The notes under the pieces were generated by a model. The model was given only the letters and a program-made list of their open reading frames with translations, did not search any database and had not been told where the DNA came from. The translations under genes were made by a program, and so were the position numbers. Of a stretch of DNA of 64,000 nucleotides, positions 1 to 64,000 are shown piece by piece. The DNA comes from a virus, in the IMG/VR virus record IMGVR_UViG_3300017917_001562, positions 1 through 64,000 of that record. One strand, written 5' to 3'. Within the stretch, counting starts at the first letter, position 1; every line of letters begins with the position of its first letter.

Positions 1-4
1 AAGT

Positions 5-3000
5 ATGGCCAATACCACACGACAAAGTAATCTTTTAGTCAATCAAGACTGGACAAAAATTTACGAAAGTTTTAAAAACGCGGACTTTCAAAGCTACGAT
101 TTTCAGACATTGCGTAAAGCAATGATTGATTATCTTCGTTTATATTATCCCGAAGATTTTAATGACTATACAGAAAGCAGCGAATATATTGCGCTAATTG
201 ATCTTATTGCGTTTTTAGGACAAAATTTAGCTTTTAGAAATGATCTAAACACAAGAGAAAACTTTTTAGCCACAGCTGAACGCCGTGACAGTGTTTTAAA
301 ATTAGCAAGATTAGTCAGTTATAATCCCAGCAGAAACATTGCTGCTGCGGGTTTTTTAAAGTTTGACAGTGTACAAACTACAGAAACTATTATTGACAGC
401 AACGGTAATGATTTGTCTAATCAAATCATCAAATGGAATGACAGCACTAATATAAACTGGTTTGAACAATTCGTTACAGTATTAAATGCTAGTTTTCCTA
501 GCAGTCAAAATTATGGTAAACCAGGAAATAGTCAATCCATAGCAGGTATTAAAAACGATGAATATGGAATTAATATAGCACCGGGCTCTCCAACTGCATT
601 GTCATTCCAGTCTACAATTAACGGCACAATTTTTGGATTTGAAGCTGTTAGTGCTACTAGTGTAAATCAAAACTATATTTACGAAGTCGGTCCTGCTCCT
701 GGCAGCTTGTTTAATATATTATATAGAAATGATAATAGAGGTAATGCCAGCAATAACACGGGGTTTTTCTTTTACTTTAAACAAGGTTCACTACAGTCAC
801 AGCAATTTACGGTTAACGAAAAAATTCCTAATAATGTTATCAGCATTAACTATGATAATATTAATAATACTGATGTTTGGTTATACCAATTAAACAATGT
901 TGGTACAATCAGTCAGCAATGGTCTAGTATACCTAGCGTGTCTGGCTATAATGTAATTTATAATAACGGCGCACCTAAGACCAGCTATCAAGTTAACAGT
1001 CGCGCTAACGATCAAATTGACTTAGTGTTTGGTGATGGAACTTTTGCTGATATGCCTTTTGGTAACTTCAGAAGTTATTTTAGAGTTAGTGCAGGACTAA
1101 CTTATAAAATTACCCCCGACGAAATGCAAAATATTCAGATAACGATTCCATATATTAGCCGTCGCGGTAAATTAGAAAATCTATTAGTTTCTGCTAGTTT
1201 AAAAACTACAGTTATTAATGCATCGGCTCGCGAAAATATTAACGAAATTAAGAGCAAAGCACCTCAGCAATATTATGCTCAGAATAGAATGATTACTGGT
1301 GAAGACTATAATACATTTCCCTATAGTCAATTTAGTAGTTTAAGCAAAGTAAAAGCAGTGAATAGAGTCAGCAGTGGTACTAGTAGATATCTAGATGTAG
1401 TTGATAACACTGGTAGATACAGCAGTACAAACATCTATTGTGATGACGGTATTTTGTATAAAGAATCCGCTGATACTACAAGAACTTTTACATGGTCTAC
1501 AACCAGTGATATTAATAAAGTAATACAAAATGAAATTTTACCTATTATTAGAGGCAAACCATTATTACAATTTTATTATGAATATTTTAACAGATTTTCA
1601 CTGAGTGATTTGTATTGGACCAGGAGTACAGTTGGCTCAGGAAGTTGTACGGGATATTTTGTAAACAGTGCAGGTGATTCACAGCAAATTGGCGCCAATG
1701 TCACTGGTAACAATGTTTACATGAACCAAGACAGTATTGTTATTTTTAGTCCAGGTACTGGCAATTATTTTGATAGCAGTAACGATATTCAGCCTATTCC
1801 TACATCAGGTATAATACCTGCCAACGGTAATCAATATTTGTATGTAGCAATTACTAGTTTAGTTGGTAATGGTAGCCAAGGTGTATTGTCTACTGGTCTT
1901 GGTCCAGTCTCACTTAGTGACAATGTTCCACCAGATGCTCAAGCTATTACAGTTATTCCAGCTTTTAGCAACAACTTTACTAATAGTTTTCAATCACAGT
2001 TAATTTCTTTGATATCCAGTTATACTGAGTTTGGTATTAGATACGATCAATTTTTAAGGACCTGGAAAGTTATTACAGCACAAGATATAGACTTAACAAG
2101 TGCTTTTAGTCAAACAAATCAAGGAGATACTTCAGGTCTAAACAGAGACAGCAGTTGGTTATTAAGTTTTACACTAAGTGGCACAGTTTATACTGTACAG
2201 TCTAGAGGTTTGGGTTATGTATTCCAAAGTGTTGACGAAACAAAGTTTTATTTTGACGGTTCTACTAAGATTTTTGATCCAGTGACAGGTAAGACTGTAA
2301 ATGATTTTGTAAACATATTACGAGTTAACGGAGATCCGGACACAGGCGTGCCATTGGCTAATAACATTTATTGGTATATCTACGATCAAATAGCAGAAGC
2401 TGACGGATATGTAGACAACAGCAAAGTTCAAGTAACTTACAGTGACAGTAATGATGACGGTGTACCTGATAATCCTGACATATTTAACACCGTCGTTCAG
2501 CCAGATATTGCACCTACAACCAAATATGTATTTTTTGTGAAAACTTACGGTTACAACAGTTTCATTACTTACACACCTATTCCAGGATCAGATGTAGTCA
2601 CAACTTATGCAACCAAAGTTGCATTGTTGCCTAATATCAACAACTATCCGTCAGGACAAATTTTTTATACAACTACGGATGAAAAATTTTATATTTCTAC
2701 TGTCACTTCAACTAGTAGTTCAGTTACCGAAAGCACAGATTACATTGCAAGAGTAGGAAGAGAATCATTAGACTTTCAATATAGACACAATGCACCCGGT
2801 AATAGTAGAATAGATCCAAGTCCAAATAATTTAATTGACCTATATCTATTAACTAAGAACTATGAAGATGCATACAGAGCTTGGGCATTAGATGCAACTG
2901 GTACTGTTGAATATCCACAAAAACCTAATAGTGAAGAACTCAGATTGGCTTATCAAAGTTTAGAAAATTATAAAAGTGTCAGTGACGCAATTATTTACAG

Positions 3001-3409
3001 TAGTGCAACATTTAAACCTTTATTTGGAGCCAAGGCTAGCCCAGAACTTCAAGCAACATTTAAGGTAGTAAAAAATAGTAATGTTACGGTAACTGATAGC
3101 GAAATAAGAAGTAGAATTCTTAGTTATATTAATCAATTCTTTGCAACATCCAATTGGGACTTTGGCGAAACATTTTATTTTACTGAATTAGCAACTTATA
3201 TTCAACAAAGCATGGCTCCTTATGTTAGTAGTATAATTATTGTTCCTAATAGCACTAATCAAGTCTATGGAAGTCTTCAACAAATTACAAGTTTGCCCAA
3301 TGAAATTTTAATCAGTGCTGCTACAGTAGATAATATTGAAATTATAAGTGCAATTACCGCAGCTCAATTAAACCTACAAAATTCATTGGTAAATACTATT
3401 ATTACTTGA
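5..3409 (+). CDS. Baseplate wedge subunit (T4 gp6-like)
   Basis: 1134 aa; N-terminal DFQSYDFQTLRKAMIDYL..FNDY..AERRDSVLKLARLVSYNP and internal QNRMITGEDY resemble T4 gp6-type wedge proteins; heads the structural block. Confidence 0.8.
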   Translation: MANTTRQSNLLVNQDWTKIYESFKNADFQSYDFQTLRKAMIDYLRLYYPEDFNDYTESSEYIALIDLIAFLGQNLAFRNDLNTRENFLATAERRDSVLKLARLVSYNPSRNIAAAGFLKFDSVQTTETIIDSNGNDLSNQIIKWNDSTNINWFEQFVTVLNASFPSSQNYGKPGNSQSIAGIKNDEYGINIAPGSPTALSFQSTINGTIFGFEAVSATSVNQNYIYEVGPAPGSLFNILYRNDNRGNASNNTGFFFYFKQGSLQSQQFTVNEKIPNNVISINYDNINNTDVWLYQLNNVGTISQQWSSIPSVSGYNVIYNNGAPKTSYQVNSRANDQIDLVFGDGTFADMPFGNFRSYFRVSAGLTYKITPDEMQNIQITIPYISRRGKLENLLVSASLKTTVINASARENINEIKSKAPQQYYAQNRMITGEDYNTFPYSQFSSLSKVKAVNRVSSGTSRYLDVVDNTGRYSSTNIYCDDGILYKESADTTRTFTWSTTSDINKVIQNEILPIIRGKPLLQFYYEYFNRFSLSDLYWTRSTVGSGSCTGYFVNSAGDSQQIGANVTGNNVYMNQDSIVIFSPGTGNYFDSSNDIQPIPTSGIIPANGNQYLYVAITSLVGNGSQGVLSTGLGPVSLSDNVPPDAQAITVIPAFSNNFTNSFQSQLISLISSYTEFGIRYDQFLRTWKVITAQDIDLTSAFSQTNQGDTSGLNRDSSWLLSFTLSGTVYTVQSRGLGYVFQSVDETKFYFDGSTKIFDPVTGKTVNDFVNILRVNGDPDTGVPLANNIYWYIYDQIAEADGYVDNSKVQVTYSDSNDDGVPDNPDIFNTVVQPDIAPTTKYVFFVKTYGYNSFITYTPIPGSDVVTTYATKVALLPNINNYPSGQIFYTTTDEKFYISTVTSTSSSVTESTDYIARVGRESLDFQYRHNAPGNSRIDPSPNNLIDLYLLTKNYEDAYRAWALDATGTVEYPQKPNSEELRLAYQSLENYKSVSDAIIYSSATFKPLFGAKASPELQATFKVVKNSNVTVTDSEIRSRILSYINQFFATSNWDFGETFYFTELATYIQQSMAPYVSSIIIVPNSTNQVYGSLQQITSLPNEILISAATVDNIEIISAITAAQLNLQNSLVNTIIT

Positions 3410-3419
3410 TAAAAAAACA

Positions 3420-6400
3420 ATGCCGGTAACTAAAACTTATCCTTTTCTTCCTACACAGTTTCAAAGCGAAGCTAACAAAAAATTTCTTAATGCAACTTTA
3501 GATCAGCTGGTTACTGAGCCAAGTCTGCAACCTATTAGTGGGTATGTAGGCAGAAAGTTCTCACCAGGGAACAACGATATTAACAGTTTTATTAGAGAAC
3601 CTAGTACAAGTAGAGCAAATTATCAACTTGAGCCTGGCATTGTATATAAAAATCAAAATACCAGTGAAGTAGAATTTGCTGTAAACTATCCTGAATTTTT
3701 GCAGCAATTAAATTATTTTAACGCTAATATTTCGAATCCCAATAAATTGTTTAGCGAAGATTATTATTCGTATTCACCTTATATTGACCCTGATAAGTTT
3801 GTAAATTTTGGCGAATATTATTGGTTACCCAATGGGCCCGCTGCAGTTAATATTATATCTAACATTAATAATCCAAATACAAATTATTATGTAAGTTTAA
3901 ATCCTGATAGAAATATTGTTTACTTTAATCAAACTCCAGTAAAAAATCCTTTAATAACATTAGTACGAGGAAATTCTTATCAATTCATAGTTAATCAATC
4001 AGCCTTCCCATTTTGGATACAAACTGATCCCGGTATTACTGGTGTTCAAACAAATAACAACAATTTATCTAGTAGACAAATTTTAGGTGTTACTAACAAC
4101 GGTGATGATGTTGGTACAGTTACCTTTACAGTGCCGCTACAGACAGCGCAAGATGAATTTATTTCGATGCCAATCTTCCAAAATGTTAATTTGGCAACCA
4201 ACTTAACTTATAGTCAAATCCAAGGTCAGTTAGTAAATGATGTTGTTGACAATTATGGCGGCATTGACGGACAGCGAAATAATTTAGACGGCAAGTATTT
4301 AATTTTTACAAGTAACAGTCCTAATGATGCAGATTGGACCGCTAACGCCGTAACTGTGCCGGCCAATCAACGATACGGCATTTGGCGTATTAATATATCT
4401 GTAGTGGGGTTAGATTCTTACTTTAATTTAACTTTTGAAGATGCATTACCTGTTAACAATAAAGTTTTGATTACATCTGGTGTTAACTATGGTAACACAC
4501 AATGGTACACAAATGCTAGCTATCAAATTACTCAAATACCTGTTATTACTGCAAATTTAGATACATTATATTATCAAATTGGCGATTTAGAAAATGCGTT
4601 TGGTATAATCAAAGTTGTAGATGCAGGTAGCAATATTATTGACATTGATACTGAAATTTTAGGAAAACTTCAGTACCAAAGCCCCAATGGTGTTGTATTT
4701 TCAAACGGACTTAAAGTTAAATTTGATTCTTCAGTGGTTCCTGTCAGCTATCAAAATAAAGAATTTTATGTTGAAGGAGTTGGAACAGCAATTACTCTAG
4801 TAGCAGTAGATAATTTAGTTTTTAATCCAACACAAGTTAGTAGCACTTACATCCCTACTGCTAGTTTTACTGACAGTGCTACAGCAACTATAAGTGCAGG
4901 TAAAGATCAACTTACTATTAATAGTAATGTTAATCCTATTTTAACAGAAATAGGTACATTTCCTAACATTAATAATACAAATAATTTAATAGTACAGGAC
5001 TTGGAAGTTGTTTATCCTTATAGGGGAGGACAAACTACACAAGGAGATCATGCTAGCATTGCTTATGAGACCGGTCCAATTGGCATGACATTAGTTGGCA
5101 TTCCTATATTTGGCACTGTTAACGGTTGGACCATTCCTGGTTTAAATGGAACAAGTTGGAATTTAATCTCGTCAGAAGCAACAGTAAACGGTGAAGACCA
5201 ATACGGCGGAACCGTTGATACCAACGGCTTATATCACTATGTAAATAGTGATTTTATTACAGCAAATGCATGGGGCAATGTTTCTGGCTTTACTGGCGGA
5301 AGTTATACACAAACCGACGGCCACAGTAAAATTATAGGTTTTGCTGCAGACGGATACCCTATATATGGTCCGTTTGGATACTTAAATCCTGAAGACAGTT
5401 CTAGCCCAGTAACTAGAATGACTAGCTCATATCAAAGCTCTAATACCAGTGATAATAGACCTGCAGCTGTAACAGTAAATGTTACTGCAAATACAACAGC
5501 TAACAGTTACATTACTGTAGCCAGTACTTTTGGTTTAAATCCTGGAATGAGAGCCACTGTAAATACCGCAGGTTTGACACCTCAACAGTATTGGATTGAA
5601 AATGTTGGCCTTGCTACAGCAACTGGACCTGTACCATTCCCTGGTGGAACTAATCAAATTCAATTAAATGCCAATGTTACTATAACAAAAGATACCACTA
5701 TTACTTTTGAATTTTTGGCAGGTGTATTTGTAGAAGACTGGACTTATGTTCAATCTTCAGGTTTATTAGATCAATACAATGGTAGATTTTGTGTAACTCC
5801 AGAGTTTCCTAATGGAACTTATGCGTATTTTTGTACTCAGGATACAAGTAATTCTCCTGTATATCCTTATTTTGTAGGAAGATCATTTTACGGAAGTACT
5901 ACAGTTGATCCTATTACAGCATTAGAAGATCCTGATTATATAACCATTAACAGAAGTAGCATTGATTTAAATGCATGGAGTCGTAGAAACAGATGGTTCC
6001 ATAAAGATATCATTGCAGCTACAGAAATTTATAATGGAATTGATTATAGTATTAGTGCAGATAGTAAAGCTCGCAGACCTATTATAGAATTTGATCCCGA
6101 TTTGCAACTTTATGATTTTGGTACTGTTGCAAAACAACCAGTAGATATATTTGATACTGTAACTACAGATCCGTTTTTAACAGTTGAAGGTGCTGGGGGC
6201 GTTTATTTAGATCAAACTTTTTTAGCAGAAGGTATGCGAGTTGTTTTTTCAGCTGCGGCAGATGCAGCAGTAAAAAATAAAATATGGGAAGTAACTCTAA
6301 TAGATCAAGATGCTAATGTTTTAACTCCAAAAATTATTCACTTAGTGGCAGCTAGTGATGCTGATGTGTCTACTAATCAAACTGTTGCTGTATTTGGTGG

Positions 6401-9400
6401 AGTTAATAATCAAAATAAAACATTTTATTTCGATGGTGTAGATTGGCAAGAAGGTCAAGCAAAGACAACTATAAATCAAGCGCCTTTATTTGATGTATTT
6501 GATTCTACTGGTACTAGTTTAGGGGACAGGACTAAGTACCCGATAAATGATAGCACTACAGCTTTTAACGGTACTAAAATATTTTCTTATGTGGAAGGTA
6601 TAGGTGCTGATGATGCAATTTTAGGATTTCCTTTAAGTTATCAAAATTTAAATAATATCGGTGATATTAAATTTGAAAATAATTTTGCTACAGACACATT
6701 TACATACACAATTGATAGAATTAATTACACTAATCTAATCAATATAGGATACTTACACAAAAACACTTCACTGTCTGACTATTCAATACTTAATACTTGG
6801 ACAACCGCAGATGAATCTAGCAAACAATTTCAGTTGTATAGTTATATCTATGATGGCATAGATAATTTGTTTAACATAGATGTTGCGCCAGAAGCAAACA
6901 CTGTAGGTCAAAATCTTTTTGTGTTTGCAAATTTCAAACAGATTCCTTCAGATAGATATTCATATTATAATATACCTAATAACAAAATACAAATAGCAAT
7001 TGATCCAACTGCTATAAAAGAAAACGATAGAATTACTATTAGAGTTTATAGCAATGCTACAAGTGCTGGTACACTAGCTTTTTATGAAGTCCCTGATAAT
7101 TTAAATAACAATTTATTGAATTCTAACTTCACATATGGTACTTTGGGTGATTTACGAAATCATTTTAAAGCAGGAACATTAGATAATTTAGATTTTGTGG
7201 GGCAGTTTCCTGGTAGCAGTAATTTAAGAGATTTGAACATTACAGTTAATAACGGTATGATTTTGCAACACGCCGCACCGTTAAGCTATGCAATGATGTT
7301 TACTACAAATGAACAGTATAACTTTTTTACTGCTGTAACATTTGCAGAACAAGAATATACAAAATTTAAGAATAAATTTTTATCGTTGGCTGAAACCGGA
7401 AGCAAAGTTGCAACCTGGACACCAGTGCAAGCAGTTGATTCTATTTTAACTAAAATTAATGAATTTAAAACTAAAGAGTTTCCATATTTTTATAGCGGCA
7501 TGGTTCCTTATGGACAGAATAAAAATACTATAAGCTATACAATTTTTGATACCGCAAAGACAAATTATCAAATTTCGTCAATTTATGATCCTACAGCATT
7601 AACTAACACTGCGGTGCTAGTTTACTTAAATGGCAGTCAGTTGTTATACGGGCATGATTATTCTTTTAGTACAACTATTCCTGCTATTACACTAAATGAT
7701 AGTCTTACTAGAGCAGTTGATGATGTATTAGAAATTTTTGAATACCGGGACACAGATGGTTGCTGTATTCCCGAAACTCCTACCAAGTTGGGTTTATATC
7801 CAAAGTTTGATCCTGAAATCGTTACAGATACAACATATACCATACCTCAACAATTCATTCGCGGCCACGACGGTAGCTTAACTCCAGTGTATAATGACTT
7901 TCGCGATGACTTATTGTTAGAACTTGAACGAAGAATTTATAACAATATTAAAGTTACTTTTGATAACAAGGTAATTAACATTTATAAAGCAAAGCCTGGT
8001 AAATTTAGAACTGACGATTTTACTTTAGCTGATTACAACAGACAAGTAGCAGAAAATTATTTGCCTTGGGTAGGTTTCAATAGATTAAACTACACAGACA
8101 ATACCATATATGATGTCACAAATCCGTTTACTTACAATTACAGTAATTGTCCAGACACAGTAGACGGTGAATTGTTACCTGGTTCATGGCGTGCATGTTA
8201 TGAATATTATTATGATACACAAAATCCTGCCAATACTCCTTGGGAGATGTTGGGATTTAGCGAAGAACCATCGTGGTGGCAAGATACTTATGGTCCTGCA
8301 CCTTACACAGCAGGTAACGAAATTTTATGGAACGACTTAGAAGCAGGTTACATTGCTGCTGGGCCAAGACAAGGGTATGACACAAGATTTGCAAGACCAG
8401 GCCTTGTAAATTATATTCCTGTAGATGTTAACGGAAATTTAAAACCTCCATTAGGACTTATGACTGTAAATTATAGCAGTCAAAAATTTAATGCAAACTG
8501 GACTATCGGCCAATATAGTCCAGTGGAAACAGCATGGAGAAACAGTAGTAGTTATCCATATGCAGTACAAATAATGATGGCATTAACTGACACAGCACAT
8601 TATTTTGCTGAGGGAGCTAGTGTTAATAAAGTAGTATACGATTCTACTTTAGATCAATTTATTAATCGTGACACAAATCAAAGACTAGTTCAATCAGATG
8701 TTGTTGTAAATGGTTATAATTATACAACAAAAACAGTAGATAGGAGTGCCAGTTACATTAATTGGATAGCTGAATATCAAACCAGTCAGGGCGTAGTAGA
8801 TCATCAAGATCTTCAAGAATTCGTTCAACATTATGATGTAAATTTAATTTACAGAATGGCCGGCTTCACTGATAAAAATACTTTAAAGGTATTAGCTGAA
8901 CAAAATAGTCCTAACAGTATCAATGATTCCATTATTATTCCTGACAGCGATTTTAATTTAATCCTTAATAAATCAACACCGATTGCGTCTATTAGATACA
9001 GTGCTGTTATTATTGAGCGTATAAGCAGCGGATTTAAAATTAGCGGATACGACAATGAGAGCCCATACTTTAACATTATTTTACCTGAAACAACCAACAG
9101 TCAAAATGCAAAAGATTTAGTGTCTGGAACTTATGCTATAAAATGGTATCAAAAATTTAAATCAGTTAGAGCTAGTATTCCTTACGGTACTATTCTGTCA
9201 GACTTACAGCAAGTTGCTAACTTTTTAACAGGTTACGAACAATACTTAAAATTACAAGGTTTTGTTTTTGAAACTTTTGATGAAACACTAAATCAAATCC
9301 GTGACTGGGAATTAAGTGCAAGAGAATTTTTATTCTGGGTAAGACAAAGCTGGGCAGCAGGCAGTGTTATTATTTTAAGCCCAATTTCTTCTAACATCAC

Positions 9401-12400
9401 TTATTTTAATCCTAGTGCAGTTGTAGATGCGTTGTCTAATACATTTACTGGTAGTAAAGTTCAAACACAAAATTGGAAGATACTTGACACTAGAGACTAT
9501 ACTGTACGCAGAGATACTCAGAACGGAAATTTATTCCAGTTGAGTCTTAACAATAGTCAAGACTTAATTGCAGCAATTAATTTTGATATTGTTCAGTATG
9601 AACATGCAATGGTGTTTAACAATGTAACTCAGTTCAATGATGTAATTTTCTCTCCACAATCTGGTCAGCGACAGTATAAATTAAAATTAGTTGGAACAAA
9701 AACTAAAGAATGGCGCGGCGCATTAAATCCACCGGGCTATATCTATGCTGATCCTAATATACCAGCCTGGAATCAAAATACTGATTATTTAAGAAGTGAT
9801 CTAGTAGAATATAAAGGATTCTATTATACTGCACTACAGGATATTGCTGGCAGCGAATCTTTTGATTTTACAAAATGGATGCCTGAACCTATTAGTAATA
9901 TTAGGTCTGGTCTATTAGAAAACTATGCTACAAAAGCTCAAAACAGTTTAGATTATTACAATGTAGAAAAAGTTAATTTAGAATTAGATACAAATACTCA
10001 AGCATTTGATTTAATCGGTTACAAAAACAGAAATTATTTAGTAGATCTTGGGATCACTGATACAAGCCAGATTAAATTTTACCAAGGCTTTATAAAAGAA
10101 AAAGGCACTAACAAAGCAATTAATGCTTTTGGAAATATTGTACTTAACAATGAAACAACCGGGGTCGAAATCAGTGAAGATTGGGCATTTAGGGTTGGTG
10201 CATATGGTGCAACTGACATTAATAGGTATGTAGAATTAGTGTTGCCTGAAGAATATCTTTTAAATAATCCAAATAGTTTAGAAGTAGCAACTAATAACAG
10301 TGTTATATACAATTCGTTGATTGCAAACAATGAAGGATTATATGATTATAGCACAACTACTTTTAGCAGCCCGTTTTTGTTAAACAGAACTGCTGAGTCT
10401 ACTAGAACCGACGATATAAAAACAGCAGGTTATGTTAACATAGATGATATTGATTTTACAATTTTTGATTTGACTGATATTTCTACACTTAATGGTGATA
10501 TCAGCAATATTAATGTAGGATCTATAATTTGGTGTGCAAAAAATTACAATAACGATTGGGATGTTTTTAAAATCAGCAACAATGCTGTTGAAATCTTAGG
10601 TGTTAAAAATAATTTAAATCAAAACATTACAGTAAAAACTGCTACCCCGCACAACTATACAGTTGACAATATTGTAATCATAACAAATACACGACAGTTT
10701 GATGGATTCCATAGAGTAGTTAGTGTTATTGATGCATTTAATTTTAACATTACTGTTACTAATAATTTAACTGGATTTACAAGTTTAAATTATACACAAC
10801 CTGCTAGTTCTTACTTATTAGAAAGTCAACGAGTAAATTACGCAAGCCAAATTTATGATATGGCTGCACCAAACAGTTGGACACCTAATAATAAAGTTTG
10901 GGTTAATTACGGCACAAACTCTCAGTGGTCTGTTTATGAAAAATCTGAACCGTGGACTGCTAATGTACAATTACCTAAAGGTCAATTTACTGCTAATGGT
11001 AATTTTGGTCAAAGTTTAAAATTAAGCAGCGACAATAACTTTGCACTTGTGGGGGAACCGGGTGCTAGTAGTGGTGTCGGTTCTATTACTAACTATGTAT
11101 TAGGTTTTGATAATAGTTTCATTGAAGATATAACAGTTAGTCCTAGCGCAGCAAATTCTTCTGCATTTGGCTATAGTGTAGATACTGGAGACGAATATAT
11201 AGTAGTTGGGGCTCCTGACAGTAGTTCTGGCGTGGGTTATGCTTACATATACCAACGAAACTTTTTAGGCACAATATCAGAATCGCAAATTATTGCTCCT
11301 CCTAGTGCAGCTGTAGAAGGATTTGGTACTAGTGTTATTATCAGTAATGACGATGCATGGATTTATGTAGGTGCTGCTAATGCAGCTAATGTTTATGCTT
11401 ATGGTTACTATGATGCTGACAGTTTTTCAAATACTATTGTAACAAGTTCAGGCACACCCAATTACTCATTGAGTTTTACTCCTGTTTCTACAGAACTAAT
11501 TACTGTACGAGGAACAACATATTCATATGTGCCGTTTGTAGACTACACTGTGACTGGTAGTACAATTACATTTACAAATCCTGTTACAGACACTGTTGTT
11601 GTAAGACAAACTCCTGGTTATGTATATGTTGATACTATTTCTTTTGCTAATGCATCTAGTTTATTTGGCGCAACAATAGCAGGTACCACTGACGGTAGAC
11701 AGATAGCTGTTGGCGCCTCTGCAGACAATACCAGTTCAGGCACTGTTACTCTTTATGACAGAAGTGTAGAAAATTATATTAGTATTGCAGACCAAACACT
11801 GTTTGGTGGAGTAAGGACATTGGGCCTTGTACACAAAGTACGAGTAAATAATGAATTACAAACACAAGGTACCGATTATGTGATAGTAGCCGGCAATTGG
11901 GTTCAATTAACCACTGCACCGGAAGCAGGTTCAATTGTACAAATCGAAACAAATGAATTTAATAAAATTCAAACAGTTAATGCTTCGACTATTCAAAATA
12001 ATAGTCAATTTGGTTTTGATGCTGATATTTGTCCTTATAACTGTAGTCTATATATAGGTGCTCCTTATTACACTGAAGGCACAAATTATAATGTTGGCAC
12101 CGTTTACAGATTTGTAAATCAAGGTAGAGTTTACGGTACAATTACTGGTACGGTACAAAATCCTACAGTAACAGCAGGTAATAGTATCAGGCTAAATGAT
12201 TACGAAGTTGAATTTAGTGGAACTAGTCTAGACAGTGTTGTAACAACAATTAATGCCGCCAACATACCAGGAATTACCGCTGAAAATGTCAATGGATATT
12301 TGCAAATTAATTCCGACAGTGTTATTGCTGCTAATAAACTAACAGTTCTACCAGGCATTGGTAATACTATTGCACAACTTGGTTTGTTGGTATTTAAGCA

Positions 12401-15400
12401 AACAGAACAAATTAAAAATCCTACAAATAACTCTTACGATTTATTCGGATATAGTTTGAAGATTGATAGCACTAGTACTATACTAGCAGTTGGCGGCCCA
12501 ACAGCTAGAACATTAGTTTCAACTACCTTTGATGTTTATGCAACACTTCTAACAAACGCAGATACATTATTTGGAACTCCTTATGTAACTAATCCTCGAG
12601 GATTGGTCAGTGAAGAACCTACAACTTTTGACGGCGCATCAACTAAGTTTGTTGATAAGATTAAGAGTGGCGCAGTTTGGATGTTGAATTATCTGCCAGA
12701 TAGCAGACAAGAAATTGCATACCCTGGCAAGTTTGCTTATGTTCAACAGTTAAACCCAAATAGTTTAAGCGTGGCTTTAACACCTAATGTTTCTTTTGGC
12801 GTTAGTGTTGATATTAGTAATTACGAAATGTTAGTAGGTGCATCCACAGACAGCTTGTTTGCACGAGATGGCGGCATTGTTTATAAGTTCAGTGATACTG
12901 AAAGATTAGGCGGCTGGGATATAATTAGATCCTACGATGATAAAGTTGATATTGATGGTATCATTAAAGGTTATATTTACAACAGCGACACTCAAATTAT
13001 TTTAGATAACATGGATTACATTGATCCTGTTAAAGGTAAAATTTTAGGTCAAGCAGAACAAGAAATTACTTACAAAGTAGATTACGATCCTGCTACTTAT
13101 AATAACAGTTCAACAGCATCATTGAAAACTAGTTCTACACTGTACTGGGGACAGCAGCAAGTTGGCCAAGTGTGGTGGGATTTAAGTACTGTAAGATACA
13201 TTGAATATGAACAAGATAGTATCAAATATAGAACTACAAACTGGGGGCGTGCTTTCCCTGAAAGTAGTATTGATGTATATGAATGGGTTAAGAGTTTATA
13301 CCCACCAAGTCAGTATGTTGCTACTGGTGGTAATGGTATTCCTAAGTATGTAAATGATTCTGCTTATGTAACAGAAAGTTATGTAGATCCTGTTACTAAC
13401 ATTCCGGTAGTATATTATTATTATTGGGTACAAAATAAAACATCTACTCCTATAGATGTACCTAATAGAAATATTCCAATTACTGTAATTGCAGATTATA
13501 TAAGAGATCCAAAAAATTCTGGTATCAAGTATTTTGCAGCTATTAAAGATAATGCATTGGCATTATATAATGTTAATACTGATACAGTAGGAGATAGTGT
13601 AGTATTCCATTTAGATTATGCTAAACAAATTAACAGCAGCATCATTCACAGCGAATATGCATTGCTAAGTGAAAATGCAGCCAATAGCGATGCTATTCCT
13701 CCAGTCATTTATACAAAACTAGTAGATAGTGTATCTGGAATTGACGATATTGGCAATGTAGTTCCAGACCCAACTTTACCTTTAGCTAAACGATATGGCA
13801 TAGAGTTTAGACCTCGTCAAAGCATGTATATTGATAGAAATGCCGCGGTAGAGCAAATGGTTACATTTGTAAATAATGTTTTCAAGACTGTTACATTTGC
13901 ACAAGGGTTTGATTTAACAACATTAAGTGCAGCTGAACCGTTGCCTCCCGCTGATAGTGGTTACTACGATATAAGTGTTAATACCATTAGTGAATTGAGC
14001 TATGTTGATATTGCTAGTAAGCCAGTTGGCTATAAAGTGCTAGTTATTAGCAACAGTGATATCGACAATTTATGGACAATTTATGTTAAAGACACAGAAG
14101 TAATTATTTGGGAACCTAATACTGATTATATAAGAGGACAAATCGTTTCTTATTTAGATACAGCATATACAGTAACTGAAGATTTTACTAGTGGTGCAAC
14201 ATTTACTACAACATATTTACAAGCTTATACCATTACAAATACTTGGTTCTTAACGCAAGTTCAAACTTATAAAACAACTGATTATTGGACTACTGTTGAC
14301 TGGTACGCATCGTACTACGATCAAACAAAACAACCTGCGTTTACATTTAATACAACAGCGGATATGATTAATACCAGATTTAAAACTGGTGATATTGTTA
14401 AGATTCTGAACAATGGTCAAGGTAAGTGGATGTTGTTACAAATTTTTGCCAATACAACTGTAATGGTAGGTTTGGAGGATGGTACGATTGAACTTAATAG
14501 CAGTTTATACGATACTACAACAAACGGCATGGGATTTGGTAACGACAATTTTGATACAAAACGATTTGATCAAAACCCAAGCATTGAACTTAGAAAAATA
14601 GTTGATGCATTAAAAACTGAACTGTTTATTAATCAATACAGTCATGAATTTGTTAATTTATTCTTTGCCTTAATAAGATATGTTCTCGAAGAACAAAAAT
14701 CTGTTGACTGGGTATTTAAAACTAGTTTTATTGATGTATTACATAAAATTAGAGGATTATCACAACCTCAAATCTATTACAAAGAAAACCAATCTTACTT
14801 TCAACAATATATCGAAGAAGTTAAACCATTCCACTCTACTATTAGAGAGTATGTAAGTGATTATCTAGGGTCAGACAATTATAATGGTTATACAACAGAC
14901 TTTGATGTTCCTGCTTACTTCGACCCTGTATTGCAAGTATACAGAAGTCCAAGTGGAGAGTATGCTCAAGATGTTACAGCATTGCAGCAACCACAATACG
15001 CAGACTATGTTAATAACAATTGGTACGAAATAGCAGACATTGTTATAGCCGATGGCGGCAGTGGATATACTGTTGCACCTACTGTTATTGTAACTGGTAG
15101 TACTATAGGTGATAACGCCGTGGCTAGAGCTGTTATTAGTAACGGTCAAATTGTTCAAGTGCAAGTATTATATCCAGGAAGTTATTACACAACTCAACCA
15201 ACAATTACTTTAAGTAATAGTAACGGCGCTGGTGCCCGACTTTACGCAAGATTAAGTAACACAACTATTCGTAAGGTCAAAACGACAATGACTTACGATA
15301 GAATTACATATTCTACTACAGTTATCGAATGGACTCCAAATACAGCATATACAGCAGGCTCTATTATCACTTATAATAATGTTGCTTATGTTGTCAACAG

Positions 15401-16811
15401 TGACTTTACTAGCGGTGCAACTTTCAATGGTAATTACTTGACGGTGTATGAAGCTGCTAATTTTACTACAGCCAATGATAGAATTACAGCATATTACGCA
15501 CCCACAACAGGCATGCCTGGAAAAGACCCTGCACTATTACAATCTGGAATAAGTTATCCCGGTGTAACTGTTGAAGGAGCATTGTTTATAGATGCTGGCG
15601 GCTTTGATGTTGCAGCTTTTGATACTGACTATTTTGATGCACTTACACTCGACAGTGACGGTACTTATGTAATCAGTGATTTGATTTTAGATGCTAAAAT
15701 TGAAAGCGAATTTACAGATTCAAGTTTAGGTCTAAGACCTGAAGATATTATCATTGACGGTGGGGAGTATGTTGATACTTACAGCAGCCATGCGCCAGAA
15801 GAACTTGTGCCTGGCAGAGTATATGATACTTTAGATTTAACAGTTTCTACATTTACAACTTTAGAAGATGCTGCATACACTTCGTGGTTGAGTAGTACAG
15901 CATTTTATATTGATGAAATTATTGTTTTAGATGGGGGATCGGGTTATAGTTCTAATGCTGTAGTAACTATTGCAGGCAATACTGGAACAGGAGCTGTGGC
16001 TAATATTGTTGTTAATGCCAATGGGGTAGTAACAAGTGTAAATATCGTTTCGTCCGGCTCACAATTTACTACTATTCCAAACATTTCTATTAATGCAAAT
16101 ACTGGTGCAAATGCTAATTTAACATTTAGTACCGCATCATTTACAGCTAGATTAGCTCAAAGTACTTACAACACATTCAGTTATAGAATGTTTAAAGACA
16201 TGAATGATAACTGGACATATTTGCGTGAAGATCCTGCTGCTACAACAACACTGGCCAGCAATTTAAGCCTAACCAGCAACACCATTGTAGTGGCTAACAG
16301 TGCTGTATTGTTTACACCTGATCCAACTACGAATATGCCGGGTGTTGTTTATATTAATGGTGAAAGAATTACTTATTACACCAAGAATGACGGAACTAAT
16401 ACCCTAGGACAGTTGCGCCGCGGTACATTGGGAACAGGCGCTAATGTTCATTATGCTGGTGATACAGTAATGAGTGGAAGTATTAATCAAACAGTGCCCG
16501 ACAGTTACCATATGGCCAACACATTTACAACAAATACCAGTTTGCAAATGACCAACGGTATCTTCCGTGACTTCTATGCTGGCCAAACTTACATTCAAGC
16601 AAACTTGTGGTTAAATCAGGGTTACGGCCCGGCTGATTTAGTAACTGAATTTGACTTAGCTGCCAATGTAACATTTGATTACTATACTACAGAATCGAAT
16701 GTAGGAATAACAACAGAAACAGGTACAAATCCAGTCCCAACAGATGGAACAGGTTTATACGGAAGTACCAGAATTCAAGCACTTTTTGTTAAGAAGCAAG
16801 TAGGGGCATAA
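3420..16811 (+). CDS. Giant modular virion protein (baseplate/tail-associated) with YHYH-like domain, FG-GAP-like repeats and CBM5/12-like repeats
   Basis: 4463-aa uninterrupted ORF after the wedge gene; GPIG..G.PIFG / YHY / IIGFAADGYPIYGP / CVTPEFPNGTYAYF motifs; several FG.S(V/L)..S....(L/V)VG(A/E)P repeats; W.PNT.Y..G.I..Y repeats. Confidence 0.7.
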   Translation: MPVTKTYPFLPTQFQSEANKKFLNATLDQLVTEPSLQPISGYVGRKFSPGNNDINSFIREPSTSRANYQLEPGIVYKNQNTSEVEFAVNYPEFLQQLNYFNANISNPNKLFSEDYYSYSPYIDPDKFVNFGEYYWLPNGPAAVNIISNINNPNTNYYVSLNPDRNIVYFNQTPVKNPLITLVRGNSYQFIVNQSAFPFWIQTDPGITGVQTNNNNLSSRQILGVTNNGDDVGTVTFTVPLQTAQDEFISMPIFQNVNLATNLTYSQIQGQLVNDVVDNYGGIDGQRNNLDGKYLIFTSNSPNDADWTANAVTVPANQRYGIWRINISVVGLDSYFNLTFEDALPVNNKVLITSGVNYGNTQWYTNASYQITQIPVITANLDTLYYQIGDLENAFGIIKVVDAGSNIIDIDTEILGKLQYQSPNGVVFSNGLKVKFDSSVVPVSYQNKEFYVEGVGTAITLVAVDNLVFNPTQVSSTYIPTASFTDSATATISAGKDQLTINSNVNPILTEIGTFPNINNTNNLIVQDLEVVYPYRGGQTTQGDHASIAYETGPIGMTLVGIPIFGTVNGWTIPGLNGTSWNLISSEATVNGEDQYGGTVDTNGLYHYVNSDFITANAWGNVSGFTGGSYTQTDGHSKIIGFAADGYPIYGPFGYLNPEDSSSPVTRMTSSYQSSNTSDNRPAAVTVNVTANTTANSYITVASTFGLNPGMRATVNTAGLTPQQYWIENVGLATATGPVPFPGGTNQIQLNANVTITKDTTITFEFLAGVFVEDWTYVQSSGLLDQYNGRFCVTPEFPNGTYAYFCTQDTSNSPVYPYFVGRSFYGSTTVDPITALEDPDYITINRSSIDLNAWSRRNRWFHKDIIAATEIYNGIDYSISADSKARRPIIEFDPDLQLYDFGTVAKQPVDIFDTVTTDPFLTVEGAGGVYLDQTFLAEGMRVVFSAAADAAVKNKIWEVTLIDQDANVLTPKIIHLVAASDADVSTNQTVAVFGGVNNQNKTFYFDGVDWQEGQAKTTINQAPLFDVFDSTGTSLGDRTKYPINDSTTAFNGTKIFSYVEGIGADDAILGFPLSYQNLNNIGDIKFENNFATDTFTYTIDRINYTNLINIGYLHKNTSLSDYSILNTWTTADESSKQFQLYSYIYDGIDNLFNIDVAPEANTVGQNLFVFANFKQIPSDRYSYYNIPNNKIQIAIDPTAIKENDRITIRVYSNATSAGTLAFYEVPDNLNNNLLNSNFTYGTLGDLRNHFKAGTLDNLDFVGQFPGSSNLRDLNITVNNGMILQHAAPLSYAMMFTTNEQYNFFTAVTFAEQEYTKFKNKFLSLAETGSKVATWTPVQAVDSILTKINEFKTKEFPYFYSGMVPYGQNKNTISYTIFDTAKTNYQISSIYDPTALTNTAVLVYLNGSQLLYGHDYSFSTTIPAITLNDSLTRAVDDVLEIFEYRDTDGCCIPETPTKLGLYPKFDPEIVTDTTYTIPQQFIRGHDGSLTPVYNDFRDDLLLELERRIYNNIKVTFDNKVINIYKAKPGKFRTDDFTLADYNRQVAENYLPWVGFNRLNYTDNTIYDVTNPFTYNYSNCPDTVDGELLPGSWRACYEYYYDTQNPANTPWEMLGFSEEPSWWQDTYGPAPYTAGNEILWNDLEAGYIAAGPRQGYDTRFARPGLVNYIPVDVNGNLKPPLGLMTVNYSSQKFNANWTIGQYSPVETAWRNSSSYPYAVQIMMALTDTAHYFAEGASVNKVVYDSTLDQFINRDTNQRLVQSDVVVNGYNYTTKTVDRSASYINWIAEYQTSQGVVDHQDLQEFVQHYDVNLIYRMAGFTDKNTLKVLAEQNSPNSINDSIIIPDSDFNLILNKSTPIASIRYSAVIIERISSGFKISGYDNESPYFNIILPETTNSQNAKDLVSGTYAIKWYQKFKSVRASIPYGTILSDLQQVANFLTGYEQYLKLQGFVFETFDETLNQIRDWELSAREFLFWVRQSWAAGSVIILSPISSNITYFNPSAVVDALSNTFTGSKVQTQNWKILDTRDYTVRRDTQNGNLFQLSLNNSQDLIAAINFDIVQYEHAMVFNNVTQFNDVIFSPQSGQRQYKLKLVGTKTKEWRGALNPPGYIYADPNIPAWNQNTDYLRSDLVEYKGFYYTALQDIAGSESFDFTKWMPEPISNIRSGLLENYATKAQNSLDYYNVEKVNLELDTNTQAFDLIGYKNRNYLVDLGITDTSQIKFYQGFIKEKGTNKAINAFGNIVLNNETTGVEISEDWAFRVGAYGATDINRYVELVLPEEYLLNNPNSLEVATNNSVIYNSLIANNEGLYDYSTTTFSSPFLLNRTAESTRTDDIKTAGYVNIDDIDFTIFDLTDISTLNGDISNINVGSIIWCAKNYNNDWDVFKISNNAVEILGVKNNLNQNITVKTATPHNYTVDNIVIITNTRQFDGFHRVVSVIDAFNFNITVTNNLTGFTSLNYTQPASSYLLESQRVNYASQIYDMAAPNSWTPNNKVWVNYGTNSQWSVYEKSEPWTANVQLPKGQFTANGNFGQSLKLSSDNNFALVGEPGASSGVGSITNYVLGFDNSFIEDITVSPSAANSSAFGYSVDTGDEYIVVGAPDSSSGVGYAYIYQRNFLGTISESQIIAPPSAAVEGFGTSVIISNDDAWIYVGAANAANVYAYGYYDADSFSNTIVTSSGTPNYSLSFTPVSTELITVRGTTYSYVPFVDYTVTGSTITFTNPVTDTVVVRQTPGYVYVDTISFANASSLFGATIAGTTDGRQIAVGASADNTSSGTVTLYDRSVENYISIADQTLFGGVRTLGLVHKVRVNNELQTQGTDYVIVAGNWVQLTTAPEAGSIVQIETNEFNKIQTVNASTIQNNSQFGFDADICPYNCSLYIGAPYYTEGTNYNVGTVYRFVNQGRVYGTITGTVQNPTVTAGNSIRLNDYEVEFSGTSLDSVVTTINAANIPGITAENVNGYLQINSDSVIAANKLTVLPGIGNTIAQLGLLVFKQTEQIKNPTNNSYDLFGYSLKIDSTSTILAVGGPTARTLVSTTFDVYATLLTNADTLFGTPYVTNPRGLVSEEPTTFDGASTKFVDKIKSGAVWMLNYLPDSRQEIAYPGKFAYVQQLNPNSLSVALTPNVSFGVSVDISNYEMLVGASTDSLFARDGGIVYKFSDTERLGGWDIIRSYDDKVDIDGIIKGYIYNSDTQIILDNMDYIDPVKGKILGQAEQEITYKVDYDPATYNNSSTASLKTSSTLYWGQQQVGQVWWDLSTVRYIEYEQDSIKYRTTNWGRAFPESSIDVYEWVKSLYPPSQYVATGGNGIPKYVNDSAYVTESYVDPVTNIPVVYYYYWVQNKTSTPIDVPNRNIPITVIADYIRDPKNSGIKYFAAIKDNALALYNVNTDTVGDSVVFHLDYAKQINSSIIHSEYALLSENAANSDAIPPVIYTKLVDSVSGIDDIGNVVPDPTLPLAKRYGIEFRPRQSMYIDRNAAVEQMVTFVNNVFKTVTFAQGFDLTTLSAAEPLPPADSGYYDISVNTISELSYVDIASKPVGYKVLVISNSDIDNLWTIYVKDTEVIIWEPNTDYIRGQIVSYLDTAYTVTEDFTSGATFTTTYLQAYTITNTWFLTQVQTYKTTDYWTTVDWYASYYDQTKQPAFTFNTTADMINTRFKTGDIVKILNNGQGKWMLLQIFANTTVMVGLEDGTIELNSSLYDTTTNGMGFGNDNFDTKRFDQNPSIELRKIVDALKTELFINQYSHEFVNLFFALIRYVLEEQKSVDWVFKTSFIDVLHKIRGLSQPQIYYKENQSYFQQYIEEVKPFHSTIREYVSDYLGSDNYNGYTTDFDVPAYFDPVLQVYRSPSGEYAQDVTALQQPQYADYVNNNWYEIADIVIADGGSGYTVAPTVIVTGSTIGDNAVARAVISNGQIVQVQVLYPGSYYTTQPTITLSNSNGAGARLYARLSNTTIRKVKTTMTYDRITYSTTVIEWTPNTAYTAGSIITYNNVAYVVNSDFTSGATFNGNYLTVYEAANFTTANDRITAYYAPTTGMPGKDPALLQSGISYPGVTVEGALFIDAGGFDVAAFDTDYFDALTLDSDGTYVISDLILDAKIESEFTDSSLGLRPEDIIIDGGEYVDTYSSHAPEELVPGRVYDTLDLTVSTFTTLEDAAYTSWLSSTAFYIDEIIVLDGGSGYSSNAVVTIAGNTGTGAVANIVVNANGVVTSVNIVSSGSQFTTIPNISINANTGANANLTFSTASFTARLAQSTYNTFSYRMFKDMNDNWTYLREDPAATTTLASNLSLTSNTIVVANSAVLFTPDPTTNMPGVVYINGERITYYTKNDGTNTLGQLRRGTLGTGANVHYAGDTVMSGSINQTVPDSYHMANTFTTNTSLQMTNGIFRDFYAGQTYIQANLWLNQGYGPADLVTEFDLAANVTFDYYTTESNVGITTETGTNPVPTDGTGLYGSTRIQALFVKKQVGA

Positions 16812-16821
16812 TTTTATAGTA

Positions 16822-16828
16822 ATAAATA
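16822..16828 (+). promoter_or_regulatory. Putative late promoter (ATAAATA, T4-late-like)
   Basis: Intergenic ATAAATA 20 nt upstream of the fibre gene; the same motif recurs at 18378, 19150, 34296 and 48140, and on the minus strand at 57289. Confidence 0.45.
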
Positions 16829-16848
16829 TCATATAGTTAGGTTAACAC

Positions 16849-18378
16849 ATGTCGTATATTAAGATCAGTCAACTGCCCAGTTTAACATCAGCTAATTTAA
16901 TTAGCTCGGGCCTTTCTATTGTTCCGGTAGTAGCAAACATATCTGGCAATAATGTCAGTTATCAAACCACAGTAGCCAATGTTAAAACTTATGTAGAAAC
17001 TGGAAACTTGTCAGTTACTGGCAATTTAAGCACAGGTGGTGCAGTAACGGTTGGATCTAATTTAACTGTTGCAGGTAATTTAACAGTCAGCGGAAATACT
17101 GTTATTATTGGTTCTAATAACTATGCAACAACCGATAACATTATCGAATTACATCTAGCAAATTTAGCAAATACTAGTCAACCTTGGACCTCAGATGATG
17201 GTAAAGATATTGGTATTCGTATGCATTATTATGACGGTACCAATAAAGATGCTGCTTTAGTCTTTGCTAGAGATACAAATTATTTAGAGTGGTATGTTAA
17301 TGGCGCTGAAGGAAATGTAACTTTTGGCGGTAATGTCTACGGCGGATTTAAGCCGGGAAGTATTATATTAGCTAACACCACAGACAGTACTAGTTTAACC
17401 ACAGGAACTATTGTTAGTAACGGTGGCGCTGCACTTGCTGGTAACTTAAGAACTGGCGGAAACATTGTTGTTGGCGGGTATGCCAATATTGTTGGAGTTA
17501 CTACTACAACTGCTAACATTTCTACTAGCGCAGCATTGATTGGTGATAGACTAATTGCTAACAGTGCATTTTATACAAATAGCTATGTTTATGCCGGATA
17601 TGTTCAAACTAACAATTCGGGCACCTTTGGTACTACATTAAATGTTCAAGGAACTGCAACTGTTAATGCGTTAACATCAAATGGTGCTGTATCGGGCACT
17701 ACCGGCACATTTGGATCTGGTGTTATAACTAGCACACTAAACGCCAATAGCACAGCAACTGTAAATGCATTGACCAGTAATGGAGCTGTCACTGGTACAA
17801 CATTTACTACCGACACAATTTTACCCAGTGCGAACAATATCAGTAATATTGGTAATACCACCGCTTATTACAGTAATGTTTTTGCTAATACATACAATGT
17901 TGGCTCAGGCGGCATAGTCAATTTAGGTGCTAATGCCACAGGTAATATTGGATCAAGTACTAGTTATTTTAATACAGTATTTGCTCAATCTACATCTGCA
18001 CTTTACGCTGACTTGGCTGAAGTTTATCAGTCTGATACTCATTATAACCCAGGGACGGTTGTTGTTTTTGGTGGAACCGCAGAAGTAACTGTAACTGACA
18101 CAGAATCAGATACAAGGGTCGCAGGCGCAGTCAGTACTGATCCTGCTTATTTAATGAATGCATCAACAAACGGTGTTGCTGTAGCCCTGCGTGGTAAGAT
18201 TCCATTAAATGTTGTAGGTGCAGTAACTAAAGGCGATTTGTTGGTTACCAGTACAACGCCAGGATATGCTACCAGCGTTAAAAATTTAATCAATTACGAT
18301 ACAAATGCGGTGTTTGCTAAGAGTTTAGAAACGGACAGCAGCATTGGCACAAGAACAATTTGGGCTGTGATTTTATGA
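16849..18378 (+). CDS. Tail fibre/appendage protein with C-terminal peptidase G2-like autocleaving chaperone domain
   Basis: G/N/T/S-rich beta repeats; C-terminal YADLAE..PGTVV.FGG..VST.PA.LMN..VAL.G..P..KGD.LV. Confidence 0.7.
   Translation: MSYIKISQLPSLTSANLISSGLSIVPVVANISGNNVSYQTTVANVKTYVETGNLSVTGNLSTGGAVTVGSNLTVAGNLTVSGNTVIIGSNNYATTDNIIELHLANLANTSQPWTSDDGKDIGIRMHYYDGTNKDAALVFARDTNYLEWYVNGAEGNVTFGGNVYGGFKPGSIILANTTDSTSLTTGTIVSNGGAALAGNLRTGGNIVVGGYANIVGVTTTTANISTSAALIGDRLIANSAFYTNSYVYAGYVQTNNSGTFGTTLNVQGTATVNALTSNGAVSGTTGTFGSGVITSTLNANSTATVNALTSNGAVTGTTFTTDTILPSANNISNIGNTTAYYSNVFANTYNVGSGGIVNLGANATGNIGSSTSYFNTVFAQSTSALYADLAEVYQSDTHYNPGTVVVFGGTAEVTVTDTESDTRVAGAVSTDPAYLMNASTNGVAVALRGKIPLNVVGAVTKGDLLVTSTTPGYATSVKNLINYDTNAVFAKSLETDSSIGTRTIWAVIL
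17653..17802 (+). repeat. Internal tandem peptide repeat (33-aa period) in fibre
   Basis: TATVNALTSNGAV(S/T)GTT occurs twice, 99 nt apart (17653 and 17752). Confidence 0.8.
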
Positions 18379-18384
18379 TAAATA
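18378..18384 (+). promoter_or_regulatory. Putative late promoter ATAAATA
   Basis: 5 nt upstream of the ATG at 18390. Confidence 0.45.
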
Positions 18385-18389
18385 ACAAC

Positions 18390-18533
18390 ATGGATTCTAA
18401 TAAAGAAGAAATTGATGAGCAACAATTACCAAAACCTGCTCGTCCCAACGAATCTACAGGAATTTATGTTCGCGGTTTTGTAAAAATTTCCGACCCCGAA
18501 TCTGGTGAAGTGATAGTAGAAACAGCTAATTAA
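18390..18533 (+). CDS. 47-aa microprotein similar to the N-terminus of the downstream gene (not in ORF track)
   Basis: MDSNKEEIDEQQLPKPARPNESTGIYVRGFVKISDPESGEVIVETAN; fills the intergenic gap; aligns with DKNGVMIQGHIKIFDPVTGEVLQD. Confidence 0.7.
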   Translation: MDSNKEEIDEQQLPKPARPNESTGIYVRGFVKISDPESGEVIVETAN

Positions 18534-18543
18534 TGGATAACTT

Positions 18544-19137
18544 ATGTTTGATAAAAACGGTGTAATGATTCAAGGACATATTAAAATATTTGACCCAGTA
18601 ACTGGTGAAGTATTACAGGACAAATCTAATGCTATCCATTATGAAAATATGAGCGAAGCATTAGCTCAAAGTATTGCTAACAAAGGCACAGGCGTTATTG
18701 AAAGCATGGCATTTGGTAACGGTGCTACAGCAGTAGATACAACTGGCATTATTACATATTTGCCACCCAATACTACCGGACAAAACGCAGAACTGTACAA
18801 TGAAACTTACAGTAAAATCGTAGATAATACCAATGTTCTAAACACAGATCCTGCAAGAAATTATATAGAAGTTAGACATACACCTGGTACAATTTACACA
18901 GATTTGTTTATTAGTTGTTTGTTAGATTACGCTGAACCCACTGGCCAGCAAAGTTTTGATAATAGCTCAACAATGCAAGGCGATTATGTGTTTGACGAGC
19001 TAGGACTAATAAGCAGCAGTGGAAAACTATTAACTCATGTAGTATTTCACCCAGTGCAGAAATCCTTGAATAGATTAATCCAAATTGATTACACTATAAG
19101 GATTCAAACTTTAACGAATTTAAGCAGTAATCTGTAA
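18544..19137 (+). CDS. Virion structural protein (baseplate/fibre-attachment type)
   Basis: 197 aa between fibre genes; MAFGNG..FDELGL..LLTHVVFHPVQKS pattern is reminiscent of fibre-attachment domains. Confidence 0.5.
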   Translation: MFDKNGVMIQGHIKIFDPVTGEVLQDKSNAIHYENMSEALAQSIANKGTGVIESMAFGNGATAVDTTGIITYLPPNTTGQNAELYNETYSKIVDNTNVLNTDPARNYIEVRHTPGTIYTDLFISCLLDYAEPTGQQSFDNSSTMQGDYVFDELGLISSSGKLLTHVVFHPVQKSLNRLIQIDYTIRIQTLTNLSSNL

Positions 19138-19149
19138 GGATACGCTAAC

Positions 19150-19156
19150 ATAAATA
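19150..19156 (+). promoter_or_regulatory. Putative late promoter ATAAATA
   Basis: Intergenic, 19 nt upstream of the ATG at 19176. Confidence 0.45.
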
Positions 19157-19175
19157 CAGTAAATGGATACATAAG

Positions 19176-20738
19176 ATGGCATATACAATTAATCTTACCA
19201 ACGGTACAACACTAACAACAATAGCAGACGGTACTGTTAACCAAACTAGTACAAGTTTAACCTTAATTGGTAAAAACTATGCTGGTTATGGAACATTCTT
19301 GAACGATAACTTTGTTCATTTACTAGAAAATGCTAGTAACGACACTGCTCCGACAGCACCATTAACAGGCCAACTTTGGTGGGACACCGCAGGTAATCTA
19401 AAAGTTTATACTGGCAGTGCATTTAAGACGCTGGCTGCTATTACATCTAGCACCAGTCAACCCAGTGGAGCTGTTACAGGAAACCAATGGTGGGACAGCG
19501 CCAACCAACAATTAAATGTTTATAATGGTTCGGGTTGGACACTGATCGGACCGGCGTTTACCAGTAACACAGGAACTTCTGGTACTATCGTTGGTACAAT
19601 TATTGACAGTGGAAATACTAGCCATGTTGCAGTTAATGTTTATGTTAGCAATACATTAATTGGCATCTATAGTAAAGACAGTGCATATACACCAGGTACA
19701 GCTATTACAGGTTTTACAACAATTAAACCAGGCTTTAACTTAGTTAGTACAGGTGCAGTTAGCGGTGTTGCTATGTGGGGTACTGCTAGCGACGCTAGTG
19801 GACTGGGTAATGTTGCAGCTGCAAATTATGCCAGAACTGATTCAGGCGCAGTAACTACAACATTCAACTTGCCAGTTTATATTAACTCAGACACTGGTAT
19901 TACTGTTGGTACAAGTAATACTGCGGCATTGAGTGTAAGCTCAAGCAGAGTAAATTTTGATAATAAAATTAACAACGGCGATATTGCTATTCGTGCTAAT
20001 ATCGGCGGTACAGTGGCCAACGCAATTGCTATTACAGGTTCAAGTGGCTTAGTAACTATTCCCAATGTTCTTGCAGCGTCGGGTAATGTAACTACTAGTG
20101 CATTCTTAATTACAACATCCAGTGCTACTGCATCAAACACCTCAACTGGTGCGTTAAGGGTTACTGGTGGTGCAGGTATTGGCGGTAACATTTGGGTAGG
20201 CGGATATGCTAATATTGCAGGTAATATTACCAGCTTAAACATTAATAGCACTGTTGGTACATATAGTGGTAATGTAAACGCAGGAAACTTCTATACAACA
20301 GGAAATGTGTCTGGAGCCTACTTTAATGGTATTGCTATTAACAGTTGGTACGCTGACATTGCAGAACGATTTGCCAGTGATCAAGTTTATGCTCCGGGTA
20401 CAGTAGTAAGTTTAGGCGGCATAGAAGAAATTACCATGGCTGCTGAAGATTTATCTGACTCAGTATTTGGCGTCATAAGTACAAAACCAGCACACTTAAT
20501 GAATAGCTATGCTGGTGATGACCAAACTCACCCAGCAGTGGCTATCAGTGGTCGCGTACCAGTTAATGTAATTGGTCCTGTACGCAAAGGTGATCGTTTG
20601 GTTAGTGCAGGTAATGGCTTAGCCCGAGCTGGTAAAAAGTCTGAAATAAATCAATTTAATGTCATCGGAAGAGCATTAGAGGATAAATTAGATAACGGTC
20701 AAGGTCAAGTCTTAGCTGTTGTTAAATTAAATAGCTAA
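19176..20738 (+). CDS. Tail fibre protein with C-terminal peptidase G2-like chaperone domain
   Basis: N-terminal LIGKNYAGYG..NF.HLLEN..GQLWWD; C-terminal YADIAE..PGTVV..GVISTKPAHLMN..KGDRLV shared with 16849. Confidence 0.7.
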   Translation: MAYTINLTNGTTLTTIADGTVNQTSTSLTLIGKNYAGYGTFLNDNFVHLLENASNDTAPTAPLTGQLWWDTAGNLKVYTGSAFKTLAAITSSTSQPSGAVTGNQWWDSANQQLNVYNGSGWTLIGPAFTSNTGTSGTIVGTIIDSGNTSHVAVNVYVSNTLIGIYSKDSAYTPGTAITGFTTIKPGFNLVSTGAVSGVAMWGTASDASGLGNVAAANYARTDSGAVTTTFNLPVYINSDTGITVGTSNTAALSVSSSRVNFDNKINNGDIAIRANIGGTVANAIAITGSSGLVTIPNVLAASGNVTTSAFLITTSSATASNTSTGALRVTGGAGIGGNIWVGGYANIAGNITSLNINSTVGTYSGNVNAGNFYTTGNVSGAYFNGIAINSWYADIAERFASDQVYAPGTVVSLGGIEEITMAAEDLSDSVFGVISTKPAHLMNSYAGDDQTHPAVAISGRVPVNVIGPVRKGDRLVSAGNGLARAGKKSEINQFNVIGRALEDKLDNGQGQVLAVVKLNS

Positions 20739-20749
20739 AGGAATTTTTA

Positions 20750-21688
20750 ATGACTTATACATCCGGTAATCTTGTTCAAGCAACAGATTATAATTCGTTT
20801 GCTGGTGGAAACATTGCGAATGTTTCTGGACAACTAAATTCTATTTTGGGGTCAGGTAAAGGTAATGCCGGGTACGGGCAGAGTGCCGTTTCAAATGTCT
20901 CAGCTCAAAGTGATTTAATTACAGCTGCACAGTGGACAACTTTAGTAAATGGTGTTAACAAAGTAAGAAAACACCAAAGCGGCGCAGGATTTACTAATCT
21001 AAGCACATATACAGCGGCCACAATTGTAAATGCTAACAATGATATTTCTTCTAATTTAACAACAGGTTACACTAATAGATTAATTTTTAGTGCTAACGGA
21101 ACTACAGTTACTGGCAGTACTTTCAGCCCTAACTTTACAGCACCTAACGATAATAATCCAGCTACATTTAATATTTCCAGAACAGCAACATTTGCCAGTG
21201 CTGATCAAGCAAGGTATTTCTTCAACGCTGGCGGCCAAATTAATTTTGTAATTACTGGAGTCACTAACACAGGAGCCACTTTACGAGGCGAAAGTTTAGC
21301 TAATTTAGCAGCTACAAATTTTGCAAGTTTAAATTTTTTAGCTGGAAATAACGGGGGTAGGACTGGTACAGGCGGAACAGTAACAAGCAGCAATACTAGC
21401 ATAGGTTATTATGATGCAACTACATCTAATACTTCTGCAATATTATTGACTAGTACAACCAGTAGCTATACTAGCGATACTTGTAATGTAGTTATTAAAA
21501 CTAACGGAACCCAAGGTTCTAACAATGATAACGGTACAACAATGACTATAAGTATGATTTTGTACAGTGAAGCACAAGTTCCTGCTATTGACGATAGTAT
21601 TGATATTACTGTAAATCATAGAGTCGATGTTACTTATCCTAGTACTACTTTCCTAGCAAACACTTGGGGTAGCGTAACTATCAGTTAA
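20750..21688 (+). CDS. Virion structural protein (paralog A)
   Basis: 312 aa, T/S/N/G-rich, ARYFFNAGGQ motif; full-length paralog of the next gene. Confidence 0.6.
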   Translation: MTYTSGNLVQATDYNSFAGGNIANVSGQLNSILGSGKGNAGYGQSAVSNVSAQSDLITAAQWTTLVNGVNKVRKHQSGAGFTNLSTYTAATIVNANNDISSNLTTGYTNRLIFSANGTTVTGSTFSPNFTAPNDNNPATFNISRTATFASADQARYFFNAGGQINFVITGVTNTGATLRGESLANLAATNFASLNFLAGNNGGRTGTGGTVTSSNTSIGYYDATTSNTSAILLTSTTSSYTSDTCNVVIKTNGTQGSNNDNGTTMTISMILYSEAQVPAIDDSIDITVNHRVDVTYPSTTFLANTWGSVTIS

Positions 21689-21709
21689 CTGTATTAAAGG
21701 TTTCAATTA

Positions 21710-22651
21710 ATGACATATTCAGCAGGTAGTACAATCGTAGCAACAGACTACAACAGTTTTGTAGGTGGAAATTTAGGCGCCAATGTCAGCGGCGAACTTA
21801 ATACTGTTTGGGGCGGCGGCCGCGGAAATGCCGGATATGGTCAAGTTAGGGTTAACAATGTAACCGCAGTTACAGATACCGTCACTGCAACACAATGGAC
21901 AACTTTTGTAAATGCGTTAAACGCTGTAAGAAAACATCAAGATGGTGCTGGTTTTACAAATATCGGTACACTAACAGCAGGTGCAACTATAAACGCAAAT
22001 GTAAGTTTTAGTTCAAATTTAACTTCAGCATATACAAATAGATTGAATTTTGCTGCCACCGGCACTACTACAACCGGTTCAACATTTAGTAATACCTTTA
22101 CTGCCCCCAATGATACTAACGCTCAAACCTTTAATATAACCAGAACAGCAACATTTGCCAGTGCTGACCAAGCAAGATATTTCTTCAACGCCGGTGGGCA
22201 ATTGAGATTTGTTGTGATAAGTGTAACCAATAATGATTCGAGTTTGCGAAGCAACAGTTTAGTTACTTTAGCCAATGTAAATTTTGCTAATTGTACTGTA
22301 AGATCAGCTAACAATAGTGGCCGACAAGGAACTGGTGGAACTCTTAATACAAATAACACTGCTTTAGGATATTGGTCTGCCACAACTTCAAACGCCAATA
22401 TAGTTTCGATTACTAGCACCACTTCATCATATACAACCGATCAACTAGGATTTAGCTATAAAACAAACGGAGTTCAAGGTTCATATGCAGATAACGGTAC
22501 TACAATGAATTTGAATGTATTGCTTTATGCAGGTGCTCAAAGTCCTGCGTTTAATGATACCATTAATGTAACCGTTAATCACAGAGTTGATGTAATTTAT
22601 CCAGTTACTACTTATCTTGCCAATACTTGGGGCGCGGTAACAATAAGTTAA
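21710..22651 (+). CDS. Virion structural protein (paralog B)
   Basis: 313 aa, colinear with 20750..21688. Confidence 0.6.
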   Translation: MTYSAGSTIVATDYNSFVGGNLGANVSGELNTVWGGGRGNAGYGQVRVNNVTAVTDTVTATQWTTFVNALNAVRKHQDGAGFTNIGTLTAGATINANVSFSSNLTSAYTNRLNFAATGTTTTGSTFSNTFTAPNDTNAQTFNITRTATFASADQARYFFNAGGQLRFVVISVTNNDSSLRSNSLVTLANVNFANCTVRSANNSGRQGTGGTLNTNNTALGYWSATTSNANIVSITSTTSSYTTDQLGFSYKTNGVQGSYADNGTTMNLNVLLYAGAQSPAFNDTINVTVNHRVDVIYPVTTYLANTWGAVTIS

Positions 22652-22661
22652 CATGCTGCCA

Positions 22662-22690
22662 TTGACAAATCAATTTGTCTAACATATAAT
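22662..22690 (+). promoter_or_regulatory. Consensus sigma70 promoter with overlapping inverted repeat
   Basis: TTGACA(22662)-17 nt-TATAAT(22685); GACAAAT-ca-ATTTGTC palindrome at 22664-22679. Confidence 0.8.
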
Positions 22691-22709
22691 ATTCTTTAAA
22701 AGGTTATAT

Positions 22710-23027
22710 ATGTCCGAATCTATCAATGATTTGGTAAAGTCTGTGCGTTTGGCAACAGACTACCAAAAGAATAAACGAATACTCAAAGAAAAAATTATCG
22801 CAGATCTACACATGCCTTACAACAATGGCTTGTTTAAGATTACACCAGAACTGCTGGCATTTGTTGCTACTTGGCCTGATGATATTTTATATATTGAAGA
22901 TACTTACGAAAATCCAATCGAAATTAATCGCAATGAATTTTTACCCAAAGCAAGACAGCACTATCAAGCAGCAATGAATGAATGGCATCAACAACATGAA
23001 GAACTTAAACGGATTAGAAGAGTCTAA
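22710..23027 (+). CDS. Hypothetical protein
   Basis: 105-aa ORF, first gene after the promoter, AAGG SD. Confidence 0.75.
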   Translation: MSESINDLVKSVRLATDYQKNKRILKEKIIADLHMPYNNGLFKITPELLAFVATWPDDILYIEDTYENPIEINRNEFLPKARQHYQAAMNEWHQQHEELKRIRRV

Positions 23028-23820
23028 AGGTTGCTTATTATTTGCTTACAACACAAAAGAAGTTGATTATGTTAGTATAGCAGACGCCAACGCAAAACTA
23101 ATTACAAAAAATCTAAACCTGCCAGTTACACTAGTTACAGATTTAGAAACAGTTCCTAAGTTTAATTACGATAAAATAATTAGAGTAGAAAATGCACTGG
23201 ATAATTTCAGAACTTATGGGCAAACAAAACAAACATGGCGTAACGGTGGCAGAAGCCAAGCATATGATCTTAGTCTATATGATTTGACTCTAGTGCTTGA
23301 CAGTGACTATCTCATATTAGATAAATCCTTAACAAAATTATTTGATCAAGATTTTAATTATAGGTTACAGTATAATTCATACAGTGACGCTGGCTTACTT
23401 TATAACACAATGGGCACTGGTTATAGTTTGCCTTTTGTTTGGGCCACTTGTGTGCTATTTAGAAAAACAGCACAAACAAAATTATATTTTGATTTAATTA
23501 AACGAATAGAACGCAACTACGCATACTATAAAACCTTGTTCCATGCCCAGGGAACATTCAGAAATGATTATGTGTTTGCCATGGCTGACATTATCTTAAA
23601 CGGGTACGCAGTTAATCAACAGCAAGGCAATCCTTTACGGATGTTTACCGTTGAGCGAGATATAGAATCAATTGAAATAAAAAACAATTTTATGATTATC
23701 AAACATAGTGATAATGCTGTAGTGTCTCCTATACAAAATATGCATATTATGGACAAAAAATATCTACAAACTGAAAACTTCCAACAGTTAATACAAGGAT
23801 TGTGTGATGGCTTGGTATAA
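22996..23820 (+). CDS. Glycosyltransferase-like protein (GT-A, GT8-like)
   Basis: LLFAYN..DY..TLVLDSDYL (DxD)..WATCVLF..RNDYVF; start uncertain (22978 or 22996). Confidence 0.6.
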   Translation: MKNLNGLEESKGCLLFAYNTKEVDYVSIADANAKLITKNLNLPVTLVTDLETVPKFNYDKIIRVENALDNFRTYGQTKQTWRNGGRSQAYDLSLYDLTLVLDSDYLILDKSLTKLFDQDFNYRLQYNSYSDAGLLYNTMGTGYSLPFVWATCVLFRKTAQTKLYFDLIKRIERNYAYYKTLFHAQGTFRNDYVFAMADIILNGYAVNQQQGNPLRMFTVERDIESIEIKNNFMIIKHSDNAVVSPIQNMHIMDKKYLQTENFQQLIQGLCDGLV

Positions 23821-24649
23821 AGAACCTCAAGGCTTTGTAAGTTTTGCACAAAATACAGATACGGTAGACTATCTTAGATTAGCATACTTACAGGCTTTAA
23901 GCATTAAGGCCACACAAAAAGTTAAAAGCTATGCTGTAATTGTAGATGCAAAAACTTATAAACAGGTCAATGCTAAACACTTGTCTGTGTTTGATTATGT
24001 AATAGAATTACCCCAAGACAATAACACCCAAGAACACAGATTTGCCAACGAAATACAAGTTTTTAGATTATCACCATTCAATGAAACTATAAAAGTAGAA
24101 AGTGATTTGTTGTTTACTAACAGCATAGACCATTGGTGGTCTGCATTTAGAAAAAAAGACATAGTATTGAGTCATGGTTGTTTGAATTGGCAACAACAAC
24201 CATCTGCCAGCCGAGCTTATAGAAAGTTTTTTGATGACAACTATTTGCCTGATGTTTATAATGGATTGATGTATTTTAGACACAGCCAAGCAGCCAATGA
24301 TTTTTTCAGTTTGGCCAAACAAATACAAGATAATTGGGCTGATATTAAGAACACAGCATTAGTTAACTGTCGTGAAGATAATCCCAGTACTGATGTGCTT
24401 TATGCAGTAACAGCAGATTTATTTGGCCGAGAGAACTGTACTATGCCAACTATGGATTTTATAAAATTTGTGCATATGAAACCTGCTATTAATGGTTGGT
24501 TAGACGGCTGGACTGATGCAGTAATTTCTGAAGTAGATGATACAATTCTAAGAATTAACAACTTGAATCAGTATGCACCTGTACACTATCAAACAAAAGA
24601 ATTTGTTACAGATGAATTAATTGAGCACTATGAACGAATCGTTAAATAA
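23804..24649 (+). CDS. Glycosyltransferase-like protein (GT8-like), paralog of upstream gene
   Basis: FAQNT..DYLRLAY..LSPFNETIKVESDLLF..VYNGLMYF..STDVLYA..HMK..HY. Confidence 0.6.
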   Translation: MMAWYKEPQGFVSFAQNTDTVDYLRLAYLQALSIKATQKVKSYAVIVDAKTYKQVNAKHLSVFDYVIELPQDNNTQEHRFANEIQVFRLSPFNETIKVESDLLFTNSIDHWWSAFRKKDIVLSHGCLNWQQQPSASRAYRKFFDDNYLPDVYNGLMYFRHSQAANDFFSLAKQIQDNWADIKNTALVNCREDNPSTDVLYAVTADLFGRENCTMPTMDFIKFVHMKPAINGWLDGWTDAVISEVDDTILRINNLNQYAPVHYQTKEFVTDELIEHYERIVK

Positions 24650-24986
24650 TTTATTAATTGCCTTAAGTCAATTAGAAGTCACCCCAGATCCCATACCAGA
24701 ATATAGATTTTATTATAATGAATTTGGTGTCATTGTTAGTTGTAGCCAATTTGATCATCCTGACGCAGGCGATTATTTGGTAGTAACAAAGCAGCAATAT
24801 GACAATTACACACAGTATGAAGTAAAAAACGGAAAGTTAGTTACCAGGCCTGACACTAATAGAATACTAAGTGGTTTGATAAAAGCAGACTCTGGATATG
24901 CAACTGTAAAAGGTCATTCTGCTTTATTAATAGAAGCTAACGAACAATACGAAACAATAGAATATTATGCACCAAGAAATCGTTGA
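24630..24986 (+). CDS. Hypothetical protein
   Basis: ORF overlapping both neighbours in the operon; ATG at 24630 likely. Confidence 0.65.
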   Translation: MNESLNNLLIALSQLEVTPDPIPEYRFYYNEFGVIVSCSQFDHPDAGDYLVVTKQQYDNYTQYEVKNGKLVTRPDTNRILSGLIKADSGYATVKGHSALLIEANEQYETIEYYAPRNR

Positions 24987-25893
24987 TGTAGCAGATTTAG
25001 ATGTCATATTTTTAACTTATGACGAACCTAAAAAAGAAGAGTTTTGGATCAAAATTCAAAACATGATTCCCTGGGCCAAGCGTGTTGACCGCGTTAAAGG
25101 CAGTGATGCTGCACACAAAGCAGCTGCACAGGCCAGTGATACAGATAGATTTATTCTAATAGACGGGGACAATATCCCCGATCCTGAGTTTTTTAATCTA
25201 CAATTAAAACTTACAGAACAAAATAAAGATTGTGTGTTTCGTTGGAAAGCAAGAAATCATATTAATGGATTAATGTATGGCAATGGTGGTATCAGTTGTT
25301 GGACTAAAGACTTTGTCAACAATATGCGTACACACGAAAACACCGACGGCACCGACGAAACTGCCGTTGAGTTTTGTTTTAACCCCAGATACATAGCAAT
25401 GCATGATTGTTACAGCACAACTTATCCTAACGGTACAGCATTCCAAGCATGGAGAGCAGGATTCCGTGAAGGTGTTAAGATGTGTTTGAATCGCGGTACT
25501 AAACCTAGTTTAACTGATTTTGAAAAACAAGTTCATGCCAGAAACTATGATCATTTGTGTATTTGGCAAAGTGTAGGTATGGATGTTGAAAATGGTTTTT
25601 GGGCTATATATGGCGCAAGACTGGGCACTTACTTTACCATGTTGCGAGAATGGGATTACAAGCAAGTACAGGATTTTGATCATCTTGAATACTTATGGAG
25701 TAGTTTTAGCAGAGACACAGAACAAACTTGCATGGCATTGGGTGAGACACTAAGAACCAGATTATCACTGCCCATAGTTGATATGACCGCTGAACAAAGC
25801 AAGTTTTTTAAACATCATTACAAACACGGATACAAAAACATAGGCACTACTGTAAGTGAAATGGATGTTATTAGAAAAACGGAAGGTTGGTAA
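24967..25893 (+). CDS. Glycosyltransferase-like protein (GT-A fold)
   Basis: DVIFLTYDEP..VKGSDAAHKAAA..FILIDGDN (DxD)..YGNGG..AWRAGFRE. Confidence 0.55.
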   Translation: MHQEIVDVADLDVIFLTYDEPKKEEFWIKIQNMIPWAKRVDRVKGSDAAHKAAAQASDTDRFILIDGDNIPDPEFFNLQLKLTEQNKDCVFRWKARNHINGLMYGNGGISCWTKDFVNNMRTHENTDGTDETAVEFCFNPRYIAMHDCYSTTYPNGTAFQAWRAGFREGVKMCLNRGTKPSLTDFEKQVHARNYDHLCIWQSVGMDVENGFWAIYGARLGTYFTMLREWDYKQVQDFDHLEYLWSSFSRDTEQTCMALGETLRTRLSLPIVDMTAEQSKFFKHHYKHGYKNIGTTVSEMDVIRKTEGW

Positions 25894-27287
25894 TGACTAA
25901 AAGTGTATTTTTAACATCAGCTGAAGACGCCAAAGTTAAACTCGGTTCAGGCCTATGCCTTGCTAAATGGAAACAAGTAAGTCTGCACTTGCCTACTGGA
26001 TTGAATAACAGTTGTTATCATCCGCCATTGCACGAAATTGACGCAGAGTTATTGCAAGGCAATCCTTCTGCATTACATAACACACAGCACAAAAAAGCAC
26101 AGCGTAAAATTATGTTACGCAATGAGCGTCCCGAAGAATGTAGCTATTGCTGGACTCAAGAAAATTTGGGTAATCTAAGTGATAGACATTATCGCAGTGG
26201 CGAACCTTGGGCCGCCAAAGACTTTGATACTATTAGAAATAGTACCGGTGATGAAGATGTAGTGCCTAGTTATGTTGAGGTTAATTTCAATCATGCCTGT
26301 AATCTTAAATGCAGTTATTGCAGTCCGCAGTTTAGTAGTTCGTGGGGAGATGAAGTTGCAAGATTAGGAGCATATCCTACATCGGTACCACATAATGCTC
26401 CTGAGCACTTTACTGGTCGTCGTAGACCTATACCTGCTCGAGAACATAATCCTTATGTAGAAGCATTTTGGTCTTGGTGGCCCAAACTGTATCCTGAACT
26501 AGAACATTTTCGCATGACAGGTGGTGAGCCTTTATTGGACCGAAACACCTACAGAGTGTTTGACTATGTGCTGGCCAATCCTAGTCCTCGATTACATTTA
26601 AATGTTACCAGCAACTTCAGTGTTGAGCCTGAGTTATTTGAACGATATCTAAATTATGTAAAACGACTAACCAGTAATGAACCCAAGTATCTAGAACACT
26701 TCATGCAGTATGTCAGTCTAGACGCTATGTTTTTCAAAGCCGAATATGCAAGATATGGTTTAAACTTTGAACGGCTGTGGGAAAATGTTAACAGATTTTT
26801 AAATGAAGTGCCAAATAGAAGTAGCCTTACATTTATCATTACTATGAACGCATTAAATGTAACAGGTGTACAAGAACTAATCAACGGTATATTGGGTTTG
26901 AGATCGATTTACAGTAAAACTTATCAGCGTGTTTGGTTTGATACTCCTATACTTAGAAAGCCGGAATGGCAAGACATAAGAATACTGCCCGAAAGTTATG
27001 CAGACAAATTAGAAGAAGCGTGGGCATTTATGATGAAACACATTAATACAAATAAAGAAAACGAGCACCATGGTTTCAAAGATTACGAACTGCATAGACT
27101 TCAGCGTGTAATTGATTATATGCAGGAAGGTTGCAAATTAGACAAAGAATATGTTAAAATGCAACAAGCCGATTTTTATCGTTTCTTTAACGAGCACGAT
27201 CAAAGAAGAAACACAGGATTTATAAGAACATTTCCAGAAATGTACGACTTTTGGAAACAGTGCGAATACTATGCCAAAGCAAAATAA
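25893..27287 (+). CDS. Radical SAM protein with N-terminal auxiliary Cys/His motif
   Basis: CNLKCSYC and TGGEP; N-terminal CLAKW..SCYH..CSYCW; start via TAATG overlap at 25893. Confidence 0.85.
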   Translation: MTKSVFLTSAEDAKVKLGSGLCLAKWKQVSLHLPTGLNNSCYHPPLHEIDAELLQGNPSALHNTQHKKAQRKIMLRNERPEECSYCWTQENLGNLSDRHYRSGEPWAAKDFDTIRNSTGDEDVVPSYVEVNFNHACNLKCSYCSPQFSSSWGDEVARLGAYPTSVPHNAPEHFTGRRRPIPAREHNPYVEAFWSWWPKLYPELEHFRMTGGEPLLDRNTYRVFDYVLANPSPRLHLNVTSNFSVEPELFERYLNYVKRLTSNEPKYLEHFMQYVSLDAMFFKAEYARYGLNFERLWENVNRFLNEVPNRSSLTFIITMNALNVTGVQELINGILGLRSIYSKTYQRVWFDTPILRKPEWQDIRILPESYADKLEEAWAFMMKHINTNKENEHHGFKDYELHRLQRVIDYMQEGCKLDKEYVKMQQADFYRFFNEHDQRRNTGFIRTFPEMYDFWKQCEYYAKAK

Positions 27288-28620
27288 CGAAACAGATTTA
27301 GAATATAAACGCCGAGTGATTGATATTAAAAGCGAAAGTTTCTGCGGCGCAAAATGGTATAATGCTACCATATGGTTGGGTTCAGGCATGACTACCAGTT
27401 GCCATCATCCACCTGCACATAAAGTGGATATCAACGAAGTTATACAAAATCCCAAAGCACTGCACAACACCGATAAAAAGAAAATAGACCGTGCCATGAT
27501 GAAGGAAGGCGTGAGACCTCCGGGCTGCGAATACTGTTGGAAAATAGAAGACATGGGTCGAGATGCTGTCAGTGATCGTGTCTACAAAACAGTTATATAT
27601 GATGATAAGGATTTAAATGATGCATTCAATTCAGACACGATTCAAGACTTTGATCTTAGGACTTTGGAAATTGCTTTTGATCGTACTTGCCAGTTTGCTT
27701 GTAGCTACTGTAACCCTGCTTTCAGTAGTACATGGGTCAAAGACATTAGAACTAACGGGCCGTATGACGGGCTTCGAAGTGACGGTCGTGGTCATTTCAC
27801 TCATGACCATGGTGCTAGTCAACTTTTTAAGTATGGTGAAACTAATCCGTATGTGGAAGCATTTCATAAATGGTGGGAATCAGACTTACACAGAACGCTA
27901 ACTGAACTGCGTATCACCGGCGGAGAACCTTTAATGTCTGCAGAGACTTGGAGACTGATTGAATGGTTCAAAACCAACAAAGGCAAAAGTAAAACTAGAC
28001 TAGCAATTAACAGCAACTTAGGCACCCAAGTAGACATTGACAGACTATTGGCTGTTGTAGATGGAGTCAAAGTTGACTTATACACCAGCAACGAGTCAAT
28101 GAGCCTGCAAGCAGAGTATATTAGGGACGGACTCGTATTTGACGATTGGGCTAACAATGTAGAAAGACTGTTGGATAGTGGCAAGTTTCGTGGCCTGCAT
28201 GTCATGTGTACCATTAATGCATTATGCTTGGATAGTTTAGATAGCTTTTTAGAAATGGTCGCTAACTGGAAAATTGAATATGGTCGAGATGCTATAAATT
28301 TTAGCCTTAATATTCTTCGCTTTCCTAGTTTCCAAAGTGCATTAGTACTGCCCGACGATATTAGAACAAAATACAGAGATCAATTGGCTCAATTTATGGT
28401 CAATCATAAAGGCTACAGCTATATACATGAATACGAGTGGAATCAACTGCAACGATTAGTTGATTATTTAGATGTAGTTAAAACTCCACATAGCGAAGCA
28501 TTTGATTTGCCCACACTACGCAGTGATTTTAAAAAGTTTTATCAACAATATGATCTGCGTAGGAATAAAGACTTTATCACTGCATTTCCTGCATTGAAAA
28601 CATGGTATGAAAATCTATGA
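27271..28620 (+). CDS. Radical SAM protein with N-terminal auxiliary Cys/His motif
   Basis: CQFACSYC, TGGEP; N-terminal CGAKW..SCHH..CEYCW. Confidence 0.85.
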   Translation: MPKQNNETDLEYKRRVIDIKSESFCGAKWYNATIWLGSGMTTSCHHPPAHKVDINEVIQNPKALHNTDKKKIDRAMMKEGVRPPGCEYCWKIEDMGRDAVSDRVYKTVIYDDKDLNDAFNSDTIQDFDLRTLEIAFDRTCQFACSYCNPAFSSTWVKDIRTNGPYDGLRSDGRGHFTHDHGASQLFKYGETNPYVEAFHKWWESDLHRTLTELRITGGEPLMSAETWRLIEWFKTNKGKSKTRLAINSNLGTQVDIDRLLAVVDGVKVDLYTSNESMSLQAEYIRDGLVFDDWANNVERLLDSGKFRGLHVMCTINALCLDSLDSFLEMVANWKIEYGRDAINFSLNILRFPSFQSALVLPDDIRTKYRDQLAQFMVNHKGYSYIHEYEWNQLQRLVDYLDVVKTPHSEAFDLPTLRSDFKKFYQQYDLRRNKDFITAFPALKTWYENL

Positions 28621-29930
28621 CAAAAGATTTCTATAAAAATTACAATTATACTGCTCGTGCCCCTTATTTTATTAAGAGAGACGAATTAACAGAGCAACAA
28701 TGGCAAAGACTTACTGAAAGCAAAACTTTCTGTATGTTACCCTGGGTTCATATGCATGCCTTTCCGGACGGCCGTGCATATCCTTGCTGTTTAAGTGAAT
28801 ATTGGCATCCTGTAGGTGATCTTCGTAAGCATACTATGAAAGAAGTATGGAATCAAGACGCATACAAAACAATGCGTAAAAATATGTTGGAAGACAAGCC
28901 CTGCAAAGAATGTACTAAGTGTTACGAACAAGAACAACACGGCGCATTCAGTATGCGTTACGATGCAAATAGAAATTACGGACATCACATAGCAGAAGTA
29001 GATCAAACACTACCAGATGGTACTAACCCTGAATTTAAAATTAGATATTGGGATGTGCGTTTTAGCAACTTATGTAATTTCCGTTGTCGCAGTTGCGGTC
29101 CTATTTTTAGTAGTAATTGGTACAATGATCATGTTAAGTTATATAACCGTGTACCGGATGTTCTTAATCGCCCAATGGAGCGAGTAGAATATACCACCGG
29201 AGACGAAGATGGAATGATTGCTCAAATGGAAGAACATATTCCATATCTCGAGCAAGTATATTTTGCTGGTGGCGAACCCTTAATAATGAAAGAACATTAT
29301 TATTTGTTAGAAAAACTTATTGAGTATGGAAAGACAGATATTCGTATTCAATACAACACAAACTTTAGTGAACTAAAATACAAAGACAAACATGTTTTTG
29401 AATATTGGAAACATTTTAAAAATGTCAGCGTAGGAGCAAGTTTAGATGCCAGTGGAGCCAGAGCAGAATTGATGCGAAAAGGCACAGATTGGAATCAAAC
29501 AGTAAGAAATCGTGAGCTAATGATAGAACAAGTTCCTCATGTAGATTTTTATGTCAGCAGTACAGTCAGTTCAATGAATGTGCTACATGTATTAGACTTC
29601 CATAAAGAATGGACTGAACTAGGATTAATCAAAGCTAAAGATTGGAATGTGAATATTTGTCAAGGCCCAGACTGGTACCGCGCTGACATTTTTCCAGACT
29701 GGTTTAAAGCAGGTTTTATTAAACCTGCTTATGAAAATCATATAGAATGGTTAGAACCACAAGACAATTTAACTAGAGCTACAAATGGATTTAAAAGTAT
29801 GCTTAGTTTTATTATAAACAACAACGGCACACAGCATTGGAATAGATTTGTAGAAGAAACTAACAAATTAGATCGAGTGCGTAATGAAAACTTCTGGGGC
29901 ACCTTTACTGAATTAAAAGGAATGCAATGA
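28617..29930 (+). CDS. Radical SAM protein with N-terminal Twitch/SPASM-like domain
   Basis: CNFRCRSC, AGGEP; N-terminal CMLPW..DG...PCC..GDL..VWN..CTKC. Confidence 0.85.
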   Translation: MTKDFYKNYNYTARAPYFIKRDELTEQQWQRLTESKTFCMLPWVHMHAFPDGRAYPCCLSEYWHPVGDLRKHTMKEVWNQDAYKTMRKNMLEDKPCKECTKCYEQEQHGAFSMRYDANRNYGHHIAEVDQTLPDGTNPEFKIRYWDVRFSNLCNFRCRSCGPIFSSNWYNDHVKLYNRVPDVLNRPMERVEYTTGDEDGMIAQMEEHIPYLEQVYFAGGEPLIMKEHYYLLEKLIEYGKTDIRIQYNTNFSELKYKDKHVFEYWKHFKNVSVGASLDASGARAELMRKGTDWNQTVRNRELMIEQVPHVDFYVSSTVSSMNVLHVLDFHKEWTELGLIKAKDWNVNICQGPDWYRADIFPDWFKAGFIKPAYENHIEWLEPQDNLTRATNGFKSMLSFIINNNGTQHWNRFVEETNKLDRVRNENFWGTFTELKGMQ

Positions 29931-31129
29931 ACTTGCCTAATTCAATTTGTATGTTACCTTGGATCAGTATAGAAACTAGTCCAATGGGTACAGCTAGGCC
30001 TTGCTGTTTAGCCAGGGAAGAAATTATTGGTATTGATCTTAGACAACATACATTGCAAGACGCATATAAAAGTGAATATATGCAAAAGATGCGTCAACAG
30101 ATGCGAGCGGGAGAAAAACCTGCAACTTGTAAACTTTGTTGGGATGAAGAAGCAGCCGGCCGGGATAGTAAGCGCATTCACAGTCGTATAAGACTTAAAC
30201 ATTTATATAATAAAGTTGATTGGACCAATGATACCCCGAATCAACTTTGGTTCTTAGATTTAAAACTGGGTAACATTTGTAATTTGAAATGTAGAATATG
30301 CGGCAGTTGGAGCAGTAGTAAGTGGGCTGCAGAAGAATTAGATTATATGCCTAAAGAGTTTGATAAAAAAACTCATACTGCTTATCAATGGCTCAAGCAG
30401 GGCAAGTGGGTGCAAGAAAGTCCTAACTTCTGGGACAACTTAAAATCTCTGTTGCCTAATATCAAGTACTTTGAGTTCACTGGTGGTGAACCGTGGTTAA
30501 TTGAAGAACATTGGGACTTGCTAAAATATGCAGTAAGCACTGGTGAAAGTAAACATATAGATATTCATTACAATACTAATGCCACTGTAGATGCGTTGGG
30601 ATTTGAAAAGTCTTTTTTGTGGACCCATTTTGGGCGTGTTGACATTGCATTCAGTGTAGACAATGTTGGTAAAAGATTTGAATATGAGCGTTACGGTGCA
30701 GACTGGGACGAAGCAAACAAAATTATTGATGGTATACATTTTGCTAGGGATACTGATACAACAAATATTACTACACAACTTTGTTTTACTATTAATATTC
30801 AAAACGTTTACTACTTAGACGAATTGCTAGAATGGGCAGATACTAAAGGGTTTGGTAGTATATACTTTAATATGTTACACAGTCCTGATCATATTAGCAT
30901 ACAGTATATGACGCCAGAAGCAAAAGATTTGGTACTAAACAAACTAAAGACTACTTTTTGGAAATCAACGAAATATCAACAAGAAATAGATAATGTTATT
31001 GCATTTATCGAAAACGGTCCTGGTAGTGACGGCAAAGAGTTTTTATTTAAAATGCAACGCACTGATGCTTACCGTAAACAAAACTTTATGGACACACATC
31101 CTGAGATAGCAAAGGCCATGGGATATTAA
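29927..31129 (+). CDS. Radical SAM protein with N-terminal Twitch/SPASM-like domain
   Basis: CNLKCRIC, TGGEP; N-terminal CMLPW..PCC..CKLC. Confidence 0.85.
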   Translation: MNLPNSICMLPWISIETSPMGTARPCCLAREEIIGIDLRQHTLQDAYKSEYMQKMRQQMRAGEKPATCKLCWDEEAAGRDSKRIHSRIRLKHLYNKVDWTNDTPNQLWFLDLKLGNICNLKCRICGSWSSSKWAAEELDYMPKEFDKKTHTAYQWLKQGKWVQESPNFWDNLKSLLPNIKYFEFTGGEPWLIEEHWDLLKYAVSTGESKHIDIHYNTNATVDALGFEKSFLWTHFGRVDIAFSVDNVGKRFEYERYGADWDEANKIIDGIHFARDTDTTNITTQLCFTINIQNVYYLDELLEWADTKGFGSIYFNMLHSPDHISIQYMTPEAKDLVLNKLKTTFWKSTKYQQEIDNVIAFIENGPGSDGKEFLFKMQRTDAYRKQNFMDTHPEIAKAMGY

Positions 31130-31136
31130 AAATCTT

Positions 31137-31922
31137 ATGCTAATATATGTTAAATTTAAAACATATCCTGAACTTGTGTTGAGTATCAATGATTCTGATA
31201 TTGGCAACAGCTATGTTTCATTAATAAAAGAAAATTATAATAGTGGGTTTCCTATATTTCGTGATAGACCTAAATACACGGTAGAATATATGTTGCAACT
31301 TGCCAAAGAAGCAAACAATAAATTGGGTTGGGAATGGAGTTATGACGATTACGATATATCTACTACTGCATTGTTGCATAAAGATATAGAGAAATTAGTT
31401 GGTCAAGGATTTGACTCAGTGCCGGAAGAATTAGACAATTTAATCCACGAACTACACTATTGTTTACATATTATTCAAGACGGAGTCAAACAAAAGAAAA
31501 GAGACGCATGGTTACAAATTGAATGGTACAACGATAATGGGTTTCAATTGGACGGCACGGACCTATTTACAATGGAATTAAAGTTCGGTGATATTAAATT
31601 ACAAAATCCATTTGTTGGCCACGGCCCGTTGCAAATATATTTAGAAAAAGATTTTACAAATTTACAACAAACTTGTAAGTTTCATGACTTTGTAAAACCT
31701 GGAATTAATATAGCTATTGTTGATTTTCCTGTTATCAATAAGTTAGATGTGCTTAATGAATTTAAAAAACAAAACATATCTTTTGTAAATTTACAAACTG
31801 AAGAAAAGGTACTATCATATACAGGGTATCCTGTAATTGGAAAAATTAAAAATTTAGATGATCTTCAGACAGTTGTTAATGCTCCAGTCCTAGAATTAGA
31901 ATATATTAAATTTGATGAATAA
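31137..31922 (+). CDS. Hypothetical protein with His/Glu motifs
   Basis: 261 aa; LHKDIE..IHELHYCLH; resembles 33218..34303. Confidence 0.7.
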   Translation: MLIYVKFKTYPELVLSINDSDIGNSYVSLIKENYNSGFPIFRDRPKYTVEYMLQLAKEANNKLGWEWSYDDYDISTTALLHKDIEKLVGQGFDSVPEELDNLIHELHYCLHIIQDGVKQKKRDAWLQIEWYNDNGFQLDGTDLFTMELKFGDIKLQNPFVGHGPLQIYLEKDFTNLQQTCKFHDFVKPGINIAIVDFPVINKLDVLNEFKKQNISFVNLQTEEKVLSYTGYPVIGKIKNLDDLQTVVNAPVLELEYIKFDE

Positions 31923-33228
31923 ACCCAACACACTTTGCTTGGCACCCTGGACGCACACATACCTAAGCCCGCAAACTGAGCGCAGGATGTGCTGTGCTAG
32001 CCGAGAACCTGCACAGAACTTTGAGCAGTATATAGATACCAGTGCTGGCACCGGGAAATACATTCCACTAACCTTAGACCAGCATTGGAATTCAGAACAC
32101 ATGAAAAGCGTTCGTCGTCGTATGATGGCTGGAGAGACATTACTCGAATGTGAAGTATGTAACGACAAACTTTTAAATACAGCCGTTTACCGTAGTTATT
32201 TTGATCACCTCTTCGGTCATAAATATTTTGAAGCAATGCAGGCAACTGATGCTACAGGTTATACTACAATGAAGCCTGTTAGTTGGGATTACAGATTTAG
32301 TAATCTTTGCAATTTCAAATGCCGCATGTGTGGAGACATGTTAAGCAGTGCTTGGGAAAGCGAGCAACGCCAACACAACATGATCAATTGGCATGATCCA
32401 AAGAATAATTGGATGCAGCCTGAGATCAAACAACAAGTTGAACAATTTCAAGAAGGTCAAATAGAAGCCGAATTTTCGAAGGCAGTTGAAGAACACAGAG
32501 TTGAAGAAGTGTACTGGGTTGGCGGCGAGCCTCTTATGTACGAGCAACACTGGCGTTACATGACTCGCATAATTGAATTAGGAGATGGACCAAATGTTTA
32601 TGCTAGGTATAACACAAATCTCAGCAGAATTGATTACAAAGGTATTAATCTGTATAGGGATATTCTTACTAGGATTAGGGATTGGCAGGTATGTGCAAGC
32701 CTCGATGGCACAGGCGCGATTGGTGAATACATTAGAACAGGCCTTAACTACAATCAGTGGCTTGAGAACTTCCGTACAGGAAATTCGTTCAGGCGTTACA
32801 GTCGTCAGCAGAGAATTGACTTTACGCTCACTCTGCCGGGAATGTTTGAAGTTACAAAAATTGCAGAACTCGCTAGACAGGAAGAAGCTGAAGTCCTTGC
32901 CAAAGTAATTTTTAGTTTTAGCCCGGACATAGTTATGTCACCTTTAGCCCTACCCAGGGAAATATTACATCCTTGGATAGACGAAATATTGAATGACTCT
33001 CTTGACGGTACCCATCGTCTAACCGGTCCTCTAAAGGATATCCTTGTCCAGCTAAAAACTAGACCTACTTTTGCGGAACAATGGCCAAATGAACATCGCG
33101 CAGCTATTGCAAAAGGCAAAGCTCGCGTGTTAAAATTAGAGCAAATCCGTACGCAATCGATTACCATGACTGATATTTTATCTAAGCGTCCGGAAGTACT
33201 AAAATGGTGGATGCAAATTGAAACTTGA
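31912..33228 (+). CDS. Radical SAM protein with N-terminal Twitch/SPASM-like domain
   Basis: CNFKCRMC, VGGEP; N-terminal CLAPW..MCC..CEVC. Confidence 0.85.
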   Translation: MMNKPNTLCLAPWTHTYLSPQTERRMCCASREPAQNFEQYIDTSAGTGKYIPLTLDQHWNSEHMKSVRRRMMAGETLLECEVCNDKLLNTAVYRSYFDHLFGHKYFEAMQATDATGYTTMKPVSWDYRFSNLCNFKCRMCGDMLSSAWESEQRQHNMINWHDPKNNWMQPEIKQQVEQFQEGQIEAEFSKAVEEHRVEEVYWVGGEPLMYEQHWRYMTRIIELGDGPNVYARYNTNLSRIDYKGINLYRDILTRIRDWQVCASLDGTGAIGEYIRTGLNYNQWLENFRTGNSFRRYSRQQRIDFTLTLPGMFEVTKIAELARQEEAEVLAKVIFSFSPDIVMSPLALPREILHPWIDEILNDSLDGTHRLTGPLKDILVQLKTRPTFAEQWPNEHRAAIAKGKARVLKLEQIRTQSITMTDILSKRPEVLKWWMQIET

Positions 33229-34303
33229 TGAAATAGAAATAGTGTTAACAGGTGAAAACCAAGACCCGTTAACAATTTACATAGATGTCTATGACAGCAG
33301 TCTGAGTCGAAAATGGCTTGCAGCTTTAAATGATCTAATAGCTAATAACTATCATTTAGAAAAAAATTACTGCTTTCACGGCTTTGTGGGAAACAAGCGC
33401 AATGGTTGGTACATACTAGATCAAGTTAACAAATCTATTGCCAAAATTAACGCAGCTAATTTAAATTATTATATTGATGATTATTTCACTATGGAAAATT
33501 GTATTACTGACGAAAATGTTAGTGACAAAATCGGTGTTCACACAAAAGGTAGGAATATTATTCAAAATAGATTAAATAGTCTGCACAGATATTTTGAAGA
33601 TCTGCAAGGAGTAAGCGGAAAAATGTCTCCTTACTATTTGCAATCAACTAAAGAAATTAAATGGCATATTAGACAACTTAACTTATTGTGTCACGAATTT
33701 GAAACATGGGCTATGAGCTATCGTAAAGAAATTGAAGCTCCAGAATGGATTAGACCTAGTCAATTAATGTGTTGGTTAAATGCTCCTAGATTTAAGTTAG
33801 ATGAAGCAGATTATGAACTTTTTGGAATTGATACTATTAGTAGACCCACAGGCGGTGTATTTGTTGGTGTAAACAAAGCCATCGGCAAACATCATTGGGA
33901 AGTTTTTCAAGATGAAGGTAGAGATAGTAGGATAAATGAACTAGTCACTTCTGCATTAAGATCACAAACAGAAGCTTCTGGCGATTTTGACATTGAGTGG
34001 GGGAAAGATCCTTCAAATTTTGAATGGCAAAAGAAAAAACTTGCCGCTTTCAAAGAATGGCTAGTAATTAATAATTTCAATCCTAACGATAAAAGTTTAA
34101 CAATTGGGCACCCTCAAGTAGGACAAGTTGATTTACAAAGAAGCTTTAGTACAGACAATGTGCCCAAACTTTGGTATGCTTTAACTCCCAGACTTAATGT
34201 CGCAAGTATAAAAACATCTAACTATTTCGCAGAATATCCTTATTCATGGGAAGATGCAGATTATGCACAAACTCAAATTAACTGTTTATGGCCACATAAA
34301 TAA
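33218..34303 (+). CDS. Hypothetical protein with His/Glu motifs
   Basis: 361 aa, TTG start; LHRYFE..LNLLCHEFE..GHPQVGQV. Confidence 0.7.
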   Translation: MKLDEIEIVLTGENQDPLTIYIDVYDSSLSRKWLAALNDLIANNYHLEKNYCFHGFVGNKRNGWYILDQVNKSIAKINAANLNYYIDDYFTMENCITDENVSDKIGVHTKGRNIIQNRLNSLHRYFEDLQGVSGKMSPYYLQSTKEIKWHIRQLNLLCHEFETWAMSYRKEIEAPEWIRPSQLMCWLNAPRFKLDEADYELFGIDTISRPTGGVFVGVNKAIGKHHWEVFQDEGRDSRINELVTSALRSQTEASGDFDIEWGKDPSNFEWQKKKLAAFKEWLVINNFNPNDKSLTIGHPQVGQVDLQRSFSTDNVPKLWYALTPRLNVASIKTSNYFAEYPYSWEDADYAQTQINCLWPHK

Positions 34304-34328
34304 TTAATATTTGTGAAAGAGCTAGTCA

Positions 34329-34430
34329 ATGAATTGGATTAGAAGTCTTATTTCCAGAATTCGTTTAGAAATAAAATATCGTAAAAAACTTAAAGAATTG
34401 AGAAAACGCGATCCTTTTATCTATAAGTAA
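34329..34430 (+). CDS. 33-aa basic peptide ending RKRDPFIYK (not in ORF track)
   Basis: MNWIRSLISRIRLEIKYRKKLKELRKRDPFIYK; stop abuts the carbamoyltransferase ATG; ATAAATA at 34296. Confidence 0.65.
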   Translation: MNWIRSLISRIRLEIKYRKKLKELRKRDPFIYK

Positions 34431-35906
34431 ATGAATATTCTAGGTATCAGCGCAGGATTTCACGATGCGGCCGCAGCTGTGATAAATGACAACGGCGATA
34501 TTTTATTTGCCGCACACAGCGAAAGATACAGCAAATATAAACACGACAGACACATCAATCAGGGATTAATTGATGATGTACTGCGCTTCAATCCTAAAGT
34601 TGTTGCATACTACGAAAATCCTTTGCAAAAACAATTAAGACAACTATACGCAGGACAAGGATTTGACCTACACAATTGGCGTCTAAGTCAGGTACTTACA
34701 AATGAAACTGGTGGCTGGTTTAAAGGTTTAAAAACCCGCAGTTACAATCATCATCTTAGTCATGCAGCTGCAGGATTTCAAACTAGTCCATTTGACCGCG
34801 CTACAGTAGTAGTAATAGACGCAATAGGTGAATGGGACACTATTAGTATTTGGGCCGCAGAATATAAAAATGGTCGTGCCAAATATCGTAAATTATGGAG
34901 TCAGCGTTATCCACACAGCATAGGTTTATTTTATACAGCAATGACTAAACGAGTTGGTCTTAAACCCTTAGATGAAGAATATATTTTAATGGGAATGGCC
35001 GCATTAGGTAAAGATATAGATAGAAATTTAATGCAAAGTGTTTTAGTAGAAGACGAATACAAAATTAAATTTAGAAACAATTTGCATTTGGGCGTAGACG
35101 AAACTTTTCTAAGAGCAGCCGATCCAATGGACATTGCAGCTAGCACACAAAGTCTTACTGAAGACTTAATACTTAATGTTATTAAAAGAGCGCAAGACTT
35201 TAAATACAGTTCAAATCTGGTGTACATGGGCGGTGTAGCTCTTAATTGTACAGCAAATAGATTGTTAGGAAATTATTTTGATGACATATGGATTATGCCT
35301 AATCCTGGTGATGCTGGAAGTAGTCTTGGCGCTGCAGCTTTGGCTTATGGGGGTAGAATTAACTTTAACACTGCTTTTCTTGGGCACTGTATTAGTGGTC
35401 CTTACCCTGTTGCTAATCTTCTTGATGAGTTACTGGATAATAAAATCGTTGGAGTCGCTTCGGGACGAGCAGAGTTCGGTCCCAGGGCCCTCGGAAACAG
35501 AAGTCTTTTGGCAGACCCTCGAGGATACGAAATCAAAGATAGAGTTAATGGGATTAAGCGTAGACAGATGTTTAGGCCGTTTGCGCCAATTATTCTCGAA
35601 GAACTAGTTAACGACTATTTCGAAATGCCACCAGGCTGGCACAACAGTCGCTACATGCAAGTTGTGGCAAAATGCCGAAGACCAGATTTATTTCCTGCTA
35701 TCGTTCACGCAGACGGAACCAGCAGAGTCCAAACAGTGCCTAATAACGGTTCAGGTATTCGAAAGCTATTAGAACAATGGCTAATAATGACAGACTGTCC
35801 TATGTTACTCAATACTAGTTTGAATATTCGTGGTGAACCAATGGTAAATGACAGGGCAGACGCTGATAGATTCGAAAAGCTATACAAAGTCAAAGTTTGC
35901 TCATGA
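34431..35906 (+). CDS. Carbamoyltransferase (NodU/CmcH/TobZ family)
   Basis: ILGISAGFHDAAAA, HHLSHAA, GGVALNC, PGDAGSSLG, EFGPRALGNRSLLADP, RPFAP, VHADGTSRVQT, LLNTSLN. Confidence 0.92.
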   Translation: MNILGISAGFHDAAAAVINDNGDILFAAHSERYSKYKHDRHINQGLIDDVLRFNPKVVAYYENPLQKQLRQLYAGQGFDLHNWRLSQVLTNETGGWFKGLKTRSYNHHLSHAAAGFQTSPFDRATVVVIDAIGEWDTISIWAAEYKNGRAKYRKLWSQRYPHSIGLFYTAMTKRVGLKPLDEEYILMGMAALGKDIDRNLMQSVLVEDEYKIKFRNNLHLGVDETFLRAADPMDIAASTQSLTEDLILNVIKRAQDFKYSSNLVYMGGVALNCTANRLLGNYFDDIWIMPNPGDAGSSLGAAALAYGGRINFNTAFLGHCISGPYPVANLLDELLDNKIVGVASGRAEFGPRALGNRSLLADPRGYEIKDRVNGIKRRQMFRPFAPIILEELVNDYFEMPPGWHNSRYMQVVAKCRRPDLFPAIVHADGTSRVQTVPNNGSGIRKLLEQWLIMTDCPMLLNTSLNIRGEPMVNDRADADRFEKLYKVKVCS

Positions 35907-36106
35907 CCGAATCAAATAAAAGAAGTTTAATTAAAACGATAAGTTGGCGCTTGACAGGATCCAGTGCAACCTTTATAATAACATATTTAATAGCTGGCGA
36001 TTTTGCAATCGCTGGCACTGTTGCTGTGATACAAATTATAGCTAATACTTTGCTTTATTATGTACACGAACGACTATGGAATAAAATCAATTGGGGCAGA
36101 AAGTGA
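35903..36106 (+). CDS. DUF2061-like small membrane protein
   Basis: ES.KRSL.KTISWR..hydrophobic..YYVHERLW..I.WG; ATGA overlap with the upstream gene. Confidence 0.75.
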   Translation: MTESNKRSLIKTISWRLTGSSATFIITYLIAGDFAIAGTVAVIQIIANTLLYYVHERLWNKINWGRK

Positions 36107-36540
36107 TTAAAAAAATATTAATTATGGGACTACCAGGTAGTGGTAAAAGTACACTAGCAGAACCTTTTGCTAAAGCAATTAACGGCGTTTGGCTCAATGC
36201 CGACAAAGTTAGAACAGAATACGATGATTGGGATTTTAGTCCTGAGGGACGAATTCGTCAGGCACTGCGTATGAAATATTTGGCAGATGGTGTTGTTAAA
36301 GCGGGAAAGATTGCTGTAGCTGATTTTGTTTGCCCTACAGAAAAAGCTCGCCAAGAATTTGCCGCAGACTATGTAGTATGGATGGATACTATTAAAGAAG
36401 GAAGATTTGAAGATACAAACAAGATGTTTGAACCTCCTAGCCACTGTGATTATCATGTAAGCGAATGGTTTAATGATACTCATGATCAACTTTTAAACAT
36501 GCTGATTGCTTACCATAAACTGAAAATTAAAAATGTTTGA
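36103..36540 (+). CDS. Adenylylsulfate (APS) kinase-like P-loop kinase
   Basis: GLPGSGKST, LNADKVR, DFSPEGRIRQ, FEPP; GTG start overlapping the upstream TGA. Confidence 0.7.
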   Translation: MIKKILIMGLPGSGKSTLAEPFAKAINGVWLNADKVRTEYDDWDFSPEGRIRQALRMKYLADGVVKAGKIAVADFVCPTEKARQEFAADYVVWMDTIKEGRFEDTNKMFEPPSHCDYHVSEWFNDTHDQLLNMLIAYHKLKIKNV

Positions 36541-36943
36541 TACTAAAAAACCAACAACACAGCTATTAGGCCGTTGGCAACCATGGCACCCAGGCCATAC
36601 AGCACTATTCAAAAAAGCACTGTTAGAAACAGGACAAGTTTGTATTATGGTGCGTGATGTTGGCGGTATTGTTGGATCAGATGCTGGCGCAGGAAGAACT
36701 GTTGCTCAAGACGATAATCCTTTTGACAGTGACACTGTAAGAAATAACATCATTGAAGCACTAAGTAAAGAAGGTTTTATGTACAATCATGATTATATAA
36801 TTATGTTTGTACCTAACATTGTAGACATCAGTTATGGCCGCGGGGTTGGGTATACATTTACGCAACATGACTTAGGCGAAGAAATACACAGCATTAGTGC
36901 TACTCAAATTAGAGCAAAGCTGAGAGCCGAAGGTAAACTGTGA
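36533..36943 (+). CDS. Cytidylyltransferase-like nucleotidyltransferase (HxGH)
   Basis: GRWQPWHPGH and C-terminal ISATQIR. Confidence 0.75.
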   Translation: MFDTKKPTTQLLGRWQPWHPGHTALFKKALLETGQVCIMVRDVGGIVGSDAGAGRTVAQDDNPFDSDTVRNNIIEALSKEGFMYNHDYIIMFVPNIVDISYGRGVGYTFTQHDLGEEIHSISATQIRAKLRAEGKL

Positions 36944-37374
36944 AACAAAAATTTCTAAAAGCATTTATGCAGACAGCAAAAACTTTTGCTGAACTTAGTC
37001 ATGCTCGCAGACTGCATGTGGGTGCTATTGTTGTTAAGGATGATAGAATTATCAGTATCGGTTATAATGGCATGCCTGCAGGGTGGGATAACGATTGCGA
37101 GAATCTAGTAGGATACGATCGTGGTGAGCCAGTACTGAAAACTAAACAAGAAGTTCTTCACGCCGAAACAAACGCCATCAGCAAATTAGCCCGTAGTAGT
37201 GAAAGCGGAGAAGGTGCTACTATGTTCATCACGCATAGTCCCTGCATAGAATGTGCTAAACTAATTTACCAAAGTGGTATTAGCAAAGTATACTACGGAC
37301 AACAATACCGTGATGATCAAGGTGTAAAGTTTTTAGAAAAATGCAACATTGAAATTCAACAATTAGATGTTTGA
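36940..37374 (+). CDS. dCMP deaminase
   Basis: VGAIVVK..ISIGYNG, HAE.NAI, SPCIEC zinc motifs. Confidence 0.9.
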   Translation: MKQKFLKAFMQTAKTFAELSHARRLHVGAIVVKDDRIISIGYNGMPAGWDNDCENLVGYDRGEPVLKTKQEVLHAETNAISKLARSSESGEGATMFITHSPCIECAKLIYQSGISKVYYGQQYRDDQGVKFLEKCNIEIQQLDV

Positions 37375-39007
37375 TGTATTTTATACAGGCCCTAAGCCTA
37401 ATCTATTTGCCTTTGAAAAACCAGTAGCTGATATCGATGCTGCTAAAGCACAGGCACGAACAGAATATTTTTGGTTAATAGACGGCAACAACGACTACAC
37501 TGATTTTGATTGGTCATGGCGCCCTTTGCCCTACGAGCAAGATCATACTCATGTGTGGCCCAGTCAATGGCAGGAAAATGGGGGGACTTGTTTTGTACCT
37601 ACTAACTGTAGCGAATACAAATGGCACTGGCGAGACGATGTTGGTGTTGTTAATAAAAAACAAAGTGCGCCCATTTATTACATAGACTTTAATAATCAAG
37701 AAAGCCAACCTCAACTTAAGACTTTAAAGTCAAAGTGGACTGTGGCCAATTCAACAAGATATGTTGACAGTCACTTAAATGTCATAAAGCGTATTGTAAA
37801 CACTGCTGACAGTGAATATGTGTGGATTACTAGCAGCATCTGTGACTATTCAACCTTTGATTTTACTTGGCATCCTGCACAATGGCAAGAACAAATGATT
37901 CATTGCTTTGGCGGCAATATTCAACCAAGGGGTGATACATTTTATATACATGTTGAATCTTTCAAACAGCAGATGTATGACTTAGAAATATTAGATTGGT
38001 TTAATGTCATAAACTATGTAGAACTCATACATGTAACTAGATTTGACTGGCCTACTCACTACTACACGGGTGATAATCTAGTAGAAGAAATAAAAAACTA
38101 TAAATTTACTACACCTTATGCTGTCTTTACTAATCAGCAAGATTGTTATCCTTATACTAACACTTGTTTATGGTCAGAAAAAGACAGAGTAGTAGAATCT
38201 TTTGCGTCTAGCAATGCAATCTGTGTGATACCTCGTGATGCTAAATCATATATAAAGACACAAGTCTATGATTATCCTTACATTAATACTACTCAAAGAT
38301 TGTATTTTGGAGAACAACCATTGGATATAGTTTATATTAGTAACGGTGAACCTAATGAACAAGACTATTGGGATTACTTAAATTATAAGACTAGTGCTAA
38401 TTTTTACACAGGACAAATACATTGGGTTAAAGGTGTAAATGGCAGAGACGCTGCGTATAAGGCTGCAGCAGAAACAAGTACTACACCTTGGTTCTTTGCG
38501 GTGTTTGCAAAACTGCGTGTAACTCCTAACTTTGACTTTAAATGGCAACCTGATTATTTTCAAGAACCCAAACATTATATCTTTCATGCTCATAATCCCC
38601 TTAATGGATTAGAGTATGGACATCAAGCAATGATTGCTTATAATAAAAATCTTGTGCTGACTACAGAAGAAACAGGGTTAGATTTTACACTTAGTGCGCC
38701 TCATGAAGTGGTGCCTATATTAAGTGGTATAGCTGAATTTAATCAAGATGCTTGGATGACTTGGCGCACTGCGTTTAGAGAAGTTATCAAGCTAAAACAT
38801 TTTTCTAACACAGCACCAACTGTAGAAAACGAATACAGACTGAAAAAGTGGTTAACAGTTGCTCAAGGACAGTATGCTGGGTATTGTTTAGCCGGCGCCC
38901 GAGATGCCGTTGAATATTATGATTCAGTTAACGGAGATTTTGATAAGTTGAAATTAACTTACGAATGGGCTTGGTTGCGAGAATATTTTAATAGTAGAAA
39001 TCTTTAA
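37367..39007 (+). CDS. Multi-repeat glycosyltransferase-like protein
   Basis: 546 aa; C-terminal domain colinear with 24967..25893 (DIVYISNGEP..GRDAAYKAAA..YGH..WRTAFRE); repeated FD(W/F).W.P...Q/E units. Confidence 0.55.
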   Translation: MFDVFYTGPKPNLFAFEKPVADIDAAKAQARTEYFWLIDGNNDYTDFDWSWRPLPYEQDHTHVWPSQWQENGGTCFVPTNCSEYKWHWRDDVGVVNKKQSAPIYYIDFNNQESQPQLKTLKSKWTVANSTRYVDSHLNVIKRIVNTADSEYVWITSSICDYSTFDFTWHPAQWQEQMIHCFGGNIQPRGDTFYIHVESFKQQMYDLEILDWFNVINYVELIHVTRFDWPTHYYTGDNLVEEIKNYKFTTPYAVFTNQQDCYPYTNTCLWSEKDRVVESFASSNAICVIPRDAKSYIKTQVYDYPYINTTQRLYFGEQPLDIVYISNGEPNEQDYWDYLNYKTSANFYTGQIHWVKGVNGRDAAYKAAAETSTTPWFFAVFAKLRVTPNFDFKWQPDYFQEPKHYIFHAHNPLNGLEYGHQAMIAYNKNLVLTTEETGLDFTLSAPHEVVPILSGIAEFNQDAWMTWRTAFREVIKLKHFSNTAPTVENEYRLKKWLTVAQGQYAGYCLAGARDAVEYYDSVNGDFDKLKLTYEWAWLREYFNSRNL

Positions 39008-40097
39008 CAGCTTCTACTATAGTTTCAACTTCACTGTCAGTTAATTCAGGATATATTGGCAAACTTAAACATTCTGTGCAAAAAGCACTTGCTTGTCTGT
39101 ATAATTCACTGGCATAGTTGATATAAGGATAACCAACAGCATATTCATACAACGGCCTATCATAGTGTACTTTGCTTTCAATACCTGCTCGGCTTAAATG
39201 TAAACGCAGGGCTGACCTATCATTGCATTTGATCACATACTTACTCCACGCATGAACAGTGCCATTTGTAGTCAATGGCACATCTACATATAATTTTAAT
39301 GTTTCGTTATAATAGTCAGCAATTTGTTGTCTACGAGCTTGCCATTTGTTAAAGTATTTTAACTTAACTAACATTTGGGCACAGTCACTTTCGCTCATCT
39401 TGCTGTTAGTACCAGGATTTTCATGGTCTAAAGATTTGCCATTGTCTCTAAGATCTCGTAACAGTTTAGCATCTGCTAAGTTATCTACTAAGACCATACC
39501 ACCGGAACCGTAATTGTTTAAGTTCTTGGTAGGATCAAAACTTAATACACTGACTGTACCCAAGCTACCACTAGGTTGATCTCTATAGCTAGCCCCAAAG
39601 CTCTGTGCCGCATCTTCAATTATTTTAATGTTGTTATTAAAAAATTCAGTTAATAATTTAAATCTATCGTAGTCTACAGTGTTACCAAATAAGTTAGCGT
39701 ACATAATGCCACCTACCCCTGCACCTTTTAATGCATAGTCCATGCTTTCTAAATCTATTAATGCTTGGTCATCTACATCACATAACACAGGTTCGTTACC
39801 GTTTAGCAAAACGGAATTAATTGTAGCTACAAAACTGACAGTGGGTATTAATATCTTTGTGTTTTCAGCAAATAAGAGTTGTTGTGCAAAGATAAGGCCT
39901 TGGGTACAACTGTTAACAGCCACAGCATATCTACGACCGCATCTTAGTGCTATTTGTCTTTCGAATTCTTCAGTGAAATGGCCATCTAGCACTTGTCCAC
40001 TGGCATACACACGATCTGTTGCATCTAACAGTTCGTCTCGTAGATTTTGATATTGTCGCTTAATACCAAAAAAAGGAATTATAATTTTTTCTGCCAA
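38988..40097 (-). CDS. DegT/DnrJ/EryC1/StrS PLP-dependent sugar aminotransferase
   Basis: AVNSCT, IIEDAAQSFG, SFDPTKNL (PLP Lys), LSLPIYPEL. Confidence 0.9.
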   Translation of the reverse strand: MAEKIIIPFFGIKRQYQNLRDELLDATDRVYASGQVLDGHFTEEFERQIALRCGRRYAVAVNSCTQGLIFAQQLLFAENTKILIPTVSFVATINSVLLNGNEPVLCDVDDQALIDLESMDYALKGAGVGGIMYANLFGNTVDYDRFKLLTEFFNNNIKIIEDAAQSFGASYRDQPSGSLGTVSVLSFDPTKNLNNYGSGGMVLVDNLADAKLLRDLRDNGKSLDHENPGTNSKMSESDCAQMLVKLKYFNKWQARRQQIADYYNETLKLYVDVPLTTNGTVHAWSKYVIKCNDRSALRLHLSRAGIESKVHYDRPLYEYAVGYPYINYASELYRQASAFCTECLSLPIYPELTDSEVETIVEAVKDFYY

Positions 40098-41041
40098 TAT
40101 GTACTCGATTTAAACCAATTATAATATCTTTCAAATCCTTCGTCAACATCTACTTTAGGATCATATCCAAAGTCATGACGAGCAGCAGTGATGTTTAATG
40201 CACCGCGGCTTGGGAAATCTTGATCTTTATCGCGAACTTCAATGGTACCTTGTCCGGCAATTTTAACTGCTAGCTTGGCAGCATCTAACAATGTATAACT
40301 ATGGCTTTTGGTTATATTGTAAGTTTTGTTAACTGCTCGATCACTTAAAGTTGCTTGTGCTATACCGCGGGCCGCATCTTCTACATAAGTAAAATCTAAA
40401 GATTCGTTTGCACCATTTACTTTAAGCACACCACCACGCATAGCAGTTAGCATAAACTTGGATACTACGCGATCCTCAACATCATACTCACCATAAACAG
40501 CACTGGGACGAATGATTACATGATCAAAACATCCTCGTCTGGTATAATCTTTAGTTAGCCATTCTCCGGCTAACTTCATAATACCATATTGTCCCTGCGG
40601 GTTACAATTTGCTTGTTCAGATACATCGTCAGTAAAGTCACCGTAGACCATACTACTGCTGATATAAACAAACTTTTTTATTTTATGTATGCGTCCTGCT
40701 TCTAATAAGTTAATTAATCCAGTGGTCATTACTTCACTAGCTAAACTAGGATTGCTGTTAACTACTTTTTGTCTAGGAAAGCTAGCAAGATGAATTACTA
40801 CTTGCGGATGAAATGTCATAAACATATTTTCGACGCTGGTACGATTCGTAATGTCTACAGCATGTATGCTGGCGTTTATTCTACGCTTACGCTCTTGTTT
40901 TAGATAATCTAATTCGTCTTTGGGAATAAATCCGTAGTTAGTAAAAGTATCAATGACATAGCATTGATGCCCCTGTTGTTCTAAAAATCTAACAACATTG
41001 TGTCCAATAAAGCCACCGCCGCCTGTTATGAGTATTCTCAT
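40079..41041 (-). CDS. NAD-dependent nucleotide-sugar epimerase/dehydratase
   Basis: ITGGGGFIG, SSSMVYG, YGIMK (YxxxK), DFTYVED. Confidence 0.9.
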   Translation of the reverse strand: MRILITGGGGFIGHNVVRFLEQQGHQCYVIDTFTNYGFIPKDELDYLKQERKRRINASIHAVDITNRTSVENMFMTFHPQVVIHLASFPRQKVVNSNPSLASEVMTTGLINLLEAGRIHKIKKFVYISSSMVYGDFTDDVSEQANCNPQGQYGIMKLAGEWLTKDYTRRGCFDHVIIRPSAVYGEYDVEDRVVSKFMLTAMRGGVLKVNGANESLDFTYVEDAARGIAQATLSDRAVNKTYNITKSHSYTLLDAAKLAVKIAGQGTIEVRDKDQDFPSRGALNITAARHDFGYDPKVDVDEGFERYYNWFKSSTYWQKKL

Positions 41042-41042
41042 A

Positions 41043-41384
41043 TTATCCCCATTTTAATTTGAAATAAGTAATATCTTCTGCTCGAAGTTTAGCACTTATG
41101 GCAAATTGGTATCCAAATGTTACGAGATCAGCATGTTTGTGCCAGACTGGAGGTTCTATAGCATGTTCCATGATCCATTTACCTGCTTCACTTTGTTGCC
41201 ATTGCCATAACGGTTCTCCTGCGTACAATACAGGATCTTCGACATCGCTCATTTGAAATTTGTGAACTACAATTTCTTTAATTTCTTGTATTTTAACTTG
41301 ACCGTCGACCGTTACTTCGCGGAAACTGTGCTCCAACTTGTAAGGTTCACTAATTAAATCATATTGGTTTTTAGTGTAAGCCAT
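41043..41384 (-). CDS. Small protein with F.LKW C-terminus (dispersed member of the array family)
   Basis: Likely start MAYTKN at 41384, just after the HNH stop; ends EDITYFKLKWG. Confidence 0.65.
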   Translation of the reverse strand: MAYTKNQYDLISEPYKLEHSFREVTVDGQVKIQEIKEIVVHKFQMSDVEDPVLYAGEPLWQWQQSEAGKWIMEHAIEPPVWHKHADLVTFGYQFAISAKLRAEDITYFKLKWG

Positions 41385-41385
41385 A

Positions 41386-41958
41386 TTATATTTCTTTAAT
41401 TTGAAACCCTTTAAAAACACCGCGAGACGGTATTTTCCCATTTCTCATTCTGTTAATAGTTGCATGGGTGTTAGGGATACTAACATTGAATTCTTTTGCA
41501 ATTTCTTTTAATCCCGCCACTATTTTAGTGGAGCCATTAGGATAATAAATTATATATTTTTTTGTATAGGAAAGTAACGATGGATCTATATTTTTAATCC
41601 AACTATTTTCTCCACTGTGCGCTTCTCTATTTTTTTGTATAGTTTCTTGTTTATGAGTTTTACCGAAGAATCCGTTTTTATCACCTGTCCTTGATTTAGC
41701 AGATTCTGACAATCTTCTTTTACCTTCGGGAGTCCAATTTTTTGGTCCTAATAATTTCATATAATTTGCTTCTTCGACGCCTATTTGTTTAGATAACGCC
41801 AAGTAAGCAATATGATCAAATTTATTGCCATATTGTTCATATAATTTTTTATGTGCTTCTGCGTGTTCTTCTATTGTTAGTTTAACTAAATTTTCGGGAT
41901 TATCTAAACCACCCATATGTTTAGGTACAATATGATGTATATGATAAATGGGCTTCAT
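41386..41958 (-). mobile_element. Free-standing HNH homing endonuclease with NUMOD3-like motif
   Basis: HIHHIVPKHMGG.DNPENLVKL..EEH..AH; NGFFGKTHKQET; directly downstream of thyA. Confidence 0.8.
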
Positions 41959-41992
41959 ATTGTATTTAGTCTTTTAGGTGTACCTTTTAATA

Positions 41993-42895
41993 TTAAATAG
42001 CCATTGGTGCTTTAATTGCTTCATGGGATTTATAATCGATCAATTTGATATCTTCCATAGTAAACATAAAAATGTCTTTTATCTCATGATTTAACCATAG
42101 TTTCGGGAGATCAAGAGGTTCTCTGGACAGTTGTTCTTTTACTTGTTCTATATGATTAAGATATATATGTGCGTCTCCTAATACATGTACAAATTCGCCT
42201 ACATCTAATCCGCACACCTGTGCAATCATGTGTGTAAGCAGAGAGTATGATGCAATATTAAATGGAACACCAAGGAAAAGATCTGCACTACGCTGGTACA
42301 TTTGGCAACTCAGCTTATTATCTGCAACATAAAACTGACTGAATACATGACAGGGAGGCAGTGCCATATCGTTTAATTCGCCTGGATTCCAAGCTGTTAA
42401 AATATGCCTACGACCACTGGGATCAGCTTTAATACCCTTAATTAACTCAGTTAATTGATCGACTTCTTTGTTTACTAATTGACTGTGTCCTATTAGTTCT
42501 TTGTCTTTGGTCTGCCAGTGACGCCATTGTACGCCATATACACGACCTAAGTCGCCAGGGTATTGCGGACCTTTGGGAGGAAATTCTTTGTACTTATTAG
42601 TCCAATAAGGTGCTGTGGCATTGGCAGTCCAGATAGTGCTCTTTTCAGAGTTCCTGCTACCATGTAATATCTCTCGCAGGCGTAGTTCATCTCCCGAACC
42701 TTCAATGAACCACAGCAACTCTGACACCACTGATTTCCACGCTAGTTTTTTAGTTGTAACTGCGGGAAAGCCTTTACTTAGATCGTACCGTTGTTGCATA
42801 CCAAAACAACTAATAGTACCTACGCCCGTGCGATCTGTTTTAGTCGTGCCATTATCTAGCACAAATCTTAATGCATTTAAATATTGAGTTTCCAT
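41993..42895 (-). CDS. thyA: Thymidylate synthase
   Basis: DRTGVGT, ELLWFI.G, LGRVYGVQWR, SGRRH, MALPPCH, YQRSADLFLGVPFN, GDAHIYLNH. Confidence 0.97.
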   Translation of the reverse strand: METQYLNALRFVLDNGTTKTDRTGVGTISCFGMQQRYDLSKGFPAVTTKKLAWKSVVSELLWFIEGSGDELRLREILHGSRNSEKSTIWTANATAPYWTNKYKEFPPKGPQYPGDLGRVYGVQWRHWQTKDKELIGHSQLVNKEVDQLTELIKGIKADPSGRRHILTAWNPGELNDMALPPCHVFSQFYVADNKLSCQMYQRSADLFLGVPFNIASYSLLTHMIAQVCGLDVGEFVHVLGDAHIYLNHIEQVKEQLSREPLDLPKLWLNHEIKDIFMFTMEDIKLIDYKSHEAIKAPMAI

Positions 42896-42904
42896 GTGTT
42901 TATT

Positions 42905-43414
42905 TTAGACTAAAGGTCTAAAGATGTCAATGTTTTTATACACTGTCCAATTACATTTTTTATCTAAACTTGGGCAAGCACTGCGAGCTTGAAATAAACT
43001 AAGATATCGCCTCAAATCAATTTGAACATCTGTTCTATATTGGCCTTTGAAATGAGTAATATGCGCTTCGTCTACTAAGTCTTTAGTGTCTAATAGCAGT
43101 TGTGGACCACCTACGATCCATACTGTCTTATCAGGATTGTCTTGGCTTATTTTTTTAATAGCAGCCGAAACATCGCCTCTGATGGTTTTAACACCTGCAT
43201 ACCCAAACAAAGGTCTTGAAGTCACAACATAAGTTGTTCGTCCTGGTAATGGTTTAGGCATTTGAGGATCATCCCAAGTACGCCTACCCATTATAACAAT
43301 TTGGCCTTGTGTTTGTTCTTTAAAATATACTAGATCTTCTTTATGGTGCCATGGCAAGGATCCGTTAAGACCCATGCCGCCCCAATGGTCTACTGCAAAT
43401 ATACTTTTAATCAT
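42905..43414 (-). CDS. folA: Dihydrofolate reductase
   Basis: MG.NGSLPW..EDL.YFK..T..VIMGRRTW..PLPGR..IVGG; adjacent to thyA. Confidence 0.9.
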   Translation of the reverse strand: MIKSIFAVDHWGGMGLNGSLPWHHKEDLVYFKEQTQGQIVIMGRRTWDDPQMPKPLPGRTTYVVTSRPLFGYAGVKTIRGDVSAAIKKISQDNPDKTVWIVGGPQLLLDTKDLVDEAHITHFKGQYRTDVQIDLRRYLSLFQARSACPSLDKKCNWTVYKNIDIFRPLV

Positions 43415-43749
43415 AGTTTATTTAACAAGCGATCTGTTTCAGGTTGAACAGTTTTTTCTACCATGTCCAAGTCTACGAAAAAATCTACATTTTCAATATA
43501 CATGTCAAGTTCTTCTAGTCTTGTATTAACATGAGCTTCGAGTTCTTCGTGATCGACACCTTCGGCCAGTAACTTTTTTATATCTACTACTACGATGGTG
43601 CCGTCTTTGAGATTTACATTCAGTTTCTCTAATACTTGAATAGGAACTTCTTTTTTATCGACTTGTTTTAATATATCACGCCAGGCTGTTTTATTATTAA
43701 GATTCAGCTTTTTGGGTTTTGGCTTTTTTGGGTTTTGTTGTTGTGCCAT
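43411..43749 (-). CDS. Hypothetical protein
   Basis: 112-aa ORF with ATGA overlap to folA. Confidence 0.7.
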   Translation of the reverse strand: MAQQQNPKKPKPKKLNLNNKTAWRDILKQVDKKEVPIQVLEKLNVNLKDGTIVVVDIKKLLAEGVDHEELEAHVNTRLEELDMYIENVDFFVDLDMVEKTVQPETDRLLNKL

Positions 43750-44383
43750 TGTTGTCAGTCGGTGTACTAGATAAGCCTTGTGCTTCTTTTTGTAATCTTT
43801 CTGCTTCAGCTAACAATTGTTTAGCTTCTGCAATCATCTTTGCCGCTTGTACTTGACGCTGAGTAGCAAGCTGCTCATCTGTCAATACATCATTAATACT
43901 TATCGTATTTACTGCCTCTGCGGGTTGACTACGACTGTTTTTAGGAGCTCTTAGTTCATTGACTGCAACATTATTACGCTTGCCTGTTAGACCACTGTTC
44001 TTGTCTAAGTCAGCAAGTTCTTTAATTGCTTCTTCACCCATGGCCATTTTATCTAAAATAGCATTTAATTCATCTAAACGAACTGTGCTTTTGACATCAG
44101 GCGTGACAATAACTTGATTGGTAGGTACTTTTTTAATCATACCTTCTTTATGTAGTGTTTGTAGTGCATTGTTACCGTCAGCAAAAGTATAACGGAACAA
44201 ATAATCACTAAACTCTTTTGCTTGTTGTCCAGACTCGCTTTCCAATGCATCCATTAATCCATCATGAATGTGACGGGGCATGGTATCGGGGTAGCAGATA
44301 AGACACATATGATCCTCGCCGGGGACCTTGCGATATAAAATAACTACCTTACGGCTGCTATGTTTTCCAACATGTTTAATCAT
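43697..44383 (-). CDS. Hypothetical protein with C-terminal coiled coil
   Basis: Likely start MIKHVGKH at 44383 (AAGGA SD); C-terminal helical A/E/K/Q-rich segment. Confidence 0.7.
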   Translation of the reverse strand: MIKHVGKHSSRKVVILYRKVPGEDHMCLICYPDTMPRHIHDGLMDALESESGQQAKEFSDYLFRYTFADGNNALQTLHKEGMIKKVPTNQVIVTPDVKSTVRLDELNAILDKMAMGEEAIKELADLDKNSGLTGKRNNVAVNELRAPKNSRSQPAEAVNTISINDVLTDEQLATQRQVQAAKMIAEAKQLLAEAERLQKEAQGLSSTPTDNNGTTTKPKKAKTQKAES

Positions 44384-44606
44384 TTTGATTTCCTTGGGTT
44401 TGAGCCTCTGTAGGTTGAGGCTGTTGAATGGCACCGCTTGCTTGTAAAAAAGCAAACATGCGTTCATATATTCCACCAATAAGGGTGAATTCTTCTGGTC
44501 TAAAAGCACCGCGAGTGGATGCTAGATTTAAAATCTCTAAAGTTCTTACAAGGTCTTCTAATTGCAGTGTTACTTGAGATTGTGCTGGGCTTGTGTCGTC
44601 AGACAT
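44376..44606 (-). CDS. Hypothetical protein
   Basis: 76 aa, GGAG SD, TAAATA at 44630-44635 upstream. Confidence 0.7.
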   Translation of the reverse strand: MSDDTSPAQSQVTLQLEDLVRTLEILNLASTRGAFRPEEFTLIGGIYERMFAFLQASGAIQQPQPTEAQTQGNQND

Positions 44607-44666
44607 TTATTCTCCGAATAATGTACAGTTATTTAATACTGTAATTGTTCGAAGAAATATTTTTTC

Positions 44667-44963
44667 TTAGCTTAAATTGTTTTCCCAAGTATTCAATTTG
44701 TCCAAAATCAGCGCAAAATGACTGGCTTCGCCGGGAATTTCAAAAGCCACACACTGTTGCATAGCGATGTGTTTATTTTCTGGATTTTCAACATAAGCAT
44801 CTCCAGCAAAAAATCTTCCGTCGCAGTTTTCATTGACCCAGTCTGTAATTTTTTTAACATTGCATCTGAGATCAAATTGAACTTTAGTAAAATGTGGCGG
44901 GCAATGATCTAGCTGTCTAAGCCCAAACACATTTAAAGGATTAACTTCACCGTACTTTAACAT
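44667..44963 (-). CDS. Hypothetical protein (possibly distant array-family fold)
   Basis: 98 aa; W..EN..GRF..VAFE.PGEASHFAL pattern. Confidence 0.65.
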   Translation of the reverse strand: MLKYGEVNPLNVFGLRQLDHCPPHFTKVQFDLRCNVKKITDWVNENCDGRFFAGDAYVENPENKHIAMQQCVAFEIPGEASHFALILDKLNTWENNLS

Positions 44964-45057
44964 ATTTGATTTTATTCTTAAGTTGTTGCATATACCATTT
45001 TACATAGGCCCAACGCTCGGGACCAAGTTTCAAAAATTTTTTAATATCAAATTTCAT
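44947..45057 (-). CDS. 36-aa hypothetical peptide (not in ORF track)
   Basis: MKFDIKKFLKLGPERWAYVKWYMQQLKNKIKYVKVR; bridges the gap, overlapping both neighbours. Confidence 0.4.
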   Translation of the reverse strand: MKFDIKKFLKLGPERWAYVKWYMQQLKNKIKYVKVR

Positions 45058-45517
45058 CTTGTTTCTTGCAAAGTTCGCAAACAGTTAAAAATTGTTCGTA
45101 GGCATTACGAACTGCGGGATGAGTCATCAGCTTATCTGCTTCTTGTTCTAACGCCTTAATACCAGCTTCGGCAATATCACGGATGCTGTTGTAATGTACA
45201 TAACGACCTCGTTCGCCCATTACTTTCTTAAAGTGTTCCCATGCGTCATATTGTTCGTTAGTTAGTACTCTATTATTTTCTTCATCACGCTTCATGTCTG
45301 AAGCATCACCTATTGCCTTACACATTTTATCAGCTGCAACACGACCTGCGGCAATCATGGCTGCATAGTTTGGATTAATGTTGTAGAAGGTGCTTTGCCC
45401 ACCCGGATAACTCACGATCAAATGTGTACCTTTTGGAAGGGCATCCATTAGTGTTTGATCATATTCTGAAACAGGCTTATACCGTCGACCTACTTTTTCA
45501 TAGAATATCTTCTTCAT
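45047..45517 (-). CDS. Hypothetical protein
   Basis: 156-aa ORF in operon. Confidence 0.75.
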   Translation of the reverse strand: MKKIFYEKVGRRYKPVSEYDQTLMDALPKGTHLIVSYPGGQSTFYNINPNYAAMIAAGRVAADKMCKAIGDASDMKRDEENNRVLTNEQYDAWEHFKKVMGERGRYVHYNSIRDIAEAGIKALEQEADKLMTHPAVRNAYEQFLTVCELCKKQDEI

Positions 45518-45794
45518 TGTCTTTACCGTTGCTGTGAGTGTTACGATGGTTGTCTATGTCTTGAAACAGTTTCTTTTCTTGGGCTGTTGGTTCTTTAAAT
45601 GTTTTTCTGGGATTACTACACATTACACATTTAGGATCTCCACAGTTCATAGCGTGGTGTTTGGCAAATCTGTGTCCTTGATGTTGATGTTCAGGTGCAC
45701 CATGCGACTTGGCAATTTTTTGTTGTTTATGAATAGCAGTTTCTTCTTGATGTAGTCGCTTGCTGTGTTTGAACTTGTCGTTGGGATCACTCAT
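45498..45794 (-). CDS. His/Cys-rich hypothetical protein
   Basis: 98 aa; HH..NCG...C..C.NPR; AAGGA SD and consensus promoter upstream. Confidence 0.75.
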   Translation of the reverse strand: MSDPNDKFKHSKRLHQEETAIHKQQKIAKSHGAPEHQHQGHRFAKHHAMNCGDPKCVMCSNPRKTFKEPTAQEKKLFQDIDNHRNTHSNGKDNEEDIL

Positions 45795-45811
45795 ATTTTG
45801 TCCTTGTATTA

Positions 45812-45840
45812 ATTATATAGCCAAAACGGTTTTATGTCAA
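45812..45840 (-). promoter_or_regulatory. Consensus sigma70 promoter
   Basis: TTGACA(45840-45835)-17 nt-TATAAT(45817-45812) on the minus strand. Confidence 0.8.
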
Positions 45841-45842
45841 TG

Positions 45843-46130
45843 TTACATCCATTTTAATCTAAACCAATTGGCATCTTCTGGAGATTCAAAAGCTATTTTT
45901 ACGCCTTGAATTTTATATTCACTTTGGCAATTTTCTTTTAACCAATCTCTTTTTTGTTGACATAAATTATCTGTGACCATATGATTGGTAACATGAACAA
46001 CATATCCGGACCCAAGAGCATTGTTTACCAATGTCCACCCCGATACTTCTACCCAAACACTAAAGTCTATTTCGTATTGAACCTGCTCAGCTAGTTGATT
46101 TAGAATGTGTTCTTGTATATTATTGTTCAT
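45843..46130 (-). CDS. Array-family small protein (ends WFRLKWM)
   Basis: WLKENC..IAFESPEDANWFRLKWM; start MNNN at 46130. Confidence 0.7.
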   Translation of the reverse strand: MNNNIQEHILNQLAEQVQYEIDFSVWVEVSGWTLVNNALGSGYVVHVTNHMVTDNLCQQKRDWLKENCQSEYKIQGVKIAFESPEDANWFRLKWM

Positions 46131-46132
46131 TG

Positions 46133-46354
46133 TTAACTCCATCTAAGACAAAAAGCTGTCAGTGTCGGTTTATCGGGCAACACCACAGTCATACCTTGGA
46201 CCTTACTTTTATTTTGTTTACACCACACTTGTAGATCATCGTAGTGTATATTCCAGTATGCTATGTCTGACAGCACAATCAACAATTCGCCGCCTGTTAC
46301 TAGCGTATCAGGAATAATGAATCTTCGTCGGTGACCGTTGTCAAGTAAACTCAT
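46133..46354 (-). CDS. Array-family small protein (ends FCLRWS)
   Basis: ATGA-overlap start at 46354; WCKQN..TLTAFCLRWS. Confidence 0.7.
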   Translation of the reverse strand: MSLLDNGHRRRFIIPDTLVTGGELLIVLSDIAYWNIHYDDLQVWCKQNKSKVQGMTVVLPDKPTLTAFCLRWS

Positions 46355-46710
46355 CTTACTAAGTTTAACATGGTTTGATATTGTTGCCAAAGATCTTGAA
46401 GTCCGGGATGTTGATGTCTAAGCCTAGTTTCTTCTTCTTGCTTATATACAATTTCTTGAATATCTCGCTTTAGGTCTACTGCATGTTGCTTTTCTTCCAA
46501 CCATTGATCGTGTTCCATTAAAGCACGAAAACGATCTTCAGGCATGTGAATTTCTACACAAGTAAGATCCTCATATGGATTATTGTTATAAATGTTTGGA
46601 TCACTGGCCCATATTTTATAATCAACTCGTCTTACTCGTCTATGCATTTTTGTACTAGGCACTACATAAGCATCATATTTGTAACAAAACTCTGTAAAAT
46701 CTTTTGTCAT
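46351..46710 (-). CDS. Hypothetical protein (non-family member inside the array)
   Basis: 119 aa, no LRW end. Confidence 0.7.
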   Translation of the reverse strand: MTKDFTEFCYKYDAYVVPSTKMHRRVRRVDYKIWASDPNIYNNNPYEDLTCVEIHMPEDRFRALMEHDQWLEEKQHAVDLKRDIQEIVYKQEEETRLRHQHPGLQDLWQQYQTMLNLVR

Positions 46711-46711
46711 T

Positions 46712-46996
46712 TTAACTCCATTTTAATAACCATAAAGCTATATCGTCTTTATGTGTAAATCCCCACCATTCTTGTTGATTATGAAAGTCGGAACTGTAAG
46801 ACAGAATTTGGCCGCGGCAATGCAAATTACACCAAGTCCAGTATTCGTTGGAAAATTTAACAGGTTTAACACAAACAAACCATTTACTGGGCTTGTGCGG
46901 TTTAACTTGTTCTGGCACCCAAAGTCCACTATCATCGTCACCAAGTCCTGGGCGAATATCGTTCCAAAATTCTTTGAACTGCTTTCGATTTATCAT
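46712..46996 (-). CDS. Array-family small protein (ends WLLKWS)
   Basis: Start MINRK at the junction repeat; WCNLHC..WGFTHKDDIALWLLKWS. Confidence 0.7.
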   Translation of the reverse strand: MINRKQFKEFWNDIRPGLGDDDSGLWVPEQVKPHKPSKWFVCVKPVKFSNEYWTWCNLHCRGQILSYSSDFHNQQEWWGFTHKDDIALWLLKWS

Positions 46997-47205
46997 GACC
47001 ACTTCAACAATGTTAACAAGGCTTTTTTCTCGTCTGCGAAATGCCAAGTAGTACCATAAGTGGGGCTCCTTAGATTCATATCATATGTACGCCACCAGTC
47101 TTGTTTAAACTCACCTACATAAGTTTCTAACCACTCATTAAATGATACATCTGGTACTAATGAACGATGAAGACCCTTGAGTTGACTTTGATGTATTTTA
47201 TTCAT
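46993..47205 (-). CDS. Array-family small protein (ends LLKWS)
   Basis: WLETYVG..WHFADEKKALLTLLKWS. Confidence 0.7.
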   Translation of the reverse strand: MNKIHQSQLKGLHRSLVPDVSFNEWLETYVGEFKQDWWRTYDMNLRSPTYGTTWHFADEKKALLTLLKWS

Positions 47206-47207
47206 AC

Positions 47208-47438
47208 TTACGCCCATCGCAGTTTCCATATTACATATAGTTCTGGAGTCAAGTATAAAGCAGTATTACTGTCGGGATCATCTCGCATTGGTCGCCATAA
47301 ATCAGGATCTTGCACTCGGATCCACTCAAACATACCCTCGGGGGTCCTAAATCCTTCAAAGCTTGGATCATCAAAACAATATGTTTTGTATCCGTGTGTA
47401 AAAAGTTCGTAACGACCGTTGCGTGGCAAATGACTCAT
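47208..47438 (-). CDS. Array-family small protein (ends WKLRWA)
   Basis: ATGA-overlap start MSHLP. Confidence 0.7.
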   Translation of the reverse strand: MSHLPRNGRYELFTHGYKTYCFDDPSFEGFRTPEGMFEWIRVQDPDLWRPMRDDPDSNTALYLTPELYVIWKLRWA

Positions 47439-47647
47439 CGGTTTCCTTTTAAAATAAACCACACAGCATCCTGCTCACGCTCAAACCACACTGTTCGACT
47501 ACCGTAGTAGAGATAGAACTTACCAGGCGAATCCATTAACTGCAATTCACGCTTGAGTTGGGCATAGTTCCAATTTAGGTTGATTGTGCGTAGAACAGGA
47601 TGCCAGTGCTGTTGCCGAACCTTTTTATCTTTGTTCCAATATTTCAT
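47435..47647 (-). CDS. Array-family small protein (ends WFILKGNR)
   Basis: VWFEREQDAVWFILK motif. Confidence 0.7.
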   Translation of the reverse strand: MKYWNKDKKVRQQHWHPVLRTINLNWNYAQLKRELQLMDSPGKFYLYYGSRTVWFEREQDAVWFILKGNR

Positions 47648-47871
47648 GACCACCTTAATATAAACCAACTCATATCTTTACGAGCATCCGGATAATCTAA
47701 AAAATAAAAATTAATTAAATCGTGTGTAATAGTATTACCATCACTGTGATATTGATTAGTAATGTAATGTGGACAGTTTTTCTTTGCCCATTGAATAGCA
47801 CTATACAAATCAAGTTTACTACGGTCTACTGTTATGTAGTTATCAGTAATCTTCATATGCCAGTTGTCCAT
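47644..47871 (-). CDS. Array-family small protein (ends WFILRWS)
   Basis: WAKKNC..FYF..KDMSWFILRWS. Confidence 0.7.
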   Translation of the reverse strand: MDNWHMKITDNYITVDRSKLDLYSAIQWAKKNCPHYITNQYHSDGNTITHDLINFYFLDYPDARKDMSWFILRWS

Positions 47872-48083
47872 CAACTCCACCTTAACAAAAATGCTGTATA
47901 ATCTTCTTCATGCTCAAATACCGCAGTAACAAACTTGTTGTCTTTGTCCTCGACCATTTTGCAGCCAAACTCCTGTAACCATTTTTTTCGGCTTTCTTCT
48001 AGTCCCAACGACTGAACACCAAGTGTTTCACGCCACGCACGACGAAACATTGAATGATGCTTTTTTAAATCTACTTCAATCAT
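47871..48083 (-). CDS. Array-family small protein (ends FLLRWS)
   Basis: WLQEFG..VFEHEEDYTAFLLRWS. Confidence 0.7.
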   Translation of the reverse strand: MIEVDLKKHHSMFRRAWRETLGVQSLGLEESRKKWLQEFGCKMVEDKDNKFVTAVFEHEEDYTAFLLRWS

Positions 48084-48732
48084 GACCACCTCAATGCTAG
48101 CATTGTAGCATGATTTGCATATTTTCGTCTAACAAATTGATAAATAAAAATGCGAGTCGCGATGCGTCAACATCCACCCGCCCTAACAGTTGAAAAGGAA
48201 CTATCAGCATGAATATTTATTCCCCGGCACGACCCCCATCTGGGTATTATGTTTACGCATATATAAGATCAAAAGATTCGAAAACAGGTAAAGCAGGGAC
48301 TCCGTATTACATTGGTAAAGGCAAGGGCAATCGAGCCACTCGACGTCACGGAAAAAACCCTATTCCAGATTTTGATTTCATAGCAATATGTGAAGAAAAT
48401 TTAACTGAAATTGGTGCATTAGCGATTGAACGATTCCTTATACGTGTTTGGGGGAGAAAAGATATCGGTACCGGAATTTTGTTAAACAGAACAGACGGCG
48501 GGGATGGGACATCGGGTAGATCAGCAGAGTCAATCTGCACCCAAACTGCGCCACCAAGGTCTACCCATCTTGGATCATTATGATCTACAATTAAAGGGCC
48601 CACAGGCCACCTTACTTTGATAACAACACCAGGAACAAACCTCCACCAAAGTTTTTGCCAAATGTTTAATCCGCAAGGCAAATATCTGCCAGACGGCAAT
48701 TGAAATAAACTTTTAATTTCCCACTTAGCCAT
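48080..48732 (-). pseudogene. Array-family gene disrupted by an inverted endonuclease fragment
   Basis: N-terminal part [15 protein letters not shown] (48732 to about 48519); orphan out-of-frame tail VRRKYANHATMLALRWS* (48133-48080) carrying a perfect junction repeat. Confidence 0.65.
48140..48520 (+). mobile_element. Inverted insertion: late-promoter motif, leader and truncated GIY-YIG homing endonuclease (ORF 48209..48583)
   Basis: YYVYAY..PYYIGKG.GNR..E..LI...[12 protein letters not shown] catalytic domain; after TSGR the ORF reads the antisense of the disrupted gene; ATAAATA at 48140, AAGGA SD. Confidence 0.75.
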
Positions 48733-49133
48733 TATGAATATTTCAATGCTATCATTACGGCATCTTGCTCATTGTTAGTTGCTACAAACACTTTATCCTC
48801 ACCGCCTAGTTCGTTTACTGTCCATTCCCAATCAGTAGAAGGCTCACACATAACACGATGAAACTCCCAAACAGCATTTTCACCTAAAGCACGAGCAGGC
48901 CAAAAATAATGTTTTGTATCTTCTCGCACGGTCCACCCAAACGGTTGTTCTAAGTTAAAAAACTTGTTAGGATCAACGATAACAATATGTTTAAAATTTC
49001 TAAAAATATCTTTGATACGAGTAGCACGGACATTAACGGTTTGTTCATACCATGCCTTATACTCACGCTCTGCTTTTGTATAACCAGTTGTGCGAGTAAG
49101 ATACCAATCTTTGATATTGTCGAATAAAATCAT
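48732..49133 (-). CDS. Array-family protein (ends IALKYS)
   Basis: 133 aa; FVATNNEQDAVMIALKYS. Confidence 0.7.
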   Translation of the reverse strand: MILFDNIKDWYLTRTTGYTKAEREYKAWYEQTVNVRATRIKDIFRNFKHIVIVDPNKFFNLEQPFGWTVREDTKHYFWPARALGENAVWEFHRVMCEPSTDWEWTVNELGGEDKVFVATNNEQDAVMIALKYS

Positions 49134-49136
49134 GGT

Positions 49137-49376
49137 TTATTCTGCTAATACTTCAAACAGTTCAGCATACTGTGTTTCGGGTTCATCAACGAATCCAGTA
49201 TAGACCCATACTCTGCGACAATAAACTTTTTTAAGCCACACCCAACGGTTGTTAATAGTTTTATGCGGCAACAACACAAATGTTTCAACCCAGTCGTGTT
49301 CTACCGCGGTTATGTCGCCTATGTTTGGGATAAACATTGCTCCTCTAACTATTTCTTTAAATAGGGAAAAACTCAT
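49137..49376 (-). CDS. Hypothetical protein (non-family member inside the array)
   Basis: F.LLP.KT....WVWLK..Y motif, similar to 60864..61121. Confidence 0.6.
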   Translation of the reverse strand: MSFSLFKEIVRGAMFIPNIGDITAVEHDWVETFVLLPHKTINNRWVWLKKVYCRRVWVYTGFVDEPETQYAELFEVLAE

Positions 49377-49594
49377 GCCCACCTTAACGCTAATAAAATG
49401 TAAATTTTTTCATGAACATCAAATACATTATAGTTGATATGCCATTTTTCGTCAATGTTTTGAAACCATTGTTTATCTTCCTGCTCACAGAAAGATGTTC
49501 TTAACCAAATACTAACTTCTTTTTTACAAGATATAGTATACCAAGATTCATTATTAACTATAGCCTTAGTCCTTACTTTGAAGTTAGATTTCAT
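49373..49594 (-). CDS. Array-family small protein (ends LALRWA)
   Basis: Junction-coupled start MKSNF. Confidence 0.7.
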   Translation of the reverse strand: MKSNFKVRTKAIVNNESWYTISCKKEVSIWLRTSFCEQEDKQWFQNIDEKWHINYNVFDVHEKIYILLALRWA

Positions 49595-49839
49595 ACCCAC
49601 CTCAACGCAAACATAGTATATTTTTTCTCATCTACCACTGCAACCTGCACAACTTCGTATCCGTGCCTACCATATATATCTTGTTTAGGACATAGATCTA
49701 ATCTGAGCCCGGCTGTTTGTTCAATATGATACTTAAACCCAAGCATACGGTCCTCTCCAGAACTGGGCCAATCTGGGTCATATTCCATATAACATTTGTT
49801 TAGCAAACGATTTACGGATTTTGTATCTATAAATCTCAT
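49591..49839 (-). CDS. Array-family small protein (ends FALRWV)
   Basis: VVDEKKYTMFALRWV. Confidence 0.7.
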   Translation of the reverse strand: MRFIDTKSVNRLLNKCYMEYDPDWPSSGEDRMLGFKYHIEQTAGLRLDLCPKQDIYGRHGYEVVQVAVVDEKKYTMFALRWV

Positions 49840-50048
49840 GAGCTCCACCTCAATGCAAACATAGTTGCATCCTTGCTATTGCGGAAGTAATAATCCACAC
49901 CCTTCATTGAGGGCACTCGATTCCAGCGACCTTTAAACGGGCCCATGTTTTCGCCTAGCCATTCCTCAATCTTGTAATGCCCGGCGTGATCCATGGGCAT
50001 AGAGATAGGAATCTTTGCTGGCCAAATTTCTTTCTTTAGTTGTCTCAT
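49836..50048 (-). CDS. Array-family small protein (ends FALRWSS)
   Basis: WLGENMG..YYFRNSKDATMFALRWSS. Confidence 0.7.
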   Translation of the reverse strand: MRQLKKEIWPAKIPISMPMDHAGHYKIEEWLGENMGPFKGRWNRVPSMKGVDYYFRNSKDATMFALRWSS

Positions 50049-50335
50049 GACCACCTCAACTCTAAGAATGTTACCATTTCCGGAGGAACTAAGAATACAC
50101 TTTCAAACCATAGGTACCATGTGAACTTTTCTCGTGAGAAATGTTCGTTCATCCACACAACCTCTGGACCTAATACATCTACGCAAACATAATCTTCATA
50201 TCCCATGGGAGGGGCACGGCCAGTATCAACACGCGGCGGAATCAGGAATGTTGATTCATATTCGGCCAACCATTTAGCGTGAGCGGCTAGTTCGTTATCC
50301 GGTATCAGAGCAACACTTTGGAAATTTACTTTCAC
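50045..50335 (-). CDS. Array-family small protein (ends FLELRWS)
   Basis: GTG start at the junction; WMNEHF..MVTFLELRWS. Confidence 0.7.
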   Translation of the reverse strand: MKVNFQSVALIPDNELAAHAKWLAEYESTFLIPPRVDTGRAPPMGYEDYVCVDVLGPEVVWMNEHFSREKFTWYLWFESVFLVPPEMVTFLELRWS

Positions 50336-50565
50336 GACCACCTCAACATAAACCAAGTATACGCTTGTTCATCATAAAAGTCAATATACCTATCACCGTA
50401 ACCGCTTAACGGATTTATGGGTTTGGCTATCCAAAAGTTTGCCGACCAGTCCATGAGAGCATGATTGATTTCTTCCTCGCCAAAACTATCTGGTAAAAAG
50501 TTATACCACCATCTTGGGATTTCAGATGGATGGCGATCTTCTTCAAATATCTTTATTCTAATCAT
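50332..50565 (-). CDS. Array-family small protein (ends FMLRWS)
   Basis: IDFYDEQAYTWFMLRWS. Confidence 0.7.
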   Translation of the reverse strand: MIRIKIFEEDRHPSEIPRWWYNFLPDSFGEEEINHALMDWSANFWIAKPINPLSGYGDRYIDFYDEQAYTWFMLRWS

Positions 50566-50771
50566 GACCACCTCAACACAAACATCATATAATCATCTAC
50601 ACGGCGAAATTCAAATACACCTTCACTAACATAACGCCAGTTCTGTTCCTTGAATCGTCCTCTACACCATTCCATCGCAGGCAACCAGCCCCAGTGCTCA
50701 TACTCCTTGTGTGCAGGTTGAGGCACACTTGCAATAATCCAACTGTTGATAGGATTTCTTGGCAATTTCAT
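50562..50771 (-). CDS. Array-family small protein (ends FVLRWS)
   Basis: EWCRGRF..FEFRRVDDYMMFVLRWS. Confidence 0.7.
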   Translation of the reverse strand: MKLPRNPINSWIIASVPQPAHKEYEHWGWLPAMEWCRGRFKEQNWRYVSEGVFEFRRVDDYMMFVLRWS

Positions 50772-51022
50772 GACCACCTCAGAATAAACATACTAGCGTC
50801 TTTTTCTTTTTCAAACATCCAGATGCTACCTCGACCTTGATGGTTACCTTGTAAGTTTTCTCTGCACCATTTTTTGATTTCGTATATCTGCGTCTCGTGC
50901 ATCCTTGCGGGCCACTTTATCTCAACCTTTGTATAGCCTAGTTTAATCATCATGTCGCACATGATTTCCCAGTCTGTTTCTTCCTGGAGGGTTTTTGCAA
51001 GGTCTTGTTTTATTATTGTCAT
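50768..51022 (-). CDS. Array-family small protein (ends FILRWS)
   Basis: WCRENL..WMFEKEKDASMFILRWS. Confidence 0.7.
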   Translation of the reverse strand: MTIIKQDLAKTLQEETDWEIMCDMMIKLGYTKVEIKWPARMHETQIYEIKKWCRENLQGNHQGRGSIWMFEKEKDASMFILRWS

Positions 51023-51240
51023 GACCACCTCAACATAAACAAAGTAGCATGTGCGGGATCAGAAAACCACATTACATATCCAGAGCCGGGTTCTAGTCGC
51101 CAGTAGTGTTCGCTAGCTGGTTTTCCATATTGACAGTTATTAGGACTACCAAAAGTTTTTAAACACCATGCCCACCAAACAGGCAGGCCTTGTTGATTAT
51201 ATACATGTCTATGTTTCATGGGTACAATTACAATATTCAT
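51019..51240 (-). CDS. Array-family small protein (ends FMLRWS)
   Basis: WCLKTFG..MWFSDPAHATLFMLRWS. Confidence 0.7.
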   Translation of the reverse strand: MNIVIVPMKHRHVYNQQGLPVWWAWCLKTFGSPNNCQYGKPASEHYWRLEPGSGYVMWFSDPAHATLFMLRWS

Positions 51241-51482
51241 GACCACCTCAACGCAAATAACATAGCCTTTTTTTCGTCTACGATAGAGATCATAGTATCA
51301 CCTAACCTTGCGCTATACACTCCCCACTCATCGCCCGCTTCAGGCTCAATATCAATGCCGTCAGGCCAACTATTTTTTAACCAACGGCCACCGGGTCCTA
51401 CATTGTTGTATAACCAATGTTCTAACTCTACAAACTGTATCCGGTGTTTGCTCATAATGGTAGTAGCATCAAAGTTAATCAT
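51237..51482 (-). CDS. Array-family small protein (ends FALRWS)
   Basis: WLYNNVG..IVDEKKAMLFALRWS. Confidence 0.7.
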   Translation of the reverse strand: MINFDATTIMSKHRIQFVELEHWLYNNVGPGGRWLKNSWPDGIDIEPEAGDEWGVYSARLGDTMISIVDEKKAMLFALRWS

Positions 51483-51727
51483 GACCACCTCAGCGTTGTA
51501 AGCATCATGTCTTGCTCAAATTCAAAATAAAATCGGCCGGTTGATTCACAAAAACTATATCGGCCATGGCTGGGATAATTGTTACACCAGTTTACAATAG
51601 CTGCTTCTTTAACGAGCCATTCTAAAGTACCAGTATCGTAACTATCGAACTCTTCCTTATTCCAAAAGTTAGTAGAGTCTACAACATATTTGAAATTTTC
51701 TATGTCTAAGTTGGCTATTTTCTTCAC
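51479..51727 (-). CDS. Array-family small protein (ends TTLRWS)
   Basis: GTG start; WCNNY..FYFEFEQDMMLTTLRWS. Confidence 0.7.
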   Translation of the reverse strand: MKKIANLDIENFKYVVDSTNFWNKEEFDSYDTGTLEWLVKEAAIVNWCNNYPSHGRYSFCESTGRFYFEFEQDMMLTTLRWS

Positions 51728-51936
51728 ACCCACCTCAACAGTGCAAACATTCTATCTTTTTCATTTGTAATATACCACAAGTCAACACCATTAAGTGTGC
51801 CCTGGTATTCTGTTTCTATAGAATTTTTTTCACACCACTTATGAAAGTTTATTCTTTGCTGTGAGCTAACAGTAAAGCCCCGCGGATCACCTACTAATTT
51901 TACTCTGCCCTTTTCTGCAAAAACTTTAGTGGTCAT
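51724..51936 (-). CDS. Array-family small protein (ends FALLRWV)
   Basis: WCEKN..WYITNEKDRMFALLRWV. Confidence 0.7.
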   Translation of the reverse strand: MTTKVFAEKGRVKLVGDPRGFTVSSQQRINFHKWCEKNSIETEYQGTLNGVDLWYITNEKDRMFALLRWV

Positions 51937-52151
51937 GCCCACCTCAGTGCAAACCACTCTTTGTTTTCTCTAACTTGAAATATGTATCCGTTAGAGCCTG
52001 AACTTAGAAGAAAGTATTCTACTTTGTTTTCGCGCATCCAACCGTAGATGTCAAGCCACTCCTGAAATGTGCGAACAAGGTAAGTAGGGTAACCTGCCCA
52101 ACCTGGGTAGCTAGTAGATTCGACTTTCATATTCATTGTGTTATCAATCAT
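51933..52151 (-). CDS. Array-family small protein (ends FALRWA)
   Basis: WMRENKV..EWFALRWA; start could be a downstream ATG. Confidence 0.7.
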   Translation of the reverse strand: MIDNTMNMKVESTSYPGWAGYPTYLVRTFQEWLDIYGWMRENKVEYFLLSSGSNGYIFQVRENKEWFALRWA

Positions 52152-52482
52152 GAAAATCGTAATCGTAGCAGTGTCTAATTTCGTGTCCTAAATTTGAAGT
52201 GCTGGTGTTGGTACCTGTAATTACAGTACACTGATCACCTCGCCAAACAGCACAACCAACAATTCTATTTTTACCAAATCTACCATTGGTGCTTTTATCA
52301 CAGATTTGTTGCAGCTCTTGGTCAGACACTTGACGCCAAGTAATAGTTCTTACTCTTGTTTGTGATTTAGCAGTACTGATGTGTTCGGCGTTGTATTCCC
52401 ATGCCTTAACGGGGTTGACAGGTTGAGCACTACAACCAGATACTGCTGCAACAATCGCAAAAACTAAAGACATTTTTTTCAT
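52144..52482 (-). CDS. Predicted lipoprotein with HExxH motif
   Basis: MKKMSLVFAIVAAVSG-C lipobox; LGHEIRHC. Confidence 0.7.
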   Translation of the reverse strand: MKKMSLVFAIVAAVSGCSAQPVNPVKAWEYNAEHISTAKSQTRVRTITWRQVSDQELQQICDKSTNGRFGKNRIVGCAVWRGDQCTVITGTNTSTSNLGHEIRHCYDYDFHD

Positions 52483-52483
52483 G

Positions 52484-52708
52484 TTAATTCCACCTTAACA
52501 AAAACATTGTCAAATCTTTTTGATTTTTAAATTCAAACATATCGTAGGCAATCCTGTAACCACAATGATTTTCCCTGCACCATTCTACCATTTCAGCTAT
52601 AGGATAGCCTAAATAATGACCTTCTTGATCAAGTATAAATTCATCCACCGAAATTTTTACAGCAAGCCTAAGCCTTGGATCTGGTTCAATGGCGTAGGCT
52701 TTGCTCAT
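52484..52708 (-). CDS. Array-family small protein (ends FLLRWN), first cassette
   Basis: TAATG overlap with the vWA gene; WCRENH..FEFKNQKDLTMFLLRWN. Confidence 0.7.
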   Translation of the reverse strand: MSKAYAIEPDPRLRLAVKISVDEFILDQEGHYLGYPIAEMVEWCRENHCGYRIAYDMFEFKNQKDLTMFLLRWN

Positions 52709-53985
52709 TATGCTTTGGCCAATTCCTTGGCTCGTTCATAAATTGCCCAAACACCAAAGGGAGGTTCTGCTTGCTCGTTGCCTTTGATAATGAATACAGT
52801 ATCGCAGTATTCGCTGTCACCCCACTCACCAAAAGGCATACCGTCAGTGAACATGATAAACTTCTTAGGTTGAATATCATTTTCCTTCATGTATTCCCAA
52901 TTAGCCATAAAGTCAGTACCACCACCACCTTGGGGCTCATAGGTAAGAATGTCCTCTAGTGATTCTGAACTGTAAACTTGGTGATTATACACTGCGGTGT
53001 CAAAACTCCACACTTGAATCTTGTACTCGTCATAGGCTTCCATAATGCCTTTGATCTCAGCCATAAAAGCCTTGATGTCTTCCTCGCCAATAGAACCCGA
53101 AGTGTCAATGGCAATACAAACATCAATCTGTTGACCCGGGATCATACCAGGCATAACAGCATCCAAGTGCCAGCTACGGCGTGAAGGGCGCAACCAAGTA
53201 AAGTCGTTTTTAACGGTGCTTTGGATTTGTTGTTCCAACAGCTCACGCCAGTTAACTACAGGCCTAGTCAAGTCTTTGATCAGACGCTTAACACCTGACG
53301 GCAAATTGCTGGCGCCTGTGGCCTGTGCGGCCTGTAGCAGTGCTTCGCGGATTTCGTCTTTGATGGCCTGTCGTTCTTCTTTGCTGAGACGGGGACGACC
53401 TTTGCCTTCTTTCTCGTCACCATCTTCGTCGCTACTGCCGTTGTCACCATCACCGTCCAAGTGCTCGTCTAACAGTTGATCCATCAAATCGCTGATGTCA
53501 ATTTTTTCTGCATTTTCATAAAGGTCGTCGTAGACTTCTTCAGCACTCCAACCTTTGTATTTGACATCATACAGGCAAGGGGTAATTTTGTCACCAATCC
53601 GTTGCTCAATCAAATCACTGTTAACACAATAGTCAGCGGCACAATTAAACAAACGGCGATCGCGGTCGCCATTACGACCCATATGGTCATAGACATTGTG
53701 CAGAACTTCGTGGCCAAACAAGAACTCAAGTTCTTTGGGTTTCAGTTTATTAACGAACTCAGTGTTGTAATAAAATTTACGACCATCGGTTGCAGCAGTA
53801 CCAAGCCAACTGTCTGCATTAACCAATTGCAGTCTGGTAGCAAGGTTACCAAAGAATGGTGCCTTAAGCAAGAGACCGATACGAGCAGTAGTCAATTTTT
53901 CACGCACTGCACGATCCAAAGCAGGATCGGTATTGTCAGTGAGACGACCTGCGATGTCTTTTTGTTTACTGTCTGATGTAGCCAT
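52708..53985 (-). CDS. Metallopeptidase-like (HExxH) plus vWA domain protein (DUF2201-type)
   Basis: TAATDG, HEVLH, N.AADY.VN; MIDAS DTSGS, GGGTDF, FTDG. Confidence 0.85.
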   Translation of the reverse strand: MATSDSKQKDIAGRLTDNTDPALDRAVREKLTTARIGLLLKAPFFGNLATRLQLVNADSWLGTAATDGRKFYYNTEFVNKLKPKELEFLFGHEVLHNVYDHMGRNGDRDRRLFNCAADYCVNSDLIEQRIGDKITPCLYDVKYKGWSAEEVYDDLYENAEKIDISDLMDQLLDEHLDGDGDNGSSDEDGDEKEGKGRPRLSKEERQAIKDEIREALLQAAQATGASNLPSGVKRLIKDLTRPVVNWRELLEQQIQSTVKNDFTWLRPSRRSWHLDAVMPGMIPGQQIDVCIAIDTSGSIGEEDIKAFMAEIKGIMEAYDEYKIQVWSFDTAVYNHQVYSSESLEDILTYEPQGGGGTDFMANWEYMKENDIQPKKFIMFTDGMPFGEWGDSEYCDTVFIIKGNEQAEPPFGVWAIYERAKELAKA

Positions 53986-54010
53986 TTATCTGCTCCTTGT
54001 TAATGTATAT

Positions 54011-54039
54011 ATTATAACACACTTGCGAATTTTTGTCAT
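54011..54039 (-). promoter_or_regulatory. sigma70-type promoter upstream of the vWA gene and array
   Basis: ATGACA-17 nt (AAAATTCGCAAGTGTGT)-TATAAT, followed by AAGGAG SD. Confidence 0.7.
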
Positions 54040-54052
54040 TAATACCAAAGTA

Positions 54053-54346
54053 TTACAACCATTTAAGTGTAAACAGTTCTAGTTCTTGATTTGTTTTAAG
54101 ATAAATTAATGGAGTATCGTATTTAATATCCTCTAATCTATAAGACCAAGATTGGTTCCTAGTAAATTTTGCATGACTTAAATGAAGGTTGAGTTGGACA
54201 CCCATACCCCATATTTCATTGCACCAATGACACCATTCTACAAATTTAGGAATTCTAGAGTCAAAGGGTTCGTGCAGTTCAATCCTGTATGCAAAATGCC
54301 CATATCCTCCATGACGGCGATCTAATTTTACAACCTTGGCGGGCAT
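54053..54346 (-). CDS. Array-family small protein between the AAA and vWA genes (ends FTLKWL)
   Basis: WCNEIWG..IYLKTNQELELFTLKWL. Confidence 0.7.
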   Translation of the reverse strand: MPAKVVKLDRRHGGYGHFAYRIELHEPFDSRIPKFVEWCHWCNEIWGMGVQLNLHLSHAKFTRNQSWSYRLEDIKYDTPLIYLKTNQELELFTLKWL

Positions 54347-54365
54347 GATTGTTACTAGTAATTGG

Positions 54366-54409
54366 GGACTTACGGGAGAAAGGAGTTGGAAAGCCCTGCC
54401 CCGTAGTCC
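54366..54409 (-). other. GC-rich stem-loop directly after the AAA ATPase stop
   Basis: GGAC-TACGGG...CCCGTA-A-GTCC inverted repeat; no U-tract. Confidence 0.5.
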
Positions 54410-55519
54410 TTACTTGCTGTTGGCGGCTACAATGTATTTGCCAAATCGCTTATGGAACTCGTCGAAATGTTTCAACTTGCCAGGAATGAAAGGCAGATTG
54501 TAGGTAGTCAGTGCAACACGAGCACCCATAACAGTCAATTCGGTAGTGAAATTGTCCATCATGTAACGGAAGAAGAAATCTGCCATACTGTTAAATTTCT
54601 CGTCAGGCTTGCCGTTATTTTTTAGCACATGATCCTGAAGTTCATAGCAGAGGTTCACAGTTAGTGAGTACATGGCTGAAATTTCTTTGACCTTAAGATC
54701 AGTGACTTTGCCGTCAAGAATGTCAATAGGCTTAGGCAACTGACCTGCAACCTTGCGGTGCGCCATAAACTTAACTGCAACACCTTCGCCCACAGCACCT
54801 GAAATCAAGTCAGTAAGTTCGCTGTCAGTGCAGTCATTGTCCTCCAACAGTTCACTGACAAAAGTCCACGAACGAGGAGTAGCGAACGCACGGCTTGAAC
54901 TACGGGGGTCAAAGTCGTAAAGGTCTTGTTTAGCAAAACCAATATAACCAATCACATCTGAACTGATGCGGTTAATGGTAGCCCATTGCTCCCACGATTC
55001 GTGATCAACTCGCATCTCCAAGTGAACGAAGCGGTTAGCCAACGGAGCAGGCATACGATAAGTAACGCCTTTATCAGTTTCACGGTTACCTGCGGCAATC
55101 ACAACCACATTGTCAGGCAGTGTATACTTGCCAATACGGCGGTTCAAAACCAGCTGATAAGCTGCGGCCTGGATGCTGGGTGCAGCACTGTTCATTTCAT
55201 CAAGGAACAAAACAACCACAGGATACTGTTTGGCCAGTTCTTCACTGGGCAAGTCGATTGGGGGAGCCCAATCCATCAAACCATTGTCTTTGTTGTAATA
55301 AGGAATACCACGCAGGTCAGTGGGTTCCATCTGTGCCAAACGAAGGTCAATCATAAGACCGCCCATTTCTTCAGCAATACTAGCAACCAGTTCGGACTTG
55401 CCGATGCCTGGAGGACCCCACAGGAACAGGGGTCGTTTTTTCTTAAAACACTTGGTAATGGCACGACGAGCGGTCAGTGCGGTTACAGTGCGATTTTCAG
55501 TAATTGAGTCTTTCGACAT
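54410..55519 (-). CDS. MoxR-like AAA+ ATPase
   Basis: Walker A GPPGIGKS, DLRG.P, Walker B LFLDEMN, AAGN, LANRF, TPRSW. Confidence 0.88.
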   Translation of the reverse strand: MSKDSITENRTVTALTARRAITKCFKKKRPLFLWGPPGIGKSELVASIAEEMGGLMIDLRLAQMEPTDLRGIPYYNKDNGLMDWAPPIDLPSEELAKQYPVVVLFLDEMNSAAPSIQAAAYQLVLNRRIGKYTLPDNVVVIAAGNRETDKGVTYRMPAPLANRFVHLEMRVDHESWEQWATINRISSDVIGYIGFAKQDLYDFDPRSSSRAFATPRSWTFVSELLEDNDCTDSELTDLISGAVGEGVAVKFMAHRKVAGQLPKPIDILDGKVTDLKVKEISAMYSLTVNLCYELQDHVLKNNGKPDEKFNSMADFFFRYMMDNFTTELTVMGARVALTTYNLPFIPGKLKHFDEFHKRFGKYIVAANSK

Positions 55520-55546
55520 CGTCTTCTCCTTTGCTTTAAAAAGTAT

Positions 55547-55575
55547 ATTATACCTAATCTGCGAATTATTGTCTG
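55547..55575 (-). promoter_or_regulatory. sigma70-type promoter upstream of the AAA ATPase
   Basis: CAGACA-17 nt (ATAATTCGCAGATTAGG)-TATAAT; AAGGAG SD. Confidence 0.6.
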
Positions 55576-55581
55576 TAGTTA

Positions 55582-55854
55582 TTATACCACAGTCAACATA
55601 TTAGCAGGAACTCGCCACAGACCTGCCACAGTGCGAACAGTGACATATTTCTGTGCAATTTTGACCACTGTACCAGTGTAATCACGGCCTTGTTTGGAAT
55701 TGTGAAAGTTAACATTGTCGCCCAACATCAAACTGGCTTTGGTTCGCTTGGTCAGCTGAGCCCTAGCATATTTTAAAGCTTCTGTAATTTTACTAAGGTC
55801 TTCGTTGGTAAAATTACCGGCCACCAATTCACGGACGATATCGTTTGTGTTCAT
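55582..55854 (-). CDS. Hypothetical protein (possible SH3/KOW-like C-terminus)
   Basis: 90 aa; LGDNVNF..GTVVKI..KYVTV..WRVP; AGGAG SD. Confidence 0.7.
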   Translation of the reverse strand: MNTNDIVRELVAGNFTNEDLSKITEALKYARAQLTKRTKASLMLGDNVNFHNSKQGRDYTGTVVKIAQKYVTVRTVAGLWRVPANMLTVV

Positions 55855-55890
55855 GTTAGTTCAACTCCTGTTTTGTTACTGTATGCCATT

Positions 55891-55919
55891 ATTATAGCAA
55901 AATTGGGAATTTCGGACAA
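55891..55919 (-). promoter_or_regulatory. Early sigma70-type promoter (copy 1 of duplicated module)
   Basis: TTGTCC-17 nt-TATAAT with TGn extension. Confidence 0.75.
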
Positions 55920-55933
55920 GTACTACTTGAGTA

Positions 55934-56359
55934 TTACTTTTCTAGGGCGTAGGGTTTGTCCCAACGGCCAATGTTGACATCAATATACCAACCCACATCA
56001 AAATAGTCAGTCATTGCATCGCTATTGTCGTGATTGCCGTTATTCATTGCAGGAATAACTTCCTTCAAAAAGTTAAGGGCCCGGCCACTGAAATGCTCTT
56101 TGTACCAATAAGGATTAACATCCAGGCTACGGTTCTTGCGGATGTAGTCAATTTGATCTTGACCCATCTTTTTACCAGACAGACCATTGGTGTCAGTTTC
56201 AATGAAATTTTCAATGAAGTCAATGCGACCCTGCTTGATGTTCAGAACCAAGGTGCTGTGATTGCGAACTGCAATACTGGCCTTGACACCATACTTCTTG
56301 CAGATTGCTTTGATGGCAGGTGCCAGCATAGCCTTCTTTTCTTGCGACATATAAGCCAT
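55934..56359 (-). CDS. Hypothetical early protein
   Basis: 141 aa, AGGAG SD; DNSDAMTDYFDVGWY motif. Confidence 0.75.
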   Translation of the reverse strand: MAYMSQEKKAMLAPAIKAICKKYGVKASIAVRNHSTLVLNIKQGRIDFIENFIETDTNGLSGKKMGQDQIDYIRKNRSLDVNPYWYKEHFSGRALNFLKEVIPAMNNGNHDNSDAMTDYFDVGWYIDVNIGRWDKPYALEK

Positions 56360-56372
56360 TTTTATCTCCTAA

Positions 56373-56552
56373 TTAAACAGCAAGCGCGAACAGTTTCGCC
56401 ATATTAGAAAACACCACACGATAAGCACGGACTTCACGATCCGTCAAGTCTTCTATGCTGTCTTGCATTTCTTCAAGAGTTTCCAGCAGGCCCGGAAGAG
56501 CCCAGTTTTGCTGATAATCTTGGACAATTTCCATGGCTTGTTCAAAGTTCAT
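56373..56552 (-). CDS. 59-aa hypothetical protein (not in ORF track)
   Basis: MNFEQAMEIVQDYQQNWALPGLLETLEEMQ..LFALAV; AGGAG SD and promoter upstream. Confidence 0.75.
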   Translation of the reverse strand: MNFEQAMEIVQDYQQNWALPGLLETLEEMQDSIEDLTDREVRAYRVVFSNMAKLFALAV

Positions 56553-56584
56553 TTCAAACTCCTGTTTTGTTAACCTATGCCATA

Positions 56585-56613
56585 ATTATAGCAAATTCAG
56601 GAATTTCGAGCAA
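56585..56613 (-). promoter_or_regulatory. Early sigma70-type promoter (copy 2 of duplicated module)
   Basis: TTGCTC-17 nt-TATAAT with TGn extension. Confidence 0.75.
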
Positions 56614-56629
56614 CCAAAAAAATGTATAC

Positions 56630-57001
56630 TTAGGTATTACTTTCTAAGTTGTCTAAGTAAGTGGCAAGGTCTCCGCCCATTAATTGCAACCAACTAGCAT
56701 CCTGCTCATCTAAGACAATAAATTTTGCAGTACGGCTCCAATAGTAATATGGACCAGGAAACAATCTTTCAAGTTGCAGTAAGTTCTTGTTGGTCAAGGG
56801 CTTGGGCAATTCAAAAGAGAAAATTTCTAATTTTAATTCTTTGACTACAAACTGATAACCAGTCATGCTTAATCTAATGCTGGCATCGTCAGTATGGTTG
56901 TGCCACATAAATTTCAAATCAGCTGTGGGCCTGCCAACTTGATGTGCAAATATTTTTGTAAGTTGGCTTTGTGTAAATCGCTTAAGGGAAGATTTGATCA
57001 C
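56630..57001 (-). CDS. Hypothetical protein
   Basis: 123-aa ORF in operon. Confidence 0.7.
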   Translation of the reverse strand: MIKSSLKRFTQSQLTKIFAHQVGRPTADLKFMWHNHTDDASIRLSMTGYQFVVKELKLEIFSFELPKPLTNKNLLQLERLFPGPYYYWSRTAKFIVLDEQDASWLQLMGGDLATYLDNLESNT

Positions 57002-57269
57002 CGCTTTTCAACAGTACTACAGTGAACTTGTCGGTCTTGAACAGTGTGTTTAACTTTTTGCAAAGATTAATAGCATGTCCTGGATTGCTGAAACTGGTCT
57101 TTTTATATTTAGGTCCAGGATAGTTGACCAACATATTGTGGCTTTTTAAATTGATTGGTTGATTATCGTAGAACACTGCCCAGATGCCTTCACTGCTGAG
57201 AATCTGTTCTGTTTTGTAAGTCTGTTTGTCGACATAATCGATTAAGACTGTGGGCTTGGGTCTACTCAT
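56982..57269 (-). CDS. Hypothetical protein
   Basis: 95 aa MSRPKP..KYKKTSFSNPGHA; ATAAATA at 57289-57295 upstream. Confidence 0.75.
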   Translation of the reverse strand: MSRPKPTVLIDYVDKQTYKTEQILSSEGIWAVFYDNQPINLKSHNMLVNYPGPKYKKTSFSNPGHAINLCKKLNTLFKTDKFTVVLLKSGDQIFP

Positions 57270-57311
57270 AATATTTGATCTTACTGTATATTTATGCCTT
57301 AATATACGCAG

Positions 57312-57533
57312 TTAAAAAGTACCACCATCCATGTTTACAGTAACATCACTACTTTGACCAGTGGTGGATAATTTCCTAGTCAAAACTGCACAAAAATTAA
57401 GTATTTCAAACAATTCTGCTTGAATATCTCGTGCTTCTTGAGCCGAAAGGATCAGTTGTTTACTGTTGCTTTGATTCATGACTTTTACTTTGTCATTGAA
57501 CATTTTTAAGTGCAGACTAAGATTATTCTCCAT
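57312..57533 (-). CDS. Hypothetical protein
   Basis: Likely start MENNL; ends MDGGTF. Confidence 0.65.
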   Translation of the reverse strand: MENNLSLHLKMFNDKVKVMNQSNSKQLILSAQEARDIQAELFEILNFCAVLTRKLSTTGQSSDVTVNMDGGTF

Positions 57534-57999
57534 TTGCTGCCTTAAGTGCTTCACTCATTTCTTCTTTGGTCATAAAAGGACCTTGAAATGGATATCTGTT
57601 TAATGTGATTAATTTTGGGCAAAAACTTTTGACCCAACCATTGTTGAATTTAATTATGTAATGGCCAGCACAATAATAGCTTTTGCTTTTACTGGTCTTA
57701 GTATAAACACCAAACTGATGTTTAACATCCCATAGAATATTCCAAGGCTTATTGGTTACTGGATATCCATATACTAAATGTTCAGGCGCCGGCTTAGTTT
57801 TGGCTTTTGAATCTTTGTCAAAAGTAATATTGTATTCTTTAGACAATAACTTAATTGTTGGAAATTTAGTTCTGCTGTTAGTGTCTGCGTAGACAAACCC
57901 CCCATTGTCTACAGCTTGGATCGTAGCAACTTGATTGCCATGATCTTCTACTACCCAGAATTTATTCTTTAGAATCGGTTTGGCTATCAGTTCCGTCAT
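57523..57999 (-). CDS. Hypothetical protein
   Basis: Likely start MTELIAKP; SKSYYCAG.Y..FCPKLITL..Y.FQGP. Confidence 0.7.
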   Translation of the reverse strand: MTELIAKPILKNKFWVVEDHGNQVATIQAVDNGGFVYADTNSRTKFPTIKLLSKEYNITFDKDSKAKTKPAPEHLVYGYPVTNKPWNILWDVKHQFGVYTKTSKSKSYYCAGHYIIKFNNGWVKSFCPKLITLNRYPFQGPFMTKEEMSEALKAANGE

Positions 58000-58156
58000 T
58001 GTTTTTTTGACCTTTCGTATATTGCTCATTGAGCCACTCGTGATACCGTTCGTAGTATTCTGCAGCATCATACATTGGCATTTGTTTATACCACTCAAAA
58101 TATTCATCGCAGTGGCTTTGCCACATTTCATATAACCAGTGTTGAAATTTTAACAT
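57962..58156 (-). CDS. Hypothetical aromatic-rich protein
   Basis: 64 aa in operon. Confidence 0.55.
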   Translation of the reverse strand: MLKFQHWLYEMWQSHCDEYFEWYKQMPMYDAAEYYERYHEWLNEQYTKGQKNNDGTDSQTDSKE

Positions 58157-58166
58157 AATAATTCTG

Positions 58167-58409
58167 TTATTCGTTTTGTAAACTTAATTTTTCCCACATA
58201 AGTTCTTTATCATAGACATACGCCACAGGTTTTAGCCAACCTTGGTTAATGCATTCAGCAATAATTTCTTTGTAGTTACTAGGACACCCAGATGAAATTT
58301 CAAACCCTGCTCGGGGAGTTATGGTATATCCATTGGTAATCATAAAGTCGTCGTCGCGATGACGAACTGTACGAATACAAGCAGTGAATTTTTCGTTATT
58401 AATAAACAT
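58167..58409 (-). CDS. Hypothetical protein
   Basis: 80 aa in operon. Confidence 0.65.
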   Translation of the reverse strand: MFINNEKFTACIRTVRHRDDDFMITNGYTITPRAGFEISSGCPSNYKEIIAECINQGWLKPVAYVYDKELMWEKLSLQNE

Positions 58410-58632
58410 CGAATTTTTGTTTAATTTGTTTTACAATTCGCTCTTTGACACCGCGAGCAAAGTCAGCTTGATAAGTAGTCATGACCATGTCTTGCAACTG
58501 TGCATTTTCAACAAGGCCTATACAGTATTTAACAATCTCTCGTGCAAAATGTTCTTGCTGTTCGGGATTGATGCCAGGATAATGGCTTCCGCCTGCTTGT
58601 AATTGAAATTCTTTAAGTAGTTCTTTGTTCAT
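58399..58632 (-). CDS. Hypothetical protein
   Basis: 77 aa in operon. Confidence 0.65.
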   Translation of the reverse strand: MNKELLKEFQLQAGGSHYPGINPEQQEHFAREIVKYCIGLVENAQLQDMVMTTYQADFARGVKERIVKQIKQKFDVY

Positions 58633-58635
58633 AGT

Positions 58636-59607
58636 TTAATCCGGATAACTTGCAGATAAAAATTCTGCAAAACTGGTATTGCTTTCGCTTAGTTTAATAA
58701 GGTCGTACTTGCCGCAAAATTTAAGAAACTGTGCGCCAATCATTGGTTTGTTTTTCTGAACAGCATTTTCCTGAATAGTCTCAATGATTTTAAGTTTGAT
58801 ATCGTCAGGCTGTGCAGACAAATCAACTAGTACACGATTACGATTATAATCGTCTAGGACTTTGTGCTCAATATCATTGTGATCGGTCCAACGCTGTAGC
58901 ATTAAATTATTCCAAGCAAAGCCTTTGTTGTCTCTGTCATTGTATGCTTCTAGGAGTTTTGTTTTACGAACGCCAGGATAAGCACTAAACACATTGTCAG
59001 TGGGATCACCACGGATGCATTTTTCAAACAAGATCCATTCTGGGTCGGGGATAGTCTTAGGCTCTTTGGTTTTCTTATCAATTACAGGCCGACCTTTTTT
59101 ATCAAAGATACCTTCAATGGTATGAAGCTCGTCTGCAATGCCATTGTACTGATTAACATTTTCAGCCAACAGTTGATGAAAGTCAGTGTCTGAGCTTACG
59201 ATTGTGTGGTGATCTTCAGGGTGACTTTGAATCCATCCTGCCACCAAGTCATCTGCTTCCAAGCAGTCGTGCCGGAGAACAGTACAATTTGTCTTGTCGA
59301 TGAGATATGTTTTGAGTGCGTCAAAAGTCTCCCAAAATAGTCGATCTTCTTCTTGTTCGGCTTCTGTCTGCGCTGATCTTGCGACTGCACGGTTTTTCTT
59401 GTAGGGTTCATAGTAATCTTTGCGCCACGAACGGCCCTCTAAACAAAATACTACATGGTCTGCTTTTTGATCTCGCCATGCTTTATTAACGCTGCCTAGC
59501 GTAACATGCATGGCAAAACCTAGTCGATCCCAAGTATCGGCTTGACGATGTGCTGCGTGGCGAGCACGGAAGAATGTATTGGCTGTGTCAACAATAAGAT
59601 ATCGCAT
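58636..59607 (-). CDS. T4 RNase H-like 5'-3' exonuclease / flap nuclease
   Basis: LIVD..N.FFR, SWRK..Y..YK.NR, EADD, SSDTDF.QL, GDPTDNV. Confidence 0.88.
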   Translation of the reverse strand: MRYLIVDTANTFFRARHAAHRQADTWDRLGFAMHVTLGSVNKAWRDQKADHVVFCLEGRSWRKDYYEPYKKNRAVARSAQTEAEQEEDRLFWETFDALKTYLIDKTNCTVLRHDCLEADDLVAGWIQSHPEDHHTIVSSDTDFHQLLAENVNQYNGIADELHTIEGIFDKKGRPVIDKKTKEPKTIPDPEWILFEKCIRGDPTDNVFSAYPGVRKTKLLEAYNDRDNKGFAWNNLMLQRWTDHNDIEHKVLDDYNRNRVLVDLSAQPDDIKLKIIETIQENAVQKNKPMIGAQFLKFCGKYDLIKLSESNTSFAEFLSASYPD

Positions 59608-59613
59608 AGGATT

Positions 59614-59642
59614 ATAATAGCATATTATTCATTTGTAGTCAA
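59614..59642 (-). promoter_or_regulatory. sigma70-type promoter, probably giving a leaderless transcript
   Basis: TTGACT-17 nt-TATTAT (TGn extended), 6 nt before the ATG; no SD. Confidence 0.55.
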
Positions 59643-60275
59643 TATGCTTTTAACTTTTGGTAAAATGAAATCTGCCCAAGCTAGATGTGCCTCTGCACCA
59701 TAATGATAATATTTTGGATTAGCAGGTTTAAATCCTGCATTTTCCAACCAAAAATAATAGGTAAAATTTTTGTCGTAAGGGTCGATGTAACTTTTACCCC
59801 AATCATATTTAGATTTATTTTGTCTTATTGTATAAAAGAAATGACTATAGCAGTTAAAAAACAAGTGAGGAATATGTTTTATTTTTTGATGAAATTCCCA
59901 AATTTTATCGTGTGCTGTAAATTCATTGAGCCATTGTTGTTCAGGAACACTTTGGTCAATTACCCATTGTTTATACTTGTATTGTAATTCTAAAGGAACA
60001 GTATCATACCCACTAGCAGTAATATTGTAAGCCTCATCGTTCCAATACCAAGTTTCTCGCTCCCAAGTGCTCCACCCAATGATTAGAAAATCTGGTGTGT
60101 TGGATTCTAAATAACTTAAAGTTCTTTGTATAATGCTGTCATTGCTACAGCCTTGAACAGCTGCACACACATATTCATAACCTAATGCATCTGCTATGTG
60201 TTTACCATAGGCAAAATTTGGACCACCGGCATCATGCCCTGCACTGTGGCTGTCACCGTCTACATATAGTTTCAT
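59625..60275 (-). CDS. SGNH/GDSL hydrolase-like protein
   Basis: VDGDSHSAG, GCSND, IIGWS, C-terminal HYGAEAH. Confidence 0.65.
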   Translation of the reverse strand: MKLYVDGDSHSAGHDAGGPNFAYGKHIADALGYEYVCAAVQGCSNDSIIQRTLSYLESNTPDFLIIGWSTWERETWYWNDEAYNITASGYDTVPLELQYKYKQWVIDQSVPEQQWLNEFTAHDKIWEFHQKIKHIPHLFFNCYSHFFYTIRQNKSKYDWGKSYIDPYDKNFTYYFWLENAGFKPANPKYYHYGAEAHLAWADFILPKVKSILTTNE

Positions 60276-60502
60276 ACATATTTCAGTGTTATAAATGAAG
60301 CAAGACTTTCGTCGTCTAGACTTATATTAATATTGCCGCTATAAAAGCCACGATCAATGGCCCAATGCTTGCCACCTACCCTAGAGTGTAAATAGTAAGT
60401 TCTTACACCAACATTTTGTTCTAAATAACATTGAACTTCGCGTTCGTGCTTTGACGGAATAGTAAATGTTACTTTGAATTTTTGTTCAAGTACACTAGGC
60501 AT
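60272..60502 (-). CDS. Small protein, dispersed array-family member (ends FITLKYV)
   Basis: YLEQNVG..ISLDDESLASFITLKYV. Confidence 0.65.
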   Translation of the reverse strand: MPSVLEQKFKVTFTIPSKHEREVQCYLEQNVGVRTYYLHSRVGGKHWAIDRGFYSGNINISLDDESLASFITLKYV

Positions 60503-60864
60503 TAACTTACCTCTGTGCGGCCGCCACCCAAATCAGTTTTCTTCACACCACTGGTCGGCCTAGGATTGTTTGCTTCATATTGTTCAAATGTTTCAAGCAC
60601 AACATTACGACAAACATCTTGGAACCAACGGTCCACAATGTCTGCATCTGTTTTGCCTTGGTATCCTGCACGAAGTAGTTTGGTAATGAATTGATCATTC
60701 CAATCAAGCTCAAACGCACCTTGCCCTACATTTTCGGGATCTAAATCAATGCTGAGAATATTAACATAAGGCTCATTACGCTTGGTTGCTTCTGCCTTGG
60801 GATCTTTTACTTTTACTGTTAATTTACCTGCTGTCTTTTTAGCAGGAGTCTTTGCTGTTGCCAT
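60502..60864 (-). CDS. Hypothetical protein
   Basis: Likely start MATAKT (TAATG overlap); FELDWN..IVDRWF. Confidence 0.7.
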   Translation of the reverse strand: MATAKTPAKKTAGKLTVKVKDPKAEATKRNEPYVNILSIDLDPENVGQGAFELDWNDQFITKLLRAGYQGKTDADIVDRWFQDVCRNVVLETFEQYEANNPRPTSGVKKTDLGGGRTEVS

Positions 60865-61121
60865 TAATGATTCCTTTTTAACTGCCATATTATGTATTCG
60901 GTCTTTTCAATCCAGTAGTGTTTTACTATTGGTTCACCTGGACCGGTAATCCATCTTTCGCCATGGTACGCATACTTACCCCACAATGGTTTTCCTGTTA
61001 AATAACACCGCTGTGGACGCCAACATAGTTTTAAATCCCAGTATCCTGCTTGTTTCAATCCCCAGTCTTCACTAGGTGGTGATGCTTGTGGACTCATATC
61101 TAACATACGCATAATCTCCAT
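60864..61121 (-). CDS. Hypothetical protein
   Basis: 85 aa; W.P.RC..TGK.LW.K.AY; ends YIIWQLKRNH. Confidence 0.65.
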   Translation of the reverse strand: MEIMRMLDMSPQASPPSEDWGLKQAGYWDLKLCWRPQRCYLTGKPLWGKYAYHGERWITGPGEPIVKHYWIEKTEYIIWQLKRNH

Positions 61122-61996
61122 TAAGCTAAACTGGCATATAAATGTTGTTGCAAGTTCAATCGCAACCCATGTTGAATACAGTATTGTCCTGTGTACTCAT
61201 GATTGGCTTGATTGTCTCGCAAGTTCAACAAACCTGGTTCCCAAAAACTAATAACTTCATCTACTGTACTGCGTTCAGCCATTGTGATTTGACCTTTTTC
61301 TGCGCGAAGTAATTTAATCTTTTGTGGGAAACTATTATAGACATTCATTGGACTGCAATAAATTTCTTTGTCTGGATTATTCCGTTTCCATTCTAGTGCC
61401 CAGTCTGGAATACTGTTATATGGACTGTCTGGGTCTGCACTCATAACAAACTTTAAACAGTCTGCACGGTCTAGAATAGTTTTACTTGGTGCTAGATATT
61501 TAACAGCTCTGCCGTTCTTTTCCATACACTTAGGACTGCATACAAGAGTAACGCCATCCGGTACATGAGTATCAGGAATGCCATTGCTTTCAACTTGTAC
61601 TGCCTTAAAATGGTTCAACTGCCTAGCCATCCATGGTGTAATGTTATCCTGTAGCAGTGGTTCTCCACCGGTCATTACCAACACAACGCCCGGATAATCA
61701 TTGCGGCCACGAACTGCCCACGCAGGAACTTCTTGTCCTTGGCTGACCCAAAAGTCACGAATAGTATCATACATCTTTGCTTCAATGTCAGCAAAGGTCA
61801 ACCAATCACCGTCATCAAAGAAAGTGTCACAGAAACTACAATCTAAATTACACTTGGCTAATCTAATAAAGAACGCAGGCATACCAGCATAAGGACCTTC
61901 ACCCTGTAGCGTAAAAAACATACTGGTTACAAATAATTGATTTTCTGGTGCGTCTTTAAAGTATTTCTTACCAATGATAGCGTTAGTTCCAAACAT
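61121..61996 (-). CDS. queE: QueE-like radical SAM (7-carboxy-7-deazaguanine synthase family)
   Basis: F.TLQGEG...G.PA.FIRLAKCNLDCSFCDT, TGGEPLLQ, VESNG, CSPK, RLNLQQH. Confidence 0.75.
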   Translation of the reverse strand: MFGTNAIIGKKYFKDAPENQLFVTSMFFTLQGEGPYAGMPAFFIRLAKCNLDCSFCDTFFDDGDWLTFADIEAKMYDTIRDFWVSQGQEVPAWAVRGRNDYPGVVLVMTGGEPLLQDNITPWMARQLNHFKAVQVESNGIPDTHVPDGVTLVCSPKCMEKNGRAVKYLAPSKTILDRADCLKFVMSADPDSPYNSIPDWALEWKRNNPDKEIYCSPMNVYNSFPQKIKLLRAEKGQITMAERSTVDEVISFWEPGLLNLRDNQANHEYTGQYCIQHGLRLNLQQHLYASLA

Positions 61997-62022
61997 TTTA
62001 TTCCTTGCTGATAATTTTTATT

Positions 62023-62871
62023 TTATGATCCGCAGTTATTAACACATACAGGATGTGTTAAATCTAACTCATTATAAAGTAATTCTGCGACATTGTCAAC
62101 ATCATCTATTGTTGATTTGTAACAGCATGTGCTAAATTTGCCGTTAGCAGCCAAATAGATGCCGGGCTGAGTCAAATGCATACAATTTTCTGTCAAAACC
62201 TTTTTGTTATTTAGATTAAATTTTATAAGAGGTAAAATAGTTTTTGGTGGAAATAACTTATAATCATTTCCTGTGCGATAATGTTTTACATTTTCTATAT
62301 TTCTTGACGATTTTACAAGTTTAAATTTTTTAAAACCTAATTTTTGACTTAGCTTTAAGCAATCTTTAATTTGATGTTCGTTGTGTTCAAAAGGAATAAA
62401 TTGCCATGTAGCTGTACCACCCGATTGTATAAATGCTGTTGCGTTATTAATGATTTTTTCATATGAAGTGCCTTGACGATATATTTCATGAATTTTTTCT
62501 AATCCATCAATGCCAAACCATACATCGTGTTCGATATCAGATAATTGTTTAGCGAAATCAGACCACCACTTAACAGACCTTAAACTACCATTGGTATGGA
62601 TTTGTATTTTTTTAACATACTTTTTTGCAATATCTATAAATTGGTTTATTTTACTTGCAGCAATAGGATCTCCAAAATTTCCACACAGTTGAATTGCATA
62701 AAGATTTTTAAGTTGTTGTAAAGTGTCTTCAAAGATCTTTGTATCTAAATCTTGTTCAGTAATAAAATCAGAAAGACCAAAACCGTTATTGTTTCTGGGG
62801 CATTGTGGACACCATGCATTACATTTACTTGTTGGTTCTACATGCAACCATTTTACATCATTGAGAGTCAT
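62023..62871 (-). CDS. Radical SAM protein with C-terminal Cys cluster
   Basis: CNAWCPQC, GNFGDP, IHTNGS, FGIDG; C-terminal C..G...CC...C...C. Confidence 0.8.
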   Translation of the reverse strand: MTLNDVKWLHVEPTSKCNAWCPQCPRNNNGFGLSDFITEQDLDTKIFEDTLQQLKNLYAIQLCGNFGDPIAASKINQFIDIAKKYVKKIQIHTNGSLRSVKWWSDFAKQLSDIEHDVWFGIDGLEKIHEIYRQGTSYEKIINNATAFIQSGGTATWQFIPFEHNEHQIKDCLKLSQKLGFKKFKLVKSSRNIENVKHYRTGNDYKLFPPKTILPLIKFNLNNKKVLTENCMHLTQPGIYLAANGKFSTCCYKSTIDDVDNVAELLYNELDLTHPVCVNNCGS

Positions 62872-63139
62872 TATACAAATTTGACCAAACTTTTAGTTTT
62901 TCAATCTTATTATACTTTGCTTTATTTAGGTTGTCAAGGTCAAGTATGCCTTTTTCTATTAAGATATCAACTAAGGCCAACATGTCACCAATTTCCAATT
63001 CTAGCATTTCTTTGTGCAGCTGACCTGTTTTATAGTGTTTGGTATCTAAACCAAATCGTCGTATCTTACTGACTTCCACAATAACTTCAGCACATTCTTC
63101 TTGCAGAATGCCCAATGCTTCTTCGACTTGTTTGTTCAT
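62858..63139 (-). CDS. MazG-like NTP pyrophosphohydrolase
   Basis: LQEECAEVI..VSK..LELEIGD (EE..E / E.GD). Confidence 0.7.
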   Translation of the reverse strand: MNKQVEEALGILQEECAEVIVEVSKIRRFGLDTKHYKTGQLHKEMLELEIGDMLALVDILIEKGILDLDNLNKAKYNKIEKLKVWSNLYNDSQ

Positions 63140-63756
63140 TTTTTAACTTTACAATTATCTAAATGCCATCTAACCATAGCGCCTTTCGGACCTTGTTTGC
63201 CACAATGTGGACAAATGACAGGAGGCATACTATTCATATGAGTTGTGCGAGCATAAGGATTTGATTTTCCTTTATTCCACGGCTCTCTGCCTTTACAAGA
63301 TTCGCTTATTTTTTTGCCCCATGTGATTTCTCTCCCTTTTAATCTATTAGAAATTTTCTGACGAATTTCGGGAAGTTTGGCATAGTTACTATCCCCAACA
63401 TATCTATTAGGTTCTTGTTCGTAACCAAATCTATTGCCGTGTGTTTTGCGGTGACTAGCCGGGCCCGCACCGCCCTGGCCGTCTTCTGGAACTAAATTAG
63501 CAAAATCTTTGCTCTCTACTATATTCCATTTTTCACTGTAATGCAATCCGAGTGTTCTTGCTTCTTCTATCGTTGCACATTTTGCAATTATTTCTGTAGT
63601 TATGTCATCACCATATTTTTCTAAATGGCTTGTCCAATATACCCCGCTACCTTTATATCTATAGCAAGAATCTTCGTATTCAGTAATATGACGACATAGA
63701 TACTTTAGACCTGTTTTATTGTGAGTTTTTAATAATAAATATATTTTTTTGTCCAT
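63136..63756 (-). mobile_element. GIY-YIG-like (Seg-type) homing endonuclease with NUMOD3-like and Zn-ribbon C-terminus
   Basis: IYL..K.H..TGLKYL..YKGSG..W..HL..FANL..EDG.GG; PWNKG; CPHCGK..RWH.DNC; likely start MDKK at 63756. Confidence 0.7.
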
Positions 63757-63760
63757 CAAG

Positions 63761-63794
63761 TATACCCCCAATGTATTTAGCTTTTGGCGGTATA
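63761..63794 (-). promoter_or_regulatory. RBS-sequestering hairpin with late-promoter motif in its loop
   Basis: mRNA UAUACCGCCAA-AAGCUAAAUACA-UUGGGGGUAUA; 10/11 paired; ends 4 nt before the ATG. Confidence 0.65.
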
Positions 63795-63802
63795 TTTGCT
63801 GG

Positions 63803-64000
63803 TTATTTACTGATAGTATCTCGCTCATGAATGGTATTATATTGAGTGTTAACGCGAACAAATGTGGTGCATTTTGGCAATTGTTTAAGGGTTTCGGCGC
63901 CTACATACGAGCAGGTACTCCGAATGCCACCTAAAATATTTTGAACTACAGTACCTACGTCTCCTTTATGGGGGATACTAACTGTTCGGCCTTCGCTCGA
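63803..64000 (-). CDS. guaC: GMP reductase, C-terminal part (5' end outside the window; not in ORF track)
   Basis: SSEGRTVSIPHKGDVGTVVQNILGGIRSTCSYVGAETLKQLPKCTTFVRV fits the GuaC C-terminal pattern SEG.TV..P.RG.V......ILGGLRS.C.YVGA..LK.L...TTF.RV. Confidence 0.85.
   Translation of the reverse strand, partial: SSEGRTVSIPHKGDVGTVVQNILGGIRSTCSYVGAETLKQLPKCTTFVRVNTQYNTIHERDTISK

Follow-up and report, generated by a model that had tools for sequence, protein, structure and literature searches.

On the minus strand of the window (the whole 64,000-nt stretch of viral DNA analysed here), positions 45843-52708 hold 26 small ORFs, of which 22 form one family, one is a split gene and three are non-members. 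The preliminary description had placed 26 ORFs here and the ORF listing confirmed the array; taken as genes they held up only in part, since ORF 48346-48732 is no gene in its listed form and the listed GTG starts ('MVM...') are mostly artefacts, the likely start being the ATG of an ATGA overlap 6 nt downstream. After start correction, 21 ORFs terminate in L[RK][WY] followed by 1-2 residues, 47435-47647 ends in LKGNR, and five members of the family are exactly 70 aa. The array and its neighbours are listed below (E-values from the family HMM unless another source is given).

54410..55519, -, MoxR-like AAA+ ATPase gene, upstream neighbour (Pfam AAA / AAA_3 / AAA_5, weak bpMoxR)
54056..54346, -, single-copy member of the family, conserved, 97 aa, C-terminus F-T-L-K-W-L (fam2 HMM E 4e-4)
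54011..54039, -, sigma-70-like promoter, 11/12, extended -10, ahead of the VWA-like gene (consensus match only)
52708..53985, -, VWA-like protein with DUF2201_N (HExxH metallopeptidase-like) and DUF2201 (Pfam E 1.7e-41 and 2.6e-16, respectively)
52484..52708, -, member 1, 74 aa, ...LRWN, E 9e-17
52144..52482, -, non-member, lipoprotein-like, 112 aa, HEIRH motif (weak LPAM_1 / lipoprotein PHROG matches; homologs at 53% in L003 and L004)
51933..52151, -, member 2, 72 aa, ...LRWA, start uncertain, E 5e-13
51724..51936, -, member 3, 70 aa, ...LRWV, E 2e-15
51479..51727, -, member 4, 82 aa, GTG start within a GTGA overlap, E 8e-15
51237..51482, -, member 5, 81 aa, E 3e-11
51019..51240, -, member 6, 73 aa, E 2e-12
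50768..51022, -, member 7, 84 aa, E 2e-17 (AlphaFold pLDDT 77.5)
50562..50771, -, member 8, 69 aa, E 2e-13
50332..50565, -, member 9, 77 aa, E 5e-13
50045..50335, -, member 10, 96 aa, GTG start, E 8e-7
49836..50048, -, member 11, most canonical, 70 aa, ...LRWSS, E 5e-19
49591..49839, -, member 12, 82 aa, E 9e-12
49373..49594, -, member 13, 73 aa, E 1e-10
49137..49376, -, non-member, 79 aa (matches phrog_18133 of unknown function, E 9e-5; L003, L004 and L005 have homologs)
48732..49133, -, member 14, most divergent, 133 aa, tail ALKYS, E 6e-6
47871..48083, -, member 15, 70 aa, E 4e-14
47644..47871, -, member 16, 75 aa, E 3e-13
47435..47647, -, member 17, 70 aa, tail ILKGNR with Trp lost and AAGGA Shine-Dalgarno retained, E 2e-9
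47208..47438, -, member 18, 76 aa, tail CTG CGA TGG outside the standard junction, E 3e-9
46993..47205, -, member 19, 70 aa, ...LKWS, E 2e-14
46712..46996, -, member 20, 94 aa, ...LKWS, E 3e-13
46351..46710, -, non-member, 119 aa, without a family match (homologs in L003, L004 and L005)
46133..46354, -, member 21, 73 aa, E 4e-10
45843..46130, -, member 22, last array gene, 95 aa, ...LKWM, E 4e-15
45812..45840, -, sigma-70 promoter of perfect consensus, TTGACA-17-TATAAT, immediately following the array

The promoter-like site at 54011..54039 is probably the start of the operon, and the perfect consensus at 45812..45840 is, as read from its sequence, the start of the next transcription unit; a TTGACA also follows the last array gene in the related loci L004 and L005. 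Overall, promoter and terminator scans were not enriched over shuffles, so the operon boundaries rest on these two strong consensus matches.

All 22 members matched the profile built from them (E 4.6e-19 to 5.6e-6), and the best other ORF in the whole 108,581-bp contig reached E 0.056. The shared part, rather than a four-residue tag, is a C-terminal beta-alpha-beta-beta-alpha module of ~45-55 aa with the conserved pattern W-[CL]-x-E-N helix, Gly loop, aromatic hairpin, then E-x-D-A-x-x-F-x-L-[RK]-W; there is little or no variation at W52, L81 and W83. Ahead of it each member carries a variable N-terminal 'head' of 15-80 aa. None of the 231 pairs of N-terminal parts reached E<0.01, whereas 64 did so when the last 42 residues were compared. 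This bears out the proposal of a single family in which the C-terminal module is constant and the N-terminal parts are unrelated. Two AlphaFold models (pLDDT 77.5 and 79.0) have the C-terminal beta-alpha-beta-beta-alpha fold in common. Their specific structural matches were uncharacterised proteins of uncultured phages only, and the remaining fold matches were generic two-layer alpha/beta domains (best Z 6.2), uninformative on function. As the preliminary description anticipated, searches of Pfam, PHROGs and NCBIfam returned no model for the array family. The family HMM matched 1583 representatives of 50%-identity clusters at E<=1e-3. Arrays of 2-18 copies were present in 65/80 further viral loci; such arrays are widely distributed and occur in many uncultured phages, and the family is nearly absent from cultured phages.

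Pooled over 12 orthologous cassettes of two close relatives, dN/dS was 0.30 in the N-terminal and 0.13 in the C-terminal parts. By this measure purifying selection acts on both the heads and the constant module, and values below 1 count against a rapid arms race at the level of point substitutions. On these comparisons the array is one real family of old paralogs with a constant C-terminal module and N-terminal parts unrelated at the sequence level; the term 'hyper-diversified' suits it in that respect, but not in the sense of ongoing hypermutation.

The F-x-L-[RK]-W ending was real, but it is no free protein tag: the L-R-W-S-stop codons (TTGAGGTGGTCATGA; consensus of the last codons TTG AGG TGG TCA TGA) are dual-coded as an extended Shine-Dalgarno and an ATGA stop/start overlap. 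The extended Shine-Dalgarno GAGGUGGUC sits five bases ahead of the next start, whose ATG overlaps the stop. The tail Arg codon is AGG in 15/17 cases (7.9% genome-wide) and the terminal Ser codon is TCA in 9/14 (13.6% genome-wide), and all 12 copies of GAGGTGG in the contig fall within the array on the coding strand. Related arrays carry the same junction. Across the further 80 loci, 219/297 tail Arg codons were AGG, and ATGA/GTGA overlaps were found at 295/487 junctions, with TAATG/TGATG-type overlaps at 59 more. Because the last four to five codons are also the next gene's Shine-Dalgarno and start codon, the terminal Ser and the AGG codon are nucleotide-level features. Tail Leu codons vary (TTG 10, TTA 7, CTG 4, CTT 1), and L[KR]W is retained in member 22, which has no coupled gene after it, in the uncoupled member 18 and in two-domain fusions. 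On this pattern L[RK]W is kept for protein reasons as well; the proposed docking through the common tail gained no support.

Gene content differs between related phages, as had been expected of a variable array: the compared phages have 22, ~20, ~18, 9 and 9 members. Flanking genes are 67-92% identical to those of relatives and array members at most 64%; the order of the members is rearranged, and four of them lack a counterpart. L003 and L004 share 95% nucleotide identity in most shared segments, yet are at least four cassette-level events apart, and 8/10 homology breakpoints between them fall inside the junction, where exact microhomology reaches 15-18 nt. In a 338-kb relative (G001), nine clear family matches all lie in one locus, the only two outside it being marginal (E 0.003-0.008). 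These data fit old paralogs replaced as whole cassettes rather than ongoing hypermutation. Junction breakpoints are expected under any homologous recombination of diverged paralogs, so they show where exchange resolves and not that the junction evolved for that purpose. In sum, none of unrelated structures, identical arrays or an already characterised family was found.

The explanation that we favour, with moderate confidence, is a hyperplastic, translationally coupled operon in a jumbo phage, made up of a sigma-70-like promoter, the DUF2201 VWA/metallopeptidase-like gene and 26 abutting small genes. In this reading its junction codons do three jobs. They encode the end of the last helix; as extended Shine-Dalgarno plus ATGA they would let the cistrons be translated by termination-reinitiation from one mRNA; and, with 13-18 nt of exact identity between cassettes, they are the sites at which recombination adds, deletes or swaps whole genes without disturbing frame, ribosome-binding site or start. 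The members may be non-enzymatic binders made early in infection, with the constant module as a stable scaffold and the head setting the target, and the array a repertoire for host takeover or counter-defence that is reshuffled between phages. The binder or counter-defence role is suggested by analogy with T4-type phages, whose variable regions contain small early genes.

The L-R-W-S ending could instead be a mere by-product of a repeated ribosome-binding and start signal in otherwise unrelated ORFs. In its favour are the bias towards AGG and TCA codons and the exactly repeated junction sequence, but it is already contradicted by the sequences and we give it almost no credence: ~45 residues upstream of the junction are conserved with varying codons, profile E-values go down to 5e-19, L[KR]W is kept without coupling and inside fused two-domain proteins, and the tail Arg codon in the cultured Sinorhizobium phage Phosso is CGT. 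It is also very improbable that the cassettes are mostly dispensable and spread selfishly, the junction enabling their duplication and transfer while the phage gains little. Their copy number varies freely, an insertion splits one array gene without visible harm to the operon, and dS between L003 and L004 drops from 0.22 in the flanks to 0.08-0.10 inside the array, consistent with recent lateral exchange; purifying selection on both halves, reading frames intact throughout and survival of the family across large evolutionary distances argue the other way. We consider it unlikely that members are clients, adaptors or regulators of the adjoining MoxR-like AAA+ / DUF2201 VWA-metallopeptidase pair, with the constant module docking on the VWA metal site, perhaps via the conserved acidic E-x-D-A loop, and the head delivering a target for remodelling or cleavage. 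Translational linkage joins the array to the VWA-like gene, whose stop overlaps the first array gene's start (TAATG), and the VWA-like domain retains its D-x-S-x-S motif (D294, S296 and S298 invariant). The member at 54056..54346, which lies outside the array coordinates between the MoxR-like and VWA-like genes, aligned with the array family at 87% hhalign probability and has orthologs at the same position in 25/77 related loci, some without an array; in Phosso (VWA 45% identical) the gene that directly follows VWA is likewise a member (fam2 E 1e-9). However, 51/80 VWA-gene relatives have no member within 10 kb, only six of the 80 arrays found via the family have both genes within 6 kb (two more have the MoxR-like gene only), and the VWA gene occurs in 799 GenBank phage records, a number at odds with the near absence of the family from cultured phages.

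Two further readings turn on heads that resemble the major capsid protein. Pfam Gp23 matched 8/150 family representatives, and in one whole related proteome the capsid protein was the sole significant non-family target. Capsid-like heads aligned with the capsid protein at 95.9% hhalign probability (E 5e-9) and map to T4 gp23 residues 96-128 and 253-313, taking in the E-loop strand together with the spine helix, and the conserved VQPM segment; both kinds occur together in single arrays (L137, L110, L126, L180 and L184). Within the window such heads are found in 2/22 members, both reduced to a helix remnant. Member 7 retains a stretch like the capsid spine helix (...LQEETDWEIMCDMM...) and shares 74% identity with P0154, in which a longer head scores above the Pfam Gp23 cut-off, and the head of member 22 resembles the same helix (BLAST to related capsid proteins E 0.02-0.05). 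We infer that one sub-lineage, here members 7 and 22, displays peptides derived from the major capsid protein. Heads might then be decoys that copy virion-protein epitopes, above all capsid, early and on a stable scaffold, and so occupy capsid-recognising host immune sensors of the Lit/Gol, CapRel, Avs7 or Dsr1 types before the real capsid appears. Among recognisable heads, no source other than the capsid protein recurs; two separate segments of it are used, and residues 96-128 lie within the first quarter of T4 gp23. That quarter also holds Gol, a 29-residue peptide that binds EF-Tu and so triggers Lit, and this region is reported to be the best conserved in gp23 (PMC3014915). Capsid proteins also directly trigger CapRel (PMC9712102) and, together with EF-Tu, Avs7/Dsr1 (PMC13581612). 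Against this, the capsid-like heads in the window are few and reduced, the majority of heads match nothing, detection is biased to the best-conserved capsid segments, and a Gol-like peptide could trigger a sensor as readily as block it; we regard decoys as an improbable function. Quite improbable is a role as weapons against competing phages or satellites, in which capsid-headed members would be dominant-negative assembly inhibitors or exclusion factors. The elements that the heads span make subunit contacts in HK97-fold capsids, and cassettes turn over fast between close relatives, but the phage's own capsid must be spared, the array looks early-expressed whereas assembly is late, and heads are mostly not capsid-like.

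The array also bears one insertion, with the following parts.

48511..48732, -, 5' part of a split 126-aa array gene, codons 1-75 (tblastn against intact homologs)
48134..48510, inserted DNA, ~377 nt, replacing ~34 codons of the split gene
48209..48583, +, opposite-strand ORF, 124 aa, weak GIY-YIG-like motif (phrog_15526 E 8e-16)
48083..48133, -, 3' remnant of the split gene, ...ATMLALRWS

We rejected ORF 48346-48732 as one gene, its first 75 codons being the 5' part of the split gene, which is intact in L004 (16121-16570) and L005 (13314-13691) by tblastn. The opposite-strand ORF had no homolog in any related locus searched and matched PDB GIY-YIG chains at just E 0.15. The 3' remnant still supplies the junction for member 15.

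All 26 tandem minus-strand ORFs that the preliminary description placed at 45843-52708 were present in our ORF listing. Most of the listed GTG starts were artefacts, and after start correction the stop of a gene overlapped an ATG (or GTG) placed 5 nt after a GAGG. With corrected starts, 22 of the ORFs (numbered as members 1-22) fit one profile, built from family alignment A1, with E values of 4.6e-19 to 5.6e-6, and the best-scoring non-member ORF of the whole contig had an E value of 0.056. The proposal of a single family was thus borne out for these 22, but three of the 26 ORFs fell outside it and one was a chimera, and an extra member was located beyond the reported array. The features referred to in the text are:

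45843-46130, minus strand: member 22
46351-46710, minus strand: ORF outside the family
48083-48732, minus strand: split 126-aa gene
48209-48583, plus strand: ORF inserted in the split gene
48346-48732, minus strand: chimeric ORF
49137-49376, minus strand: ORF outside the family
50768-51022, minus strand: member 7
52144-52482, minus strand: non-member, small lipoprotein-like, with a signal peptide, a Cys lipobox and a HEIRH (HExxH) motif at its end
52708-53985: DUF2201-type VWA/metallopeptidase-like gene (Pfam E 1.7e-41 and 2.6e-16)
54056-54346: extra family member
54410-55519: MoxR-like gene

The conserved stretch of the family, hereafter the constant module, covered ~45 residues from the Trp of a W-[CL]-x-E-N helix to the final F-x-L-[RK]-W. 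The N-terminal halves ("heads") were indeed unrelated: 0/231 member pairs were similar there, while the last 42 residues were detectably similar in 64/231. Member pI values ranged from 4.6 to 10.0, and on this spread we dropped a DNA-mimic reading. The lipoprotein-like non-member had 53% homologs in the related viral loci L003 and L004. The window also contained a conserved single-copy 98-aa gene (44667-44963; 55-72% identity in relatives) whose product carried a family-like W-V-N-E-N-C ... F-E ... F-A-L pattern with a differing C-terminal extension. Its match to the family HMM was marginal (E 0.045-0.15), and it may be a distant relative.

The consensus junction between genes, TTG AGG TGG TCA TGA, encodes L-R-W-S-stop, with the next ATG overlapping the stop. 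This junction (TTGAGGTGGTCATGA and variants) occurred at most gene boundaries of the array and was shared by related arrays. Within it, GAGGTGGTC is complementary, except for one G-U pair, to what we take to be the anti-Shine-Dalgarno sequence at the 3' end of 16S rRNA. The tail Arg was AGG in 15/17 cases; AGG made up 7.9% of the Arg codons in long ORFs of this contig and 14% of those in the rest of the members. TCA encoded the terminal Ser in 9/14 (vs 13.6%), and 12/12 copies of GAGGTGG in the 108.6 kb lay within the array on its coding strand. Both codon biases and the confinement of GAGGTGG therefore indicate nucleotide-level selection on the tail. Across 80 further loci from other phages, the tail Arg was AGG in 219/297, and 295/487 junctions had the ATGA/GTGA overlap, with 59 more of the TAATG/TGATG type.

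The L[RK]W motif is, as judged from codon usage and context, a protein feature too, because the tail Leu used four different codons among members and the motif was retained where no coupling was at stake. The last array gene kept L-K-W though it has no coupled successor, member 18 kept the motif as CTG CGA TGG, and it persisted inside two-domain fusion proteins and, with CGT for Arg, in a member from Sinorhizobium phage Phosso. It is mostly the ATGA overlap that decides whether a member ends in Ser, Ala or Val. The C-terminal "tag" of the preliminary description was therefore a conserved protein end, but codon bias, Shine-Dalgarno sequence and ATGA overlap recast it as a helix end co-opted as a translational coupling signal. 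Promoter and terminator scans of the array found neither at individual junctions. A sigma-70-like site (11/12) preceded the VWA gene and a perfect TTGACA-17-TATAAT followed the last array gene, its -35 being also there in loci L004 and L005; no convincing terminator was found between these two promoter-like sites.

The five nearest relatives (VWA 89% identical) and locus L025 (74%) carried an array downstream of the VWA gene; most others had none. Array content varied among relatives as had been anticipated, with gene order not collinear and four window members without a counterpart. Identity to the window was 67-92% for flanking genes and at most 64% for members. L003 and L004 shared ~95% nucleotide identity in most common segments and differed by at least four whole-cassette insertions, deletions or replacements. 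Eight of their ten homology breakpoints fell inside the junction; for example, a single extra cassette in L004 was flanked by TTGAGATGGGCATGA on both sides. Junctions in the window had 15-18 nt of exact identity among themselves, and cassettes are presumably exchanged by phage general recombination at 13-18 nt of microhomology. A 15-nt stretch combines the protein end, the ribosome-binding site, the stop/start overlap and the recombination point, and the array turns over at the level of whole cassettes.

Pooled dN/dS for 12 orthologous L003/L004 cassettes was 0.30 for heads and 0.13 for the constant module, compared to 0.09 for other ORFs of these loci; heads and module are both under purifying selection. 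The idea of ongoing hyper-diversification was not upheld by these ratios, and the diversity reflects old paralogy plus cassette exchange rather than current hypermutation. Between L003 and L004, dS was 0.08-0.10 in the array (about 6900-14300 and 11200-18700) and 0.22 in other ORFs of >=100 codons, which points to array segments having passed laterally between the two phages in the recent past.

The chimeric ORF matched intact 126-aa genes of relatives over its first 75 codons, and the last 17 codons of the split gene remain at 48083-48133. The two pieces are separated by ~377 nt carrying the plus-strand ORF, which had no homologue in any related locus. This inserted ORF had a weak GIY-YIG-like motif (Y-V-Y ... 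Y-Y-I-G-K-G) read from the sequence, no match in Pfam and NCBIfam, and GIY-YIG chains in the PDB at E 0.15-0.25 only. The 3' remnant of the split gene still supplies the coupling junction to the next gene. Further homing-endonuclease-like ORFs were found at 41386-41958 (HNH plus NUMOD3) and 63136-63861 (NUMOD3), making mobile nucleases common in this genome.

AlphaFold models of member 7 (pLDDT 77.5) and its longer relative P0154 (pLDDT 79.0) agreed with the proposed common fold, both giving the same C-terminal beta-alpha-beta-beta-alpha unit; ahead of it lay strands of poor definition or a long helix. Foldseek against the PDB (E >= 0.12) and VIA-align returned generic two-layer alpha/beta domains only (ACT, RRM, HPr-like) for these two models. 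The best Z for the ferredoxin-like/ACT/RRM-type comparison was 6.2, with many unrelated two-layer domains at Z 5-6. In a viral structure library, the top matches came from uncultured Caudovirales and were uncharacterised proteins, with probabilities reaching 1.0. The ESM Atlas gave unnamed viral clusters only, the nearest named one having Gp23 in 13% of its members. For the window members and 150 representatives, Pfam-A, PHROGs v4 and NCBIfam 20 gave no match to the constant module, in line with the earlier statement that no named family applies, and among the 150 the sole profile matches to named families were to capsid protein, on the heads. Family profiles A2 and A3 had chance matches only among PDB sequences (E >= 0.4), and our literature search found no description of the family.

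Searched with the family profile, 1.84 billion cluster representatives yielded 1583 matches at E<=1e-3. Among the 150 matches listed, length was 42-179 aa, the module was C-terminal in nearly all, and a few were tandem two-module proteins. No longer fused forms (315-2000 aa) were found in the search, which is weak evidence. Family matches in the contig were confined to one locus, and the 338-kb relative G001 had nine clear matches at one locus with two marginal ones elsewhere (E 0.003-0.008). Seeding IMG/VR with one subfamily yielded >295 confirmed loci; 65 of the 80 kept held 2-18 members within 12 kb. Recurrent neighbours there included a UvsW-like helicase, an exonuclease and a Toprim-domain (primase-like) protein, and by gene content these loci read as putative replication or early regions of T4-like phages. 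Member 1 as a seed against viral contigs recovered no related locus, and the only relative in a single-metagenome scan was 70% identical. Among cultured phages, members were found in Phosso only, where there were at least two, all annotated as hypothetical proteins. Against GenBank phages, megablast of the array gave zero matches and tblastn with member 7 none; tblastn with the family representative P0013 gave only a weak Phosso match, which HMMs confirmed as a true member. The family is therefore real and widespread, pairing a constant small fold with unrelated heads. It is also large: at 50% identity it comprises at least 1583 clusters, and its arrays occur on hundreds of contigs from uncultured viruses. 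Pfam, PHROGs and NCBIfam lack an entry for it, and it is barely represented among cultured phages.

Capsid-derived heads recur in this family. Members 7 and 22 did not match Gp23 (PF07068, gathering cut-off 24.4 bits), but the heads of two relatives of member 7, P0154 (74% identical; 24.9 bits) and P0159 (27.7 bits), passed the cut-off with matches spanning profile positions 136-217. Eight of the 150 representatives matched Gp23 and three matched "major head protein" PHROGs. When 252 family proteins were compared to every ORF >=80 aa of a 338-kb relative and the contig, no target outside the family other than capsid protein drew significant matches repeatedly. A subfamily profile aligned to related capsid proteins with an hhalign probability of 95.9%, compared to 0.2% (E 0.36) for the constant module profile alone, and no HK97-fold entry was listed in the Foldseek and VIA results. 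We dropped the reading of the whole family as a shrunken capsid protein and treat the capsid-headed proteins as probable fusions, because the collinear alignment was carried by the head and the module alone does not align.

Alignment to T4 gp23 placed the two capsid segments of the heads at residues 96-128, which is the conserved VQPM region, and at residues 253-313. We take residues 253-313 to be the E-loop strand and spine helix of the HK97 fold, and the Gol peptide to be residues 93-122. The 96-128 segment lies in the first quarter of gp23, in the Gol neighbourhood. The EF-Tu-binding Gol peptide belongs to this first quarter (PMC3014915). Both head types occurred together in one array at L137 (5075-5569, 5992-6339) and at four more loci from other phages (L110, L126, L180, L184). 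Window members 7 and 22 retained a helix remnant only of a capsid-like head. Recurrent fusion of capsid fragments to the constant module was unexpected and offers a testable link to capsid-sensing bacterial immunity.

Translational coupling would give early, roughly equimolar production of the members. They carry no catalytic motif, and their heads are all that sets them apart, so we read them, with about even confidence, as a repertoire of binders that would serve in host takeover or counter-defence. Should they prove to bind specific targets, the arrays could be a natural source rich in small inhibitors of proteins of the host or its defences. Another conceivable role is that of pattern-mimic decoy libraries: short segments of virion proteins that the phage itself makes and conserves, the recognisable ones being Gol-region and E-loop/spine-helix segments of capsid protein, would sit on a constant mini-scaffold and, made early, would blind host immune receptors for those proteins, and decoys would be traded as plug-in cassettes via the junction. 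We consider this unlikely. Capsid-sensing systems such as CapRel (PMC9712102), Avs7/Dsr1 (PMC13581612) and Gol/Lit exclusion (reviewed in PMC3014915) resemble the arrays in that some family heads are homologous to gp23 96-128 or 253-313. These systems sense full capsid protein late, whereas the arrays carry short fragments on a separate small domain in a seemingly early operon.

The upstream neighbours of the array raise a further possibility, that the members are adaptors for the MoxR-VWA pair. MoxR AAA+/VWA pairs include RavA-ViaA, CbbQ-CbbO and NorQ-NorD. In this clade, the array neighbours a DUF2201-type phage version of such a pair, and a conserved member lies between both genes (a single copy in 25/77 relatives); in Phosso a family member directly follows the VWA gene. 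Among 80 independent arrays, both genes were near 6 only and MoxR alone near 2 more; we dropped a general linkage since most arrays elsewhere lack the pair nearby. The link appears limited to this clade, and the family has no sequence relation to known MoxR/VWA clients. We regard the adaptor role as unlikely. Weapons against competing phages are a similarly slim prospect for the members, compared to binding proteins directed at the host or its defences.

In T4-type phages, modular shuffling of hyperplastic regions is mediated by PeSL (promoter-early stem-loop) cassettes (Arbiol et al. 2010, PMC2839356; Comeau et al. 2014, PMC4122927). Here too, the small ORFs of a variable region have copies of a short conserved expression signal between them, and it is in this signal that breakpoints lie where close relatives differ by insertion, deletion or replacement (8/10 for L003 vs L004); PeSLs flank small non-essential early genes. 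However, a PeSL is a strong sigma-70-like early promoter plus stem-loop terminator, whereas the array signal is translational (coding tail, Shine-Dalgarno and ATGA), sits inside the upstream gene, and joins paralogs of one family into one coupled polycistron. The junction carries the idea of regulatory-cassette shuffling over to the translation level. Integron arrays are similar in having promoterless small cassettes in a row under one upstream promoter, with whole-cassette gain and loss at conserved boundaries, but here the boundaries are in-frame coding and ribosome-binding sequence and the cassettes are homologous to each other. Large DNA viruses also have tandem multigene families, such as the ASFV MGF families and poxvirus "gene accordions", which are as a rule associated with host interaction. 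They share tandem paralog expansion and copy number varying between strains, but the array members are far smaller, translationally coupled, and built from a constant C-terminal module with unrelated heads.

The source is a single viral contig of 108,581 bp (completeness estimate 31%; GC content 33-43%), of which the window is the first 64 kb. Its VWA-like gene had 89% to 52% identity with genes on 80 IMG/VR contigs, three of them complete or near-complete genomes of 338-383 kb, and its best cultured-phage matches were Phosso (45%) and Pseudomonas phage PA5oct (42%). Because of these homologues, we regard the contig as a fragment of an uncultured jumbo myovirus-like phage. The window also encodes, at 38988-43414 and 61121-62871, a DegT-type aminotransferase and NAD-dependent epimerase (sugar modification), thymidylate synthase, DHFR and two radical-SAM genes. 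Phosso has an annotated tRNA with anticodon CTA ("tRNA-Pyl"; 2949-3024 of locus L103, PV764938.1 446731-446806) that would be of the amber-suppressor type and lies in a tRNA-rich region also holding one family member.

Follow-up and report, generated by a model that had tools for sequence, protein, structure and literature searches.

The closest described counterpart of the locus reported here is the MoxR–vWA–metallopeptidase gene pair of group 2.2 jumbo phages, for which a role in virion assembly has been proposed (Iyer et al. 2021, PMC7824862). Cellular MoxR–vWA pairs, including RavA–ViaA of E. coli, place an ATPase of the MoxR/AAA_5 kind beside a vWA partner as well (PMC3893208, PMC10585395); ViaA, however, is not known to have a metallopeptidase domain, nor the RavA–ViaA pair a linked array of paralogues. 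A further point of comparison is provided by the hyperplastic regions of T4-type phages, where variable small ORFs are found between conserved core blocks, and by the PeSLs, which consist of a promoter and a terminator (PMC4122927, PMC2839356).

In this work, we analyzed a stretch of 64,000 nucleotides (positions 1 to 64,000 of IMG/VR record IMGVR_UViG_3300017917_001562, called here the window) from a giant freshwater phage, whose record of 108.6 kb is 31% complete. In the window, the gene pair is followed by a tandem array of small paralogous genes, referred to as cassettes. This array is probably the product of a tandem expansion, specific to this lineage, of a small-protein family that is itself widespread, and it would fill a variable slot of a conserved early-gene backbone. 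We know of no substrate or partner of the MoxR–vWA–peptidase pair, and a literature search for DUF2201 returned no paper on its function. A real link of the pair to a diversifying small-protein family, if true, would be the first handle on the targets of the pair.

Gene Organization of the Locus

The locus lies on the minus strand and begins with the gene of a MoxR-type AAA+ ATPase of 369 aa (54410..55519), whose Walker A and Walker B motifs read GPPGIGKS and FLDE. It is followed by a 97 aa member of the cassette family, called member B (54053..54346; C-terminal FTLKWL; family HMM E 1.8e-8), and by a 425 aa protein in which Pfam recognizes a DUF2201_N metallopeptidase domain (HEVLH) and a DUF2201 vWA-like domain (MIDAS DTSGS; 52708..53985). 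The stop codon of the latter gene overlaps the start of the first cassette in the sequence TAATG (52708), from which the array of 22 family members, delimited by ORFs, junctions, alignment and HMM, extends to 45843 (45843..52708). This gene order, read in a first-pass annotation of the sequence, is confirmed by ORFs, coordinates and strand. Past the array, two further minus-strand genes (45794..45498, matching phrog_4499, and 45517..45047; together 45047..45794) precede gpX, a 98 aa protein (44667..44963, minus strand) characterized by synteny, hhalign and AF2. A megablast search of positions 52000-56000 against phages yielded nothing beyond one 109-nt match.

The MoxR-like character of the ATPase and the composition of its partner were both recognized correctly in the first-pass annotation. 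The ATPase exceeds the Pfam cut-offs for AAA (38.1 bits, cut-off 21.2), AAA_3 (28.2, cut-off 27) and AAA_5 (28.1, cut-off 22), matches phrog_1297 (1e-97), and has midasin AAA modules as its closest solved structures (E 7e-14). Its assignment to bpMoxR, known from MoxR–vWA–beta-propeller ternary systems, was rejected, as PF20030 aligns with only 45 residues and scores 18.7 bits, where its cut-off is 27. The partner is a metallopeptidase–vWA fusion, with DUF2201_N (143 bits) and DUF2201 (60.3 bits) both above cut-off, a match to phrog_1314, and HExxH and MIDAS DxSxS motifs, whose residues H92, E93, H96, D294, S296 and S298 are invariant across 36 sequences. Relatives of this protein are present in 799 phage records.

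The two genes form a conserved pair on the same strand. Of 78 related viral loci, 73 have the ATPase gene ahead of vWA, and four of the five exceptions have less than 500 nt of upstream sequence; the same order occurs in Phosso, PA5oct, Atu_ph07, 2.275.O and BF. In order and domain fusion, the pair equals that of PMC7824862, and its large genes are homologous to the Atu_ph07 examples (ASV44729.1 for the ATPase, E 1.4e-69; ASV44728.2 for the vWA protein, E 1.3e-93). Unlike in the window, no linked small-protein family or array is mentioned in the passages of that paper on the pair.

Cassette Junctions

The cassette proteins of the array are about 70-133 aa long and end in F-x-L-[RK]-W-x. Their genes are joined mostly by ATGA or GTGA start/stop overlaps of 1-4 nt, leaving zero intergenic space. 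The 3' end of a cassette, TTG AGG TGG TCA TGA, encodes L-R-W-S-stop and at the same time serves as the Shine-Dalgarno sequence and overlapping start of the next cassette. AGG encodes 15 of the 17 motif Arg residues, as compared with 28 of 397 (7%) in the background, and TGA is the stop codon in 16 of 23 versus 4 of 18. The array is a neat example of a coding end that also signals where translation of the downstream gene begins.

Such extreme codon bias might indicate that selection on the nucleotide junction, with its ribosome-binding site and overlapping start, produces the common C-terminal motif as a side effect, with no true protein family behind it. This explanation is very improbable and is already contradicted by several findings. 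The motif is retained where no cassette follows, at 54053 (LKWL) and at 45843 (LKWM, with a promoter-like site behind it), and two-domain relatives such as P0023 and P0117 keep an internal copy of it. Moreover, W52, F70 and F79, which lie outside the junction, are 90-100% conserved in 147 sequences, and AF2 predicts a confident beta-alpha-beta-beta-alpha (E-H-E-E-H) fold with pLDDT 86.7.

PeSLs and the window have in common that the ORFs are separated by a short conserved sequence at which shuffling could take place; the PeSL, as described in PMC4122927 and PMC2839356, is made of a promoter and a terminator, whereas the window junction is coding, consisting of the last codons, the ribosome-binding site and the next start. 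The junctions were rejected as PeSL-type mobile cassettes given their 1-4 nt overlaps without intergenic space or terminator-like sites; scanning revealed no convincing terminator within the array.

Three minus-strand genes in the array are not family members (52482..52144, 49376..49137 and 46710..46351). The first one encodes a small protein that starts with a signal of the lipoprotein type (…VSGC) and has HEIRH near its C-terminus; it has no Pfam match and weak PHROG matches, and its orthologues in loci L005 and L006 are 54% identical. On the opposite (plus) strand, the gene of a GIY-YIG-type homing endonuclease (48209..48583; phrog_15526, 7.7e-16) splits a cassette-like gene into a 5' part, starting at 48732, and a 3' remnant (48132..48080) ending in ALRWS. 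In contigs of the DNA runs X2 and X7, a 386-nt gap removes the endonuclease gene and joins 48132 to 48519, leaving an open frame of 88 aa across the joint. In one contig, positions 49388-51479 are replaced by about 433 other letters. With the loss of member B described below, these indels document gene turnover among strains.

From the dual-coding cassette ends and the slot position described below, we infer coupled translation, recombination and a binder role. The array would be translated as a coupled chain, on transcripts that probably start at the vWA gene or further upstream. Because it recurs, the junction could supply the homology for unequal crossing-over, by which cassettes might be gained, lost or swapped. 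Their products would most likely be diversified binders, acting perhaps in host takeover, counter-defence or inter-phage competition.

The Cassette Family and Its Predicted Fold

The cassettes represent a large, unnamed and widespread family of giant-phage small proteins, which this analysis defines. At E<=1e-3 the family comprises 1223 clusters, and no Pfam or PHROG family covers its members. In the 108.6-kb record, the family HMM detects 23 members (E 2e-18 to 4e-6 for their ORFs), all on the minus strand and all within 45843-54346. Atlas look-ups returned viral hypothetical clusters only, and a tblastn search of cultured phages with P0001 gave zero matches at E<=0.01.

The profile motif is W…F-x-F…DA-x-x-F-x-L-[RK]-W. 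In the model, a core of about 45 residues follows a variable N-terminal part, and alignment shows the N-termini of most members to be unrelated. The spacing of W52, F70, F79, L81 and W83 would fit a buried face. The best Foldseek match of the cassette fold in the PDB has E 0.36, VIA Z scores are 6.2 or less, and BFVD matches are uncharacterised phage proteins only. Otherwise, the cassette and gpX folds matched only generic structures (ferredoxin-like, ACT, RRM or secretin-N), below noise.

Linkage of the Array to the Pair

The first-pass annotation had presented the array as coupled to the pair and its proteins as possible interchangeable adaptors or clients of the ATPase and its partner. In such a system, the cassettes and gpX would be exchangeable subunits of the MoxR–vWA–metallopeptidase machine, with the core or the C-terminal helix docking and the variable part picking targets. 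F-box/SCF-type adaptor families combine a constant small domain with variable parts in many paralogues. The cassettes are built alike, but only 3 of 30 arrays have the proposed machine encoded nearby, and docking is hypothetical.

The reciprocal comparison covered 30 distinct viral contigs other than the window, each with three or more HMM-confirmed members and no less than 3 kb upstream of them. Arrays were located by a 14-mer of the junction; single 14-mer matches are estimated to occur at about chance level in the collection, so only contigs with at least three confirmed members were counted. A vWA gene is found near three of these arrays, whereas 27 have neither AAA nor vWA in the fetched locus. 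The most frequent neighbour of arrays is a metallophosphoesterase gene (12 of 38 loci). Conversely, among 78 vWA-anchored loci, the array directly follows vWA in only six (L003-L007 and L027). In six large related genomes, the arrays are 30-192 kb away from vWA (members at 89 kb in G002, 166 kb in G003, at least 30 kb in G006, 129 kb in G007 and 50 kb in G009, with three members at 56-73 kb in PA5oct), while Serratia phage BF and Vibrio phage 2.275.O carry the pair and no detectable family member. Checked for co-occurrence and synteny, array and pair are therefore largely unlinked. What stands of the earlier interpretation is the MoxR-like ATPase, its vWA partner and the adjacency in the window; conserved linkage does not.

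Some members do adjoin the pair. This is the case in the window and G001, in G010 (between AAA and vWA), in G008 (one member just after vWA and eight others 83 kb away), in Phosso (a single member just after vWA among 36 dispersed genome-wide) and in Atu_ph07. If one to three clusters were placed at random in about 340 kb, members would be expected beside the pair less often than is observed. Since every large related record with the family also has the pair, the cassettes could depend on the pair in trans. Nevertheless, because the arrays of related phages are mostly elsewhere, the closeness in the window looks like genome layout more than a shared machine, and it probably reflects slot position rather than proving an obligate functional unit.

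Conserved Backbone and Variable Slots

The backbone of these loci runs g58131–g57269–g57001–[slot]–MoxR ATPase–[slot]–vWA/metallopeptidase–[slot]–gpX–g44606–g44509–frd–td. Among 48 loci having at least 5 kb downstream of vWA, gpX occurs in 46, g44606 in 47 and g44509 in all 48; upstream, 52 of 57 loci have g58131, and as many have g57269. The slot genes have a patchy distribution and are found in 6-23 loci: member B in 19 of 57 loci (those with at least 5 kb of upstream sequence), g56359 in 6 of 57, g45794 (45794..45498) in 13 of 48 and 45517..45047 in 9 of 48. The array itself is missing from most vWA loci, and in relatives without it, vWA is followed directly by gpX or by a homologue of 45794..45498, which in L012-L015 starts 224 nt past vWA.

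In the window, variable genes thus lie between syntenic core genes, as in T4-type hyperplastic regions (PMC4122927, PMC2839356). The window ORFs are paralogues of one family, in contrast to the hyperplastic ORFs described in those papers, which are unrelated genes. The map of slots around the conserved module indicates which genes merit testing with the pair, gpX first.

gpX and Member B

The similarity of gpX to the cassettes favors the adaptor interpretation. In hhalign, gpX matches the cassette family at 94.9% (E 4.4e-8; 94.1% with a rebuilt alignment), as compared with 0.1-18% for six control families, and AF2 models it with the beta-alpha-beta-beta-alpha core of the cassettes (pLDDT 88.1). 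VIA Z scores of the gpX fold are 5.7 or less, and its best BFVD match has E 0.033. With profile similarity far above that of the control families and the same predicted topology, gpX is a distant homologue of the cassettes and belongs with them in one superfamily. In 9 of 45 distinct loci, gpX starts within the stop of vWA, which points to frequent translational coupling; the first cassette of the window occupies the TAATG junction that gpX holds in L008, L009, L069, L072 and L073. Member B adds to this, its orthologue alignment matching the family at 96.5% and its positional orthologues being kept between AAA and vWA, as do the single members directly after vWA in G008 and Phosso.

On the other hand, the position of gpX after vWA is no better kept than those of the other backbone neighbours, and member B is dispensable in natural strains, as contigs from runs X21, X2 and X7 lack it and show a clean gap of 295 nt in its place. 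The conserved cassette residues, if they form a buried face, also speak against the adaptor role. Together with the scattered location of most arrays and the phages that have the pair and no member, these observations make that role unlikely.

Capsid-like Segments

Certain family members outside the window carry fragments resembling the major capsid protein, which, given the virion-assembly role proposed for the pair in PMC7824862, would be consistent with the adaptor interpretation. The N-termini of P0014, P0019, P0102 and P0124 match Pfam Gp23 (E 1.7e-5 to 9e-4), with only P0124 above the cut-off, and in an Atlas cluster 13% of members have Gp23. The 108.6-kb record of the window (31% complete) yielded no Gp23 match, and the comparison was therefore made with capsid proteins of the relatives G001-G003, to which P0019 and P0102 are 52-60% identical over 25 residues in BLAST. 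In a quite unlikely variant, gpX would be the constitutive subunit and the cassettes exchangeable specificity subunits, some of which use capsid-like bait to redirect remodelling or cleavage to various phage or host proteins, with distant arrays acting in trans.

The same fragments could instead make the cassettes decoys or inhibitors of capsid-related processes, whether in the host or in rival phages, independent of the MoxR–vWA pair, the N-terminal pieces baiting capsid-sensing defences or the assembly of competing phages. We regard both this role and the baiting as improbable. Capsid likeness in the window is confined to two cassettes (51022..50768 and 46130..45843), where it is weak (E 0.04-0.9 in a six-protein database), and the N-termini of most members are unrelated. 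A slot-filling expansion of diversified proteins remains the preferred explanation.

Promoter-like Sites

Contigs of RNA run X21 cover the AAA and vWA genes as well as member B, the endonuclease gene and the 44.5-45.7 kb region, with almost none on the cassettes; these contigs come from relatives at 85% likeness and carry no information on cassette expression.

While gene order, strand and coordinates given in the first-pass annotation were upheld, its promoter statements are weaker. The two sites it named are present, at 54039-54011 on the minus strand upstream of the vWA gene (ATGACA-17-TATAAT, with TG; 11/12 match) and at 55575-55547 (10/12), as pattern matches only, since the scan is at chance level (37 sites found, 36.5 expected). 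Its statement that the array holds no consensus minus-strand promoter does not agree with promoter-like matches at 49455-49427 (11/12) and 50384-50356 (10/12). Directly past the last cassette, at 45812..45840 on the minus strand, a further pattern match equals the sigma-70 consensus perfectly (TTGACA-17-TATAAT, 12/12).

Gene order and the conserved pair

The run of small genes downstream of the vWA gene most likely reflects the expansion of paralogues within a variable slot; its translation would be coupled, and it would evolve by gain and loss of cassettes. We favour this reading with moderate confidence. The window is the initial 64 kb of a viral record that is 108,581 bases long, with an estimated completeness of 31%. 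Phages related to this record are 330-380 kb in size and have a T4-type Gp23 capsid protein, and the DNA runs containing the stretch carry the metagenome labels pond, lake, freshwater, aquatic and, once, marine. A minus-strand gene block, with content that includes thymidylate synthase, dihydrofolate reductase, exonuclease and radical-SAM enzymes, extends from 38.9 to 64 kb. The plus-strand block contains an uninterrupted open frame of 4463 aa (3420-16811).

The gene order described in the first-pass annotation is correct by open reading frames and coordinates. On the minus strand, it starts with the AAA+ ATPase (55519..54410), followed by member B of the cassette family (54346..54053, 97 aa), the 425-aa vWA protein with its DUF2201_N metallopeptidase and DUF2201 vWA-like domains (53985..52708), a TAATG stop/start overlap, and the array of small genes, which ends at 45843.

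The pairing of the two large genes, also proposed there, is borne out. The ATPase scores above the Pfam cut-offs of AAA_3 and AAA_5, and its closest solved relatives are the AAA modules of midasin; relatives of the vWA protein occur in 799 phage records. Of the 78 related viral loci, 73 have the ATPase upstream of the vWA gene and on its strand, and four of the other five are missing upstream sequence. The pair itself, a MoxR AAA+ ATPase and a vWA partner fused to an N-terminal metallopeptidase, has been described from group 2.2 jumbo phages by Iyer et al. (PMC7824862), who propose virion assembly as its role and give proteins of Agrobacterium phage Atu_ph07 as examples. The ATPase and vWA genes of the window match Atu_ph07 proteins (E 1.4e-69 and 1.3e-93, respectively) and are this already known pair.

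An array in a variable slot

The 78 loci, with vWA identity of 52-89%, were compared downstream of the vWA gene. An array follows directly in six (L003-L007 and L027), and in the remaining loci the vWA gene is followed by homologues of genes that the window has past its array. In L012-L015, 224 nt separate it from the start of the homologue of gene 45794..45498; in L008, L016 and L028, its stop coincides with the start of the homologue of gpX, the gene at 44963..44667. Since relatives without an array have post-array genes directly after vWA, the array must have been inserted or expanded in the vWA-gpX interval. Around the pair, a conserved gene backbone is interrupted by variable slots: gpX is found in 46/48 loci downstream, with its neighbours g44606 in 47/48 and g44509 in 48/48, and g58131 and g57269 are each found in 52/57 loci upstream, while slot genes occur in 6 to 23 of these loci.

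A profile built from the small genes detects 23 family members in the whole record, all on the minus strand and within 45843-54346. Besides a plus-strand GIY-YIG endonuclease gene, the array contains three non-members. One of them (52482..52144, minus strand), placed between the first and second cassettes, encodes a small protein that carries a signal peptide of the lipoprotein type (…VSGC) and, in its C-terminal part, HEIRH (HExxH). It matches no Pfam or PHROG family; L005 and L006 contain orthologues at 54% identity.

Sequence family and dual-coding junctions

Pfam and PHROG models match no array member and, among 34 relatives from elsewhere, only capsid-like pieces. Searching 1.84 billion representatives with the family profile gave 1223 clusters at E<=1e-3; no cluster reached E<=1e-10. 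With a single exception, the sampled clusters are small proteins sharing the terminal motif, a few of them two-domain forms; the exception, P0040, is long, repetitive and apparently unrelated. Across 147 sequences, W52 and L81 never vary, and F70, F79 and W83 hardly do. The AlphaFold2 model of a cassette is confident (pLDDT 86.7), with a predicted N-terminal helix and a beta-alpha-beta-beta-alpha core; structure searches with it found nothing in the PDB that rose above noise, and all hits in a viral library were uncharacterised phage proteins.

In some members from other phages (P0005, P0007, P0014, P0019, P0102 and P0124), the N-terminus resembles the T4-type major capsid protein, the pieces corresponding to the VGVQPM region or to about residues 158-221 of the capsid proteins of the large records G001-G003. 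The N-terminal helix of window cassettes 51022..50768 and 46130..45843 is weakly similar to these pieces. Backbone gene 56630-57001 (minus strand) has a cassette-like C-terminal stretch (…FIVLDEQDASWLQL…), with weak profile similarity to the family (18%, E 0.0013).

A typical cassette ends in TTG AGG TGG TCA TGA. Within this tail, GAGGTGG makes a strong ribosome-binding site, and the start codon ATG of the following cassette shares bases with the TGA stop. The motif arginine is encoded by AGG in 15/17 cases, compared with 28/397 arginine codons of long genes, and TGA is the stop of 16/23 cassettes versus 4/18 long genes. The tail motif is retained without a downstream cassette and also internally in two-domain relatives, and so serves protein and message alike. 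Such junctions would couple translation all along the array, and the repeated junction would be a likely place for unequal recombination.

The promoters named in the first-pass annotation are present at 54039-54011 and 55575-55547, but promoter-like sites are at chance level (37 found, 36.5 expected), and an 11/12 match at 49455-49427 contradicts its statement that the array holds no consensus minus-strand promoter; this part of the observation is therefore weak. A perfect TTGACA-17-TATAAT lies at 45812-45840 (minus strand), between the last cassette and gene 45794..45498.

Are the cassettes adaptors of the pair?

The first-pass annotation had the array physically coupled to the pair, with the cassettes as putative adaptors or clients of a MoxR-vWA machine. 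The coupling stands for the window and G001, where the array adjoins vWA, and fails for most arrays elsewhere. A junction 14-mer used as a probe found 137 viral loci; those fetched with flanks yielded 38 distinct contigs with at least three HMM-confirmed members. Only three of the 30 array contigs with at least 3 kb of upstream sequence carry vWA and ATPase, and the gene most often found immediately upstream of an array, in 12/38 loci (L081, L112 and 10 more), encodes a metallophosphoesterase (phrog_1649). In other large records, members lie about 89 kb (G002), 166 kb (G003), 129 kb (G007), 50 kb (G009) or at least 30 kb (G006) from vWA, and 56-73 kb from it in Pseudomonas phage PA5oct (three members). 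Mixed arrangements also occur: G010 has three members between ATPase and vWA and another two about 120 kb off, G008 has one 66 nt downstream of vWA and eight 83 kb off, Sinorhizobium phage Phosso has 36 dispersed genome-wide, one about 330 nt past vWA, and Atu_ph07 has five, two of them 2.5-4 kb past vWA. Serratia phage BF and Vibrio phage 2.275.O have the pair and zero detected members.

An adaptor role nevertheless draws on several observations. Profile-profile comparison of gpX with the cassettes (probability 94.9%, E 4.4e-8; six neighbouring control families, 0.1-18%) identifies gpX, known from metagenomes only (1479 clusters, none named), as their distant homologue, and the models of the two agree in core topology. 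In 9/45 distinct loci the vWA stop and the gpX start overlap, a junction taken over in the window by the first cassette. A true family member lies between ATPase and vWA in 19/57 loci, and four or more lineages have members next to the pair, exceeding random-placement expectation. However, insertion is confined to few slots, and gpX is linked to vWA no better than other backbone neighbours are. Together with the scattered arrays and the pairs lacking detected members, this leaves the adaptor role unlikely.

Variation between strains

Cassette-scale variation is seen in contigs from other runs. Member B is a presence/absence polymorphism (54063-54359): a clean 295-nt gap removes it in a contig from RNA library X21 and also in the DNA runs X2 and X7. 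The endonuclease gene (48209-48583, plus strand) splits a cassette-like gene (48080-48732); in contigs of X2 and X7, a 386-nt gap removes it and joins 48132 to 48519, giving an open 88-aa frame that ends in ALRWS, as in the orthologues of L005-L007. In a single X7 contig, 49388-51479 is swapped for about 433 other letters.

Follow-up and report, generated by a model that had tools for sequence, protein, structure and literature searches.

Short boundary or linker sequences shared between modules of lambdoid phages have reportedly been proposed as preferred crossover points that produce mosaic genomes, under the Susskind-Botstein modular theory and in later HK620 and HK97 comparisons. Translationally coupled overlapping genes, joined at ATGA with the Shine-Dalgarno (SD) sequence inside the upstream gene, are found among the E. 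coli trp genes and in many phage operons; and integrons bear an attC site, an imperfect inverted repeat of about 57-141 nt, at each cassette boundary. In the hyperplastic regions of T4-type phages, promoter-early stem-loops (PeSLs) have been described, and mini-circles have been shown for them (Arbiol et al. 2010, PMC2839356; Comeau et al. 2014, PMC4122927). By analogy, PeSL-mediated modular shuffling is the closest counterpart of the junction repeat that we describe here: in both, a short conserved regulatory motif recurs where small non-essential genes of a hypervariable region adjoin, the insertions, deletions and replacements that distinguish close relatives end in that motif, and a working expression signal is preserved in every recombinant. 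PeSLs, however, are longer, lie between genes and act in transcription, each combining a sigma-70 promoter with a terminator hairpin, whereas the junction repeat is 14-15 nt long, lies within coding sequence, appears to act in translation (SD, stop and start) and encodes the C-terminus of a paralog family. A scan for sigma-70-like promoters returned 32 sites against 29.2 expected, no more than chance, none of them at a junction, and no terminators were found at the junctions. We read the repeat, with a probability of about 0.72, as the 3′ end common to the small genes of one phage family that has expanded in tandem; on it, three constraints (protein, translation and recombination) are overlaid.

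The array occupies 45843-52708 (minus strand) of the window (the whole stretch of DNA that was analysed, 64,000 nucleotides), in a record of 108,581 bases that has a CheckV completeness of 31% and is a fragment of a probable jumbo phage. Delimited from the ORF list, the C-termini and a profile search, it is a tandem run of small genes, most of which belong to one phage protein family with an F-x-L-[RK]-W tail; the paralogs number about 23 and are 65-133 aa long. From 52708 down to 49373 there is zero intergenic space between its genes. The first array gene has a start that overlaps the stop of a gene for a metallopeptidase-vWA protein (DUF2201_N + DUF2201; 52708-53985, minus strand), which served as the anchor for finding related loci, and a MoxR-type AAA+ ATPase (PMC7824862) is encoded at 54410-55519 (minus strand). 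Between these two, an outlying family member (54053-54346, minus strand) ends in FTLKWL, spelled CTT AAA TGG TTG TAA at its last codons, with no gene directly after it; and a sigma-70-like consensus match (11/12 plus TG; 54011-54039, minus strand) lies upstream of the vWA gene, a candidate for the promoter that would serve both this gene and the array.

The plus-strand 14-mer TCATGACCACCTCA occurs exactly seven times, in agreement with the original prediction, and never in 100 dinucleotide-preserving shuffles (0 expected versus 7 seen). All copies of the junction repeat sit at the 3′ ends of minus-strand genes, so the claim that they always mark a gene junction is upheld, with a gene remnant in one case. 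The minus-strand reading is [T/C]TG AGG TGG TCA TGA; the predicted TTG is correct for five of the seven exact copies, and the other two begin with CTG. Six exact copies end an intact family gene and lead into the next: at 50045-50058 (end of cassette 50048-50335, start of 49839-50048), 50562-50575 (50565-50771, then 50335-50565), 50768-50781 (CTG; 50771-51022, then 50565-50771), 51019-51032 (51022-51240, then 50771-51022), 51237-51250 (51240-51482, then 51022-51240) and 51479-51492 (CTG; 51482-51727, then 51240-51482). The seventh, at 48080-48093, closes a 15-codon remnant (TKYANHATMLALRWS, then the stop) and supplies the SD and ATG for cassette 47874-48083. This remnant belongs to a family gene split by an antisense ORF of 124 aa (48209-48583, plus strand), the 5′ part of the gene running from 48732 to about 48539; the ORF has no Pfam match, and its PHROG matches are families of unknown function. 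A GIY...YIG-like motif can be seen in it by eye.

Allowing up to three mismatches to the 14-mer adds seven copies, all on the minus strand: TTG AAG TGG TCA TGA (with Lys AAG; 46993-47006), TTA AGG TGG TCA TGA (47644-47657), TTA AGG TGG GCA TGA (49373-49386), TTG AGG TGG GTA TGA (49591-49604), TTG AGG TGG TCG TGA (50332-50345) and TTG AGG TGG GTG TGA (51724-51737), both giving the next gene a GTG start, and CTG AGG TGG GCA TGA (51933-51946). With three offset variants, at 47871, 49836 and 52484, these make up the roughly ten variants that had been predicted. As was also claimed, the next ATG or GTG shares bases with the stop (ATGA or GTGA); we found this overlap at 15 junctions in the window and at 279 non-identical junctions over all loci. 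The whole 108,581-base record has 12 copies of the heptamer GAGGTGG, every one of them in minus-strand orientation and located from 48086 to 51939. Distal family members (45843-47438, minus strand) spell [RK]-W with AAA, AGA or CGA followed by TGG and a TAA stop, without the ATGA overlap, the junction at 46993 being the sole exception.

At the protein level, the array genes end in F-x-L-[RK]-W-x, usually spelled TTG AGG TGG TCA TGA. The 23 window paralogs share only 15-45% protein identity and align over a core of helix, beta-hairpin and C-terminal helix with the signature W-C-x-E-N ... D-A-x-x-F-x-L-R-W; in an AlphaFold2 model (pLDDT 90.6) the motif is the end of the last helix. An HMM built from these paralogs retrieved 788 small viral protein clusters (50% identity, E<=1e-3) with the same C-terminus, nearly all of them 56-110 aa long and matching the profile up to the last residue. 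No family was found for the core in Pfam, PHROG or NCBIfam, and the structural matches in BFVD come from uncultured Caudovirales and from Atu_ph07, all of them uncharacterised proteins. The [RK]-W pair is retained where it is spelled AAA, AGA or CGA plus TGG with a TAA stop, and the cultured phage Phosso keeps the motif as CTG CGC TGG AGC TAA. That [RK]-W is a constraint on the protein thus holds up, the pair being kept where no SD is encoded, including in cultured jumbo phages; the protein layer of the repeat would be the family's C-terminal helix finishing in L-[RK]-W-x.

The idea that the repeat could be a crossover site for cassette gain, loss and shuffling holds up in comparisons of related arrays, where the junction appears to mark such events between related phages. 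The array measures 6.9, 7.4, 7.4, 3.0 and 4.0 kb between conserved flanks in five relatives, and is absent in relatives with a vWA protein 73-82% identical. Between L003 and L004 (about 95% identical) and between L001 and L005 (98.5% identical), the indels are whole cassettes between direct repeats TTGAGATGGGCATGAAA or AGGTGGTCATGA; the exact direct repeats flanking indels are 12-17 nt long, and the aligned segments overlap by 26-35 nt. Among 11 non-redundant indels and replacements in near-identical arrays of three lineages, eight have both ends at a junction and two more have one end there, as predicted, where an end within -36 to +15 nt of the junction stop is counted and breakpoints are placed no more finely than the repeat itself, because BLAST alignment ends get drawn into the shared repeat. 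Single cassettes of the window (all minus strand) also match otherwise unrelated arrays at the DNA level: F14 (50332-50578) is 93.1% identical to L083/L084 and 88.6% to L116, with unrelated neighbours and homology that stops within the junction repeats on both sides; F7 (47642-47886) is 90.6% identical to L083/L084, its homology stopping at both junctions, and in L083 it and F14 stand in the reverse order; and F11 (49599-49859) is 93.5% identical to L081, with homology that stops at the junctions, on the right just past TTGAGG. Hybrid junctions with the crossover inside the motif are seen in L102 (TTGAG/GTTTCAATGA) and L081 (TTGAGG/TACTCGTGA). Since every boundary carries the same stretch of 12-17 bases, often 25-35 when the codons before it are counted, replication slippage or general short-homology recombination could delete, duplicate, insert or exchange whole cassettes, within one genome or between co-infecting phages; in every recombinant the reading frames would stay intact and the ribosome-binding site would still work. 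As the pathway, the direct repeats on either side suggest ordinary recombination by short homology. A length of 14-15 bases is short for RecA-type recombination.

The same breakpoints might instead reflect selection against indels that cut inside genes, together with alignments that extend into any shared motif, the SD and coupling role being real and the repeat having no mechanistic part in rearrangement; we consider this unlikely. Phage genomes in general are mosaics joined at gene boundaries (modular theory; boundary sequences of lambdoid phages), which supports such an account, and boundary breakpoints are also expected if only intact genes survive. In one event (E8, L100 versus L103) a whole gene has been gained or lost at the boundary of a non-family gene, where the repeat is lacking, so part of the breakpoint pattern may reflect the survival of intact genes; and two others (E3 and E11) each have one end 30-65 nt inside the next gene. 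Yet the exact direct repeats and the overlap of aligned segments are a signature of homology-mediated exchange, and the hybrid junctions of L102 and L081 cross over inside the motif itself. Moreover, array content differs among close relatives, so the phages plainly tolerate losing these small accessory paralogs; truncations should therefore survive too, and few are seen. Lambdoid boundary sequences resemble the repeat as short common sequences at gene boundaries with a proposed role as crossover points, but they are sporadic, and intergenic or at the ends of unrelated genes, whereas here a periodic dual-coding repeat recurs in one family.

A translational constraint, the second part of our three-layer reading, is supported by codon choice. 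Arginine is AGA in 39%, CGT in 25% and AGG in 8% of cases in 85 long ORFs, and AGG makes up 8.2% of arginine codons inside family genes over all loci; in the last four codons of the window's array genes it accounts for 15 of 18, which bears out the predicted contrast between junctions and the rest of the window. Across 452 non-identical junctions from many viral contigs, the AGG share of arginine depends on the number of bases (d) from the Trp codon to the next start: 74% at d=2 and 68% at d=5-6, then 34% for d=7-12 and 6% for d>12; without a following start it is 9%. Junctions from related contigs are not fully independent, and taking one per 50%-identity cluster (270 clusters) left the result unchanged (142/205 versus 2/44; Fisher p=2e-16). 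At overlapped junctions the leucine codon is TTG or CTG in 83% of cases, versus 29% in the record; serine is TCA at overlapped junctions, and AGT is commonest (18 versus 13 TCA) where start and stop do not overlap. The pairing that had been proposed is confirmed, GAGGUGGUC and GAUCACCUC forming nine consecutive pairs with one G-U; the anti-SD duplex has an energy of -14.1 kcal/mol at the junction, against a mean of -3.6 and a best of -10.0 over 69 other gene starts of the record, for a 16S 3′ end from which the host's may differ. The host probably reads SD sequences, since other genes of the record carry AAGGAG or AGGA at -12 to -7. In local folding, the junction has a mean unpaired probability of 0.35 versus 0.46 +/- 0.14 at control positions, which does not mark it as especially open or closed.

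As AGG and TTG/CTG are chosen where a start lies at SD distance, and the bias decays with distance, the proposal that each cassette holds the ribosome-binding site of the gene that follows is supported. Where genes abut, the codons are spelled [T/C]TG AGG TGG NNA TGA, and the last four would form a very strong SD (GAGG, extended by UGGUC) 5 nt ahead of the AUG that overlaps UGA, so that along a long polycistronic message each gene would hand ribosomes to whichever gene comes next. We infer that ribosomes bind the junction in the host. Genes may be coupled by termination-reinitiation, to which independent initiation on so strong an SD would be the alternative. Ordinary coupled ATGA gene pairs likewise have the SD in the upstream gene's last codons, UGA overlapping AUG, and no intergenic space. 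Unlike them, the array has one identical junction at at least 15 consecutive boundaries, and hundreds across phage lineages; the junction also spells a conserved protein motif, and no other gene of the record has an SD duplex nearly as strong.

Common descent plus a conserved C-terminus, with no translation role, would be another origin for the repeat: [RK]-W is kept as protein in the 788 clusters, as it is by cultured phages whose codons there are not SD-like, and TGG is the sole Trp codon, so part of the identity comes free. We find this very improbable. With paralogs only 15-45% identical, synonymous sites should be saturated; the rare AGG reaches about 70% with a start at 2-6 nt and 0-9% without one, graded by distance, with the same bias in contigs of 35-49% GC.

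It is just as improbable that the array is a true site-specific, integron-like cassette system, in which a recombinase elsewhere in a genome of about 350 kb takes the junction as its site. Like an integron, the array is one-directional, with promoterless cassettes, content and order that vary among relatives, and sharp boundaries, and a recombinase could lie outside the record, which is 31% complete. No recombinase was identified within the 108-kb fragment, however, where the domains of tyrosine and serine recombinases (Phage_integrase, PF00589; Resolvase, PF00239) have no match. Integrons have attC hairpin sites, whereas the boundaries here are coding, without spacer, and the repeat search found only direct repeats at junctions, with no local inverted pair at any boundary. 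An integron crossover is at one fixed position; here crossovers spread from -36 to +15 nt around the stop, in and around the repeat, hybrid junctions being cut at differing positions. The coding and SD constraints, moreover, fully explain the motif. Of the original suggestion of an integron-like array with no integrase in view, the analogy of outcome and the missing integrase (now over 108 kb) stand; site structure and crossover position differ from those of an integron. The repeat array is very probably not an integron, and the term would apply as an analogy of outcome only.

Hardly any credence can be given to the G-rich core GGTGG as a DNA-level signal, such as a Chi-like modulator of the host's RecBCD: all copies share one orientation and the core is common to the motif and E. 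coli Chi (GCTGGTGG), a resemblance only, but the conserved octamer TGAGGTGG differs from Chi by two mismatches, and conservation that follows the distance to the next start is not predicted by a DNA signal.

On the reading that we favour, one sequence of 14-15 bases would thus close each protein of this phage gene family, give the following gene its ribosome-binding site and start codon, and mark the places of cassette gain, loss and exchange.

The 14-mer TCATGACCACCTCA has exactly seven copies on the plus strand of the window (at 48080, 50045, 50562, 50768, 51019, 51237, and 51479), as the original prediction had counted, and is absent from 100 shuffles. The variants that had been noticed at gene junctions were recovered as well: allowing up to three mismatches gives seven extra copies in the same stretch, and three more junction copies differ by an added or changed final codon. 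When the motif was counted over the whole 108,581-base record, as had been proposed, GAGGTGG was found 12 times, always on the minus strand and confined to 48086-51939. Read along the genes, the junction repeat consists of four terminal codons and a stop, [T/C]TG AGG TGG TCA TGA, and the next gene does start inside the stop overlap, with ATG or GTG overlapping the stop as ATGA or GTGA. The copy at 48080 terminates only a 15-codon remnant, TKYANHATMLALRWS*. In related viral loci we also observed genes that meet the repeat in another frame (L003 9954-10292, and L003 9143-9301 / L004 14551-14733); for example, in the case ...GCAGATATTTGAGGTGGTCATGA, the stop falls within TTGAGG. The repeat can thus persist behind a gene without an in-frame LRW tail.

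The genes of the array region all lie on the minus strand; between 54346 and 45843 they include about 23 small ORFs of 65-133 aa, with C-termini of the form [F/L/M]-x-L-[R/K]-W-x. Upstream of the array are a metallopeptidase-vWA gene (52708-53985, minus strand) and a MoxR AAA+ gene, a pair described for "group 2.2" jumbo phages (PMC7824862). The source record, whose first 64 kb form the window, is 31% complete by CheckV, and since related contigs reach 320-383 kb, it is probably a jumbo-phage fragment. A perfect 12/12 match to the sigma-70 consensus (TTGACA-17-TATAAT; 45812-45840, minus strand) lies directly past the last array gene, and an 11/12 match with an extended -10 TG (54011-54039, minus strand) lies upstream of the vWA gene; these two consensus matches would frame the vWA gene and the array as one transcription unit. 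Elsewhere in the window, one ORF of about 4,463 aa spans 3420-16811 (plus strand), and the opposite arm contains two adjacent radical-SAM-like genes and a Nol-like carbamoyltransferase gene (PHROG 1601, E=7e-91) at 27271-29930 and 34431-35906 (plus strand), which look like auxiliary metabolic genes.

One LRW-family gene is interrupted: a 124-aa antisense ORF (48209-48583, plus strand) replaces its middle. The 5′ part of this gene (48732 to about 48539, minus strand) has a homologue in L003, a family member of 126 aa with the ending KYADHATIMALQWS; what survives is 65 codons at the 5′ end and the final 15 codons (48080-48128, minus strand), with about 45 codons missing. The antisense ORF has a GIY...YIG-like motif, recognized by eye only, has no Pfam match, and matches PHROGs 15526 and 10829, both without known function; it resembles an insertion of homing-endonuclease type within the array. 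A 112-aa gene outside the family (52144-52482, minus strand) also lies within the array, between two family members; it has a lipoprotein signal (LPAM-like, with weak matches only), and the homologous stretch is kept in L003 and L004 at about 70% DNA identity.

The paralogs in the window share 15-45% identity with one another and have a common core made up of a W-C-x-E-N helix with its conserved Trp, an x-F-x-F beta-hairpin, and the terminal helix D-A-x-x-F-x-L-R-W. At E<=1e-3, an exhaustive profile search yielded 788 clusters (50% identity), almost all 56-110 aa long, matched through the last residue, and ending ...F-x-L-[RK]-W-[S/A]. No model for the family core was found in Pfam, PHROGs, or NCBIfam using the cassettes and 40 relatives. 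Weak matches to Gp23 or major-head models (Pfam Gp23 and the PHROG major-head families) in 5 of the 40 relatives involve only the N-terminal extension of one subfamily (the cassette at 50771-51022, minus strand, and the related proteins P0008, P0023, and P0046, among others), which has the helix ..L..EEIDWEI..D..; they may reflect a common short helical motif and not homology. The AlphaFold2 model of this cassette (pLDDT 90.6) has the order helix, strand, helix, strand, strand, helix. Foldseek found nothing in the PDB at E<=0.001, and we drew no function from VIA-align against 48,161 chains, where the matches (Z<=6.2) are all to generic small alpha/beta structures (such as ribosomal L10, RRM, ACT, and polymerase palm subdomains). 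The structural matches in BFVD are uncharacterised proteins of uncultured Caudovirales and Atu_ph07, and the ESM Atlas and the cluster look-up returned only "hypothetical protein" entries, in viral clusters in the former. Among the relatives P0010, P0015, P0021, P0029, P0042, and P0011 there are two-domain fusions of two family units, and the last 17 residues of P0011 are tandemly duplicated; junction loss or unequal exchange may have left these traces.

Neither megablast with the array nor tblastn with two cassettes gave a match among 50,697 GenBank phage records, and a metagenome scan with the related protein P0004 returned only distant arrays (L160 and others) and did not recover the near-identical 74-kb contig. 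The family profile does match cultured jumbo phages, at dispersed places: 28 in Sinorhizobium phage Phosso, six in Atu_ph07, and three in PA5oct. The tails examined there have no SD-like codons (for example, CTG CGC TGG AGC TAA in Phosso), indicating that the protein motif is older and more widespread than the nucleotide repeat.

The original prediction took each junction to be the ribosome-binding site of the following gene, with a 9-nt anti-SD match that includes one G-U pair. The GAGGUGGUC/GAUCACCUC duplex indeed has 9 bp, at -14.1 kcal/mol, and GAGG lies 5 nt from the AUG; the mean duplex energy at 69 other gene starts of the record is -3.6 (best -10.0), and at random positions it is -3.1. 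Since these other genes have a short AAGGAG or AGGA at -12 to -7, SD recognition is probably used in the host. The noted bias in arginine codons also holds: AGA, CGT, and AGG make up 39%, 25%, and 8% of Arg codons in the record, and AGG makes up 15 of the 18 Arg codons at array-gene tails. Within the window, all junctions with the ATGA/GTGA overlap have AGG except for one, which has AAG; members that stop at TAA, with the next start either displaced or absent, have AAA, AGA, or CGA.

We collected 68 further viral loci by the peptide D-A-[TVM]-[ML]-F-A-L-R, a selection independent of codons. They contain the same junction, with as many as 16 array members within 6 kb, on contigs of 35-49% GC. 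Among 452 non-identical junctions, AGG accounts for 0.74 of the R/K codons when the next start is 2 nt from the Trp codon, 0.68 at 5-6 nt, 0.34 at 7-12 nt, 0.06 beyond 12 nt, and 0.09 when no start follows; in the interior of these genes, 8.2% of Arg codons are AGG. With one junction per 50%-identity cluster (270 clusters), the counts are 142/205 vs. 2/44 (Fisher p=2e-16). In overlapped junctions, 83% of Leu codons have G as their last base, giving GAGG, and the Ser codon is TCA; where the start does not overlap the stop, the Ser codon is most often AGT (18 vs. 13 TCA). Codon choice thus tracks the presence and distance of the next start, as SD function predicts, and common descent or protein constraint alone does not predict this dependence. 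These codon patterns support the junction acting as the SD of the next gene, whether by reinitiation or by de novo starts, two modes that neither sequence nor local RNA folding of the junctions separates.

The other part of the original prediction, that the repeat is a crossover site, was examined in 80 related loci found through the vWA gene. Expanded arrays are present only in the closest loci, L001-L005 (89% vWA identity) and L025 (74%); relatives at 73-82% have zero to two family members. Between flanks of about 80% DNA identity, array lengths are 6.9 kb (window), 7.4 kb (L003 and L004 alike), 3.0 kb (L005), and 4.0 kb (L025), and these arrays share only scattered collinear anchors. Near-identical pairs show individual events precisely: a single additional 197-bp cassette, between copies of the 17-nt direct repeat TTGAGATGGGCATGAAA, distinguishes L004 from L003; L001 carries two cassettes that L005 lacks, with AGGTGGTCATGA on their flanks; TTGAGGTGGTCAT stands at both borders of one L003/L004 replacement; and an insertion in L102 has its left end within TTGAG|G. 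In total, we counted 11 non-redundant events in three lineages (the window's clade, L100-L107, and L124/L133). In the proposed breakpoint comparison, 8 of the 11 start and finish close to a junction stop (from -36 to +15 nt); two others have one end in that interval, and the last (E8, L100 vs. L103) removes or adds a whole gene at a boundary outside the family, where the repeat is absent. Since junctions are about 230 nt apart and these intervals cover about one-fifth of the array, breakpoints are concentrated far above chance, with ends not resolvable inside the repeat.

Some individual cassettes of the window also have counterparts in otherwise unrelated arrays, at 88.6-93.5% DNA identity: F14 (50332-50578) and F7 (47642-47886) in L083/L084, F14 in L116, and F11 (49599-49859) in L081. 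At base level, this single-cassette identity begins and ends in the junction repeat on both sides, and the relative order of F7/F14 and of F11/F12/F16 is reversed in the matching loci. As far as alignments can tell, this is cassette-level mosaicism bounded by the junction repeat, and the ends of indels, replacements, and cassette homology support the proposed crossover site.

The junction behaves like PeSLs, the promoter-early stem-loops of T4-type phages (PMC2839356; PMC4122927), for which mini-circles have been shown (PMC2839356), but PeSLs are transcription signals between genes, whereas the junction is a translation signal inside genes; no promoter or terminator was found at the junctions, and Rfam at gathering threshold returned no family in 45000-54500, so PeSLs are ruled out. 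The array had also been called integron-like. The likeness is one of outcome: no attC-like inverted repeat is present at the cassette boundaries and crossover points vary within the motif; integrase, resolvase, and RecA domains are all absent from the 31%-complete, 108,581-base fragment. An integron is therefore ruled out as well.

The observation is thus confirmed, and its reading is supported in its two testable parts. Most likely, the repeat is a dual-coding junction, with protein tail, SD, stop, and start in one sequence, that doubles as a preferred short-homology recombination substrate: the periodic identity of junctions would make them favored by ordinary short-homology recombination, which would in turn generate plug-and-play cassette arrays. 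Translational coupling and motif-mediated modular shuffling are each already known; in the literature searched, we found no description of the two fused in one coding repeat, nor of its spread over uncultured large phages.

We consider it rather doubtful, at roughly three chances in ten, that the junction goes beyond a by-product of coding and SD constraints and serves aquatic jumbo phages as a cassette-exchange device that works without an integrase and has been selected as such. If so, it would be a "universal adaptor" for any member of a hyper-diversified small-protein family: cassettes would be cut out of an array (possibly as mini-circles), pass from phage to phage, and enter any array in whatever order, with immediate expression because the adaptor carries SD, stop, and start; the proteins would perhaps be host-takeover or anti-defence binders on one small alpha/beta scaffold.

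One short sequence here answers to three simultaneous constraints (a protein motif, an RBS with stop/start overlap, and recombination homology), repeated at >450 junctions on many uncultured phage contigs, with quantitative codon evidence. The concept of "mobile regulatory cassettes" (PeSLs) is thereby widened from intergenic transcription signals to an intragenic translation signal, and the junction could be a natural design for plug-and-play polycistronic expression. It also defines an abundant, unnamed small-protein family, for which the cultured carriers Phosso, Atu_ph07, and PA5oct make experiments possible, and offers a simple account of how large phages, with no dedicated recombinase, may assemble, shorten, and swap their arrays of small accessory genes.
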